Positions 1 to 64,000 of a stretch of 64,000 nt of DNA are shown one piece after another. The notes under the pieces are model-generated. The model was given only the letters and a program-made list of their open reading frames with translations, had not been told where the DNA came from and did no database searches. Origin of the DNA: an uncultured Candidatus Saccharibacteria bacterium. Its GTDB lineage: Bacteria; Patescibacteriota; Minisyncoccia; JBAYJV01. Location: NCBI GenBank assembly GCA_964577395.1, contig CAZNYQ010000008.1:57319-121318 (forward strand). Reading direction: 5' to 3'. The first letter of the stretch is position 1, and each line of letters begins with the position of its first letter. Both the position numbers and the translations under genes were made by a program.

Positions 1-8880: not shown

Positions 8881-9834
8881 ATGGCCAACGAAATTAATTT
8901 ACCCCAAAATCCTCAAATTATTCACCAAAAAGATAATATTACTGATATTCAAATTGATGGATGTTACCCCGGTTATGGTATGACTCTTGCTAATGCCCTG
9001 AGGCGTGTTCTTTTATCTTCTCTACCAGGCAGTGCAATTATTGCATTTAAGATCAAAGGAGTAGATCATGAATTTTCTACTATCCCTAATGTCTTAGAAG
9101 ATGTTATTAAGATCAGCCTTAATCTTAAAAAAGTTTGTTTCTCTTCTAAAAAGCTCCTTTCTGATGAACAATTAAAGGCAACTATCAAAGAAAAAGGTGA
9201 AAAAAAGATTACTGCCGCTGACATTAAAACTCCTGCTGGTCTAGAAGTTGCTAACCCAAATTTACATATTGCTACTTTAACTGATAAAAAAGCTAATTTA
9301 GAAATTGAATTATTTATTACAGGAGGTTATGGCTACGAAAGAGCAGAAGATCGCCGACAAGAGAAATTATCTATCGGAACAATTGCTCTTGATGCTATTT
9401 ATTCACCTGTCATAAAAGCAAGCTATGAAATTGAGGATATGAGAATCGGAGAAAGAACTGACTTCAATCGTATTATTTTTCATATAGAAACAGATGGGTC
9501 TTTAGAAGGCAAGGAAGCTTTACAACAAGCAAGCCAAATTTTATCAGATCATTTCGCTCACCTTGCAAAAATTCAAAAGAAGTTTAAAAAAAGTGCTCCA
9601 GCTAAAAAGGAAAAGACAGTTAAGGAAACTAAATCTAAGGAAATGCCTAAAAAAATTAGCGATCTACAATTAGACACTAAAACTATCAATGTTCTAACTA
9701 AAAATGGCATTAAGAGTATTGCTGGATTAACTAACAGGAAACAAGAAAGCTTACGGCAATTTGACGGAATTGGTAAAAAAACTATTTCTGATATCAATAA
9801 AGCTCTTAAGAAATTTAACCTATCTTTAAAATAA
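8881..9834 (+). CDS. rpoA: DNA-directed RNA polymerase subunit alpha
   Basis: GYGMTLANALRRVLLSSLPGSAI N-terminal domain, plus a C-terminal domain. Confidence 0.9.
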   Translation: MANEINLPQNPQIIHQKDNITDIQIDGCYPGYGMTLANALRRVLLSSLPGSAIIAFKIKGVDHEFSTIPNVLEDVIKISLNLKKVCFSSKKLLSDEQLKATIKEKGEKKITAADIKTPAGLEVANPNLHIATLTDKKANLEIELFITGGYGYERAEDRRQEKLSIGTIALDAIYSPVIKASYEIEDMRIGERTDFNRIIFHIETDGSLEGKEALQQASQILSDHFAHLAKIQKKFKKSAPAKKEKTVKETKSKEMPKKISDLQLDTKTINVLTKNGIKSIAGLTNRKQESLRQFDGIGKKTISDINKALKKFNLSLK

Positions 9835-9842
9835 AGTAATTT

Positions 9843-10229
9843 ATGAAGAAAAGAAAAAGAGGAAGAAAATTCGGCCGTCAAAGAGATCAGAGAAAAGCCT
9901 TAAAGAAGACTTTAGCTGTTTCTTTAATTAAGCAAGAAAGAGTTCAAACTACCCTTGCTAAAGCTAAAGAATTAAGACCTTTTGTTGAAAAACTTGTTAC
10001 TAAGGCAAAAAAAGATAACATAAGCACTTATCGCTTATTACAAAAGTATCTTCCTCGAGAAATTTCTAATAAATTAATTAAAGAAATTGCTCCCAAATTT
10101 AAAGAAAGAGCAGGTGGTTATTTAAGAATTATTAGATTACCTGATCGTCAAAGCGATGGAGCAAAATTAGCTATTATAGAATTTGTTTCTCCTCAAAATG
10201 ACAAAAAAGAATCAAAATCCACAACCTAA
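9843..10229 (+). CDS. rplQ: 50S ribosomal protein L17
   Basis: RKFGRQRDQRKALKKTLAVSLIKQERVQTTLAKAKELRPFVEKLVT. Confidence 0.9.
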   Translation: MKKRKRGRKFGRQRDQRKALKKTLAVSLIKQERVQTTLAKAKELRPFVEKLVTKAKKDNISTYRLLQKYLPREISNKLIKEIAPKFKERAGGYLRIIRLPDRQSDGAKLAIIEFVSPQNDKKESKSTT

Positions 10230-10572
10230 TATTATTGAAATAGACGTTGCTGAAAAAAGTTTAGGAAGAATAGCAAGTCAGATTGCCTCTTTATTAATGG
10301 ATAAAAATAATCCTAATTTCGCACCCTATAAAATAGGTAATAATATTGTTAAAATTATGAACGCTGATAAAGTAAAATTAACCGGCAATAAATTGCAAAA
10401 CAAAAAATATTACCGTCATTCTGGCTACCCTGGATCGTTAAAAGAAATACCATTAAAAAAACTTTTTGAAAAAAATCCTCAAGATGTACTTCGCCAAGCT
10501 ATTTATGGTATGCTACCAAAAAATAAACTGCGTGATCAACGCATTAAAAAAGTTCAATTTATAAATAAATAA
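10198..10572 (+). CDS. rplM: 50S ribosomal protein L13
   Basis: YYRHSGYPGSLKE. ATG at 10198 overlaps the rplQ end. The track ORF starts at an upstream TTG. Confidence 0.85.
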   Translation: MTKKNQNPQPNIIEIDVAEKSLGRIASQIASLLMDKNNPNFAPYKIGNNIVKIMNADKVKLTGNKLQNKKYYRHSGYPGSLKEIPLKKLFEKNPQDVLRQAIYGMLPKNKLRDQRIKKVQFINK

Positions 10573-10586
10573 TCTATCTTAAACTC

Positions 10587-11027
10587 ATGATTGCTATTCC
10601 TAAAACTATTACCAAGAAAAGATTCTATCAGGCCGTTGGTCGTCGTAAGGAATCAACAGCTCAAGTGAGACTATGGACAACAAAGCCTGAACAATCAACT
10701 CAAAAAGGCTATTTTTTTGTTAACGGTAAAACTTTAAAAGAATATTTTAAAAATGATCTCCGATTAGTAAAAATTGCTGAGTCTCCTCTTCAAAAGGTTA
10801 ATTCTGAAGAAAAATTTCTTGTTTCTGTAAAAGTAGAAGGTGGCGGTACCACGGGTCAAGCTGAAGCTATCCGACATGGTTTATCTAGAAGTTTAGTAGA
10901 ATTCTTTCCTAATTTTAGAAAAAAACTTAAGAAAGCTGGTTACCTAACAAGAGATGCTCGCGCCAAAGAAAGAAAGAAATATGGCTTAAAAAAAGCTCGT
11001 CGTGCACCTCAGTGGCAAAAACGTTAA
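10587..11027 (+). CDS. rpsI: 30S ribosomal protein S9
   Basis: C-terminal GYLTRDARAKERKKYGLKKARRAPQWQKR. Confidence 0.9.
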   Translation: MIAIPKTITKKRFYQAVGRRKESTAQVRLWTTKPEQSTQKGYFFVNGKTLKEYFKNDLRLVKIAESPLQKVNSEEKFLVSVKVEGGGTTGQAEAIRHGLSRSLVEFFPNFRKKLKKAGYLTRDARAKERKKYGLKKARRAPQWQKR

Positions 11028-11046
11028 AAATTTCATTCAATATTTT

Positions 11047-12312
11047 ATGAGCCAATTTGTTATTCAAGGTCAACAAAAACTCCACGGAGAAATTAGTGTT
11101 GCTGGTGCTAAAAATGCTGCCTTAAAAATCATTCCGGCAGCCATTTTTTCGTCCAGCCCCTTGAGAGTAACAAATGTTCCTGACATTGAAGACGTTAATA
11201 AAGCTCTAAAATTAATTCAGTCTTTAGGAGCTTCCGTTACAAGGAATGAAACAGAGGTTGTAATCGATGCTTCTAATGTGAATAAAAATAGTTTAGTTAA
11301 TGATTTAGCAGGTAAATTTAGAGCTTCTGTTATGTTCGTTGGTCCTTTGCTAACGCGTTTTTCAGAAGTTAGTTTCCCAATGCCTGGAGGCTGTGTCTTG
11401 TCTAGTGGCGCTAAAAGACCGATTGATCTTTTTTTAGAAGGATTTCAAAAATTAGGTGCTACCGTAAAACAAGAAAAGGATGTTTATAAAATAACAGCGA
11501 AAAAATTAAAAGGATGTGAGTACTTTTTTACAAAAATAAGTGTCACAGGTACAGAAAGCTTAATGATGACAGCTGTTTTTGCTGAAGGAAAAACAATTTT
11601 AAAAAATTGTGCCTGCGAACCTGAAATCCCCGCTTTAGCAAATTATCTTAATCAGCAAGGTGCAAATATTCAAGGAGCTGGTACTCCTACAATACTTATA
11701 GAAGGAGTAAAAAAAATTTCTGGCGGAACATATAATATTATCCCAGACAGAATTGAAACAGGTACCTTTGCTATTATGGCAGCTGCTACAAATTCTAAAG
11801 TAATGATTAAAAATTGCCAGCCCGACCATATTGCTGTTTTGCTAAATATATTTAATAAAATTGGTATTCCCTTTAGAAAAGGTCAAGATTGGCTTGAGAT
11901 AGAGAAATGTCAAAGTATTCAACCTTATGATGTTAAAACACATGAATACCCCGGTTTTCCAACCGATTTGCAAGCACCGTATGTTGCTCTTATGACTCAG
12001 GCTAATGGCTCCTCACTGGTTCATGAAACAATTTATGATAGACGCTTACTTTACGTTGATATGTTAATGCAGATGGGAGGAGATATTATTATGTGTGATC
12101 CGCACAGAATTGTTGTCAACGGCCCTACTAAACTCAAAGGTAAAAAATTAACTAGTCCAGATCTTAGGGCAGGCACGGCAATGATTATCGCTGCTTTGAT
12201 AGCACACGGAGAAACAGTCATTGATAATATTTATCAAATAGATAGAGGTTATCAAAGAATAGAAAAAAGATTACGAGCATTAGGAGCTAATATTGTAAGA
12301 AAAGATGGTTAA
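11047..12312 (+). CDS. murA: UDP-N-acetylglucosamine 1-carboxyvinyltransferase
   Basis: FVIQGQQKLHGEISVAGAKNAALKIIPAAIF. ATG at 11047 (MSQFV). The track extends to a GTG at 11002. Confidence 0.9.
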   Translation: MSQFVIQGQQKLHGEISVAGAKNAALKIIPAAIFSSSPLRVTNVPDIEDVNKALKLIQSLGASVTRNETEVVIDASNVNKNSLVNDLAGKFRASVMFVGPLLTRFSEVSFPMPGGCVLSSGAKRPIDLFLEGFQKLGATVKQEKDVYKITAKKLKGCEYFFTKISVTGTESLMMTAVFAEGKTILKNCACEPEIPALANYLNQQGANIQGAGTPTILIEGVKKISGGTYNIIPDRIETGTFAIMAAATNSKVMIKNCQPDHIAVLLNIFNKIGIPFRKGQDWLEIEKCQSIQPYDVKTHEYPGFPTDLQAPYVALMTQANGSSLVHETIYDRRLLYVDMLMQMGGDIIMCDPHRIVVNGPTKLKGKKLTSPDLRAGTAMIIAALIAHGETVIDNIYQIDRGYQRIEKRLRALGANIVRKDG

Positions 12313-12340
12313 GAATATTTAATTCTAAGCAGTTATTAAC

Positions 12341-13351
12341 GTGTTTGTTAAAAAAATTGGTATAGATTTAGGCACAGTTAACACATTGGTTTATGTCCCC
12401 AAAAAAGGAATTGTTATTAATGAACCTTCCTTAGTTATTTTTAACCAAGCCACTAAAGATCCCCTTGCCATAGGACAAGAAGCTCAAGAAATGATCGGCA
12501 GAACACCTCAGGAAATTCAAGCTCATTTTCCCTTAAAAGATGGTGTTATCGCTGATTATAAGGTAACAGAAATAATGTTAAATTACTTCATTAATAAAGC
12601 CATTGGTAATTTTCAAGTTTTTAAACCTGAAATCATTATCTCTGTTCCCGCTGGTATTAGTTCAAGTGAAAGAAGAGCTGTTATCGAAGCTACTCTGAGA
12701 ATAGGGGCAAAAAATGTTTATCTAATCAAAGAACCAATTTTGGCTGCTATTGGCGCTGGGTTGCCTATTAGAAGACCAGCTGGCCATATGATTATTGACA
12801 TTGGGGGAGGAACAACTGAAATTGCTGTTATATCTTTAAGTTCTATTGTAACATTTGCATCAATTAAAATAGGTGGGCTAAAAATGAATCAAACAATCAT
12901 TAATTACATTCGCAAGAAATATAATCTTGAAATTGGTCCTCAAGCAGCGGAAGAATTAAAGCTTCGACTTAATTCATCTTCTAAATCTGAAAGGGAAACT
13001 CTTAAAATTAAAGGCCAAGATTTAATTGAAGGATTGCCAAGTATACTTGAAATTCCTAAAAAAGAAATTATTCATTGTCTTAAAGATCTTTTGTATGAAA
13101 TTGCGCAAGCAGCTAAACGTGTTTTGCAAGAAACGCCCCCTGAATTATCGTCTGATATTTTTGAAGAAGGTATTACTTTAACAGGTGGAGGATCTCTAGT
13201 CGTAGGTCTCCCAAATAGTATCTATCAAATAACCGGCATTAAATCACAAATAGCAGAGAAACCTCTTTTTTGTGTCATCCAAGGAATAGGATACGCTCTT
13301 AATAATCTTGCTTTTTATAAAAAATCACTTCTATCTAAAAAACCTTCCTAA
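12341..13351 (+). CDS. mreB: Rod shape-determining protein MreB
   Basis: IGIDLGTVNTLVY ... DIGGGTTEIAV actin-fold motifs. GTG start. Confidence 0.85.
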   Translation: MFVKKIGIDLGTVNTLVYVPKKGIVINEPSLVIFNQATKDPLAIGQEAQEMIGRTPQEIQAHFPLKDGVIADYKVTEIMLNYFINKAIGNFQVFKPEIIISVPAGISSSERRAVIEATLRIGAKNVYLIKEPILAAIGAGLPIRRPAGHMIIDIGGGTTEIAVISLSSIVTFASIKIGGLKMNQTIINYIRKKYNLEIGPQAAEELKLRLNSSSKSERETLKIKGQDLIEGLPSILEIPKKEIIHCLKDLLYEIAQAAKRVLQETPPELSSDIFEEGITLTGGGSLVVGLPNSIYQITGIKSQIAEKPLFCVIQGIGYALNNLAFYKKSLLSKKPS

Positions 13352-13373
13352 CGTTAACAGAAAGACTAGACTG

Positions 13374-13401
13374 TTGACTATCCTTATTCGTATGCTATAA
13401 T
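13374..13401 (+). promoter_or_regulatory. Sigma70-like promoter (TTGACT-16-TATAAT) upstream of rpsL
   Basis: ttgact at 13374-13379 and tataat at 13396-13401, 22 nt upstream of the rpsL ATG. Confidence 0.6.
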
Positions 13402-13422
13402 AAATTTTTCAAATATTACATT

Positions 13423-13836
13423 ATGCCTACATTTAACCAACTCGTCAAAAACCCTCGTAAAAAATCAAAGAAAAAACAAAGCACACCCGCTTTAAAAAAA
13501 TCTTTTAATGTTTTGCAAAATAAACCACGTTATTATAATTCACCTTTTAAAAGAGGAGTAGTAACTAAAGTCTCAACCGTAACGCCTAAAAAGCCTAATT
13601 CTGCTCTACGAAAAATCGCTCGTGTTAGACTAACTAATAATGCTGAAGTCACTGCTTATATCCCGGGTGAAGGACATAATATTCAAGAACATTCAGTTGT
13701 TTTAATTAGAGGTGGTCGTGTTAAGGATTTACCAGGAGTTAGATACCATGTTATTAGAGGAACCCTTGATACCGAAGGCGTAGAAGGCCGTAAAAGACAA
13801 CGCAGCAAATATGGCACTAAAAAACCAGAAAAATAA
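13423..13836 (+). CDS. rpsL: 30S ribosomal protein S12
   Basis: [13 protein letters not shown] ... [10 protein letters not shown]. Confidence 0.95.
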
Positions 13837-13853
13837 ATTAAAATATTCAATTT

Positions 13854-14321
13854 ATGAGAAAAAAGAAAAAAATTAATAGAAAAATCACTCCAGATCCTGT
13901 TTATAATGATGAGAAAATTGCTAAATTCATTTGTCACTTAATGAATTCAGGTAAAAAAAATACAGCTCGTCGCGTTCTGTATGATTGCTTTGAAAACATA
14001 AAAAAGCAAACAAAAAAAGATCCCCAACAAATTTTTGAACAAGCTCTTGATAAAATTTCGCCACGCGTAGAAGTTATATCACGACGTATTGGGGGCGCTC
14101 ATTACCAAATTCCTAAAGAAGTAAGTGGTGACCGTCAGCTTACCTTAGCAATGAAATGGTTAATTAAGGCTGCGTCTAGCTCTAAAGGAAAGCCTATGGC
14201 AGAAAAACTGGCCGATGAATTAATAGCAGCTGTTAAAAATGAAGGTAATGCTATTAAAAAGAAAAAGGAGATTGAAAAAATTGCCGAAGCTAATCGTGCT
14301 TTTGCACACTTCGCTTGGTAA
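13854..14321 (+). CDS. rpsG: 30S ribosomal protein S7
   Basis: S7 family pattern, following rpsL. Confidence 0.9.
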   Translation: MRKKKKINRKITPDPVYNDEKIAKFICHLMNSGKKNTARRVLYDCFENIKKQTKKDPQQIFEQALDKISPRVEVISRRIGGAHYQIPKEVSGDRQLTLAMKWLIKAASSSKGKPMAEKLADELIAAVKNEGNAIKKKKEIEKIAEANRAFAHFAW

Positions 14322-14352
14322 ACTATAACTATATATAAACATATAAGAAATA

Positions 14353-16455
14353 ATGCCTAGACAATATCCGATGAAAAAAACCCGTAATATTGGGATTATC
14401 GCTCATATAGATGCCGGAAAGACAACTGTAACCGAGCGTATTCTTTTTTATACAGGAATTTCTCATAAAATAGGAGAAGTTCATGAAGGCAAAGCGATTA
14501 TGGACTGGATGGAACAAGAAAAAGAAAGAGGAATCACAATTACATCAGCTGCAACAACTTGTTTTTGGACTCCTTCTTATTTAGAAAAACAACAAGAAAA
14601 TGAGTATCGTATTAATATTATAGATACACCTGGTCACGTTGATTTTACCGCTGAAGTGGAAAGATCTTTAAGGGTTCTAGACGGTGGAGTTGTTGTTTTT
14701 GACGGTGTTGCCGGCGTAGAGGCTCAGTCAGAAACAGTTTGGCATCAAGCTGATAGATATAAAGTTCCCCGTATTTGCTATATTAACAAACTTGATAGAA
14801 TGGGCGCTAATTTTGAGCAAAGTTTTGATTCTATCTTAGATCGTCTAACTCCTAATGCAATTCAAATGCAAATACCAATAGGTCTTGAGCAGAATCATGA
14901 AGGTGTCATCGACCTTGTAACTCAAAAAGCTTACTATTTTGAAGGTAAACTAGGTGAAAATTTAACTCATAACGATATTCCCGCAGATTACCAAGAACAA
15001 ATTAAAAAAAAGCGTCATAACTTAATAGAAAAAATTGTTGAGACTGATGATAGTTTAATGGAAAAATACTTAGAAGGTAATGAACCGACCATCTCAGAAA
15101 TTAAAAAAGCTTTAAGAAAAGCAACTATTGCGAATCAATTAGTTCCAGTATTTTGCGGTTCCGCCTTAAAAAACAAAGGAGTTCAATTGGTTCTAGACGC
15201 TATTTGCGATTATTTACCTAGTCCTGATGAAATGCCTCCCGTTGAAGGTATTGACCCTAAAACAGAAAAGCCTGAACATCGTGAAAATTCTGAAGCTAAA
15301 CCGTTTGCTGCATTATCTTTTAAGGTAGCGTCCGATCCTTACGTTGGTCAATTAACGTATTTCAGAGTTTATTCAGGCATTCTCCAAAAAGGAAGCTATG
15401 TATTAAACAGCCGAACAAATAAAAAAGAGCGCATTGGTCGTATCTTACGCATGCATTCAAATAAAAGAGAAGAGGTAGAAGAAATTTATGCAGGTGATAT
15501 TGGTGCTGCCGTAGGACTCGTTAACACAACAACGGGCGATACATTATGCGACGAGAAAAGTCCGATTATTCTAGAAGCAATCGATTTTCCTGACCCAGTT
15601 ATTGATATTAGAATTGAACCTAAAACAAAAAGTGATCAAGAAAAAATGGGTATTGCTTTAAGAAAGCTTATGCAAGAAGATCCTAGTTTCAAAGTAAAAA
15701 CTGATGAAGAAACAGGCGAGACAATTATATCAGGAATGGGAGAACTTCATCTAGAAATTATTGTTGATCGTCTTTTTAGAGAATTTAAAGTAGAGGCAAG
15801 TGTTGGTAAGCCTCAGGTGGCTTACAAAGAAAGTATTGATCAAGAAGCTAATGCAGAAGCTAAGTATGTTCGCCAAACAGGCGGCAGAGGTCAATATGGA
15901 CATGTTATCTTAAAGATTGAACCTCGTGAAAGAGGCGAGGGATTTGAATTCGTTAATCAAATTAAGGGTGGCGTTATTCCTCAAGAATTCATTCCAGCGG
16001 TTGAAAAAGGTATCAAAGAAGCAATGGACAAAGGTGTCTTAGCAGGTTATCCTATTGTTGATGTAAGAGCCACTCTACAAGATGGATCTTTCCATGAAGT
16101 AGATTCTTCTGAAGTAGCTTTTAAAATTGCTGCTTCTATAGCATTTCAGGATGCTGCTAAAAAAGCCCGGCTTGTTCTCCTTGAGCCCGTTATGAAAGTT
16201 GAAGTATTAACACCAGCTAACTTTTTAGGTGATGTAACAGGTGATCTAAATTCCCGTCGCGCTAAGATTAAAGAAATGACAGAGAAATCAAATAGAAAAA
16301 TTATTCAAGCAGAAGTTCCTTTAGCAGAAATGTTTGGATACGCAACAAGTCTACGCTCTTTAACAGAAGGCCGAGCAGTTTATACGATGGAGTTCGGTCA
16401 TTATGGAGTAGTTCCTAATAATATTACGCAAGAAATTATAGAACAAAAAAATTAA
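14353..16455 (+). CDS. fusA: Elongation factor G
   Basis: [22 protein letters not shown] and a full five-domain length (700 aa). Confidence 0.95.
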
Positions 16456-16477
16456 AATATCTTAAAGTAAAGGTCTA

Positions 16478-16506
16478 TTGACATTCTATGTTAAATACCT
16501 TAAAAT
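16478..16506 (+). promoter_or_regulatory. Sigma70-like promoter (TTGACA-17-TAAAAT) upstream of tuf
   Basis: ttgaca at 16478-16483 and taaaat at 16501-16506. It lies inside the spurious upstream extension of the track ORF. Confidence 0.55.
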
Positions 16507-16610
16507 AGGATTATTGAATTTAAATTTGTATGTTAGTCTGGAGGTCTAGTTTTGGTTCTTTCTTTAATCTAATAATTAAAGGAAAAACAAAGCTCCTTCT
16601 AAATTTAATT

Positions 16611-17807
16611 ATGGCTGAAAAATTTGAACGTAATAAACCCCATGTCAATGTTGGAACAATTGGCCATGTTGACCATGGAAAAACTACCTTAACAGCTGCA
16701 ATACTTAAGGTTTTAGATCTGAAAGGACATAAAACATCTCATAAAAATGTTGATGAGATTGATTCAGCTCCCGAAGAAAAATCTCGTGGAGTTACTATCA
16801 ACTTAGCTCATGTTGAATACGAAACAGAGAAACGTCATTATGCTCACATTGATGCACCTGGCCATGCTGATTATATTAAGAATATGATTACAGGAGCCGC
16901 TCAAATGGATGGCGCTATTTTAGTAGTTTCTGCAGCTGATGGTCCTATGCCTCAAACAAGAGAGCATATTCTTTTAGCGCGTCAAGTAGGTGTACCATCA
17001 ATTATTGTTTTCCTTAATAAAACTGATCAAGTTGACGATCCAGAGTTGGTTGATCTTGTTGAAACAGAGGTTAGAGAACTTCTCAATAAATATGAATTTG
17101 ATGGTGATAAAGTACCAGTCATTCGAGGTTCCGCCTTAAAGACCTTAGAAGAAGCTAAGGGAGCAGATGATGAAGTAGCTAAGCCAATTTTAGATCTAGT
17201 GAAAGCTCTCGATGAAAATATTCCTAGTCCTGAGAGAGAAATTGATAAACCTTTCTTAATGCCTATTGAAGATCTTTTTTCTATTGAAGGAAGAGGTCTA
17301 GTTGTGACGGGCCGTATTGAAAGAGGCAAGATTAAGCTCAGCGATGAAATAGAAATTGTTGGCCTTAGAGATACTCAAAAAACAGTCATTACAGGCATTG
17401 AGATGTTTAATAAAAGTCTTGATGAAGGACAAGCTGGCGATAACGCCGGTATTTTATTAAGAGGTGTTAAAAAGACTGACGTTGAAAGAGGACAAGTCCT
17501 AGCTGCTCCAGGGACAATTACTCCTCATACTGAATTTGAAACTGAAATTTACGTCTTAAGTAAAGAAGAAGGTGGACGTCATACACCTTTCACAGCTGGA
17601 TACAAACCACAATTTTATATCAGAACAGCTGATGTAACTGGAGAAATTACCTTGCCCGAAGGAACAGAGATGGTTATGCCAGGCGATACTATTACCCTTA
17701 AGGTAAAACTTCAAAAACCAGTTGCTCTTGAAGAAAAGCAAAGATTTGCCTTACGTGAAGGTGGTCATACTGTTGGTGCTGGTGTTGTTTCAAAAATTAT
17801 TAAATAA
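16611..17807 (+). CDS. tuf: Elongation factor Tu
   Basis: [30 protein letters not shown] at 16611. The track ORF begins 81 nt upstream at a non-native start. Confidence 0.95.
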
Positions 17808-17838
17808 TATGTAACTAGCACCGATGTATTTATAAAGT

Positions 17839-18276
17839 ATGGCTAAAACTACTAAATCAACCTCAAAAAAAAATACTTCAAAAACTTCTAAAAAAGCAAA
17901 GAAAGTTAAGAAAGTTTCTCCTAAGAAAACGTCAACTAAGAGAAAGAGCGCATCTCAGAAAAAAGAAGAAGAATTACAGAGAATTCGAATTAAGATCCGT
18001 GCTTATGATCATAGACTAATTGATGAAAGCGCTCGTAAAATTATTGATAATACTATTCGACAAGGCGTTAAGTTTTTAGGACCTGTTCCGCTCCCAACAG
18101 AAAAAAGAAAATGGACAGTCAATCGATCAACTTTTGTTCATAAAGATGCCCGTGATCAGTATGAAATGAGAATTTATAAAAGGATTATTGATATTATTAA
18201 TCCAGGATCTAAGTTGATCGACTCTCTATCAAGACTTGATTTACCTGCAGGAGTAGATATTGAAATAAAATATTAA
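17839..18276 (+). CDS. rpsJ: 30S ribosomal protein S10 with about 45-aa Lys-rich N-terminal extension
   Basis: S10 core QRIRIKIRAYDHRLIDESARKII...GPVPLPT, preceded by KTTKSTSKKNTSKTSKKAKKVKK... Confidence 0.9.
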   Translation: MAKTTKSTSKKNTSKTSKKAKKVKKVSPKKTSTKRKSASQKKEEELQRIRIKIRAYDHRLIDESARKIIDNTIRQGVKFLGPVPLPTEKRKWTVNRSTFVHKDARDQYEMRIYKRIIDIINPGSKLIDSLSRLDLPAGVDIEIKY

Positions 18277-18376
18277 AATATTTATTCTTTATGACAACCT
18301 TCAGTTTGTCACTTTACTTAAGGTTTACATTTAGTTTCGTATAGCATTTAACCGTTAAATAAGGCTTTGCCTTGGA

Positions 18377-18398
18377 CCCGGTTAAGACCGGGTTTTTT
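18377..18398 (+). terminator. GC-stem hairpin plus U-run between rpsJ and rplC (terminator/attenuator candidate)
   Basis: cccggt-taag-accggg followed by tttttt. Confidence 0.5.
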
Positions 18399-18452
18399 GG
18401 TAAAAAACATATGGTTGATAAAGAAAATGTTAAAAAAACAAAAATATATTTT

Positions 18453-19013
18453 ATGTTAGGGCTTAAAGATAAGAGTGCCCAAATTTTTGACCAGGCTGGC
18501 GCAATTGTTCCAGTAACTTTAATTAAAGTTAAGCCTTGTCAAATAACTCAAGTCAAGACATTAAAAAAAGACGGTTATTCTGCTGTTCAAATAGGTTTAG
18601 TAAGGAATAACAAAAATGACATGTGGCTAAAAGAAAAACGCTTACAAAACACTGATGACATTAAAGTAGGACAAAAAATTAATATGGCAGATATTTTTAA
18701 GCCTGGTGATAAAATAGATATAACAGGCATCTCAAAAGCAAAAGGTTTTCAAGGTACAGTTAAGCGTTATAACTTTAGAGGAGCGTCTGCTACTCATGGG
18801 ACAAGACATGCTCACAGACAACCAGGTTCCATTGGTTCCACAGGTCCAGCTCGTGTTTTCAAGGGCACTAAAATGTCAGGTCGTATGGGAGGAGATACAA
18901 TAACTGTTAAAAATTTGACTATTGCGGCCATAGATCCAGAAAAAAACATTTTAGCTGTTAAGGGAGCTGTCCCAGGTAATCGTAAAGATTTACTCCAAAT
19001 TAATAAAGCTTAA
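18453..19013 (+). CDS. rplC: 50S ribosomal protein L3
   Basis: MLGLKDKSAQIFDQAGAIVPVTLIKV matches the L3 N-terminus. The ATG is at 18453. The track ORF begins upstream, overlapping the hairpin. Confidence 0.9.
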   Translation: MLGLKDKSAQIFDQAGAIVPVTLIKVKPCQITQVKTLKKDGYSAVQIGLVRNNKNDMWLKEKRLQNTDDIKVGQKINMADIFKPGDKIDITGISKAKGFQGTVKRYNFRGASATHGTRHAHRQPGSIGSTGPARVFKGTKMSGRMGGDTITVKNLTIAAIDPEKNILAVKGAVPGNRKDLLQINKA

Positions 19014-19015
19014 TC

Positions 19016-19660
19016 ATGAAAATTCCTATTTACAATAAAACAGGTAAGGCAACGCAAGAATTAGAATTTCCTAAAATAATGGAAAAAATCGGTTTTTCTC
19101 ATGATCTAATTCATCAGGTAATAACAGTTCAGCAGAAAAACCAACGTCATGTTTGGGCTCATACCAAAGATCGTTCTGAGGTTAGAGGAGGCGGCAAAAA
19201 ACCTTGGCGTCAAAAAGGAACTGGTAGAGCACGTCACGGATCTATTCGATCTCCTATTTGGAAAGGTGGCGGTGTTACTTTCGGTCCTCGTAAGGAACGT
19301 CAACTCAAAAAAAGAGTTAATCATAAAATGAAAATTAAGGCTTTCCAAATGGTTCTAGCTGAAAAAATACACCAAAAAGTATTTTTCATAATACAAGACT
19401 TAGATGAAAAAAATATTAAGACAAAAATATTATTAAGTATTTTTAATAAACTTCCTAATTGGCAGGCTAAAGATAGCTGTTTATTAGTCTATCAAAAGGA
19501 ACAAAAAAATATTCAATTAGCAGCTCGTAATTTAAAAAATGTAAGTTTAGTAACAGCTCAAAATCTCAATACAGCTAATATGATGAACGTTAAAAATATT
19601 GTGGCTACCCAAAAAGCTGTCCAAGAGATTCTCAGAAGGCTTCAAAAGCCATCATCTTAG
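19016..19660 (+). CDS. rplD: 50S ribosomal protein L4
   Basis: L4 family, in operon position. Confidence 0.9.
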   Translation: MKIPIYNKTGKATQELEFPKIMEKIGFSHDLIHQVITVQQKNQRHVWAHTKDRSEVRGGGKKPWRQKGTGRARHGSIRSPIWKGGGVTFGPRKERQLKKRVNHKMKIKAFQMVLAEKIHQKVFFIIQDLDEKNIKTKILLSIFNKLPNWQAKDSCLLVYQKEQKNIQLAARNLKNVSLVTAQNLNTANMMNVKNIVATQKAVQEILRRLQKPSS

Positions 19661-19675
19661 CGTTAATATAATATT

Positions 19676-20011
19676 ATGAATAAGACAGATAATTCTAAAA
19701 AACTACAACAGAATAATTGGGCTAAGATTATTAAAGCTATTAAAGCTCCTCATGTAACAGAAAAAGCTACTTTGCAATCTGAAAATATGCAATATTCTTT
19801 TAAAGTACCAAAGCAAGCTAATAAAATTCTTATTAAACAAGCTTTAGAAGATTTATATGGCAAAAAAGTAGCTCAAATTAGAACAATTAATGTTAAAAGA
19901 AAAGCACGAGGAAAAACTGCTCGCAGAGCAAGTGGTTTTAGATCAGGCTATAAAAAAGCTATTGTAAGCTTTGCAAAGGGAGCAAAAATTGATATCTTTG
20001 CTAATAAATAA
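19676..20011 (+). CDS. rplW: 50S ribosomal protein L23
   Basis: Operon position and size. Confidence 0.85.
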   Translation: MNKTDNSKKLQQNNWAKIIKAIKAPHVTEKATLQSENMQYSFKVPKQANKILIKQALEDLYGKKVAQIRTINVKRKARGKTARRASGFRSGYKKAIVSFAKGAKIDIFANK

Positions 20012-20014
20012 ACT

Positions 20015-20797
20015 ATGAGTAACAAAAATACCTTAAAAAAGAATAGAAAATTTATTAAGGCAAAGAAAGCTAAAGGTGGCCGCTCACGGGGAAAAATTAC
20101 AGTAAGACATCAAGGCGGCGGCCATAAGCAGAAATACCGCATCATTGATTTTAGCCGCTTGAAGAATAAAGATATTCCCGCTAAGATAGAAAGTATTGAA
20201 TATGACCCTAATAGAAATGCTTCAATTGCAAGTATTATTTATGAAAATGGTGCTCGTAATTATATTTTAGCTCCTCATAAGGCAAAAATAGGTGATAAAA
20301 TTATAACATCCGATAAAGCGGCCATAAAACAAGGTAATCGTTTACGTTTAGAAAATTTACTAGCCGGTACTTCTATCTATAATATAGAAATACAGCCTGA
20401 ACAAGGCGGTAAATTAGTAAGGTCAGCTGGCAATTACGCCCAAATGATGGGAAAAGAAGGTAAGTATGTTCAACTCATGATGCCTTCTAAGGAAATTCGC
20501 CTTATCCTTGGTAAATGTTTTGCAACTGTTGGTCAGGTGTCTAATCCTCAAGCCAACACCAAAAAATTATATAAGGCAGGTCAAAATAGATGGCGGGGCA
20601 TTCGCCCTACTGTTCGAGGTTCAGCAATGAATCCTGTTGATCATCCGCATGGCGGTGGAGAAGGACGTGCGCCTGTTGGATTAAAATATCCTAAAACCCC
20701 TTGGGGTAAACATGCTTTAGGTAAAAAAACTCGGAAGAAAAAATATTCCGATAAATTAATTGTAAAAAGAAGAAAAAGAAAAAAACGTAAAAAATAA
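20015..20797 (+). CDS. rplB: 50S ribosomal protein L2
   Basis: GRNxxGxITxRHxGGGHK-like [15 protein letters not shown]. Lys/Arg C-terminal tail. Confidence 0.95.
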
Positions 20798-20799
20798 TC

Positions 20800-21105
20800 A
20801 TGGCTAGATCACTTAAAAAAGGACATTTCGTTGACGAAAAATTACTGAAAAAAATTCACGATAAAAAGCCTGAACAAGGTCCTATTAAAACATGGTCACG
20901 CCGATCAACTGTTATTCCTGAAATGATAGGATTTACTTTAGCAGTCCATAACGGTAAAGAACATATTCCCGTTAAGATTAGTGAAGAAATGGTTGGTCAT
21001 AAATTAGGTGAATTCTCACACACGCGTAGATTTATTCGCCATGGTGGACGTCTTCAGAGAGAAGAAGAAAAAGCAGCTTCTCAGAAACGAAAATCAACTG
21101 CTTAA
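20800..21105 (+). CDS. rpsS: 30S ribosomal protein S19
   Basis: [11 protein letters not shown]...HNGKEHIPV. Confidence 0.9.
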
Positions 21106-21119
21106 ACTTATATTTTAAT

Positions 21120-21641
21120 ATGACTATCAAAGCAAAATTAAGTTATTTAAATATTTCTCCGCGTAAAGTTAGGCTCGTAGCTAACTTTATTAAAGGTATG
21201 TCTGTCAAAGAAGCGGAAAATCAACTATCGGTTTTAAGAAAAAAAGCTAGCAAGCCACTTTTAAAATTATTAAAGAGCACTCTTGCAAATGCCCATCATA
21301 ATTTTAAAGTCGAAAATGAAGATAGTCTTTATATTAAGAGTATTCAGGTTGATCAAGGTCCTACTTTAAAAAGATGGCAACCAAGGGCTTTTGGTCGTGC
21401 TTATATTATTCGTAAGAGAACTTCTCATGTTAAATTAGAGCTAGATGTTAAGACAGGCAAGATAGAGAAGAAGGAAAGCGCACCTGTTAGCCAACCAACT
21501 CTTCAAAAAGAAGAAACTTCTCGCCATACGACAAAAAAAGATAGCAAGAAAAAATCATTTCTTAAGAAAAAACCAGCTCGTCAACAAGATAAAACAGCGT
21601 CATCTTATAAGGGCGGGTTCTTTCAAAGAAAAGCCGTTTAA
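21120..21641 (+). CDS. rplV: 50S ribosomal protein L22 with about 55-aa C-terminal extension
   Basis: L22 core, then a basic/Ser-Thr-rich tail. Confidence 0.85.
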   Translation: MTIKAKLSYLNISPRKVRLVANFIKGMSVKEAENQLSVLRKKASKPLLKLLKSTLANAHHNFKVENEDSLYIKSIQVDQGPTLKRWQPRAFGRAYIIRKRTSHVKLELDVKTGKIEKKESAPVSQPTLQKEETSRHTTKKDSKKKSFLKKKPARQQDKTASSYKGGFFQRKAV

Positions 21642-21658
21642 AATAATCAATCAATTTT

Positions 21659-22309
21659 ATGGGTAAAAAAGTCCATCCAAAATCAATTCGACTCTCTATA
21701 AATCAAAGCTGGTCCTCTCAGTGGTTTGCGAAATTAGCTAAGGGAGGTGCTAAAAAATATCGAGAGAATTTACAAGAAGATCTACGATTAAGAGAATATA
21801 CTAAGAAACGCCTTAAAAGAGCTGCTATTGAAAAAGTAATTATTAAAAGATCTCCTAAGCAAGTTAATCTTATCATTTACACTGCCAGGCCTGGTTTAGT
21901 AATAGGAAAAAACGGTAAAGAAATTGATGCGCTTAAACAAGAACTTAATAAGATAATTTCTTCTGATGCAGCTTTAAAAATTGACATCGAAGAAGTCCGC
22001 AAACCAGACACCAGAGCAGAATTATTAGCCCAAAATATTGCTGAACAATTAGAAAGACGACTTCCTTATAGAAGAGTCCTTAAAAAAACTCTTGATAAAA
22101 TTAATCTTAACAATGAAATTAAAGGAGTTAAGATTAAAATTTCAGGTCGTCTAAATGGTGCTGATATTGCAAGATCTGAATGGTTAAGCAAGGGCAGTCT
22201 TCCTCTGCAAACACTTAAGGCGTATATAGAATATGCTCAGGCAACAGCTGGCACAACTTATGGATCGGTAGGAATTAAAGTTTGGATTTATAAAAAAAAT
22301 AGTGATTAA
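21659..22309 (+). CDS. rpsC: 30S ribosomal protein S3
   Basis: KH domain and the S3 C-terminal domain. Confidence 0.9.
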
Positions 22310-22323
22310 AAAAAATAATTTTT

Positions 22324-22731
22324 ATGTTATTACCTAAAAAAGTAAAACATCGTAAATGGCAAAAAGGCACATATAAAGGCAAAGCTCAAAAAGGCAATCA
22401 GCTTAGCTTTGGAAAGTTTGGATTAAAAGCTCTTGATATAAAAAGGATTACTTCTCGTCAAATTGAAGCAGCGCGCCGTACTTTAACTAGACATCTTAAG
22501 AAAGAGGGTAAAAGTTGGATCAGAATTTTTCCTGATAAACCTATTACTAATAAAGGTGTTGAGGTTTCTATGGGCGGAGGTAAAGGAGATGTTGATCATT
22601 TTGTAGCTGTTGTGAAGCCTGGTCGCATTATTTTTGAAATTGATGGTGTAGAAGAAAGTCTTGCCCGCGAAGGTCTACAGAAAGCATCACATAAATTACC
22701 TGTTAAAACTAAATTTGTTAAGAGGTCTTAG
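22324..22731 (+). CDS. rplP: 50S ribosomal protein L16
   Basis: [15 protein letters not shown]... Confidence 0.95.
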
Positions 22732-22736
22732 AAAAT

Positions 22737-22940
22737 ATGAAAAAAAATGCTCAACTACGACAAAAAGATATTCCTGAATTGAAAAAAGACGTTAAAAATT
22801 TACGTAAAAAATTAGTTAATCTAAAATTCGAGAGAGAAACAGGATCTCTCAAGAAAGTCCATCAAATTAAACAAAACAAAAGAGAATTAGCTCGTCTTGT
22901 AACTATTTTGTCAGAAAAAGAAAAAGAAACAAAAAAATAA
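22737..22940 (+). CDS. rpmC: 50S ribosomal protein L29
   Basis: Size and position. LRKKLVNLKFE. Confidence 0.85.
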   Translation: MKKNAQLRQKDIPELKKDVKNLRKKLVNLKFERETGSLKKVHQIKQNKRELARLVTILSEKEKETKK

Positions 22941-22949
22941 TTAATATTT

Positions 22950-23210
22950 ATGTCTAATACTCAAAAAAAACAACCAAAACACCGTCGCCGTCTTAAGGGA
23001 ACAGTTGTGTCAGATAAAATGGCTAAAACTGTTACAGTTGAAGTAATGACTTTAAAAAAACATCCGATATATCAAAAAAGATACCGCACCTTTAAAAAAT
23101 ATCTTGCTCATCACCAAAATAATGTTAAGATCGGCGATAAAGTTATCATTGAAGAATGCAAACCTTTTAGCAAGAAAAAGAAATGGCAAGTTGTTAATAA
23201 AAATTCCTAA
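22950..23210 (+). CDS. rpsQ: 30S ribosomal protein S17
   Basis: LKGTVVSDKMAKTVTV. Confidence 0.9.
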   Translation: MSNTQKKQPKHRRRLKGTVVSDKMAKTVTVEVMTLKKHPIYQKRYRTFKKYLAHHQNNVKIGDKVIIEECKPFSKKKKWQVVNKNS

Positions 23211-23216
23211 AAATAT

Positions 23217-23582
23217 ATGATTCAAGCAGGCACAAAATTAAATATTGCTGATAACACAGGAGCTAAGAAAATCCAATGTATTAAAGTAATTGGCGGATCA
23301 CGTCGCCGTTATGCTGGGATAGGAGATATTATAGTAGCTTCAGTTAAAGAAGCAGAGCCTCGTAAAACAGCTAAAAAAGGTGAAGTAGTTCGAGCAGTCA
23401 TCGTCCGTCAAAAAAAACCTTACCGACGTCAAAACGGCACTTATTTGAGGTTTGATGAAAACGCTGCTGTTATAATAGACAATAAAGAACCTAAGGGAAC
23501 AAGAATTTTTGGACCCGTTCCTCGGGAATTAAGAAAGAAGGATTTCAATAAAATTATTTCTATGGCAAAAGATATTATTTAA
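23217..23582 (+). CDS. rplN: 50S ribosomal protein L14
   Basis: [17 protein letters not shown]. Confidence 0.95.
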
Positions 23583-23590
23583 AAACATCT

Positions 23591-23905
23591 ATGAACCGCT
23601 TAAAGAAAAATGACAAAGTATTAATTTTAAAAGGCAAAGACCGCTCTAAAACCGGTCAGATTTTACATGTTTTACCTAAAAAAAATCAAGTTGTCGTAGA
23701 AGGATTAAATTTAGTTACTCGTCACGTCCGACCACGCCGGCAAGGCGAAAAAGGACAAAGAGTTCAAGTTCCCGCCCCTATAGATTCTTCTAATATTAAA
23801 CTTATTTGTCCTAAATGTAAAAAACCAACTAGGGTTAGCTTTCAACAAGATGCTAAAAAAAAGAAAGTCAGGATCTGCAAGAACTGTAAGGCTATTATAG
23901 ATTAA
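23591..23905 (+). CDS. rplX: 50S ribosomal protein L24
   Basis: KKNDKVLILKGKDRSKTGQI (KOW). Confidence 0.9.
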   Translation: MNRLKKNDKVLILKGKDRSKTGQILHVLPKKNQVVVEGLNLVTRHVRPRRQGEKGQRVQVPAPIDSSNIKLICPKCKKPTRVSFQQDAKKKKVRICKNCKAIID

Positions 23906-23914
23906 TTTAAAAAA

Positions 23915-24457
23915 ATGTCCTATTTTAAAAAAACTTTCAAAAAAGAAATTATTCCTCGATTAAAAAAACAGCTTAATATAAAAAATGAGCTAGCTTTGCC
24001 TAAATTAGAAAAAGTTGTTCTTAATTCAGGTATTGGCAATTTAAAAGACAATAAGGAAGATATGAAACAAAGCATTGAGGGCATGAGCTTAATTACAGGC
24101 CAAAAACCGATCGTCACTAAAGCTAAAAAAGCTATTTCAGCTTTTAAAATTAGAGAAGGTATGCCTGTAGGCATAAAAGTCACCCTGCGAGATCAAAAAA
24201 TGTATGATTTTATTGAAAGACTTATAAAAATATCTTTACCACGCTGGAGAGAGTTTGAGGGAATTAACCCTAAATCAATCGACGAACAAGGTAATTTAAC
24301 AATTGGTTTGAAAGATGTTAGTATTTTCCCAGAGCTTAGTCAAAATAAAAAAGTAGAGTATAAATTTGGCTTAGAGATCACAATAGTCGTTAACGCTAAA
24401 AACAGAGAAGAAGCTCTTGAATTATATAAACAACTAGGTTTCATTATTAAAAAGTAA
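23915..24457 (+). CDS. rplE: 50S ribosomal protein L5
   Basis: Operon position. L5 family. Confidence 0.9.
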
Positions 24458-24467
24458 CTTTATTCTT

Positions 24468-24653
24468 ATGGCTCGTAAATCTTTAATTGCTAAATCAAAT
24501 AAAAAACCTAAGTATCGCACTCGTGTTGTGCGTCGTTGTTCTCGTTGCGGAAGATCACGTGGTTATTTACGTAAATTCGGTCTTTGTCGTATATGCTTCA
24601 GAGAATTAGCTAATAAGGGCGAACTTCCTGGTGTTAAAAAATCAAGTTGGTAA
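24468..24653 (+). CDS. rpsZ: 30S ribosomal protein S14 type Z (zinc-binding)
   Basis: 61 aa with [23 protein letters not shown]. Confidence 0.9.
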
Positions 24654-24684
24654 GTTGTTATTAATTTAGAATACATTTAAAAAT

Positions 24685-25065
24685 ATGGATTTAATAAGTA
24701 ATATGTTAACTCAAATTAGAAACTCTTCTATGGTTCAAAAAGAAACCTGTCGAGTTCCTGCATCAAAAATCACAGAAAAGATTGCTTTAATTTTAAAGAA
24801 ACGCGGCTTTATTAAAGATGTTAAAAGAAAAAATGAAGATAAAAAATCGTTTTTAGATATAAAATTACGTTATATTGATGAACAACCTGTTATTTCTTCT
24901 ATTAAACGCATGAGCCGATCAGGTAGACGCATTTATGAAAATCATAAGAATTTAAAATCTCCTAAATTTGGCATTGTTATTGTTTCAACATCTAAAGGTA
25001 TTATGACAGCTCAAGAAGCAAAAAAACAACAAATAGGCGGAGAGGTTATTTGTCAAGTTCGTTAA
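24685..25065 (+). CDS. rpsH: 30S ribosomal protein S8
   Basis: DLISNMLTQIRN... Confidence 0.9.
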   Translation: MDLISNMLTQIRNSSMVQKETCRVPASKITEKIALILKKRGFIKDVKRKNEDKKSFLDIKLRYIDEQPVISSIKRMSRSGRRIYENHKNLKSPKFGIVIVSTSKGIMTAQEAKKQQIGGEVICQVR

Positions 25066-25066
25066 T

Positions 25067-25615
25067 ATGTCTAAAATTGGAAAACAACCTATTCAAATTC
25101 CCGATAAAGTTACCGTTAATTTACAAGATAATAAGTTAACTATTACCGGACCAAAAGGAACTTTGGAAAAAGAAATTCCCCAAATTCTTGAAATTAAAGT
25201 AGAAAATAATAAAATAACTATAAAGCCAAGAAAAATTACTAGCAAACAAACCAAAGCTCTTTGGGGAACTTGGAGAGCTTTAATAGCTAATATGATAACA
25301 GGCGTTTCTCAAGGCTTTAAAAAGATATTAGAATATGAAGGCGTTGGATATAGAGCAACAATGGAAGGCAATAATTTAAAATTAGCATTAGGGTTTTCTC
25401 ACCCTATTCAGCTTACGCCTCCTGAAGGTATTAGTTTTACAACAGAAAAAAATACTATCACAGTTGAAGGGATTGACAAAGCTTTAGTCGGTAAGGTAGC
25501 AGCTAAAATAAGAGGCTACAGGCCTCCTGAACCATATAAAGGTAAGGGTATCCATTATAAAGATGAGGTCATTCGACGTAAAGAAGGCAAGAAATCTGTT
25601 AGTGCTGGCTTCTAA
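25067..25615 (+). CDS. rplF: 50S ribosomal protein L6
   Basis: [16 protein letters not shown]. Confidence 0.9.
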
Positions 25616-25623
25616 TTATTATT

Positions 25624-25965
25624 ATGTCTCAAAAAAAGAAATTTAAAACACAAAGAATTCATAAAAAGATTAAGAAATTAACTGAACGCCCTCGTTTAGT
25701 GGTTTTTCGTAGCAATAAAAATATTACTGCCCAAATTATTAATAATCAGGGAAACAAAGTTATAACAGCCGCCTCAAGTGTTAAAATGAAAGATTCTAAA
25801 GACAAAACTAAAACAGAGATTGCTCAAGCAATTGGTAAAAAAATTGCCCAACAAGCTATCAAACAAAAAATTAAAAAAGTAACATTTGATAGAGGTGCTT
25901 ATAAATATCACGGCAGAGTTAAGGCCTTAGCCGAAGCTGCTCGTAAGGCAGGTCTAGATTTTTAA
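25624..25965 (+). CDS. rplR: 50S ribosomal protein L18
   Basis: [18 protein letters not shown] ... [15 protein letters not shown]. Confidence 0.9.
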
Positions 25966-25978
25966 ATATTTTCAAAAT

Positions 25979-27256
25979 ATGTTTCAAAAAATTATTCATA
26001 TTTTCCGTATTAAGGATTTAAGAAAAAAAATTCTTTTTGTATTATTTATTTTAGCGCTTTCTCGTTTGATCGCATCTATCCCTATTCCTGGTATTGACAC
26101 CCAAAGGTTGGAAGAGTTTTTTAGCGGTAATCAATTTTTTGGACTATTAAATGTCTTTACAGGTGGTGCAATGAGCAGATTATCAATTGCTATGCTAGGA
26201 TTAGGCCCTTTTATTACAGCAACAATTATTATGCAATTACTGACCATGATTTTCCCACGTCTTAAGGAAATGTATCAGGAAGCTGGAGAACAAGGAAGAG
26301 AAAAATTTAACCAATATGCTCGTATTGCAACAGTTCCTTTAGCTATGCTACAATCATTTGGCTTTTTAAATTTACTTAAAAAACAGCAAGTTATAGGAGA
26401 ACTTTCTTCTTTTGATTTGATAGCTAATATTATTGTCATTACAGGCGGCGCTGTTCTCCTTATGTGGCTAGGAGAATTAATCAGTCAAAAAGGGATAGGT
26501 AATGGTATTTCTTTGTTAATTTTCGCAGGTATTGTAGGTGGAATTCCTATTCAAATCGCTCAAACTGCTTCTATATGGGATCCTGCAAAAGTACCAGCTT
26601 ACTTACTTTTCTTCATAACATCACTTATAGTTATTGCTGGAGTAGTTTTTATTACTCAGGGACAAAAGAATATTCCTGTTTCATATGCTAAACGAATTCG
26701 GGGACGCCGCATGTATGGGGGCGCAAGTACATTCTTACCTTTAAGAATTAATCAAGCTGGCGTTATTCCTATTATATTTGCAATGTCAGTTTTATTATTC
26801 CCAGGTATGATTGCTACTTTTTTATCTGGTTCTGACAATGCTACCTTAGTTAGAATAGCAAGTACTTTAAACAATATTTTTCAAAATCAAACTTTTTATG
26901 CCTTTGCATACTTTATCTTAGTTGTTGCTTTTACATACTTTTACACAGCAGTTACTTTTGATCCTAATAATGTAGCTGATAATCTCCAGAAAAGCGGTGG
27001 TTTTATTCCAGGCATCCGTCCTGGAGAAAAAACTTCTCAATATATCCATTACGTTCTTAATCGTATCACCTTAGTGGGAGCAATTTTCTTAGGAACAATT
27101 GCTATTCTTCCAATGTTAGTGCAAGGCACAACAGGGGTAGAAACTTTTCAATTCATGGTTGGTGGCACTGCTCTTTTAATTGTTGTCTCGGTAGTGCTTG
27201 AGACAATGAAACAAATTAAAGCTCAATTAACTATGCGAGATTATGAAACTTTTTAA
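25979..27256 (+). CDS. secY: Preprotein translocase subunit SecY
   Basis: 10-TM protein with the SecY pattern. It directly follows rplR. Confidence 0.95.
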   Translation: MFQKIIHIFRIKDLRKKILFVLFILALSRLIASIPIPGIDTQRLEEFFSGNQFFGLLNVFTGGAMSRLSIAMLGLGPFITATIIMQLLTMIFPRLKEMYQEAGEQGREKFNQYARIATVPLAMLQSFGFLNLLKKQQVIGELSSFDLIANIIVITGGAVLLMWLGELISQKGIGNGISLLIFAGIVGGIPIQIAQTASIWDPAKVPAYLLFFITSLIVIAGVVFITQGQKNIPVSYAKRIRGRRMYGGASTFLPLRINQAGVIPIIFAMSVLLFPGMIATFLSGSDNATLVRIASTLNNIFQNQTFYAFAYFILVVAFTYFYTAVTFDPNNVADNLQKSGGFIPGIRPGEKTSQYIHYVLNRITLVGAIFLGTIAILPMLVQGTTGVETFQFMVGGTALLIVVSVVLETMKQIKAQLTMRDYETF

Positions 27257-27924
27257 TGGCTAATCAAATTAAAATTGTTATTCTTGCTGGTCCTCCCGGA
27301 TCAGGCAAGGGTACTCAAGCTCACCTTTTAAAAGATAGAAAAGGTTTTTATCTTCTTCAAACAAGCCAAGTTATTAGAGAAAAATTTAAAACAGACCCTG
27401 ACAATCCAGATGTTAAGGCTAGTAAGAAAGCTTATCAAGAGGGTGGTTTGACTGACGGCGCTGTTTTAGCTCGTTGGATAGGAGAGAAACTCTTAGATAT
27501 CAGAGAGCAAATTCTCACAAAAGGAGTTATCTTAGATGGCGCCGCACGCACGACTAGAGAAGCTCAATCAACTTTTGAGCTAATTAAAGAAAATTTCGGA
27601 GCTGATAAATTAAGGCTCTTTTTTATTAAAGTGTCTGCTCAAGAAACTCTTCGAAGAAACTCTAAAAGACTTATTTGTGAGAAATGCCTTAGACCACTTA
27701 ACCCTAAGTTAATTGGCAAAGTAAATAAGTGTCCTCATTGCGGAGGAAAATTAGTTCCCAGGGAAATGGATAACCAAGAGATTATCCAAAAAAGACTTGA
27801 AGTATATGAAAAACAAACCTTGCCAGCTATTAATTTTCTCAAAAAGCAAGGAGTTGTAATTGAAATTAACGGAGAGCAGCCCGTTGAAAGCGTCTATCGA
27901 GACATAGAAGCCCATCTTGATTAA
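27256..27924 (+). CDS. adk: Adenylate kinase (zinc-lid type)
   Basis: ILAGPPGSGKGTQ P-loop and a CEKC...CPHCGG lid. Confidence 0.95.
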   Translation: MANQIKIVILAGPPGSGKGTQAHLLKDRKGFYLLQTSQVIREKFKTDPDNPDVKASKKAYQEGGLTDGAVLARWIGEKLLDIREQILTKGVILDGAARTTREAQSTFELIKENFGADKLRLFFIKVSAQETLRRNSKRLICEKCLRPLNPKLIGKVNKCPHCGGKLVPREMDNQEIIQKRLEVYEKQTLPAINFLKKQGVVIEINGEQPVESVYRDIEAHLD

Positions 27925-27944
27925 AAATATCTTAATCTTAAAAT

Positions 27945-27970
27945 GTTAGATTGTTGTAATCTAACTTTTT
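27945..27970 (+). terminator. Intrinsic terminator after adk
   Basis: 8-bp stem gttagatt/aatctaac with a 5-nt loop, then ttttt. Confidence 0.6.
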
Positions 27971-27972
27971 CA

Positions 27973-28001
27973 TTGCCAAATATTTAAAATATTGATAAAC
28001 T
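27973..28001 (+). promoter_or_regulatory. Sigma70-like promoter (TTGCCA-17-TAAACT) for map
   Basis: Located 10 nt upstream of the map ATG. Confidence 0.4.
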
Positions 28002-28010
28002 AGACTCCTT

Positions 28011-28763
28011 ATGAATATTCAAATTAAAACAAAAGAAGAGATAAGTGTTATGCGACATAATTGCCAAGAATTAGCTCGTATTGCTAAAACATTAAAAAAT
28101 ATGAGCAAGCCAGGTATTTCAACTTTTCAATTAGAAGAAGTTGCGCAAAAAATGATGGCTGATTTTGGCGCTAAGCCTTCTTTTCAAGGATTTCAAGGAT
28201 ATCCGGCAGCTTTATGTACTTCAATTAATGATGAAGTGGTACATGCCGTACCAAAAATGAACAGAGTATTAAAAAAAGGAGATATCGTTAGTATAGATCT
28301 AGGACTATATAAAAATGGTTTTCATTCAGACATGGCAATAACTTTTTACTTTCCTCCTATTAGTAAAAAAGCGCACCAGTTAATTAAAACAACTCAAAAA
28401 GCTCTCAATAATGCTATTAGTATTGTTAAACCAGGTCTTAAAATAGGTGCTATCGGAGCTATTATTCAAAAAACAATTGAGAAAAAAGGCTTTTCTGTTA
28501 TGAAAGATTTAACTGGTCATGGTATTGGAAGGGACCTTCATGAAGATCCTTGTATCTTTAATTACGGTTCTCCCAATCAAGGTATCACTTTAAAGCCAGG
28601 TATGGCAATTGCTATAGAACCGATGGCTTCAATGGGTAGTGATCAAATTAAACAAGGACCTGATGGTTTTGCCTTTGTAACAAAAGATAATTCATTATCA
28701 GCCCATTTTGAACACACTCTGGCTGTTATGGATAATGGCTATGATATTTTAACTAAAATTTAA
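28011..28763 (+). CDS. map: Methionine aminopeptidase type I
   Basis: Pita-bread fold metal ligands (D...D...H...E...E pattern). 250 aa. Confidence 0.9.
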   Translation: MNIQIKTKEEISVMRHNCQELARIAKTLKNMSKPGISTFQLEEVAQKMMADFGAKPSFQGFQGYPAALCTSINDEVVHAVPKMNRVLKKGDIVSIDLGLYKNGFHSDMAITFYFPPISKKAHQLIKTTQKALNNAISIVKPGLKIGAIGAIIQKTIEKKGFSVMKDLTGHGIGRDLHEDPCIFNYGSPNQGITLKPGMAIAIEPMASMGSDQIKQGPDGFAFVTKDNSLSAHFEHTLAVMDNGYDILTKI

Positions 28764-28776
28764 ACCTAATAATCCT

Positions 28777-29169
28777 ATGAATCTTTTAGGTATTGATTAT
28801 GGAGATAAAAGAGTAGGCGTGGCAATCACAACAGACAATTGGGTAAAACCCCTAACAACTCTTATAAATACATCTGATCAAGAAGTTATTGATAAAATAC
28901 AAGAATTGGTAAGCTTAAATGCTATTAATAAAGTTATTTTTGGAATGCCTCAGCCTTTGAAAACTCAAGCAAACGAACGTTCCAGGATAACCCAAGAATT
29001 TGGCGAGAAATTAAAAAAAAATTTAGCTGTTCCTCTCATATTTACAAGTGAAATTTTCACTTCAAAATTAGCAAAACGATCGGCTTACACTAAAAAACAA
29101 AAGCAGCAAGTTGATGCACGAGCTGCTTGTTTTATTTTAGAAAATTATCTTAAAAAAAATGAATCCTGA
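28777..29169 (+). CDS. ruvX: RuvX/YqgF putative pre-16S rRNA nuclease (Holliday junction resolvase-like)
   Basis: LGIDYGDKRVGVAIT N-terminal motif. 130 aa. Confidence 0.8.
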   Translation: MNLLGIDYGDKRVGVAITTDNWVKPLTTLINTSDQEVIDKIQELVSLNAINKVIFGMPQPLKTQANERSRITQEFGEKLKKNLAVPLIFTSEIFTSKLAKRSAYTKKQKQQVDARAACFILENYLKKNES

Positions 29170-29620
29170 GCTAATCATCTTCCTTCTATCAATGAGCCCC
29201 ATATCAGAACTCAGAGGAGCTTTACCTTTAGGAGTAATGTATTACAAATTAAGTCTTGGAAAAGTGATATTTCTGAGTATTACCGGTAATATTTTAATTA
29301 CCTTAATTTTATTAATATTACTTAATTTTTGTTTAGAATTTTTTATTAAAAAAATTCCTTTCTTAAGAAAAATATTTAATTATTTCTTTGAAAAAACAAA
29401 GCTAAGGCACCAGAAAAAATTCAATCAATGGAAAGATCTAGCATTAGTAATCATTGTTGCTCTCCCTTTACCTTTTACGGGAGCATGGACAGGTACTTTA
29501 GCTTCTTATGTTTTTGGTATTACTCCCCGAAGAGCTTTCCCTTTAATATTCTTAGGAATTATGATAGCTGGCTTAATTATTAGTCTTTTAACAATAAATG
29601 GGGTTTATCTTTTAAAGTAA
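29159..29620 (+). CDS. Small integral membrane protein (COG2426-like)
   Basis: 153 aa, 4 TM, ELRGALPLG motif. Family assignment is tentative. Confidence 0.45.
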   Translation: MNPELIIFLLSMSPISELRGALPLGVMYYKLSLGKVIFLSITGNILITLILLILLNFCLEFFIKKIPFLRKIFNYFFEKTKLRHQKKFNQWKDLALVIIVALPLPFTGAWTGTLASYVFGITPRRAFPLIFLGIMIAGLIISLLTINGVYLLK

Positions 29621-29667
29621 ATGCGATATTATATATAAATAATCAAAAATCTCTAAATTTTAAAAAT

Positions 29668-30393
29668 ATGTTTTATGTTTTTGCTAATTGGAAAATGAAT
29701 CCCGTGAGCCAAAGAGAGGCTCAAGAGCTAACTAGTGATATTTTACATAAACTGCGTCAATTTAATTGGCAGAGCAAAGTAAAAATTATTCTAATGCCTC
29801 CTTATATTTGGCTTAATGACGTTCAAAAAGAAATATCTTCATCTAAGTTAAGTATTGAAATAGGGACTCAAAATGTTTTTTGGAAAAATAAGGGAGCTTA
29901 TACTGGTGAAATATCCGCTTCAATGGCTAAAAGCATTAATTGTACATATACATTAGTAGGACACTCTGAAAGAGAAATATATCTAAAAGAGGATTTATCG
30001 ATGATAATTAAAAAACTTAACGCATCAATCCAAAATGATCTAATACCAATCTTATGTCTTCATCCGAATGATCAAAGCCATCTTAAGGATATTCTTCGAG
30101 AAGTTGCCAATAATTTGAATTCAGAGAATTTAGATAAAATCATATATCTTTACGAGCCTACAAATGCTATAAGTACTCAAGAAGCTGAAACACCCTCCCA
30201 AAAAAAGATAAAAAATATGCGAGATGTTATTAAGCAACATACCTCAAAAAATGCAAAAATATTATATGGAGGTAGTATTAATGATAATAATATTAATTAT
30301 CTAGCACGTGAAACTAATTTAGATGGCGTTTTAATTGGTTCTAAAAGTTTAAATCCCGATCATTTTATAAAAATTATCAAAAATATTAAATAA
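29668..30393 (+). CDS. tpiA: Triosephosphate isomerase
   Basis: FANWKMN and VGHSERE motifs. Confidence 0.9.
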   Translation: MFYVFANWKMNPVSQREAQELTSDILHKLRQFNWQSKVKIILMPPYIWLNDVQKEISSSKLSIEIGTQNVFWKNKGAYTGEISASMAKSINCTYTLVGHSEREIYLKEDLSMIIKKLNASIQNDLIPILCLHPNDQSHLKDILREVANNLNSENLDKIIYLYEPTNAISTQEAETPSQKKIKNMRDVIKQHTSKNAKILYGGSINDNNINYLARETNLDGVLIGSKSLNPDHFIKIIKNIK

Positions 30394-30395
30394 TC

Positions 30396-31628
30396 ATGAC
30401 TTTGAAAAAAATTTCTGACTTAAAAATATTAAATAAAAAAGTTATTTTGCGAGCTGATTATAATGTTCCGATTAAAAATGGTAAAGTTAATCAGCACAAT
30501 ACATGGAGAATAGATGCCACTCTTAAAACAATTAATTATTTAATCCAGAAGAATGCTCAAATAATTTTATTGTGTCATTTAGGCAGACCTCAAGGGAAAG
30601 TTGACGATAAGCTAAGCGTAAAACCCATAGCGCAATATTTAGCAAAAAAATTAAAAAGAAGATTAATTATTTTAAACAATCAGAGTTCATATTTTAATCC
30701 CGAGCTTAAAAATATTACTTACCGTCTTTACATTATTTCTCGTAAAAATATTAAATCTCTTAGCGAATTAAATCAAAAAGACATTTTAATGTTAGAAAAC
30801 ATTCGCTTTCATAAGGGAGAAAAAACAGATAGCAAAAAATTCGCACAAGAATTAGCTGCCCTAGGAGATGTTTTTATTAACGAGGCTTTTGCTACTTGCC
30901 ATAGAGCCCATGTATCGACTTATTTTTTAGCAAAACTATTACCTGCTGCTGCTGGTTTCCTGCTACAAAAGGAAATTACAACACTTGAAAATTTACTAAA
31001 GAATACCCCTCAACATCCTCTAGTTTTTGTAATGGGAGGAGCAAAAGCTAAGACAAAAACTAGTCTTATTAAAAAATTTCTCCCCCAAGTTGATGATATT
31101 TTAGTTGGTGGGGTCTTAGCTAATACAATTCTATCGGCTCAAGGGATCGCTATTGGGAAATCTATCGTAGATAAAGAGACTGCTCAAAGCCTCAAACAGT
31201 TAGAAATTACAAATACTAAGCTCCATTTACCAGTAGACGTTTTAGTATCATCTGGCATAACAGGCAAACAAAAAATTTCCATCCGTCCTATCGGAAATAT
31301 CGGTAAAGAAAACATGATTCTAGATATTGGTCCCGATACAATTTTGCTTTTTAAATCAATTATTGAAAAAGCAAAAACTATTATTTGGAATGGTCCTATG
31401 GGTTATACTGAGACTGTTCAATTTAGTCACGGTACGGAAGAAATTTTAAAAGCAATTATTGAAAATTCTTCAGCTTATACACTAGCCGGAGGAGGAGAGA
31501 GTATTTCTCAACTAAATAAACATAACAGTTTTAACAAAATTAATTTCGTTTCAACAGGCGGTGGCGCTATGCTTCAACTCCTAGCAGGAAAAAAGCTACC
31601 CTGTATTAAAGTTTTAGAAAGTAATTAA
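30396..31628 (+). CDS. pgk: Phosphoglycerate kinase
   Basis: RADYNVP N-terminus and a C-terminal GGGA...L motif. Confidence 0.9.
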   Translation: MTLKKISDLKILNKKVILRADYNVPIKNGKVNQHNTWRIDATLKTINYLIQKNAQIILLCHLGRPQGKVDDKLSVKPIAQYLAKKLKRRLIILNNQSSYFNPELKNITYRLYIISRKNIKSLSELNQKDILMLENIRFHKGEKTDSKKFAQELAALGDVFINEAFATCHRAHVSTYFLAKLLPAAAGFLLQKEITTLENLLKNTPQHPLVFVMGGAKAKTKTSLIKKFLPQVDDILVGGVLANTILSAQGIAIGKSIVDKETAQSLKQLEITNTKLHLPVDVLVSSGITGKQKISIRPIGNIGKENMILDIGPDTILLFKSIIEKAKTIIWNGPMGYTETVQFSHGTEEILKAIIENSSAYTLAGGGESISQLNKHNSFNKINFVSTGGGAMLQLLAGKKLPCIKVLESN

Positions 31629-31667
31629 AACTCTTAGAAAGCTTTTGTAGGTAATTGAATAACTAGA

Positions 31668-33158
31668 ATGAAAAATATTAAAAAAATATTTCAAGATTTA
31701 GAAAAATGTTACGTTTTTTTTGGTTTAGGGGTAAATGCTTTTAACCGCATAGGCCCAGAAAACTTTTTAGAAAATTATCATATTTTATCACTCCGGGATC
31801 CTTTAGAAAATAAACTTATTAAAAAAGATATAAAAATTTTTGCACTTGAAGAAGGTATAGACAATAAACATCTTAATGCTCCTCGCAATTCCAATACAGT
31901 TATCAAACATCCCAAAACCCAAGCTTACATCCAAAAGCACAGTCAAGAAAAACAGCCAGTTTTTATAGTGTATAAGCCTTTCCTAGCGATGCAGAAAATA
32001 GCTAAAGATAAGAAATGGATACTAGCGACTAATCCTTATAAATTTGGCAAACAACTCTTTGAAAACAAGATTCTTTTTCGCGATATACTCCAAAAAATGG
32101 TATTACCTGTCCCTCCAGGCACAGTTTGTAAGAATACAAAAGAACTTACAAAAAACTTCTCAAATTTTCAAAAAAAATATGGTTCTCCGCTTGTTATTCA
32201 GCATCCAACTAGAGGAGGAGGCAGGGGAACTTTTTTCATAAATAACAAAAAAGAGCTTGAAAAAATCCTACCTGCCCTACAAGAGACCAAGATTCTAGTT
32301 CTAAAATATGTTAAAGGTATTTCTCCTAGTATTACAGGTTGCGTTACCCCTTGGAAAATATTCCATACTTTTCCGCAATATCAAGTTTTAGACATGCCTG
32401 AATGCTATAACTTAGAAACTAAAATGGGCGATGGTTTATGGTGTGGACATGATTGGTCTTTTTCAGCTAAAAATATCGATCAAAAAACAGCTCAACAAGC
32501 TTATAGAGCGACTAAAAAAGTAGGGGAGTATTTAAAGAAAAAAGGTTATAAGGGAATTTTTGGTTTAGATTTTATTCAAGACGAAAAAACTGGCACATTA
32601 TATATAGGAGAATGTAATCCTCGTTTATTAGGATCTTTTCCCGCTTTAACAATGGTTCAATTAAAAAATAAAGAGGTTCCCATCTTAGCTTTACACTTAT
32701 TAAGCTTTCTTAATCTTACTAAAGAACAAAACAATATTATGCGACACATGGCAAATGAAATTCAGGAGCTTATGAAAACACCCAAGCAAGGAGCTCAGTT
32801 AGTTATTCATAATCAAGAATGTGGTTGGGCAAGAAATCAAAGTATTATTAAGCCAGGTGTGTATATCGTTAAAAAAAATCAACTTCACTTTGTGAGACCC
32901 GGCTATAAACTAGAGCACCTTAAACAGACCAATGAATTTCTTTTATCAGATGGACTACCCCATAAAAATGACCCTTTTAGCCCAAATAGACGTATTATGC
33001 GACTAATTACTCAGAAAGAGGTGCTTTTAAACCATTATCAGCTAAATCCTTGGAGCAAGGAAGCAGCTCGAATATCGTATAAATCATTAAAGATAGTTAA
33101 GGTAAAACTATTTCGTTTGAAAAGATTTTTTAATCCACGATTCATGTTAAAAGGTTGA
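31668..33158 (+). CDS. ATP-grasp domain protein of unknown substrate specificity
   Basis: Gly-rich loop IQHPTRGGGRGTFF and the C-terminal ATP-grasp signature GIFGLDFI...GECNPR. The roughly 150-aa N-terminal region and 150-aa C-terminal region are unassigned. Confidence 0.6.
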   Translation: MKNIKKIFQDLEKCYVFFGLGVNAFNRIGPENFLENYHILSLRDPLENKLIKKDIKIFALEEGIDNKHLNAPRNSNTVIKHPKTQAYIQKHSQEKQPVFIVYKPFLAMQKIAKDKKWILATNPYKFGKQLFENKILFRDILQKMVLPVPPGTVCKNTKELTKNFSNFQKKYGSPLVIQHPTRGGGRGTFFINNKKELEKILPALQETKILVLKYVKGISPSITGCVTPWKIFHTFPQYQVLDMPECYNLETKMGDGLWCGHDWSFSAKNIDQKTAQQAYRATKKVGEYLKKKGYKGIFGLDFIQDEKTGTLYIGECNPRLLGSFPALTMVQLKNKEVPILALHLLSFLNLTKEQNNIMRHMANEIQELMKTPKQGAQLVIHNQECGWARNQSIIKPGVYIVKKNQLHFVRPGYKLEHLKQTNEFLLSDGLPHKNDPFSPNRRIMRLITQKEVLLNHYQLNPWSKEAARISYKSLKIVKVKLFRLKRFFNPRFMLKG

Positions 33159-33337
33159 AATAACTTTTAAGAGAGAGAAATAATTAGAGAAGTGAAAATG
33201 AGGATAAATTGTTAACTTCGCACATTGTATATTATGCGACAAATTATTAATGCAACTTGATAACCTCTTCTCTGTTTAGCTTATTTTTTTAAATCTTTTC
33301 TGTCTAGCCCTTTTTGGCCTTATTTTAGAAACATGAC

Positions 33338-33369
33338 GCACGAGATGCTCCTCTCGTGCATTTTTATTT
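33338..33369 (+). terminator. Intrinsic terminator after the tpiA-pgk-ATP-grasp unit
   Basis: gcacgag-atgctcct-ctcgtgc followed by atttttattt. GC-rich stem in an AT-rich spacer. Confidence 0.65.
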
Positions 33370-33566
33370 ATTATGAGGGTAAAACTATATTTAATTATTC
33401 ACTAAAATTAAAAAATCTTAAAAGTAGTTCTTATTTTTCTTTTTTTTATTTTCACTTAAAATTAAAACAATAAAATAGAAATAAAAATAAAAAATAGTCT
33501 TAGCTTAAGGAAAATAGAGAAATTAAATAAAAAAAACAGTTTTTTCATCTTATCTTCTATAAAAAA

Positions 33567-33596
33567 AGAATCTTCTTTTAAAAAGATTTTTTTATT
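33567..33596. terminator. Bidirectional hairpin terminator (serves ddl on the minus strand)
   Basis: aaaaaaagaatctt-cttttaaa-aagattttttt, with A-run and T-run on both sides. Confidence 0.4.
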
Positions 33597-33668
33597 ATCT
33601 TATCATCTACTTTAGCCCACTTCTATGTCGTATAATATCATACGCTTTTTGCCATAAAAATCTATAAT

Positions 33669-34778
33669 TTAAAAAAAAGAATTTCCCTTAAGGTCGCATA
33701 ACATAAAATTCTTTTTTTGTCTTCTCTGTTGATGCTTTTTATTAAACCTCTCTTCTGCTAAATTCACTAATTCATCTAAAAGATCTTCATATTTTAAGCC
33801 TGACGCTTCCCAAAGTTTTGGATACATGCTTATTTTCGTAAAACCAGGAATAGTGTTAGGCTCATTTAAGTAAATCTTACCTGTCCCCTTTTCTACAAGA
33901 AAATCTATTCTTGCCATACCTGATAGTTCAAGAATTTTAAATGTTTTAATGGCAATCTTCTGAATTTTTTTAACTGTTTTATCGGAAAGCTGAGCTGGAA
34001 TAATAAGTTGAGAAGCTTTTCTACCCTTATCGAGATATTTTGCTTTATAACTATAGAATTCTCTAGATGTTATAATCTCTCCCGGAAGAGATACTTTAGG
34101 ATCATTATTGCCCAAAACAGAACACTCGACTTCTTTTGCTTCAATACCTTGTTCTATTAATATTCTTTCTCCATATAGAAAAGCTTTCTGAATAGCCCTT
34201 TTAAGTTTCTCGTTATTGCCTACTTTACTAATACCAATACTTGAACCTAAGCATGCTGGTTTAACAAAAACTGGCCAATCAAATTTATCAATAATGTTCT
34301 TAATAGTTTCTTTACCAAATTCATTCCTTCTAATTGATAGCCATGGAAGAATTTCTATTTTCTCTGTTTCAAAAATTTTCTTTTGCACTATTTTGTCCAT
34401 GCCTAAAACAGAACCATATACATCTGCTCCTATGTAAGGCAGCCCTATCATCTCAGACAGTCCTTGTATGGTTCCATCCTCTCCGTAAGGACCGTGAAGG
34501 ACTGGAAAAATAATATCAACCTTTTTTTTAACATTTCTCTTTGCAATAATTCTTTTAATCAAATCTTTTTTTTCTCCTGTAAAATTTTTAAGTAATAGAT
34601 TAATGCTTTTTTTATGATTCAACCATTTTCCTTTTTTATCTATTGCTAGGGGAAAAATATTGTATTTTTTTGGGTTAAAGCCTAAAATTACTGATTGAGC
34701 TGATTGAAGACTAACTTCATGTTCAGCAGATTGTCCTCCGAAAATAATGAGAATACCCTTTTTCTTCTTATGTCGCAT
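33669..34778 (-). CDS. ddl: D-alanine--D-alanine ligase
   Basis: ATP-grasp Ddl pattern (ILIIFGGQSAEHEVS N-terminus). 369 aa. Confidence 0.9.
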   Translation of the reverse strand: MRHKKKKGILIIFGGQSAEHEVSLQSAQSVILGFNPKKYNIFPLAIDKKGKWLNHKKSINLLLKNFTGEKKDLIKRIIAKRNVKKKVDIIFPVLHGPYGEDGTIQGLSEMIGLPYIGADVYGSVLGMDKIVQKKIFETEKIEILPWLSIRRNEFGKETIKNIIDKFDWPVFVKPACLGSSIGISKVGNNEKLKRAIQKAFLYGERILIEQGIEAKEVECSVLGNNDPKVSLPGEIITSREFYSYKAKYLDKGRKASQLIIPAQLSDKTVKKIQKIAIKTFKILELSGMARIDFLVEKGTGKIYLNEPNTIPGFTKISMYPKLWEASGLKYEDLLDELVNLAEERFNKKHQQRRQKKNFMLCDLKGNSFF

Positions 34779-34889
34779 AATATTAGTTGGGGGTTGGGGT
34801 TTGTAAATATATCTCTATATACACAATATTCATATAACTATATGTATAAAGCACACGGTTATCAAATTTATCAAAGCCCTGACTAAGCC

Positions 34890-36146
34890 CTAAAGATAAT
34901 TTAGTGGATTAAGTGTACCGTCAAAATAATTAAAGTAAATTTGACCATTCTTCTTATAAGTAAAGAATTTATAATAAACACTAAAATGTAAATGAGAACC
35001 AGTTGAAAAACCAGTAGAGCCTTCATATCCTATTACCTGCCCTGCTTCTATTTTATCACCATTATTTTTAAAAGTGGGTCTAATCATATGGGCATACAAG
35101 GTAACTAAATCATTAGGATGTTTAATTGACATCCAATTACCCCATCCATTATTATACCCACTTACAAGTACTTCTCCATCAGCTGCCGCACGAATAGGAC
35201 TACCTAAGCCAGATGACATATCTATACCATTATGTCCTGCTCCTCCATAAGCTCCGGATCGAGCAAAATCTGTCATACCATAACTCTGAGTAAGAATAGG
35301 ATCTTCCTCGGGCCAACGAAATAACTTAGTACCTGCTGATGGAATATTACCTGTTTCTTGGTAAAACAAAAAATTCTTGACTCTCTCAATTTCCTTCTCA
35401 ATCTTAGCAATTTCTCTTAATAAATCTCCTTTTTTACGTAATGTTTCCTGTAATAATTCTTGATAGCGAGCCTCCTCTCCTTGCGTTTCTTGGAGCAGCT
35501 CTTTTTTATTTGATCTTTCATTTGCTAGAGCATATTTTTGTACCGTTGTTCTCTGCTGCAATTCTTCTAATTCCTTCTTCTTTTGTTGATTATTGCTTTT
35601 ATGATTTTCTAATTCTTTTCTTAACGATCGCATTTCCTCAACAGATTTTTGAAGATTTTCTTGGATAACTTCTAAGTAGCGAGTCTGATGGAAAAAATCA
35701 GATAATCTATCGCTACTAAAAAAAACCTCTAGTAAACTCTGTTGATCAAAATTATTAATTGCTTGCAATAGTTGAGCTAAAACTTTTTTCTTCTCTGCAA
35801 TATCTAAAAGCGTCTTATCAATTTCTATGCTTAATGATTGAATAGTCAAATTTTTCAATTCTATCTGACGAGATGTTAGTTGAATATCATTTTCAAGTTT
35901 ATAAATTCTTTGATTAAAAATATCAATTTTATTACTAAGACTTTGGATATCTTTTTCTTTTTTTTGAATATTCTTTTGATAAACTTGTGATTGTTGTTCA
36001 AGATGAGTAACAGTTTCTTGTAATCCTTGCATCTCTTCTTGAAGATTATCTAAAGAGACAGCTTTAACAGTCAAAAAAACACCTAAATTGACAATTAGGA
36101 GCCCCAAAAAAAGCAAAATATTATATTTATACCTTAAACAAAACAT
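34890..36146 (-). CDS. M23/LytM-family peptidase with long N-terminal coiled-coil (EnvC-like)
   Basis: HNGIDM...GSTGFSTGSHLHFSVY catalytic motifs. The N-terminal 250 aa is coiled-coil and there is a signal anchor. Confidence 0.85.
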   Translation of the reverse strand: MFCLRYKYNILLFLGLLIVNLGVFLTVKAVSLDNLQEEMQGLQETVTHLEQQSQVYQKNIQKKEKDIQSLSNKIDIFNQRIYKLENDIQLTSRQIELKNLTIQSLSIEIDKTLLDIAEKKKVLAQLLQAINNFDQQSLLEVFFSSDRLSDFFHQTRYLEVIQENLQKSVEEMRSLRKELENHKSNNQQKKKELEELQQRTTVQKYALANERSNKKELLQETQGEEARYQELLQETLRKKGDLLREIAKIEKEIERVKNFLFYQETGNIPSAGTKLFRWPEEDPILTQSYGMTDFARSGAYGGAGHNGIDMSSGLGSPIRAAADGEVLVSGYNNGWGNWMSIKHPNDLVTLYAHMIRPTFKNNGDKIEAGQVIGYEGSTGFSTGSHLHFSVYYKFFTYKKNGQIYFNYFDGTLNPLNYL

Positions 36147-36160
36147 TTTCCCTGATTATA

Positions 36161-37582
36161 TTAATTATTAATAACTTGAATAGCTTTTTCAATTCGTTTA
36201 AGAGCTTTTTCTTTGCCTAAAACTGCTCCCATCTCAAAAGGGCTGGGAGATTTATTTTTACCGGTTAAAGCAACCCTTAATGGCCACAAAAGCTTTCCTC
36301 TGTCATGATCAAAATCCTTGGCTTTCTGAAGCAATCTTTTTTGAAGAAATTCAATCTTAAAATTATTTTTATCTATCTTTTGTAAAATTTTCAAAGACGC
36401 ACAGAGACTTTTATTTAAATCTTCCCTGGTCATATCTTTCCAGGTTAGTATTTCAATAGAACAAACAGGTTCTTGTAAGTATATATCAATATCTTCTGTA
36501 ATATCACTTAATCTTTTAAGTCTAGGCTGACTAATAGCAACAATTCTTTTCAAATAAGCTAATTTAATATTATAACTAGCTAAGTATGGCTTAACAAGTT
36601 CAGTTAACCTATCAACGCTTAATTGATGAATATAATAACCATTAAGCCAGTTTAGTTTTTCAATATCAAAAACGGCTCCTGCTTGATGAACCTTAGCAAA
36701 AGAAAATTCTTTAATTAAAGTTACCTTATCAAAAATCTCTTTATCATTACCCGGATTCCACCCTAATAAAGCCATAAAATTAACCATAGCTTCTGATAAA
36801 TACCCTTCTTTTTTATACTTACTTAAGGAAATCGGATTATGGCGTTTAGAAAGCTTGGTTTTATCTTTACCTAAAATAAGAGGTAGGTGACCAAAAATAG
36901 GAGAATTAAACTTTAAATTTTGTTGTAAAAGTATTTGTTTAGGAGTATTTGAAATATGATCCTCCCCTCGAATAACATGACTAATTTTCATTTCTTGATC
37001 GTCTATAACAGCTGCAAAATTATATAAGGGTTCATCTATCGATCTCGCTAGAGCAAAATCGCCAATAACTTCACTATTAAATTTTACCTCTCCTCTAACA
37101 AGATCATTGAAAATAATTTCTTTATTATGAGGTGTTTTGAAGCGAATTACATAATCACTCCCCTTGTCTATTTTCTTTTGAGCTTCTTCTAAAGACATAT
37201 TTCTGTCAGGCGACCAAAAAACTTCTTGCTCCTTGCAAGAACGCTTTTTAAAACAATAAAAAGCTTTACCTTCTTCTAAAAGCTTGGTTAAATATTTTTT
37301 ATAAAGATCGTTGCGATCAGATTGGCGATAAGGAGAATAAGCACCTCCCTTCTCTGGTCCTTCATCTGGTTCTATGCCAAGCCAATTAAGGCCTTGGAGA
37401 ATATCCTGTTCATACTCTTTTTTTGACCTTACAGCATCCGTATCTTCAATTCTCAAAATAAATTGACCTCTTTTCTGTTTAGCAAAAATATAATTAAAAA
37501 GTGCTGTCCGTGCTGTACCAATATGAAAAAGTCCTGTAGGCGAAGGCGCTATACGAACACGAATATTTTGATGTTTTGTCAT
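36161..37582 (-). CDS. gltX: Glutamyl-tRNA synthetase
   Basis: PSPTGLFHIGTARTALFNY (HIGH) and KLSKR (KMSKS). Confidence 0.9.
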   Translation of the reverse strand: MTKHQNIRVRIAPSPTGLFHIGTARTALFNYIFAKQKRGQFILRIEDTDAVRSKKEYEQDILQGLNWLGIEPDEGPEKGGAYSPYRQSDRNDLYKKYLTKLLEEGKAFYCFKKRSCKEQEVFWSPDRNMSLEEAQKKIDKGSDYVIRFKTPHNKEIIFNDLVRGEVKFNSEVIGDFALARSIDEPLYNFAAVIDDQEMKISHVIRGEDHISNTPKQILLQQNLKFNSPIFGHLPLILGKDKTKLSKRHNPISLSKYKKEGYLSEAMVNFMALLGWNPGNDKEIFDKVTLIKEFSFAKVHQAGAVFDIEKLNWLNGYYIHQLSVDRLTELVKPYLASYNIKLAYLKRIVAISQPRLKRLSDITEDIDIYLQEPVCSIEILTWKDMTREDLNKSLCASLKILQKIDKNNFKIEFLQKRLLQKAKDFDHDRGKLLWPLRVALTGKNKSPSPFEMGAVLGKEKALKRIEKAIQVINN

Positions 37583-37671
37583 TATAACTTATATTAACTT
37601 AACAAAATAAGTCTTCTTTAAAAAGAATTTCAATTTATGATTATATCACAAAAATATTCAATTTGAAGTAT

Positions 37672-37697
37672 AAAAAAAGGGGAAATACTCCCCTTTC
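37672..37697 (-). terminator. Intrinsic terminator after the 190-aa ORF (minus strand)
   Basis: Minus-strand aaagggg-agtattt-cccctttttttt. Confidence 0.55.
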
Positions 37698-38268
37698 ATA
37701 ACAAGGAACAGTCCTGCTGGAAAGTTACCTGTCCCCCGGTAACTCTTCTGGTCCGACTCCCTCGCCTTCTAATGCCTAAGTCTTTGATAATATTTTTGAT
37801 TGTTTCTTCTTGAGCAAGATTTGTTTTGAATTGATATCTAGTTTTTCCGCTCTGATTTTCAGGTTTAGCAATAAAGATATTTCCTATACTTGTTAAGTTT
37901 GTACGCATGATATATTTAGATCCCTTTTTAGGAAATTTCTTTCTGACATTAGCTCGTTTAATTGATATTATTACGCCATTAGGCTCTTCAATAACACAAT
38001 CAAAAACTATATAAGAATATCCTTGGACTTTCTCATCAAAAATACCTAAAGGATCAACTTTTGGATCAACTCTACTATATGAATAAAAAGATTGCTCTTT
38101 TTGAGAACCAGCGAAATAGCCAGGGAATCTTCTTGCTATAGAACAATTTTTTATCTGCTCTCTAATCCAAAATACTAATGCTTCTTTTCTGGCAATCTCT
38201 CTCGCCTGACGTATTTTTGGTCTTTCTATTTTCTGACAAGCTTTTAGAAAACTTATCTTTTCCGTCAT
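37696..38268 (-). CDS. Hypothetical protein with Arg-rich, GC-rich C-terminal tail
   Basis: 190-aa ORF immediately after murG. No TM segment and no recognised family. The last 30 codons are unusually GC-rich for this genome. Confidence 0.5.
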   Translation of the reverse strand: MTEKISFLKACQKIERPKIRQAREIARKEALVFWIREQIKNCSIARRFPGYFAGSQKEQSFYSYSRVDPKVDPLGIFDEKVQGYSYIVFDCVIEEPNGVIISIKRANVRKKFPKKGSKYIMRTNLTSIGNIFIAKPENQSGKTRYQFKTNLAQEETIKNIIKDLGIRRRGSRTRRVTGGQVTFQQDCSLL

Positions 38269-38281
38269 CTCAACCCCTCCT

Positions 38282-39400
38282 TTATTTAGAGTTTATTTCT
38301 TGTAAAAGAACTTGTGATATTTTTTTACTAGCATCGTTTTTACTAAAACTTTCAGCTGCTTTTTTCATATTCTCATATTTTTTATTACTATCAAGTAATT
38401 GATTAATTCTATTTAAAATAGTATGAGATTGTTTTTTAGGATTTTCAAAAACTATTGTTGCTCCTTTTGCCATATATGAGTAAGCATTTTTACGTTGATG
38501 ATCGCCTGCTGCACCAAGTAAGGGAATTAAAATAGAAGGTTTTTTTGCCTGAGCAATATTAAAAATAGATCCTGAACCAGCCCTTGAAATGACTAAAGCG
38601 CAAGCTTTAAAAGCGTAAGTCATATTTTCTTCATCCAAAAATTTATCTATATGATAGTTTTTAATTTTTTCAGAAGAAAAATTCTTTTTAATACGATTCT
38701 TAAAAACCTTAAAATCATGATGACCAACAACATGAACAATTGAATATTTAACAAGCAGATCGTTTAACAAGTTAAAAATTAACTCGTTAATTTCAGTTGA
38801 TCCTTGAGATCCTCCTAAAACTAAAATCATGGGTTTATCTGTTGGCAAGTCTAATTTTCTTTTTATTTGAATAACAGATAATTCGGTTTGCAAATTTCTC
38901 GTTGGATTTCCTGTTAATATAATATTCTCAGTTTTTCTTAATTCTTGTCGAGTTTCTTCAAAAGAAATTAAACACTTTTTAGCCCAGCGACTAAAAATTT
39001 TATTAACTAATCCTGGAACTACATCCGATTCATGAACAATAATAGGTATTTTATATAATAAAGCAGCTAACCCAATAGGCAAAGCTCCAAAACCACCTTT
39101 AATGAATACTAAATCAGGCTTTTTTTGCCTTAAAAAAAACATTGCTTGAATAAGACCTACTTTTATTTGAAACAAACTTAATAAGTTTTTAAAGGAAAAA
39201 TAACGACGAAATTTCCCACTAACAATTTTTTTAAACTTAATATTTTCTTTTCTTAAAATGTCAATGTTGTAAGGTTCAGGAGCAACAAAATACATTTGTA
39301 AATTAGCTTTCTGCTTTAAAGATCTAGCAATAGCTATAATAGGATAAAAGTGCCCACCTGTACCACCACCAGCGAAAAAAATTGTTTTTTGTTTTTGCAT
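38282..39400 (-). CDS. murG: UDP-GlcNAc:undecaprenyl-PP-MurNAc-pentapeptide GlcNAc transferase
   Basis: FFAGGGTGGHFYP N-terminus. GT28. Confidence 0.9.
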   Translation of the reverse strand: MQKQKTIFFAGGGTGGHFYPIIAIARSLKQKANLQMYFVAPEPYNIDILRKENIKFKKIVSGKFRRYFSFKNLLSLFQIKVGLIQAMFFLRQKKPDLVFIKGGFGALPIGLAALLYKIPIIVHESDVVPGLVNKIFSRWAKKCLISFEETRQELRKTENIILTGNPTRNLQTELSVIQIKRKLDLPTDKPMILVLGGSQGSTEINELIFNLLNDLLVKYSIVHVVGHHDFKVFKNRIKKNFSSEKIKNYHIDKFLDEENMTYAFKACALVISRAGSGSIFNIAQAKKPSILIPLLGAAGDHQRKNAYSYMAKGATIVFENPKKQSHTILNRINQLLDSNKKYENMKKAAESFSKNDASKKISQVLLQEINSK

Positions 39401-39405
39401 ATATA

Positions 39406-40506
39406 TTATTCTTGCACAGTATACTTAGAAATATTTAATAAAATACCAATTCCCATTAAGGTAGCAACATAAGAAGAGCTACCGTAGCTTACCAATGGAA
39501 GAGTTAGTCCTGTTAATGGCATTAAGCCCGATATAGCCGTAATATTCACAAAAGCTTGAGTAATAATCATTACTGTTATTCCTCCACTTACGAGAGAAGC
39601 AAACAAATCAGTTGATGTTTTAGAAATTTTAAAACCTCGAAAAGCTATAATTAAGAAACTTATAATAAGTACTATTCCTCCAATCAATCCCATTTCCTCA
39701 ACAACAATCACAAAAATAGAATCTCCTATGACCTCAGGAAGATAACCTGTTTTCTGAAAGCTTTTACCGTAACCCTGTCCAAAAATCCCTCCCGACCCAA
39801 TACCAATGAGAGCCTGTCTGGTTTGATATCCTGATCCTAGGGGATCTTCTTTTGGATTAAGGAAAGACTGAATTCTTGCAAAACGATACGGGGAAACATA
39901 TATTACCAATAGTAAAACTAATAGTCCTACCGATATAATAGCAAGAATATGCCTTATTTTCAGGCCAGCCATCCATAATAACGATAAACTAACAATATAA
40001 ATGATAAAAAGACTACCTACATCTGGCTGCAATAAGAAGAAAATTCCCAAAAGTCCATTAAGAAAAATGAAAGGTAAGATTGTCTTTCCAAAAGAGTTAA
40101 CATCGCGTTTTTTATTTGCAAATAAAGCCGATAAATAAATTAAGAAAGTTAGTTTCACAAACTCAGCTGGCTGGAAAACTATTCCTCCTAATTCAAGCCA
40201 ACTTCTTGCTCCTCCTAGTTTAACTCCCATTTTAGGTAAGAATAACAAAAAAAGCAAAATTAAAGATAATATAAATCCTATTAAGGAAAAACGACGAAAG
40301 AGATTATAGTTTATTTTACTAAAAAGCGTTAGAAATCCTAATCCTAATAAAACACCAAATATAATTTGGTGTTTTAAATAATAATAACTTTCCCCAAAAA
40401 GATGTTGAGATTTAACTAAAGAAGCACTTGCTAAAATCAATAATCCATAAACTATTAAAAAAATCGTTGTTCCCAGTAAAATTTTATCGGGAGTGTGATT
40501 TTTCAT
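39406..40506 (-). CDS. ftsW: SEDS-family peptidoglycan polymerase FtsW/RodA
   Basis: 10-TM SEDS pattern, between murD and murG. Confidence 0.85.
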   Translation of the reverse strand: MKNHTPDKILLGTTIFLIVYGLLILASASLVKSQHLFGESYYYLKHQIIFGVLLGLGFLTLFSKINYNLFRRFSLIGFILSLILLFLLFLPKMGVKLGGARSWLELGGIVFQPAEFVKLTFLIYLSALFANKKRDVNSFGKTILPFIFLNGLLGIFFLLQPDVGSLFIIYIVSLSLLWMAGLKIRHILAIISVGLLVLLLVIYVSPYRFARIQSFLNPKEDPLGSGYQTRQALIGIGSGGIFGQGYGKSFQKTGYLPEVIGDSIFVIVVEEMGLIGGIVLIISFLIIAFRGFKISKTSTDLFASLVSGGITVMIITQAFVNITAISGLMPLTGLTLPLVSYGSSSYVATLMGIGILLNISKYTVQE

Positions 40507-40510
40507 AACA

Positions 40511-41938
40511 TTATTTAATATTGCTAGCTATTTTATTAACTTCTCGAATAAATTTCTGGCCTCTGTCAAACTCATTCTCAAAAAGATTAAAACTAGCTGC
40601 TCCTGGAGAAAATAAAATAATATCTTCTTCCTTCGCTTGGTTAGTAGCTTCTTGAACAATATTTTCCATATGACGCATATTTCGTCGAACAATTTTTCTA
40701 CTAATTTGTTTCTTTGAGGCAATCTCTTTTAATTCACTAAATAATTTATCAGAAGCACTTCCTTCTAATAAAATAGTTTTTTTGACTTGTTCTAAAATAG
40801 TTTGGGCAAGACTAGAATAATCTAGTTCTTTGTCCTCTCCCCCGGTAATAAGAATAATATTCTTCTTTTTATCTTTTAAAGTACGGATTGCGGCAATTGT
40901 AGCATCGGGAATAGTGGCTGATGTATCATTGTAGTAAGCTATCTGATTAATCTTGCTAACAAGCTGAAGCCTTCCTTCTAGGGCGCTAAATGACTTAACT
41001 TGCATTCTAATTATTTTGTCAGGAATAAGATAAAGTTTTGCTAAGGTTATAGTAGCTAGAACATTATAAATATTATGTTCACCTAATAATGGTAAATCTT
41101 GAAGATCTAAGATAGTTGATGGTTCATCCTTGTAATAAAAACTGTTTTTCCTTAAGTAAGCTCCTTTATTCTTTACTGGCATGTTTGTTGGTAATTGTTT
41201 TCCGAAAAAGACAACTTGACCCGGAGCTTCATCTGCAAAACTACGCGTCAAGGGATCCTCCCAGTTAAGTACTAAAATATCTTTTTTTCTTTGATGAAGA
41301 AAGATATTCTTTTTTGCTTCAACATAACTCTGAAAATTTTTATAGCTATTAAGATGATCAGGTAAAATATTTAAAACAACTGCTACTGCAGGACTTTTTT
41401 GATGAGATTCTAACATTTCCAATTGCCAACTTGATAATTCTAAAATTGCTAAGGACTTAGTTCTTAATTTATTTAAACAAGATAATACTGAAATACGAAT
41501 ATTGCCAGCGAGGCAAGTTCTCTCTAGCTGATGAGAAAAAATTTTATAAGCTAAACTAGCTGTAGTTGATTTACCCTTGCTTCCAGTAATACCAATAATA
41601 GGGCAAGGGCATTTTTCAAAAAAGATTCCTATATCTGTTTCAATAGGTACTTTGTATTTTCTTGCAATATTTAAATAACGAGATTGATTATTAACAGCCG
41701 GGTTCTTAATAATCATATCTGTTTTAATAAAATCCTCGCTTCGGTTCTGTCCTAAAACAAACTTGATGTTTTTATATTCTTTCAGTTTTTCAATTGATGG
41801 TTTTAACTGTTCCCTAGTTTTAATATCCGTTACTAAGACTTGAGCACCTTTTTCTGCTAAAAATTTAGCCGTCCCTACTCCACCGCCATGCAATCCAAGT
41901 CCCATTACAGTTATTTTTTTGTTCTTAAAATTACACAT
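40511..41938 (-). CDS. murD: UDP-N-acetylmuramoylalanine--D-glutamate ligase
   Basis: VMGLGLHGGG N-terminus and the Mur ligase GSKGKSTT P-loop. Confidence 0.9.
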   Translation of the reverse strand: MCNFKNKKITVMGLGLHGGGVGTAKFLAEKGAQVLVTDIKTREQLKPSIEKLKEYKNIKFVLGQNRSEDFIKTDMIIKNPAVNNQSRYLNIARKYKVPIETDIGIFFEKCPCPIIGITGSKGKSTTASLAYKIFSHQLERTCLAGNIRISVLSCLNKLRTKSLAILELSSWQLEMLESHQKSPAVAVVLNILPDHLNSYKNFQSYVEAKKNIFLHQRKKDILVLNWEDPLTRSFADEAPGQVVFFGKQLPTNMPVKNKGAYLRKNSFYYKDEPSTILDLQDLPLLGEHNIYNVLATITLAKLYLIPDKIIRMQVKSFSALEGRLQLVSKINQIAYYNDTSATIPDATIAAIRTLKDKKKNIILITGGEDKELDYSSLAQTILEQVKKTILLEGSASDKLFSELKEIASKKQISRKIVRRNMRHMENIVQEATNQAKEEDIILFSPGAASFNLFENEFDRGQKFIREVNKIASNIK

Positions 41939-41949
41939 AATACAAAAAA

Positions 41950-42717
41950 TTACCTGATATTAGCTTTTTGAATAATAACTTCTCTGTCTAAAAATATCTT
42001 ACTTAACCTCTCGAATCTAGCTGGAAAATCAGTTACCCAATACTTATTTTGACTTTTTTTATTTTTTCCTAACATCTCTTTGCGATTATTGATTGCTTTA
42101 ATTAAAATCTTAGCTGGCTCAATTATCTGAACATCGTTACCAACAACCTGACTAATTTGTTTCTCAATCAAGCTATAGTGCGTGCAAGATAATACCAAAG
42201 CTCTAAGACTGTTATGAGATACAAATTTCAAATAGTGTTTAAGAATAGAAAATGTCTCCGGTTTACCAATCCAACCTTCTTCTACTAAAGAAACTAATAG
42301 AGGACAAGGTTTTGCAATAACTTGATTAGCTATATTATTTAATTTTCTTTGATAAATATTAGATTTGATTGTACCTCTTGTTCCAATAATGCCTATCTTT
42401 TTAAAACCTCTCTCTCTAATTTCATCAATAGCGGGAGTGATAATATCAAAAATAGGTATATGAGGAAATTGTTTCCTTAAATGATTAGCTGCAAGCGCAG
42501 AAGCTGTATGGCAAGCAATAATTATAACACTAGCTCCGTTATCAATTAAAAACTTAACATTTTTTATCGCATAATCTTTAATATTGGCGGCACTTTTTTC
42601 TCCGTAAGGAAAATGAGCTGTATCTCCTAAATAAAGAAAATTTTCTTGAGGAAAATTTCTCTTTATTAAGCGAGCAACGCTTAGACCTCCAACACCTGAA
42701 TCAAAAATCCCAAACAT
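41950..42717 (-). CDS. murI: Glutamate racemase
   Basis: GIFDSGVGGLSV and ACHTAS motifs. Confidence 0.9.
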   Translation of the reverse strand: MFGIFDSGVGGLSVARLIKRNFPQENFLYLGDTAHFPYGEKSAANIKDYAIKNVKFLIDNGASVIIIACHTASALAANHLRKQFPHIPIFDIITPAIDEIRERGFKKIGIIGTRGTIKSNIYQRKLNNIANQVIAKPCPLLVSLVEEGWIGKPETFSILKHYLKFVSHNSLRALVLSCTHYSLIEKQISQVVGNDVQIIEPAKILIKAINNRKEMLGKNKKSQNKYWVTDFPARFERLSKIFLDREVIIQKANIR

Positions 42718-42733
42718 AGTTTTTCAATTAAAA

Positions 42734-43774
42734 TTAGCCTAACAAGTAAATAATAAGTCCAATAACCGTCATAACGCCAGCAACAATCCAAAACCTCATT
42801 GTTACTTTACTTTCATGCCATCCCCGTGCTTCAAAATGATGATGAATAGGGGTAGAAATAAAGAGTTTCCTATGAAATAAACCCTTAGAAACAGTTTGGA
42901 TAATTACAGAAACAGATTCAAAAACTAAAACAAAAGCTATCAAAGGCAATAAAATAGCTGTATTGGTAAGCATGGCAATAATCCCCAAAGTAACTCCCAA
43001 CCCCATTGAGCCAGTATCACCAAGAAAAAATCGAGCTGGATAAATATTATACCACAGAAAAGCTAAGAGAGATCCAATAATTGCCCCGCAAAAAACAGCT
43101 AAGTCAAATCTTGCTTGCGTAAAAGCAATAACTCCCAAAGCTGTAAAAGCAATCATCAAAACACCACCTGCAAGACCATCAAGACCATCCGTTTCATTAG
43201 TAGAAAAGGAGGTTGCGACAATAATAAATATAAAAACAGGAATATACCAAAAACCAATATAAAAATTACCCGCGAAAGGAATGCTAATCAAGTCCCAATC
43301 AAGCTTAAAATAAAACCACCACGCCCCAAAACTAGCTACTAAGGTATAGAGAATTAATTTTTCTCGCACTCGAAAACCTGTTTTGCGTACTCCCATATGC
43401 AAAATTCCAAAAACATCATCTACTAACCCCAAAATCGCAGAAGCTAACATAGCACCAAGTGGTAAAAGAGTTTGAGAACGTGATAAAAAGTTAAGGCTTT
43501 CTAAATAAGTACCTTCTCCTAGTTTGCTTAACACCCAAAAAAGAATAATCACTATCGTAACAGTTCCCCAAACTAAAATACCACCCATCGTAGGTGTTCC
43601 CTCTTTTTTCTTATGCATCTTATTAAAAACAGGTGCTTTATCTTTTTCTATATACTTAACTAATTTTTTTCTCTCTAAAAATCCTGTTAAAAGCGGCGTA
43701 AAAAAGAGAGCTAATAAAAAACTTACAACTACTGTAATTAATAAACGAATAACTTGAATATTGGCAATAATCAT
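42734..43774 (-). CDS. mraY: Phospho-N-acetylmuramoyl-pentapeptide transferase
   Basis: Polytopic, with the MraY pattern (NTDGLDGLAGG). Confidence 0.9.
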   Translation of the reverse strand: MIIANIQVIRLLITVVVSFLLALFFTPLLTGFLERKKLVKYIEKDKAPVFNKMHKKKEGTPTMGGILVWGTVTIVIILFWVLSKLGEGTYLESLNFLSRSQTLLPLGAMLASAILGLVDDVFGILHMGVRKTGFRVREKLILYTLVASFGAWWFYFKLDWDLISIPFAGNFYIGFWYIPVFIFIIVATSFSTNETDGLDGLAGGVLMIAFTALGVIAFTQARFDLAVFCGAIIGSLLAFLWYNIYPARFFLGDTGSMGLGVTLGIIAMLTNTAILLPLIAFVLVFESVSVIIQTVSKGLFHRKLFISTPIHHHFEARGWHESKVTMRFWIVAGVMTVIGLIIYLLG

Positions 43775-43786
43775 AATAAATAAAAA

Positions 43787-44764
43787 TTACTTAAAATTAT
43801 AAGCTTGCTCTACCCAATTAATGAAATGTCCCATCTCTAACTCTCTGTCACGCGCACCTAAAACAATTAATAAAACTTGATCCTCTTGAAATTCTCGAAT
43901 TATCAGAAGACAATCTTTAGCTAAATCAGTATGCCCAGTCTTGCTACCTAAAATATTATCTATCTTGCCTATTAATTGATTTGTATTGCTTAAATAAAAA
44001 CTTCTGTTATCAATTGATGTTATTTTAACCGTTTTAAGGCAAGTAGTTTCAAAAAAATCAGGATATTTATCAATGATTTCTTCTGCTAATTTTAACAAAT
44101 CTTTAGCAGTAGAAAAATTATCTCCATCAAAGCCTATGGGATTAGAAAAATGACTTTCCTGCATATTTAAGGTTTGAGCTTTTTGATTCATAAGATTTTT
44201 AAAGTCAATATTTAAAACATCTGCTACGGTATCTGCTAATAAAAAAGTCGCTTCATTGTTAGACGCAACCAAAGAGGCTTTTAATAATTCACTAGAAGTG
44301 AATTTTTCACCTTCTCTAAAAATATTACAAGCTCCTTCAATATTTAGGTGCTCTTTCTCAAAAGAAATTACTTCAGGCAATTCATCTTCATATTCTTTAA
44401 CAATCAAACCTGTTAATAATTTGGTTAAACTAGCTATAGAGAATGATTGATCGGCTTTTTTCTCAAAAAGAACCTTATTCGTAGTCATATCGTAAGCAAA
44501 GACAGAAGTAGCCATAGTTTCAAAGTCTGCTATTTGCCAATCTCTTAAAGGATGTTTCTGGCTAGCTGGTTTTTGAATAACTACCATTTCTTGAAAATTC
44601 TCTGCTTGATTAATAGAAATATTTTCTAACTCATTTACGTCAGAAGCATTAACAGATTTCTCCAAAGACGCAAGAAAAACGGGCAAAGAAGTATAAATAA
44701 TTTGCCCTTCTGCCATAATCAAAACAAAAATTAAAATTGTTAATAAAAAAGCTGAAAAACGCAT
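43787..44764 (-). CDS. Serine-type D-Ala-D-Ala carboxypeptidase (PBP5/6-like, S11)
   Basis: SxxK (SLTK), SxN (SNN) and KTG (GSKTGHT) motifs. N-terminal signal anchor. Confidence 0.8.
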   Translation of the reverse strand: MRFSAFLLTILIFVLIMAEGQIIYTSLPVFLASLEKSVNASDVNELENISINQAENFQEMVVIQKPASQKHPLRDWQIADFETMATSVFAYDMTTNKVLFEKKADQSFSIASLTKLLTGLIVKEYEDELPEVISFEKEHLNIEGACNIFREGEKFTSSELLKASLVASNNEATFLLADTVADVLNIDFKNLMNQKAQTLNMQESHFSNPIGFDGDNFSTAKDLLKLAEEIIDKYPDFFETTCLKTVKITSIDNRSFYLSNTNQLIGKIDNILGSKTGHTDLAKDCLLIIREFQEDQVLLIVLGARDRELEMGHFINWVEQAYNFK

Positions 44765-44767
44765 TTT

Positions 44768-46015
44768 TTAACTATTTTTAGGCTTAATTTCTTTAAAATT
44801 TAAATAAGGATATAAGCATTTAGGGATCTTGACGCCACCCTTGTCAGTTTGATGATTTTCTAAGATTGCGATTAAAATTCTAGGGCTTGCTATTGCTGTA
44901 TTATTCAAAGTGTAACAATAATGAGTCTGATTAGCTTGATCTCTGTATCGGATATTTAATCTTCTTGCTTGAAAATCACCATCGTTAGAAGCAGAGTGAG
45001 TTTCTCTAAAACCTTTCCAAGAAGGCATCCATGTATTTAAATCGTATCTCTTCTTGTTGGGATAACCAAGATCTCCTAAACAATTAATAACAACTTGATA
45101 GGGTAATTGTAATTCTTGTAAAATATCCTCACTGATCTTCAATAATTTGTGATGCTCTTTTTCAGCCTCGTCAGGAATACATATTGTAAACATTTCAACT
45201 TTATTAAATTGATGAACCCTAAAAAGTCCCTTAGTTTCTTTTCCATAACTGCCAGCCTCTCTACGAAAGCAAGCCGAAAAACCAGCATAGTGTAAGGGAA
45301 GGTTTGCTTTATCAATTATTTCACCTGATCTATATGAGGCAAGAGGCACTTCAGCGGTACCAGTTAAATAAAGATGATCTTTCGCTACGTGATAAATTTC
45401 GTTTTCTTCAGTAGGAAAAAAGCCTGTCCCTATCATGGCTTCTTCTTTAACTAAATCTGGTGTAATAAAAAAATCAAAACCTGCCTTGCGAACTTTATCA
45501 ATCGCAAATCTTATAACAGCCATTTCAAGTAAAGCCGCTTCATTTTTTAGATAATAAAAACTGTTCCCAGATACCTTAGCACCCCTTTTTAAATCAATAA
45601 TACCAAGTTGTTCTCCTAGGGATAAATGATCTTTAGGCTGAAAAGAAAAATTGCGAGGCTTGCCCCATTTCTTAATAATTTTATTATCTTTTTCGCTTTC
45701 CCCTTCCGGCACTTCAGGATCTGGAAAATTAGGTAAACTTAACATTATATTTTGAAATTTTTCTTGAATTCCTTTTAACTCTCTTTCGGAATTAATAAGC
45801 TTTTTCTTAATGTCTTGAGCTTCTTTAATTCTGCTGTTGTCTCTTGTTTTACTAAGTTTATTCTTTCTTGCTCTTAGTTGATCTACTTTTTGGATAAGCT
45901 GACGCCTCTTATCATCCATTTTTAACAAATCGTCTACAGAAAGAGTTACTTTTCTTTTTTGAAAAGCTTCTTGAGTAAGTTTTTTATTGTCACGAATGAA
46001 ATTAATATCAAGCAT
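44768..46015 (-). CDS. serS: Seryl-tRNA synthetase
   Basis: N-terminal coiled-coil arm and class II core (GTAEVPLASY). Confidence 0.9.
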   Translation of the reverse strand: MLDINFIRDNKKLTQEAFQKRKVTLSVDDLLKMDDKRRQLIQKVDQLRARKNKLSKTRDNSRIKEAQDIKKKLINSERELKGIQEKFQNIMLSLPNFPDPEVPEGESEKDNKIIKKWGKPRNFSFQPKDHLSLGEQLGIIDLKRGAKVSGNSFYYLKNEAALLEMAVIRFAIDKVRKAGFDFFITPDLVKEEAMIGTGFFPTEENEIYHVAKDHLYLTGTAEVPLASYRSGEIIDKANLPLHYAGFSACFRREAGSYGKETKGLFRVHQFNKVEMFTICIPDEAEKEHHKLLKISEDILQELQLPYQVVINCLGDLGYPNKKRYDLNTWMPSWKGFRETHSASNDGDFQARRLNIRYRDQANQTHYCYTLNNTAIASPRILIAILENHQTDKGGVKIPKCLYPYLNFKEIKPKNS

Positions 46016-46019
46016 AAAA

Positions 46020-47474
46020 TTAATTTTTAGGTTTCATAAAAGGAAATAAAATAACTTCTTTCAAATTATTCACTCCTGTTAAAAGAGCAACAAGTCTGTC
46101 AATTCCTAATCCCCAACCAGCTGTTGGTGGCATACCATATTCAAGAGCCGCCACAAAATCCTTATCATAAGGATGGGTTTCCTCTTCTCCAGTTCGGACT
46201 CTCTCTTTTTGCATCTCGAAACGTTCTTTTTGCGTTCTAGGATTATTTAACTCTGCGTAAGCATTAATGATTTCTAATCCTTCAATAATTAACTGAAAAC
46301 GAGCAACTGTTGATGGCTTATCAATATTTTTCTTAGCTAACGGAGATAAAACAAGCGGATGATTAATTAGAAAGAAAGGGTAATCAAATTTAGGCAAGCA
46401 GACCTTTTTAAGAACTTCATCAACTAAGGACCATTTATCTCCCGCTGGATTTTTGATCCCCTCTTTCTTTAATATTTTCTTCAATTTCTCTACGTTAACA
46501 CTATCCATATCTAAATTAGCTTTATCTTTCAAAACGTCTCCATATTTAAGTCTCGGCAAAGATTTAGAAAAGGCTTGTTGCAATTTTTTAACTAATGAAT
46601 TTTGAGGAAAAATATCTAAAATATTGCAAAAAATTTCTTCAGTAAAAGTCATTAATTTTTCATGATCGCTGTAAGCCCAATAAAATTCCAGTGTTGTAAA
46701 CTCAGGATTGTGAGAATAATCAATTCCTTCATTGCGAAAACTTTTGCCTAATTCGTAAACTTTTTCAAACCCTCCTATGATTAATTTTTTTAAATAGATT
46801 TCAGGAGCAATGCGAAGATATAGGTCAATACCTAAAGCATTGAGGTGAGTCTTAAAAGGTTTAGCTAATGCTCCCCCGGCTTGATTTTGTAATATAGGAG
46901 TTTCTACTTCTAGAAACCCTTCTTTATCTAAAATATTTCTTAGTCTTTTAATTAAAACTGATCTTAAACGAAGACGATTCTTTAACTCAGGATTAAAAAT
47001 TAAATCAAGATATCTTTTACGATACCTAGTTTCTTTATCTTTAAGACCATACCAATTATCGGGTAAAGGATTAAGAGATTTACTTAAAATTTGCCACTGG
47101 GAAGTTTTGAGGGTTACTTCTCCTACTTTTGTCTTAAAAACTTCTCCTTGAGCCTGAATAAAATCACCCACGTCAATTAAATCTTTGAAATCATTAAACT
47201 GTTTCTCGCCCACCAAATCTTTTTTAAGAAAAAGTTGTAATTTAGCACTTTTATCTTCAATATCTAAAAAAATAGATCCGCCATGACTTCTTATTGCCTT
47301 AACTCTACCCGTTATTGTAACAATTTGTTCTTCCTTTTCTATGGTAGTAAAGTTATCAATTATTTCTTGACACAAATGCGTCCGGTTCGATTGAATAGGA
47401 TAAGGATTAATATTCCTTTCTTTCATATGAGCTAATTTTTCAAAGCGATTTTTACGAAGATCTTCTAAGGGCAT
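46020..47474 (-). CDS. lysS: Lysyl-tRNA synthetase (class II)
   Basis: OB anticodon domain and class II motifs (EFTTLEFYWAY). Confidence 0.9.
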   Translation of the reverse strand: MPLEDLRKNRFEKLAHMKERNINPYPIQSNRTHLCQEIIDNFTTIEKEEQIVTITGRVKAIRSHGGSIFLDIEDKSAKLQLFLKKDLVGEKQFNDFKDLIDVGDFIQAQGEVFKTKVGEVTLKTSQWQILSKSLNPLPDNWYGLKDKETRYRKRYLDLIFNPELKNRLRLRSVLIKRLRNILDKEGFLEVETPILQNQAGGALAKPFKTHLNALGIDLYLRIAPEIYLKKLIIGGFEKVYELGKSFRNEGIDYSHNPEFTTLEFYWAYSDHEKLMTFTEEIFCNILDIFPQNSLVKKLQQAFSKSLPRLKYGDVLKDKANLDMDSVNVEKLKKILKKEGIKNPAGDKWSLVDEVLKKVCLPKFDYPFFLINHPLVLSPLAKKNIDKPSTVARFQLIIEGLEIINAYAELNNPRTQKERFEMQKERVRTGEEETHPYDKDFVAALEYGMPPTAGWGLGIDRLVALLTGVNNLKEVILFPFMKPKN

Positions 47475-47496
47475 ATTGATAAATTAAGATATTAAG

Positions 47497-47961
47497 TTAA
47501 TCATTAACTACATTTATAATTACATACTTTTTTTTACCACCGGGTGTATCTATATTTATTATATCACCTTTTTTCTTACCAAAAAAAAGTCTTCCTATAG
47601 GAGCTTCATATGATATCTTACCCTCCGTAGGGTCTGACTCTCCTGAACCAACAATTCTATATTGTTTGTCAGCACCTTTTTCCATCTTAATTGTTATAAG
47701 AGATCCTAAGCCAATTTTCTTCCCGTTATGATTATTTTCTACAATTTCAGAAATATTTAAAATATTCTCAATTTTTTTAATTTTTCCTTCATTAAAAGAT
47801 TGTTCTTCTTTAGCTTTTATATAATCAGCGTTTTCCGATAAGTCACCTAAAGCTTTTGCTTCTTCAATCCGCTCGGCTATCTCGTGTCTCTTTTTCTTAT
47901 AATTCTTAAGCTCATTTTGAAGTTTTTCATGTCCTTCTTTGGTTAAATATTTGTCAGGCAT
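47497..47961 (-). CDS. greA: Transcription elongation factor GreA
   Basis: GDLSENADY motif. 154 aa. Confidence 0.9.
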   Translation of the reverse strand: MPDKYLTKEGHEKLQNELKNYKKKRHEIAERIEEAKALGDLSENADYIKAKEEQSFNEGKIKKIENILNISEIVENNHNGKKIGLGSLITIKMEKGADKQYRIVGSGESDPTEGKISYEAPIGRLFFGKKKGDIINIDTPGGKKKYVIINVVND

Positions 47962-47975
47962 AATTTTAAAATTAA

Positions 47976-48791
47976 TTAGTTATTAAGTAAAATCATATTT
48001 TGCATTACCATAGCTACTGTAATAGGTCCTAAGCCTCCTTTAGCTGGAACAAAAATTTTTACCTTTTTGGCAAGATTTTTTGGCTCTATATCTCCCTGAA
48101 TCTTTTCATCCAAGGAATTGCTCAATCCTGCATCTATTACAATAGATCCCTTTTTCAACATTGAAGCATTAACAAGCTTTGGTTGGCCAGCTCCAGATAT
48201 GACAACGTCAGCTTTTCTAGTAAAACTATCAATATTTTGAGTTTTTGAATTTAAAATAGAGACAGTCGCCTTTTTCCTTGCCAATTCAATACTTAAAGGT
48301 TTGCCTACTAAACGGCCATTGCCTATTAAAACAATTTCTTGAGATATGATTTTTATATTATATTCTTCCATAACCCGCAAGACAGCCGCAACAATTGGAG
48401 GTTTAATCTTACATTTTCCTGTATAAAAATTTCCTAGTGCCTTAGAAGATAAAACATCAACATCTTTAATGATAGGAACACTATCCAGAATATACTGTGT
48501 ATTAATATTCTTTGGTAATGGTAGCTGAATTAAAATTCCATGAACACGATTATCTTTGGCAAGAATTGCTAATTGTTTTCTTAGCTGTCTGTTTGAAATA
48601 CTTTTTTCGAAAGTAAAAACAGGACAATTTATGCCTAGTCGTTGAGCTATGTCCTGTTTTTTCTTAATAAAAGAAGTACTAATAGGATTCTTGCCAACCT
48701 GAACAATACCTAAACTTAAATCTTTAAGTTTATATTGTTCCAATTCTTGTAAGACACTACCAGCGAGCTTATTGCCATCTACTTTAATCAT
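47976..48791 (-). CDS. folD: Bifunctional methylenetetrahydrofolate dehydrogenase/cyclohydrolase
   Basis: FolD pattern (VLIGNGRLVGKPL ... GGLGPITVAMVMQN). Confidence 0.85.
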   Translation of the reverse strand: MIKVDGNKLAGSVLQELEQYKLKDLSLGIVQVGKNPISTSFIKKKQDIAQRLGINCPVFTFEKSISNRQLRKQLAILAKDNRVHGILIQLPLPKNINTQYILDSVPIIKDVDVLSSKALGNFYTGKCKIKPPIVAAVLRVMEEYNIKIISQEIVLIGNGRLVGKPLSIELARKKATVSILNSKTQNIDSFTRKADVVISGAGQPKLVNASMLKKGSIVIDAGLSNSLDEKIQGDIEPKNLAKKVKIFVPAKGGLGPITVAMVMQNMILLNN

Positions 48792-48803
48792 AATAATATT
48801 CCT

Positions 48804-50054
48804 CTAAAGACTACTTAGAAATTGATTGATATCCACTAGTTCAGTTTTCTTTTGGCAACGCTCTTTAACCTCTAATTTATTATCTGCAATTGTCTTCTTG
48901 CTACCAATTACTCTTAGGGGAGTTCCGATTAAATCAGCTTCTATCAATTTTTCACCTGCATGAATATTAGTCCGATCATCATATAGAACATCTTGTCCCT
49001 TTTTAAGAAGTTGGTTATATAATTTCTCCAACTTCTCTCTCTCCTTACCCTCTAAATTAAGATTAAGCAAATGAATATCAAAAGGAGCTACCTTAGAAGG
49101 CCAAATGATACCCCTATCATCATGATGAACGGTCACTATGGTGGCTAATAACCTTCCTACCCCAATACCATAACAGCCCATAAGGATAGGTTTTTTATTA
49201 CCATTTTTATCTAAGTAGGTAGCTTGAAAACTTGAAGAATAATTTTCTCCTAGAATGAAAATATGTCCGCTTTCAATCACTGGTTTCTTCTCAAGCTTAC
49301 TTCCACATTTAGAACATGTTTTAAGATTTACCTTAGTTTGGTTTTCTAAATATTCCGCACTATACCCCGTTTTACATTTTGGGCAATAATATACTTGATC
49401 CTCGCCCACCTCAGAAGGCACCATAAATTCGTGAGAGGAATCTCCTCCAATACTTCCTGATAAAGCATCTACTTTCAACGCATCAAGCTTAAGTTGAGAA
49501 AATATCCTTTGGTAAGCTTCAGTAACTTTTTTATAATACGAAGCAAGGTCCTCTTTAGTTTGATGAAAGCTATATAAATCTTTCATAAGCAATTCTCTGG
49601 TTCTTAAAAGTCCTCCAGTTGCCCTTACTTCATTCCTAAATTTGGTTTGGATTTGAAAAAGCGCTACCGGTAAATCTTTATAAGATTGAATTCTATCTTT
49701 GATTAACTTAGTCATAACTTCTTCATGAGTTGGTCCTAAAGTTAATTCCTTTTTATGCTGATCCTGTAACTTAAAAAGAGGCGGTTCAATATTATCCCAG
49801 CGACCTGTTTTTTCCCAAATCTCTTTAGGTTGCAGAGCGGGTAATAAAACTTCTTGAGCTTTAATATTAGTCATTTCCTGGCGAATTAAATTTTCTAACT
49901 TATGCAAGACTTTCCAACCTAACGGAAGGTAACTATAAATACCAGAAGCTAATTTATCAATGTAATCACCCTGAATTAAGAAATGAAGACCTGCTATTTT
50001 TTCTTCTTCTTTAATATCTTTATTAGTTTTATAAAATAAAATTGACTGACGCAT
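48804..50054 (-). CDS. proS: Prolyl-tRNA synthetase, bacterial-like core lacking the INS editing domain
   Basis: Class II ProRS N-terminus (GIYSYLPLGWKVLHKLENLIRQEM). Only 416 aa. A short Cys4 insert (CPKCK...CSKCGS) occupies the position where INS normally sits. Confidence 0.85.
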   Translation of the reverse strand: MRQSILFYKTNKDIKEEEKIAGLHFLIQGDYIDKLASGIYSYLPLGWKVLHKLENLIRQEMTNIKAQEVLLPALQPKEIWEKTGRWDNIEPPLFKLQDQHKKELTLGPTHEEVMTKLIKDRIQSYKDLPVALFQIQTKFRNEVRATGGLLRTRELLMKDLYSFHQTKEDLASYYKKVTEAYQRIFSQLKLDALKVDALSGSIGGDSSHEFMVPSEVGEDQVYYCPKCKTGYSAEYLENQTKVNLKTCSKCGSKLEKKPVIESGHIFILGENYSSSFQATYLDKNGNKKPILMGCYGIGVGRLLATIVTVHHDDRGIIWPSKVAPFDIHLLNLNLEGKEREKLEKLYNQLLKKGQDVLYDDRTNIHAGEKLIEADLIGTPLRVIGSKKTIADNKLEVKERCQKKTELVDINQFLSSL

Positions 50055-50071
50055 AAATATTGTTTACAGAA

Positions 50072-51259
50072 TTAGAATATTTTCACGATATCTCTTATTG
50101 TAACAAAAATCATTAATAAGATAATCAAAGCAAATCCTACTGAATTAACAATTCTTTCTGTCTTAGCATTAACAGGAGAACCTTTTATCTTTTCGATTAA
50201 AACAAACAAAAACCTGCCTCCATCTAAAGCCGGCAAAGGTAAGGCATTTAAAACCACTAAATTAATAGAGATTAAAGCAGCGAAATGCAGAAAATAACTC
50301 CACCCTAAGGTTGCCATTTGACCAGTAATCCGGAAAATGCCTACTGGCCCAGCTATCTCTCCTATCATTTCTCCTTTGGTTAAAAGAGTTTTAAAAAGAT
50401 TATAAAAACCTATCACAATCATTCCTAAGAGCTGGAAAGAATACAAAAATCCTTTCCAAATAGCTTGATACCAAGGATAAGCCAAAATACCACTTTTTAC
50501 AAGAGAGATGCCAAGTGGTCCTTGGTCCTCGGGAAAATCTTGGCGCGCTAAAATTTCAGTTTGTATTTTCTCATCACCTCTTTCTATAAATAAAGTAACT
50601 TGCTCGCCTTGATATTTTTCGACAAATTGCTGAATTTGAACAATTTGAGTAACAATCATAATATCATTACCTTTTTGAAGTTTAGTTATTTTATCTCCCA
50701 TTTGCAAGCCCACCTTTTCAGCTGGCGTATCTTTAGAAATACTTGCTATCATAACTTGTTCATCTTTTAAGCCTTCTGTTTGATGTTCTTGCGAAACAAC
50801 AGGTGCTCCCACGGCAAACATAATACTTAAAAGAAAGATCGCAAAGATAAAATTAGCTGCTACTCCACTTAATAAAACAATTGATCTTTTTAAAGCGCTT
50901 TGAGCGCAAAAGCTGTCTTTTTGAGAGGCTGCTTTTTCCTCTCTGTCTTGCCCAAAAATTCTCACAAATCCCCCAAAAGGGATTAAATTAATAGAATAAA
51001 TTGTTCTGTTTGAAATATTTTGTGGCTTTGTGCCAAAAATAATATGCCAAGGTTTATTCTCTTTATTGCTTTTAAAAATTTTAAAAATATTAAACCTCTT
51101 TTTGGATTTTTTTCCTTTGTAAATACCAATAACACGAGGAGGGTATCCAACGCCAAATTCATCAACTCTCATGCCAGACTTCTTAGCAGCTAAAAAATGC
51201 CCCGCTTCATGAACTATAATTAAGAGACTAAAAAATAAAATAACAATAAGAAGAGTCAT
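50072..51259 (-). CDS. rseP: Site-2 protease RseP (M50 zinc metalloprotease with PDZ)
   Basis: HEAGHF HExxH motif in TM1, a PDZ domain, and the C-terminal LDGG motif. Confidence 0.9.
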   Translation of the reverse strand: MTLLIVILFFSLLIIVHEAGHFLAAKKSGMRVDEFGVGYPPRVIGIYKGKKSKKRFNIFKIFKSNKENKPWHIIFGTKPQNISNRTIYSINLIPFGGFVRIFGQDREEKAASQKDSFCAQSALKRSIVLLSGVAANFIFAIFLLSIMFAVGAPVVSQEHQTEGLKDEQVMIASISKDTPAEKVGLQMGDKITKLQKGNDIMIVTQIVQIQQFVEKYQGEQVTLFIERGDEKIQTEILARQDFPEDQGPLGISLVKSGILAYPWYQAIWKGFLYSFQLLGMIVIGFYNLFKTLLTKGEMIGEIAGPVGIFRITGQMATLGWSYFLHFAALISINLVVLNALPLPALDGGRFLFVLIEKIKGSPVNAKTERIVNSVGFALIILLMIFVTIRDIVKIF

Positions 51260-51292
51260 ATTAATAAAGTGTTACTTAGGTAAATTAATATT

Positions 51293-51862
51293 TTAATTGT
51301 TGATTACATCTTGCTTCTTTTCGCCTATTAAATCAACCTTTTCGTTATAATCATTAATCAATTCTTGAATTTTCTCTTTCAAGCGAAATTTTTCATCTTC
51401 TCGTATCTCGCCTTCTTTTTCAAGATTTTGGATTTCATCCCATACTTTCTCGCGCGCATTTCTTAAAGAAACCTTTGCTTCTTCTGTTAGAGAATGCACT
51501 TTCTCTAATAATTTCTCTCTTGTTTCTCCTGTAACTGGCGGTAAGCTAATGTGGATAATTTTACCATCACTTTGCGGTTGCGATCCTAAAGAAGCTTGAC
51601 TTAAAACATCCACAATCGGTTTAACAGCTTTATCGTCCCAAACATCAAGCTGAAGCTCGCGAGGTGCTGGCACACTAATAGATGCGAGAGCTTTTAAGGG
51701 CGTAGCTTGACCATAATAATCAACCTTTAAATCTTCCACTAAGCTAGCACTTGCCCTACCAGTTCTGATTTTAACTAACTGGCTTTTTAAATACTCGATG
51801 ACATCATCAAAATCCTTTTGAAGTTTTTTTAAGTATTTTTCAGGCACGTTAAGGTAACACAA
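51293..51862 (-). CDS. frr: Ribosome recycling factor
   Basis: RRF pattern (VKIRTGRASASLVEDLKVDYYG). Confidence 0.9.
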   Translation of the reverse strand: MCYLNVPEKYLKKLQKDFDDVIEYLKSQLVKIRTGRASASLVEDLKVDYYGQATPLKALASISVPAPRELQLDVWDDKAVKPIVDVLSQASLGSQPQSDGKIIHISLPPVTGETREKLLEKVHSLTEEAKVSLRNAREKVWDEIQNLEKEGEIREDEKFRLKEKIQELINDYNEKVDLIGEKKQDVINN

Positions 51863-51875
51863 ATAAATAAATTAA

Positions 51876-52580
51876 TTAATCCATTTTAACAAATAATCTT
51901 TCAAGAGCCAAGCGCGGATTAGCATAAGTCTTTTCTAAAATTGTTTTAGTTCTCTGAATGTCAGTTATCAAAGCAGTGTATTTTAATATATCACTTTGAA
52001 GAAAAATTATCCAATCATTAAGAAAATTAATAATTTTATGACGTTTTTCTTTACTTAATTTTTCTGCTAATAAAAACCTATCATTTAAATCATTCTTTAA
52101 AATCTTTTTATACATAAGCTGTTTTTCTTTATTCAATGTCTGATTGAATGCTGCAACTTTTAATGTTACGCAACGAGATAAAATAGTCTCTAAAAGATAA
52201 GTTGGTTGTTTGGTAATTAAAAGAAAAATTAAATAGCATGGTGGTTCTTCTATAATTTTCAATAAATGATTAGCTGCTTCTTTATTCAAACTATGAGCAT
52301 TTTTAATTACAATTACTCTTCTTTGAGATAAAACAGGCTTCAGTTTTGCAAAGGCTAAAATTTTATCAGCTTGCGATTTAAGAATATCTCTTTTCTCGTC
52401 CTGTTGGATGATAAGACTCTCGGCTCTTCTAGCCTGATATAAATTATCTTCTATGGGACATCCTAGTAATAAATCTAACAACTGATTGATTTTATGATCG
52501 TTTAATTCTCCAATAATTAAATAACTATTAACTAAATTATGATTTATTAAAGATTTTTCAAAAAATTTTATAACAGGCAT
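51876..52580 (-). CDS. holB: DNA polymerase III delta-prime-like clamp-loader subunit (short)
   Basis: NHLLKIIEEPP (sensor-1/NALLKTLEEPP-like), SRC motif (LSRC) and a degenerate Walker A. Confidence 0.65.
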   Translation of the reverse strand: MPVIKFFEKSLINHNLVNSYLIIGELNDHKINQLLDLLLGCPIEDNLYQARRAESLIIQQDEKRDILKSQADKILAFAKLKPVLSQRRVIVIKNAHSLNKEAANHLLKIIEEPPCYLIFLLITKQPTYLLETILSRCVTLKVAAFNQTLNKEKQLMYKKILKNDLNDRFLLAEKLSKEKRHKIINFLNDWIIFLQSDILKYTALITDIQRTKTILEKTYANPRLALERLFVKMD

Positions 52581-52589
52581 AAATTTATA

Positions 52590-53675
52590 TCAAGTTTTGT
52601 AGATAATATTTCTAATTTCTTTTTTAAAATTATACAACTGAAATTTTTTAACCGTTGCTTGAATATCTTTTTTCTTAAGATTATTAACTGAACATTTATT
52701 AATCTTTGCAATTAATGTTTGCAAATCTTTTACTAAATAACCATTATGACCTTCTTGAATAATTTCTTGAGAACTTCCTTTGTAATAGGCAATAACAGGT
52801 TTTCCTAAATTAAGAGCTTCTAATATACTCAAGCCAAAATCTTCTTCTGCTAAATGAATTAATCCTAAGCTATTGCTAATAAGTTGCCTAATATTAGCAG
52901 AGTTTTTAATAAAACCTATTAAAAATATTTTATGACTAAGATTTTTACGCAGAACATACGAACGAAGATATTTAAGCTCCCTACCTTCACCAGCTATTAC
53001 TAAATTAAGAGGCAATTTCTCAAAAGCACGGATAGCCCAAGTATTTCTTTTATATGAGCTTAAACGGCTCAAAATTAAAAAATATTTACCATATTGAGAG
53101 CTAAGTAAACTCTTTTGGTTAAGTTCTTGTTGAAAAAAACGCGCTTGAGGATAAATTATCTGGGCATCTCTATTATAATATTTTTTAATTCTCTCTTGGC
53201 TATAAATAGAATTAGTTATTAAAAGATCAGGTCTTTGGGCTGCCTCATAATCCCAAATACGATAGAAATGACTATATAAACGTTTTAGGAAACCCATTTT
53301 AAGAGATTGGTAATCTTGCCATGCCCAGCGCGTTGGCGTATGTAAATAAACAATATGTCTTGTTGTTGTAGGAACAATCAGCCCCTTTAAGAAAGCAGCA
53401 CTAGATGAAATCACAACATCATAATCAGAAAAATCTAAAGCTTCAACTGCTGGCGGTATCCAAGGAATAAAATAATGATATCTTTTAAAAAGAACATATT
53501 TTTTTTGAAGATATGAAGCTTTAATAAGGCTATGGGGAAAATATTCCTTAATAAAATTAGGTTCATAAAACAATGTATAAAGAGGCGCGTCAGGAAAAAT
53601 ATTATGTAAGTCAAAAAGAACTTTTTCTGCCCCTCCCCACTTAATTAAAAAATCATGTGCTAAGGCTATTTTCAT
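52590..53675 (-). CDS. Glycosyltransferase family 4
   Basis: GT-B fold. The C-terminal half carries the GT4 E-x7-E-like region (LSILEALNLGKPVIA). Confidence 0.75.
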   Translation of the reverse strand: MKIALAHDFLIKWGGAEKVLFDLHNIFPDAPLYTLFYEPNFIKEYFPHSLIKASYLQKKYVLFKRYHYFIPWIPPAVEALDFSDYDVVISSSAAFLKGLIVPTTTRHIVYLHTPTRWAWQDYQSLKMGFLKRLYSHFYRIWDYEAAQRPDLLITNSIYSQERIKKYYNRDAQIIYPQARFFQQELNQKSLLSSQYGKYFLILSRLSSYKRNTWAIRAFEKLPLNLVIAGEGRELKYLRSYVLRKNLSHKIFLIGFIKNSANIRQLISNSLGLIHLAEEDFGLSILEALNLGKPVIAYYKGSSQEIIQEGHNGYLVKDLQTLIAKINKCSVNNLKKKDIQATVKKFQLYNFKKEIRNIIYKT

Positions 53676-53696
53676 AAAAGGACAGGCATTAAATTA

Positions 53697-54800
53697 TTAA
53701 TTTAGATTTAAAACTTTAAAAGTTTCTTGAGCAGTTGTTAGCCATTTAAAGTTTTGAGCATTTTTTTGACCGTTTTGAGCAATTTTTTCAGTCAGAGCAT
53801 TGTTGCATAATATATTTTTCATTGCTTTGGTAATTTGAATAACTTGATTTGGATTAACTAAGAAAGCGCTCTTTTTGTAAAAGGCATTAGCAATCTCCTG
53901 CAAGCTCGAATTATTGCTAACAATGACAGGTATTCCTAACTGTTGAGCTTCCAAAATTGGCAATCCAAAACCCTCATAAAAAGAAGGAAAAACTAAAGCT
54001 CGTGAATTTTTAATTAAATTCCACTTAATATTTTTTACTACATGTCCTTTAAAATAAATATCTTTTTTAGCGCTAGATTTTAAAACTTGTTTTTTAATAT
54101 CTTGAAAACCGAAACCCGGCTTCCCTGCTAAAATCAACTTCCATTTTTTTGCTTGAATATTTTTCTTTTTAAAAATCTCAAAAGCTCTGATAATCCCTAT
54201 AATGTTCTTTTTTGTTTCAATTCTTCCTAAATAAAGAAAATAATCATAAGCTATTTTTTTAAATTTATAATTTGGCTTCGTTACGCCATGATAAATAACT
54301 TGAATCTTATGAGGATAGCAATGATACAAGCTTATAAGGTCCTTTTTAGTATTGTAACTTGGCGTAATAATTTTCCAAGCTTTCTTAGTTGCATACTTAG
54401 TTGACCATCGTAAGTATTGTCTTGCCAACCAGCCATAATGATGCGGCAAGTGCTCATATTCCAAACCATGAATTGTAACAATAGTCTTTTGAGGGTGAAT
54501 TAAGGGGATGACATGAGCTGGTATAAATAATCGTAAATCTTTTTTTTGTAATTTAAATTTAAGAATTTGGTAACTTAGTCCTATTTGAGTCCATAGAAAA
54601 GGTAATTTAATAAATTTTAAGTTAAAATTTAATGGCAAGTTTAATTTAACCTCTTTTTTATTGGTAAAAATTACAACTGGCTCTTTTTTAATTATTTTTT
54701 TTAAGTGCTGAATTAACTGGAATGTATATTCTTCAACTCCGGTTCTCTTTTTTAAAAAAGCATTTTTACTTACAATTAAAAGCATAAAATTAAAAACCAA
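53697..54800 (-). CDS. Glycosyltransferase family 4
   Basis: GT4 C-terminal motif (FEGFGLPILEAQQLGIPVIVS). Confidence 0.8.
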   Translation of the reverse strand: MVFNFMLLIVSKNAFLKKRTGVEEYTFQLIQHLKKIIKKEPVVIFTNKKEVKLNLPLNFNLKFIKLPFLWTQIGLSYQILKFKLQKKDLRLFIPAHVIPLIHPQKTIVTIHGLEYEHLPHHYGWLARQYLRWSTKYATKKAWKIITPSYNTKKDLISLYHCYPHKIQVIYHGVTKPNYKFKKIAYDYFLYLGRIETKKNIIGIIRAFEIFKKKNIQAKKWKLILAGKPGFGFQDIKKQVLKSSAKKDIYFKGHVVKNIKWNLIKNSRALVFPSFYEGFGLPILEAQQLGIPVIVSNNSSLQEIANAFYKKSAFLVNPNQVIQITKAMKNILCNNALTEKIAQNGQKNAQNFKWLTTAQETFKVLNLN

Positions 54801-55680
54801 CTAATTTAACTTCTAGCTCTAATTTTAGCTGGAATTTTTTAAAAACTGTATCTTGCACTAATTTAATTAAAGCGTAAACATCTTTTGCTTGAGCATTGCC
54901 AAGATTAACAATAAAATTAGCATGTTTTTTTGATATTTGAGCTTTACCAATCTGCCTACCTGCTAAACCTGCCTTCTCAATTAAAAACCCTGCCGGGATA
55001 ATTTGACCTTTTTGTTCTATGCCTTTGAAAACAGATCCGCAGCTAGGATATTTTAAGGGTTGTCTCTTTCTCCGATAAGCAATATTGGCTTTAATCTTTT
55101 TAAGACTTTTATCTTTGTCTGACTGATTATTAAGTTTTTTAAGCTTTAAATTAACGTTCAGAACAGCTAAATTATTCTTTATTTTAATTAAGCTTTTCCT
55201 ATAACCAAATTGCAAATTTTTTTTCTTCATCATGCTAATCTCTAAATTCTCAGTATTAATTGCTTCAACTGTCTCAACTATATCTGCCATACTTTCTCCA
55301 AAAGCACCGGCGTTTCCTCTGATAGCGCCTCCGACAGTTCCCGGTATCCCTGCTGCCCATTCTAATCCTCCTAACCCCTTTTTAAGAAACATTTCTACTA
55401 AATTAGTTAACCTTACTCCACTCCCTACTTCAAGCTTATTTAAATTCAATTTAAGGTCATTCAGCTCTAATCTAATCACTAATCCATTAAATCCTTGGTC
55501 GGAAACTAAAATATTTGTGCCTCCACCTAAAAGAAAAATTGGTATTTGCTTTTCTTGAGCAAAAAACAAAGCTTTTTTAATATCTCTTTTATTTCTTACT
55601 TTACAAAAGTAGCGAGCATCACCACCAATTTTATAATTTGTGTAAGGAGACAAGCAAATTTTTTCTTGAATTTTAAACAT
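54790..55680 (-). CDS. murB: UDP-N-acetylenolpyruvoylglucosamine reductase
   Basis: FAD-binding (KIGGDARYF ... LLGGGTNIL) and the C-terminal MurB domain. Confidence 0.9.
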   Translation of the reverse strand: MFKIQEKICLSPYTNYKIGGDARYFCKVRNKRDIKKALFFAQEKQIPIFLLGGGTNILVSDQGFNGLVIRLELNDLKLNLNKLEVGSGVRLTNLVEMFLKKGLGGLEWAAGIPGTVGGAIRGNAGAFGESMADIVETVEAINTENLEISMMKKKNLQFGYRKSLIKIKNNLAVLNVNLKLKKLNNQSDKDKSLKKIKANIAYRRKRQPLKYPSCGSVFKGIEQKGQIIPAGFLIEKAGLAGRQIGKAQISKKHANFIVNLGNAQAKDVYALIKLVQDTVFKKFQLKLELEVKLVGF

Positions 55681-55851
55681 ATTTGTTTTTCTATCATAAA
55701 TAAATAATCTTTATCTTGCAAGCTCATAAAATTTTATGTCATTTAATTATTTTAATAATTAATTCTAGATATCTTTAACCACTCTTTCATTAATATTATT
55801 TCAAAATATACATAAATGCATAATATTAAATTAAATTTATTTTTAGATGAT

Positions 55852-55888
55852 TAAAAAACTCTCAAATTAATTTTGAGGGTCTTTTTTT
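55852..55888. terminator. Bidirectional hairpin terminator downstream of the 552-aa gene
   Basis: ttaaaaaac-tctcaaa-ttaat-tttgagg-gtcttttttt. Confidence 0.5.
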
Positions 55889-55959
55889 ATGCTCCTAAAA
55901 ATTCTTTATTATTCTATTAAATTATTAGGCATCTCTTTTAAGCTGTTAGTTCATATGAT

Positions 55960-57618
55960 TCATTTATCTATATTTTCTAAAGATACAATATTATTAAAAA
56001 TAGGTTTACCTCGCTCAATGTTTTGTAAAATAGTTTTAACCTCTTCATTATCAGGATTATCTTTTATAAATTTCTTAAACTGAATAAGAGCTTGATCTAT
56101 TTTATTTTTACGAAAATTTAGCTTATTTTTTAATCGCGCAAAATAATATCGAGATTCTTTAAAAATACTTTTTGATATTTTTTGCTTGGCAATAAAAAAT
56201 TTACTATCAATATGAGCTAAGTATTGATTATTAGCATTTTGCCATAAATTTATTGTCTGCTTTATCGTTTGTTGGGCTATAAAAACTTTCTCTTTGAAAA
56301 TATTTTTCAAAGCTATTGTTCTATAAAGCATTGCTTGAGAATATTTTTGTATCGTAGCTAAATTACGAACTAAACTCCTTTGAAAAAACTTCACATCAAA
56401 ATAAATATCTTTAAAAACCTTTTGCAAGCTTAATAAATTAAGATTTACATTGGTATATTGTTTAAAGAATGAACTTGTTAAATATTTTTGAGAGGTTTTA
56501 ATAGCTAATTGTGTCCTGGTTTGAATTTTTAGTATTATTTTTTTTAAAGCAGCTTCTTTTTGAATTCTATTTTTAGTCGCATAATATTGAGAAGTTATCT
56601 CTGCGCTTTTGTGCTCAACAAGATTGAGATAATCCTCAAAACTTGCTAAAAAAGTCCAGTCAAATTCATCTAAAGATTCATAAACTAAACCGCTAACTTT
56701 ATCTAAGGTAATAATGGCTCTATCTTTGATATTAAAATTTATATTTCCTATGTTGCTTGACAACAAATAACTACCTCCGCTTGTTATCACCAGCCCAACT
56801 AAAATTAATAAACAAGCAATACATTGTTTAACAATAAAATAAGGTTTAAATTTTAAGTATGAAGACCTCTTGTTATGATGCCTAAAAGATAAATTGCCTA
56901 TTATCTTGCTTAGATATTTTTTAAAAGTAGTTTTAAACTTTGAAATGATTAAAATTAATTCCTTTTTAAATGTCTTAAAAAAAGAACTCAATGAAGCAAG
57001 AAAAGACCTTTTCTTGGAATTTGATTGTTGAAGTGACGAATAATCTAAAAGATGATTAATTTTTCTTAAATTAATAATAAAACTTTGCAAAAGTTGAGAA
57101 TGAGTAATTCTCTTTTTAAAGCAACAAGAAAAATATTTCATTTCTCCAAACCAGCTCTGGCAGTTTTTTTGAATATCATAAAATATCGTAGAGAGAGCTT
57201 GAAAATTTTTCTTAAAACTTAAAATTAGCTTGCCATTGCTCTTCTTAACCTTTTTAACCAAGATATAAATATCTCGTGATAAAGGGTTGATTTCCTTTTT
57301 GAAAGCTTGGAAAAAATCATATTTTTTATTTTTTGTTTTTTGAGAACGAGAAATTTGTTCTTGAGACAATTTATTTTCATCTTTTTTTGCAAGACTTTTT
57401 TCAATAAATCGCTCTTTTTTAGTTATTTTTTTACGCGCTTTTTGAGAATTTATTAAATAATCTTCTAACCAACTATTTTTTGTAAAATAAAAAGACCCAA
57501 ATTTTTTACCTTTTAGGTCTCCTTTACGAATAAGATATCCTAAATGATCGCGCGTATAACTGTATCGCCGAGCTGCTTCTTTTAAAGATATATAATTCTC
57601 TTTTTTTTCTTTACCCAT
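55960..57618 (-). CDS. Hypothetical protein: N-terminal HTH (excisionase/MerR-like), Lys-rich linker, TM segment, large helical extracytoplasmic region
   Basis: ISLKEAARRYSYTRDHLGYLIRKGDLKGKKFGSFYF is an HTH_17-like fold. One TM (CIACLLILVGLVITSGG) sits near residue 270. Confidence 0.55.
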   Translation of the reverse strand: MGKEKKENYISLKEAARRYSYTRDHLGYLIRKGDLKGKKFGSFYFTKNSWLEDYLINSQKARKKITKKERFIEKSLAKKDENKLSQEQISRSQKTKNKKYDFFQAFKKEINPLSRDIYILVKKVKKSNGKLILSFKKNFQALSTIFYDIQKNCQSWFGEMKYFSCCFKKRITHSQLLQSFIINLRKINHLLDYSSLQQSNSKKRSFLASLSSFFKTFKKELILIISKFKTTFKKYLSKIIGNLSFRHHNKRSSYLKFKPYFIVKQCIACLLILVGLVITSGGSYLLSSNIGNINFNIKDRAIITLDKVSGLVYESLDEFDWTFLASFEDYLNLVEHKSAEITSQYYATKNRIQKEAALKKIILKIQTRTQLAIKTSQKYLTSSFFKQYTNVNLNLLSLQKVFKDIYFDVKFFQRSLVRNLATIQKYSQAMLYRTIALKNIFKEKVFIAQQTIKQTINLWQNANNQYLAHIDSKFFIAKQKISKSIFKESRYYFARLKNKLNFRKNKIDQALIQFKKFIKDNPDNEEVKTILQNIERGKPIFNNIVSLENIDK

Positions 57619-57766
57619 AAGACTATATCGTATCTACGACATTAAAAATTATTCAAGAATATTATATCATTTTGTAAAGAACTTTTCCTGTGGATAACTA
57701 AAACAATTTTTTTAATTTAATTGGTAAAAATTCGAGATTGAATAATGGAAATTTGTTGGTAAAAAT

Positions 57767-59065
57767 TTATTGAAGATATTTGGCCTTGTTAGCTAAGTGA
57801 TCTTGATAAGTAGTAGAAAAGATGGTCGTGCCATTTTTAGTGCTTAAGTAATACCAATAATTAGTTGGTAGAGAATTTAAAGCAGCCTTAAAAGACCAAA
57901 AACCAGGATTATTAATAGGTCCCGGCGGCAATTCTTTGGATTGATAAGTATTATAAGACAAGGTTAACTTTGTATCTTTAAGGGTAACTGGATTATGATT
58001 TTTTTTAGCATTAATTAAATTACAAATTTCAGACGAAGGATTGGTTGATGTCTTTAATATTTCTTCAATTGCTAAAAGTTCTTTAGCATAAATTACTGTC
58101 ATATCAATTTGAAGAGGCATTCCTGAATTGAGTCTCTGTTCTATGATACCTGCTACTATTCTTTTATCATAATAAGTTGGCACTTCTTTCTCTAAAAGCG
58201 ATGCTAAGACCGTTAAAGAAGTTAAATCATAAGAAAAGGCTTCTTCTGGATTGCTTATGCTATCCTGCAGTTTTTGAATAACTTTTTTTTCAAAATTACT
58301 TATCATTTTGGAAACTATTTTATCTATCGGGGTTCCCTTTTTGAATAAATAAGTATCAGGAAAAAGATAACCCTCTAAAGGATAAGACAGTTGACAATTC
58401 TGGAAACCCTTTTTATCCTCTCCAGCTTGTTCTTCTTCTTGCTGGCAAGTAACAAGTTCTAATGTGTCATTGTTATAATTTATATAAATACTATGACTTG
58501 AGCAAAAGTTTATAAAATCTGTGGCGCTAACTAAACCTTTTTTCTCTAATAAACAGGCAATGTGAAAAATATTTGACCCTTCGGGAATCATAACCCTAAC
58601 ATCTTCTGGTATAGTTAACCCATAAGATAATTTCTCGGCAATTTCAATGATATTTAAAGAAGGAGATAGTTTATACTTACCCGCTTTTAATGTTAAGCTG
58701 TTACTAAAGCTTTTGTTAAGAATTTTATAATAAATTAAAAAATAAAAGTCATTGTGAATTAGACCTTGTTTCTCAAGATTTTGGGCAATTAAGCTAACAG
58801 TTTCTCCTTTGTTAACTATAAAAATTTTAGAGTCTGATGTGTTATTAACAGGACTTGTTATTTTATATTGGAGGTATATTTTACCTCCAGCGATTAAAGT
58901 AGCAAAAAATAAAGATATTAAAACAAATATTAGGATAAAATTTAGATGTTTTTTGGGCAATTGAAAATACTTATTTTGTAATTGAAAACGAAAATTTCTA
59001 AATTTTTGTAAAATTTCTATTAACTTACGATTGATATTCATATAATTTCTAATTAATAAAGACAA
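57767..59065 (-). CDS. mltG: Endolytic murein transglycosylase MltG (YceG family)
   Basis: YceG signature region LASLLEKEVPTYYDKRIVAGIIEQRLNSGMPLQIDMTVIYA. The track start at 59065 is a TTG. An in-frame ATG (MNINRK) lies at 59041. Confidence 0.8.
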   Translation of the reverse strand: MSLLIRNYMNINRKLIEILQKFRNFRFQLQNKYFQLPKKHLNFILIFVLISLFFATLIAGGKIYLQYKITSPVNNTSDSKIFIVNKGETVSLIAQNLEKQGLIHNDFYFLIYYKILNKSFSNSLTLKAGKYKLSPSLNIIEIAEKLSYGLTIPEDVRVMIPEGSNIFHIACLLEKKGLVSATDFINFCSSHSIYINYNNDTLELVTCQQEEEQAGEDKKGFQNCQLSYPLEGYLFPDTYLFKKGTPIDKIVSKMISNFEKKVIQKLQDSISNPEEAFSYDLTSLTVLASLLEKEVPTYYDKRIVAGIIEQRLNSGMPLQIDMTVIYAKELLAIEEILKTSTNPSSEICNLINAKKNHNPVTLKDTKLTLSYNTYQSKELPPGPINNPGFWSFKAALNSLPTNYWYYLSTKNGTTIFSTTYQDHLANKAKYLQ

Positions 59066-59130
59066 TTTTAGATCAATTTAGCTCCTCCCCCAAACCTCTC
59101 CCCCAGTTTAAAAGCAGAATATATAAGCCT

Positions 59131-60798
59131 TCAAGAAGAGCTTAACATTTCAATTAAAGTAGCAGAAGACCATAATTGAGCAGGACTCCCTGAAGAATGA
59201 AAATGATTAGCAGAAGAAAGTTCAGAGGAAAATCCCAAAATACCACAAGATAATAAATCTTTTAAGTTAGTTTTTTTAATTTGCAAAATTTTATTATAGT
59301 ATTTTTGTTTATTTAATCTAATCATAGATAGAGCTGCTAAATTATTAATCCATAACCAACTATCACCATTATGATAACTCTGAGGGTTTTCTCCCGTATG
59401 TTTGCTATAATATTGAGGGTTACTTTGAGAAACTGTACTGAATCCTCCCCAATTACACCAAAGATGTTTAATAGCTATATCAAAACAAATTTCCCACTCT
59501 TCTTTTTTTAAAAGATAGGGATATATGTAATAAGCTAAAAAAATATTAGGCCTAATGGTTTTATCTTCTTTTGTATCAGCTAAAAAATTATCTTTCCAGA
59601 AAATTGATTTTGTCATTTTTTTTAACTTATTTTCCTTATTTAAAAAAATATCTTTTTTAGTAATCCTATAAGCAGAATGATAAATTGCAAGCTGAAGACA
59701 ATAATTCTCTAGAGTATCTTGTCTTTTCAGGGTGTCCATCCAACTATCAGATTTTAAATAACTTTTTTCTGCTATGCTAACAATTTTTTCTATATCATCA
59801 TTTTTAAATTTTAATAAGTTCATTTCAAGAAAACGATAAATATACCATAGCAAGCCATCGGCACTTTTAATAACATTTTGAGGAAAGTTATTACTTTTAA
59901 TCTGTTTAAGTCTTGCTTTAGATAACTTAATAGTTTCATGAGGCATTATTCTATAAAGTTCTTTTAAGCTAATTGCCTCATCACGAAGCCAAAATTGAAA
60001 AAACCAAGGTAAACCAGCATATAAACCAAATAACTGTTTATTCTCTACAAAAAAATTTTTTAAACTCAACTGACTAATACAACGAGCATAATTTTCAATA
60101 CTTGAATCATTATTAATCTCATTATTAGAAAATAAAACAGTCTTCTTAGCACTTTTTATATTTTGGAATGCTTCTTTTTCACTAAGCCCTACCCCTAAAA
60201 CTAGTGATTTAGTCTTAATTTTTAAGGCTTGAAAAACATAAAGCTTGTTAGGTGAAGAATTTCTATTTTGATCATATGAATACTTTTTTTCAACCCAATT
60301 TGCTAATTTACTCCAGCCTAAAAGACCTTTTTTCGAAATAGCTACGAAAATATCTTCATGTTTAGGATAACTATATTTAATAAGTAAATAATTAGTTTTA
60401 GAATAAATATTATAAGTTCTATTCCAAGTCGGAAATTGATTAATTGGTCTTATATCTAAAAAAATATGTATATTAGATATACGAGATAGGCTGTATTTAA
60501 AGCAATTCAAATTATTTATACATATATTTTCTTCAAAATCATGTTTTTTAAGTGTAATTTGCTTGCCTGTCGCATATATGTCAACAAAATTAACGTTTTC
60601 ATTATTATAATTTCTTGTAATAGAATCCAGGATTTTAAAAATACGTCCATTTAAATTAATGAACCAACCTTGATAACGACTTTCCTCTTTTTGTTTTTTC
60701 CAAAAATAACCACCTACCTCATCCATTAACATAAAACTTATATGATTATTAGTTCTTTGTTTTAATGTATGTTCACCAATTTTATAATTAACATTCAT
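59131..60798 (-). CDS. (alpha/alpha)6-barrel glycoside hydrolase, glycogen-debranching (GDE_C / amylo-alpha-1,6-glucosidase)-like
   Basis: C-terminal GDSWLW and QLWSSATLIEM-type motifs typical of GDE_C/GH63-like barrels. Family assignment is moderate. Confidence 0.5.
   Translation of the reverse strand: MNVNYKIGEHTLKQRTNNHISFMLMDEVGGYFWKKQKEESRYQGWFINLNGRIFKILDSITRNYNNENVNFVDIYATGKQITLKKHDFEENICINNLNCFKYSLSRISNIHIFLDIRPINQFPTWNRTYNIYSKTNYLLIKYSYPKHEDIFVAISKKGLLGWSKLANWVEKKYSYDQNRNSSPNKLYVFQALKIKTKSLVLGVGLSEKEAFQNIKSAKKTVLFSNNEINNDSSIENYARCISQLSLKNFFVENKQLFGLYAGLPWFFQFWLRDEAISLKELYRIMPHETIKLSKARLKQIKSNNFPQNVIKSADGLLWYIYRFLEMNLLKFKNDDIEKIVSIAEKSYLKSDSWMDTLKRQDTLENYCLQLAIYHSAYRITKKDIFLNKENKLKKMTKSIFWKDNFLADTKEDKTIRPNIFLAYYIYPYLLKKEEWEICFDIAIKHLWCNWGGFSTVSQSNPQYYSKHTGENPQSYHNGDSWLWINNLAALSMIRLNKQKYYNKILQIKKTNLKDLLSCGILGFSSELSSANHFHSSGSPAQLWSSATLIEMLSSS

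Positions 60799-64000: not shown

Follow-up and report, generated by a model that had tools for sequence, protein, structure and literature searches.

The gene string L18-S5-(L30)-L15-SecY is among the most conserved in bacteria and archaea. In the spc operon of E. coli, the order is L14-L24-L5-S14-S8-L6-L18-S5-L30-L15-SecY-L36, as described by Cerretti et al. (1983, as cited in PMC9297842). For CPR bacteria, it has been documented that uL30 is absent throughout, that uL1 was lost in a subgroup of the Parcubacteria and bL9 in several phyla, and that uS5 and uL15 normally adjoin (PMC9297842). The corresponding CPR-type spc cluster without L30, which reads L18-S5-L15-SecY-Adk-Map, is present in Candidatus Portnoybacteria GCA_001819605.1, and clusters of this type have been described by Brown et al. 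(2015) and Tsurumaki et al. (2022). Furthermore, a set of nine ribosomal proteins, uS5 and uL15 among them, is kept without exception in 214 genomes of less than 1 Mb (PMC7782861).

The locus that we describe here lies in a 64-kb window, by which we mean the whole stretch of DNA that was analysed (positions 1-64000). An intact S10/spc string in canonical order is encoded on the + strand at 17839..25615, and its members are rpsJ, rplC, rplD, rplW, rplB, rpsS, rplV, rpsC, rplP, rpmC, rpsQ, rplN, rplX, rplE, rpsN, rpsH, and rplF. These assignments are based on open reading frames and, for S8, L6, and S10, on Pfam, and the remaining labels were obtained by Pfam analysis of the identical genes of contig L001. 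The canonical order L14-L24-L5-S14-S8-L6-L18 is thereby found on one strand (ORFs 23217-25965), with rplR as its last gene (25624..25965, + strand; L18 of 113 aa, PF00861, E=3.9e-35), whose C-terminus is intact when aligned with those of relatives. The rplR stop at 25965 is followed by a gap of only 13 nt, 'atattttcaaaat' (25966..25978, + strand), after which secY starts at 25979. It is this spacer that occupies the usual site of S5, (L30), and L15 in other bacteria, and it contains neither a remnant of an S5 or L15 gene nor a terminator. The secY gene (25979..27256, + strand) encodes a protein of 425 aa (PF00344, E=2e-102), the N-terminus of which (MFQK...) is 2 aa shorter than the 427-aa form (MRWLQK...) of most canonical-order relatives. 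Downstream of secY, Pfam identified adk, map, and ruvX on the same strand (27256..29169), so that adk and map are in their expected distal position (25979-28763 including secY). The gene boundaries at 25965 and 25979 given in the preliminary description are thus exact according to both ORFs and Pfam.

S5 does not follow immediately downstream of L18, since secY comes after the 13-nt spacer, and L15 is not found immediately upstream of secY, neither in the window nor in its flanks. L30, which would be located between S5 and L15, is also missing, as expected for CPR; its absence had been attributed to a known CPR trait, which is correct (PMC9297842). In comparison to the E. coli operon, the locus has the same L14-L18 order and the same position of secY as the distal gene of the ribosomal protein string, but it lacks S5, L30, and L15 between L18 and SecY, there is no L36 after secY, and a Shine-Dalgarno-like motif is present upstream of only 1 of 33 genes. 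The resemblance to the L30-less cluster of Portnoybacteria is closer, as the S10-L18 content and order are the same, L30 is absent from both, SecY, adk, and map are encoded on the same strand, and the SecY proteins are 63-68% identical and belong to the same phylogenetic neighbourhood. Unlike in that cluster, however, S5 and L15 are missing as well, L18 abuts SecY, and ruvX follows map. The S5-L15 pair that is typical for CPR between L18 and SecY is present in the relatives and missing in the clade to which this genome belongs. The losses of uL30, uL1, and bL9 known from CPR are superficially similar in that a gene is not found at its usual place, but no natural dispensability is known for uS5 and uL15. 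The CPR ribosomal protein literature examined (PMC9297842) makes no mention of a removal of S5-L15 from the spc string. We therefore regard the locus as a CPR-type spc cluster that underwent a lineage-specific rearrangement and that is new in the removal of S5-L15.

As S5 and L15 could in principle be present at another position in the vicinity, we analyzed the whole 64-kb window by tblastn with the S5, L15, and L30 proteins of E. coli and B. subtilis, which gave no match below E ~1, and with S5 and L15 of Portnoybacteria, the nearest canonical relative, which gave no match either. For S5 and L15, profile HMMs were then constructed with 46 Parcubacteria sequences and run with --max, i.e., with all filters off, against six-frame ORFs of at least 25 aa. 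The best hit in all six frames had E=0.018 and fell on L17, while positive controls reached 1e-53 to 1e-70. Small ORFs for rpsE or rplO that might have been overlooked, one of the cases that would have argued against the preliminary description, are therefore not the explanation. No Pfam family was assigned to the ORFs at 1623-5223, 37696-38268, and 55960-57618, which were also checked by Pfam at E up to 1; they encode membrane, coiled-coil, or basic proteins and gave no S5/L15 signal. On contigs that were reached by exact-protein match, the next 10 kb past each window end contained neither S5 nor L15 nor L30. Together, tblastn and HMM searches demonstrated that ~82 kb around the junction, ~36 kb on its upstream side and 47 kb on its downstream side, contain neither S5 nor L15. 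The two genes had earlier been said to be necessarily encoded elsewhere, which holds in so far as they are not within this range, and that they reside at another locus is what we infer.

The junction between L18 and SecY was found in nine independent assemblies from JGI and ENA, which represent six SecY lineages with 73-100% identity. An identical SecY is encoded directly behind L18 on contigs of three separate JGI samples, which contain the same organism. The same junction is present with a 77% identical SecY (P0006) on the 768,753-bp JGI contig Ga0272441_10000001, with a 73% identical SecY (P0016) in two JGI samples, with 76% and 75% identical SecYs (P0010 and P0013) in two ENA assemblies, and with a 74% identical SecY (P0007) from ENA. 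The spacers within the clade vary in sequence and in length (13, 17, 17, 23, and 27 nt), and in three aligned junctions the C-terminus of L18 and the N-terminus of SecY are intact. Neither S5 nor L15 was found in the ~20 kb around secY of five other lineages of the clade. As the junction recurs across assemblies and lineages with differing spacers, it is a real rearrangement and not an assembly error.

In the phylogenetic context, the SecY homologues form ~16 clusters with 73-100% identity to the query, all of 425-426 aa and starting with MF(Q/E/D)K or MLEK, and the next matches, at most 69% identical, are from Portnoybacteria-like Parcubacteria. One further SecY, P0046, has the clade-like N-terminus and is encoded on a contig that begins 31 nt upstream of secY. 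The SecYs of the clade are labelled in NCBI only as 'bacterium' or 'Candidatus Paceibacterota bacterium', and one of them, MFA6437431.1, is encoded on a 360,807-bp contig of a MAG. Membership in the CPR/Parcubacteria (Paceibacteria) is indicated by SecY matches named Portnoybacteria, Parcubacteria, or Paceibacterota and by the absence of L30, and a GC content of ~31% together with the 768,753-bp contig from the clade reveals a small, AT-rich genome. In simple neighbour-joining trees of this one protein, SecY, the clade forms a single group outside the Portnoybacteria-like groups. The closest outgroup SecYs that could be examined, P0017 (68%), P0020 (67%, Candidatus Portnoybacteria GCA_001819605.1), and P0095 (67%), all belong to canonical L18-S5-L15-SecY loci, and these are the only three outgroup loci that were anchored by SecY. 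Loci that were found by S5 gave the same picture: 52 of 52 loci from species-representative GTDB genomes, identified with the Portnoybacteria S5, are canonical, as are 79 of 80 metagenome loci where the flanks suffice, the latter being the best 80 among at least 600 matches listed. The view that the break is unusual is thereby well supported, as ~130 related loci retain L18-S5-L15-SecY, a number from S5-anchored loci that by design are blind to further lineages without S5 at that site.

In the one exception among these loci (L106, FWPU01007078.1, 9478-17927), an 87-aa ORF and large surface-protein-like genes come after S8-L6-L18-S5, and neither L15 nor SecY is encoded within 7.5 kb; either the string is broken at another point here or the contig is chimeric. 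In a contig of a GTDB MAG (L040, 1389-3080), ~1.7 kb are inserted between L18 and S5. Besides these two cases, the super-operon is interrupted behind map in most Portnoybacteria-like relatives, as 40 of 54 loci lack the alpha operon at this site; in these 40, mostly from relatives, none of the genes searched for was found after map, and a few relatives retain IF1-L36-S13 there. The positions of all these breaks differ from the one described here, and an exact L18|SecY junction was observed in no locus outside this clade, but in all of its sampled lineages. In all five in-clade loci (L012, L067, and L150-L152), ruvX follows map, an arrangement that occurs in none of the relatives. The ribosomal proteins within the clade are only 54-63% identical (window versus L012), and the gene order from EF-G to ddl is nonetheless conserved. 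This low identity implies that the clade is old and that the junction has been stable for a long time, and we conclude that the junction is an old derived trait of one deep, fast-evolving Paceibacteria clade and no recent accident.

The S5 and L15 genes of the clade themselves were not found, neither in the ~82 kb of sequence nor in two collection scans that were anchored by S5. The scan of species-representative genomes was carried out with the Portnoybacteria S5 and exact 8-mers, so that a divergent S5 would escape. For the scan of metagenome contigs, we used an alignment of S5 proteins with a reconstructed ancestral sequence at its top, which was chosen to favour the clade, and there was no in-clade locus in the best 80 among at least 600 matches listed. 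As a calibration, we determined how S8, L6, L18, and SecY of the clade perform in such comparisons, and all four were in the bottom quarter of the similarity ranking versus the consensus of relatives. The same bottom-quarter rank was obtained versus L153, a possible sister lineage. Because the proteins of this long branch rank so low, similarity searches that are seeded from relatives would miss the S5 and L15 of the clade.

Taken together, the locus very probably originated from an ancient, clade-specific rearrangement, in which rpsE-rplO were removed from the string and S5 and L15 came to be encoded at a distant locus. The event would have taken place in the ancestor of one deep Paceibacteria lineage, placed by SecY beside Portnoybacteria-like groups, at a time when L30 would already have been gone, as in all CPR. 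Given the intact genes on either side and the short spacer, the event can be described as a precise removal of the adjacent rpsE-rplO pair between rplR and secY. A functional second copy of S5 and L15 would have had to be established elsewhere before this deletion, since a clean deletion of two indispensable genes would otherwise not have been viable. Such a second copy may have originated from duplication or transposition, or may have been acquired from a foreign source, and S5 and L15 would now be produced at the distant locus with their own expression signals. This order of events is, as the distant locus itself, inferred. The presence of S5 and L15 elsewhere in the genome is supported by the fact that uS5 and uL15 were never lost in the 214 tiny genomes.

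A special case of relocation would be that a horizontally acquired S5-L15 took over and the native operon copy was then deleted. The need for a pre-existing second copy agrees with this scenario, and our data are silent on the source of that copy. Neither of the two S5 scans, which in the metagenome collection covers the best 80 among at least 600 matches listed, revealed an S5 of the clade that resembles those of relatives. A missing in-clade S5 is, however, equally expected for a vertically inherited, fast-evolving copy, and as there is no positive evidence for a foreign origin, we consider a displacement by acquired genes unlikely.

Very improbable is the scenario that the clade truly lost uS5 and/or uL15, which would extend the CPR losses of uL30, uL1, and bL9, or that it replaced them by proteins that are beyond recognition by the S5 and L15 profiles. 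Neither gene was detected in the ~82 kb here or in ~20 kb around secY in five lineages of the clade, the two S5-anchored scans of the collections gave no in-clade S5 (the metagenome scan again in the best 80 among at least 600 listed), and the ribosomal proteins of the clade evolve fast. Moreover, ftsW comes after L11, L1 is missing from the sequence covered, and uL15 knock-outs of E. coli are viable according to Shoji (2011, as cited in PMC7782861). However, the searched sequence amounts to only ~1/10 of a roughly 0.77-Mb genome, and the failure of the scans is explained by the method, namely by the exact 8-mers, by the evaluation of the best 80 among at least 600 listed, and by the bottom-quarter ranks of the proteins of the clade. 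Together with the retention of uS5 and uL15 in 214 of 214 tiny genomes (PMC7782861), this makes a relocation far more likely than a loss. The third alternative, an assembly or binning artefact in which a collapsed or chimeric rplR-secY join dropped S5-L15 from the contig, has virtually no chance of being true. The window comes from metagenome-type data, but nine assemblies from differing samples, pipelines, and archives (JGI, ENA) share the junction, it is found in six divergent lineages with spacers that are unlike in sequence and length (13-27 nt), the flanking genes have full length, and one of the carrier contigs comprises 768,753 bp; the mis-assembly that had been named beforehand as a case against the break thus fails as an explanation.

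With relocation as the preferred reading, the clean excision is a rare genomic change that is stable across the clade and can be used as a clade-defining marker. S5 and L15 serve as single-copy markers in completeness estimates, and L15 is one of the 16 syntenic ribosomal proteins that are used for phylogenies of the CPR and of the tree of life. As S5 and L15 would not be on the ribosomal contig in this clade, concatenated alignments as well as completeness estimates are expected to be biased for these organisms. The relocation would also free S5 and L15 from any coupling that acts on the spc string, and secY is now placed directly behind rplR, which raises the question of stoichiometric expression. 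Most likely, the clade 'only' relocated the two genes, and there is a small residual chance of a genuine loss. In case of a loss or replacement, the ribosomes of the clade would function without two proteins that are kept even in the smallest known bacterial genomes, and if both genes were absent altogether, this would be a major surprise for ribosome biology.

As rplR and secY belong to one + strand array and are separated by 13-27 nt, and as no terminator-like site was found between L18 and SecY, secY is probably transcribed together with the S10/spc string, just as it is where it follows rplO. Within the scanned region, the strongest + strand terminator-like site after the junction is a GC-rich, bidirectional terminator-like hairpin at 33338..33361, where the + and - strand gene arrays converge. 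This convergence extends over 33158-33669, and the maximum of the cumulative GC skew is at ~30-33 kb, which could reflect a replication terminus or merely a coding-strand bias. With respect to translation, the Shine-Dalgarno-like motifs were searched within 21 nt upstream of the genes, and the single motif belongs to one of the 33 + strand genes at 8881-31668; judged from the sequence, translation initiation in this array seems to be largely Shine-Dalgarno-independent. S10 (17839-18276) has 145 aa and carries a Lys/Ser/Thr-rich N-terminal extension of ~45 aa, which fits the enlarged uS10 reported for CPR, and in the ORF of EF-Tu (16530-17807), ~30 codons precede the GTPase domain.

Another displaced part of the super-operon, rpoA-rplQ-rplM-rpsI (8881..11027, + strand), is located directly after ftsA-ftsZ (block 6038-11027). 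The genes that usually lie ahead of rpoA, those for S13, S11, S4, IF1, and L36, are absent from the whole 64-kb window. Between rpsI and rpsL, murA and mreB are found (11002-13836), and the S12-S7-EF-G-EF-Tu string is not preceded by rpoB and rpoC. To the right of the window, ~4-7 kb past its end (L008, 5204-7501), secE-nusG-rplK are followed directly by ftsW/rodA, and L1, L10, and L7/L12 were not detected at this locus; the arrangement may correspond to the known uL1-less subgroup of the Parcubacteria. The right 10-kb flank also encodes uvrC, secG, pgi, and RNase J. In the left flank, ~1-7 kb left of the window (L004/L006, 1794-7884), there is a defence-type island with genes for an EcoRI-like methylase, GmrSD/HNH, an SMC/AAA ATPase, and GH15. 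This island is present in two assemblies, and the contig of a third assembly stops at the island border, so the island is probably strain-variable. No tRNA genes and no Rfam families at gathering score were found in the 64 kb (window 1-64000). Between murG and gltX, a 190-aa basic protein with a pI of ~10 and without a Pfam family is encoded on the - strand (37696-38268), and L067 contains an unannotated 182-aa gene in the same murG-gltX position.
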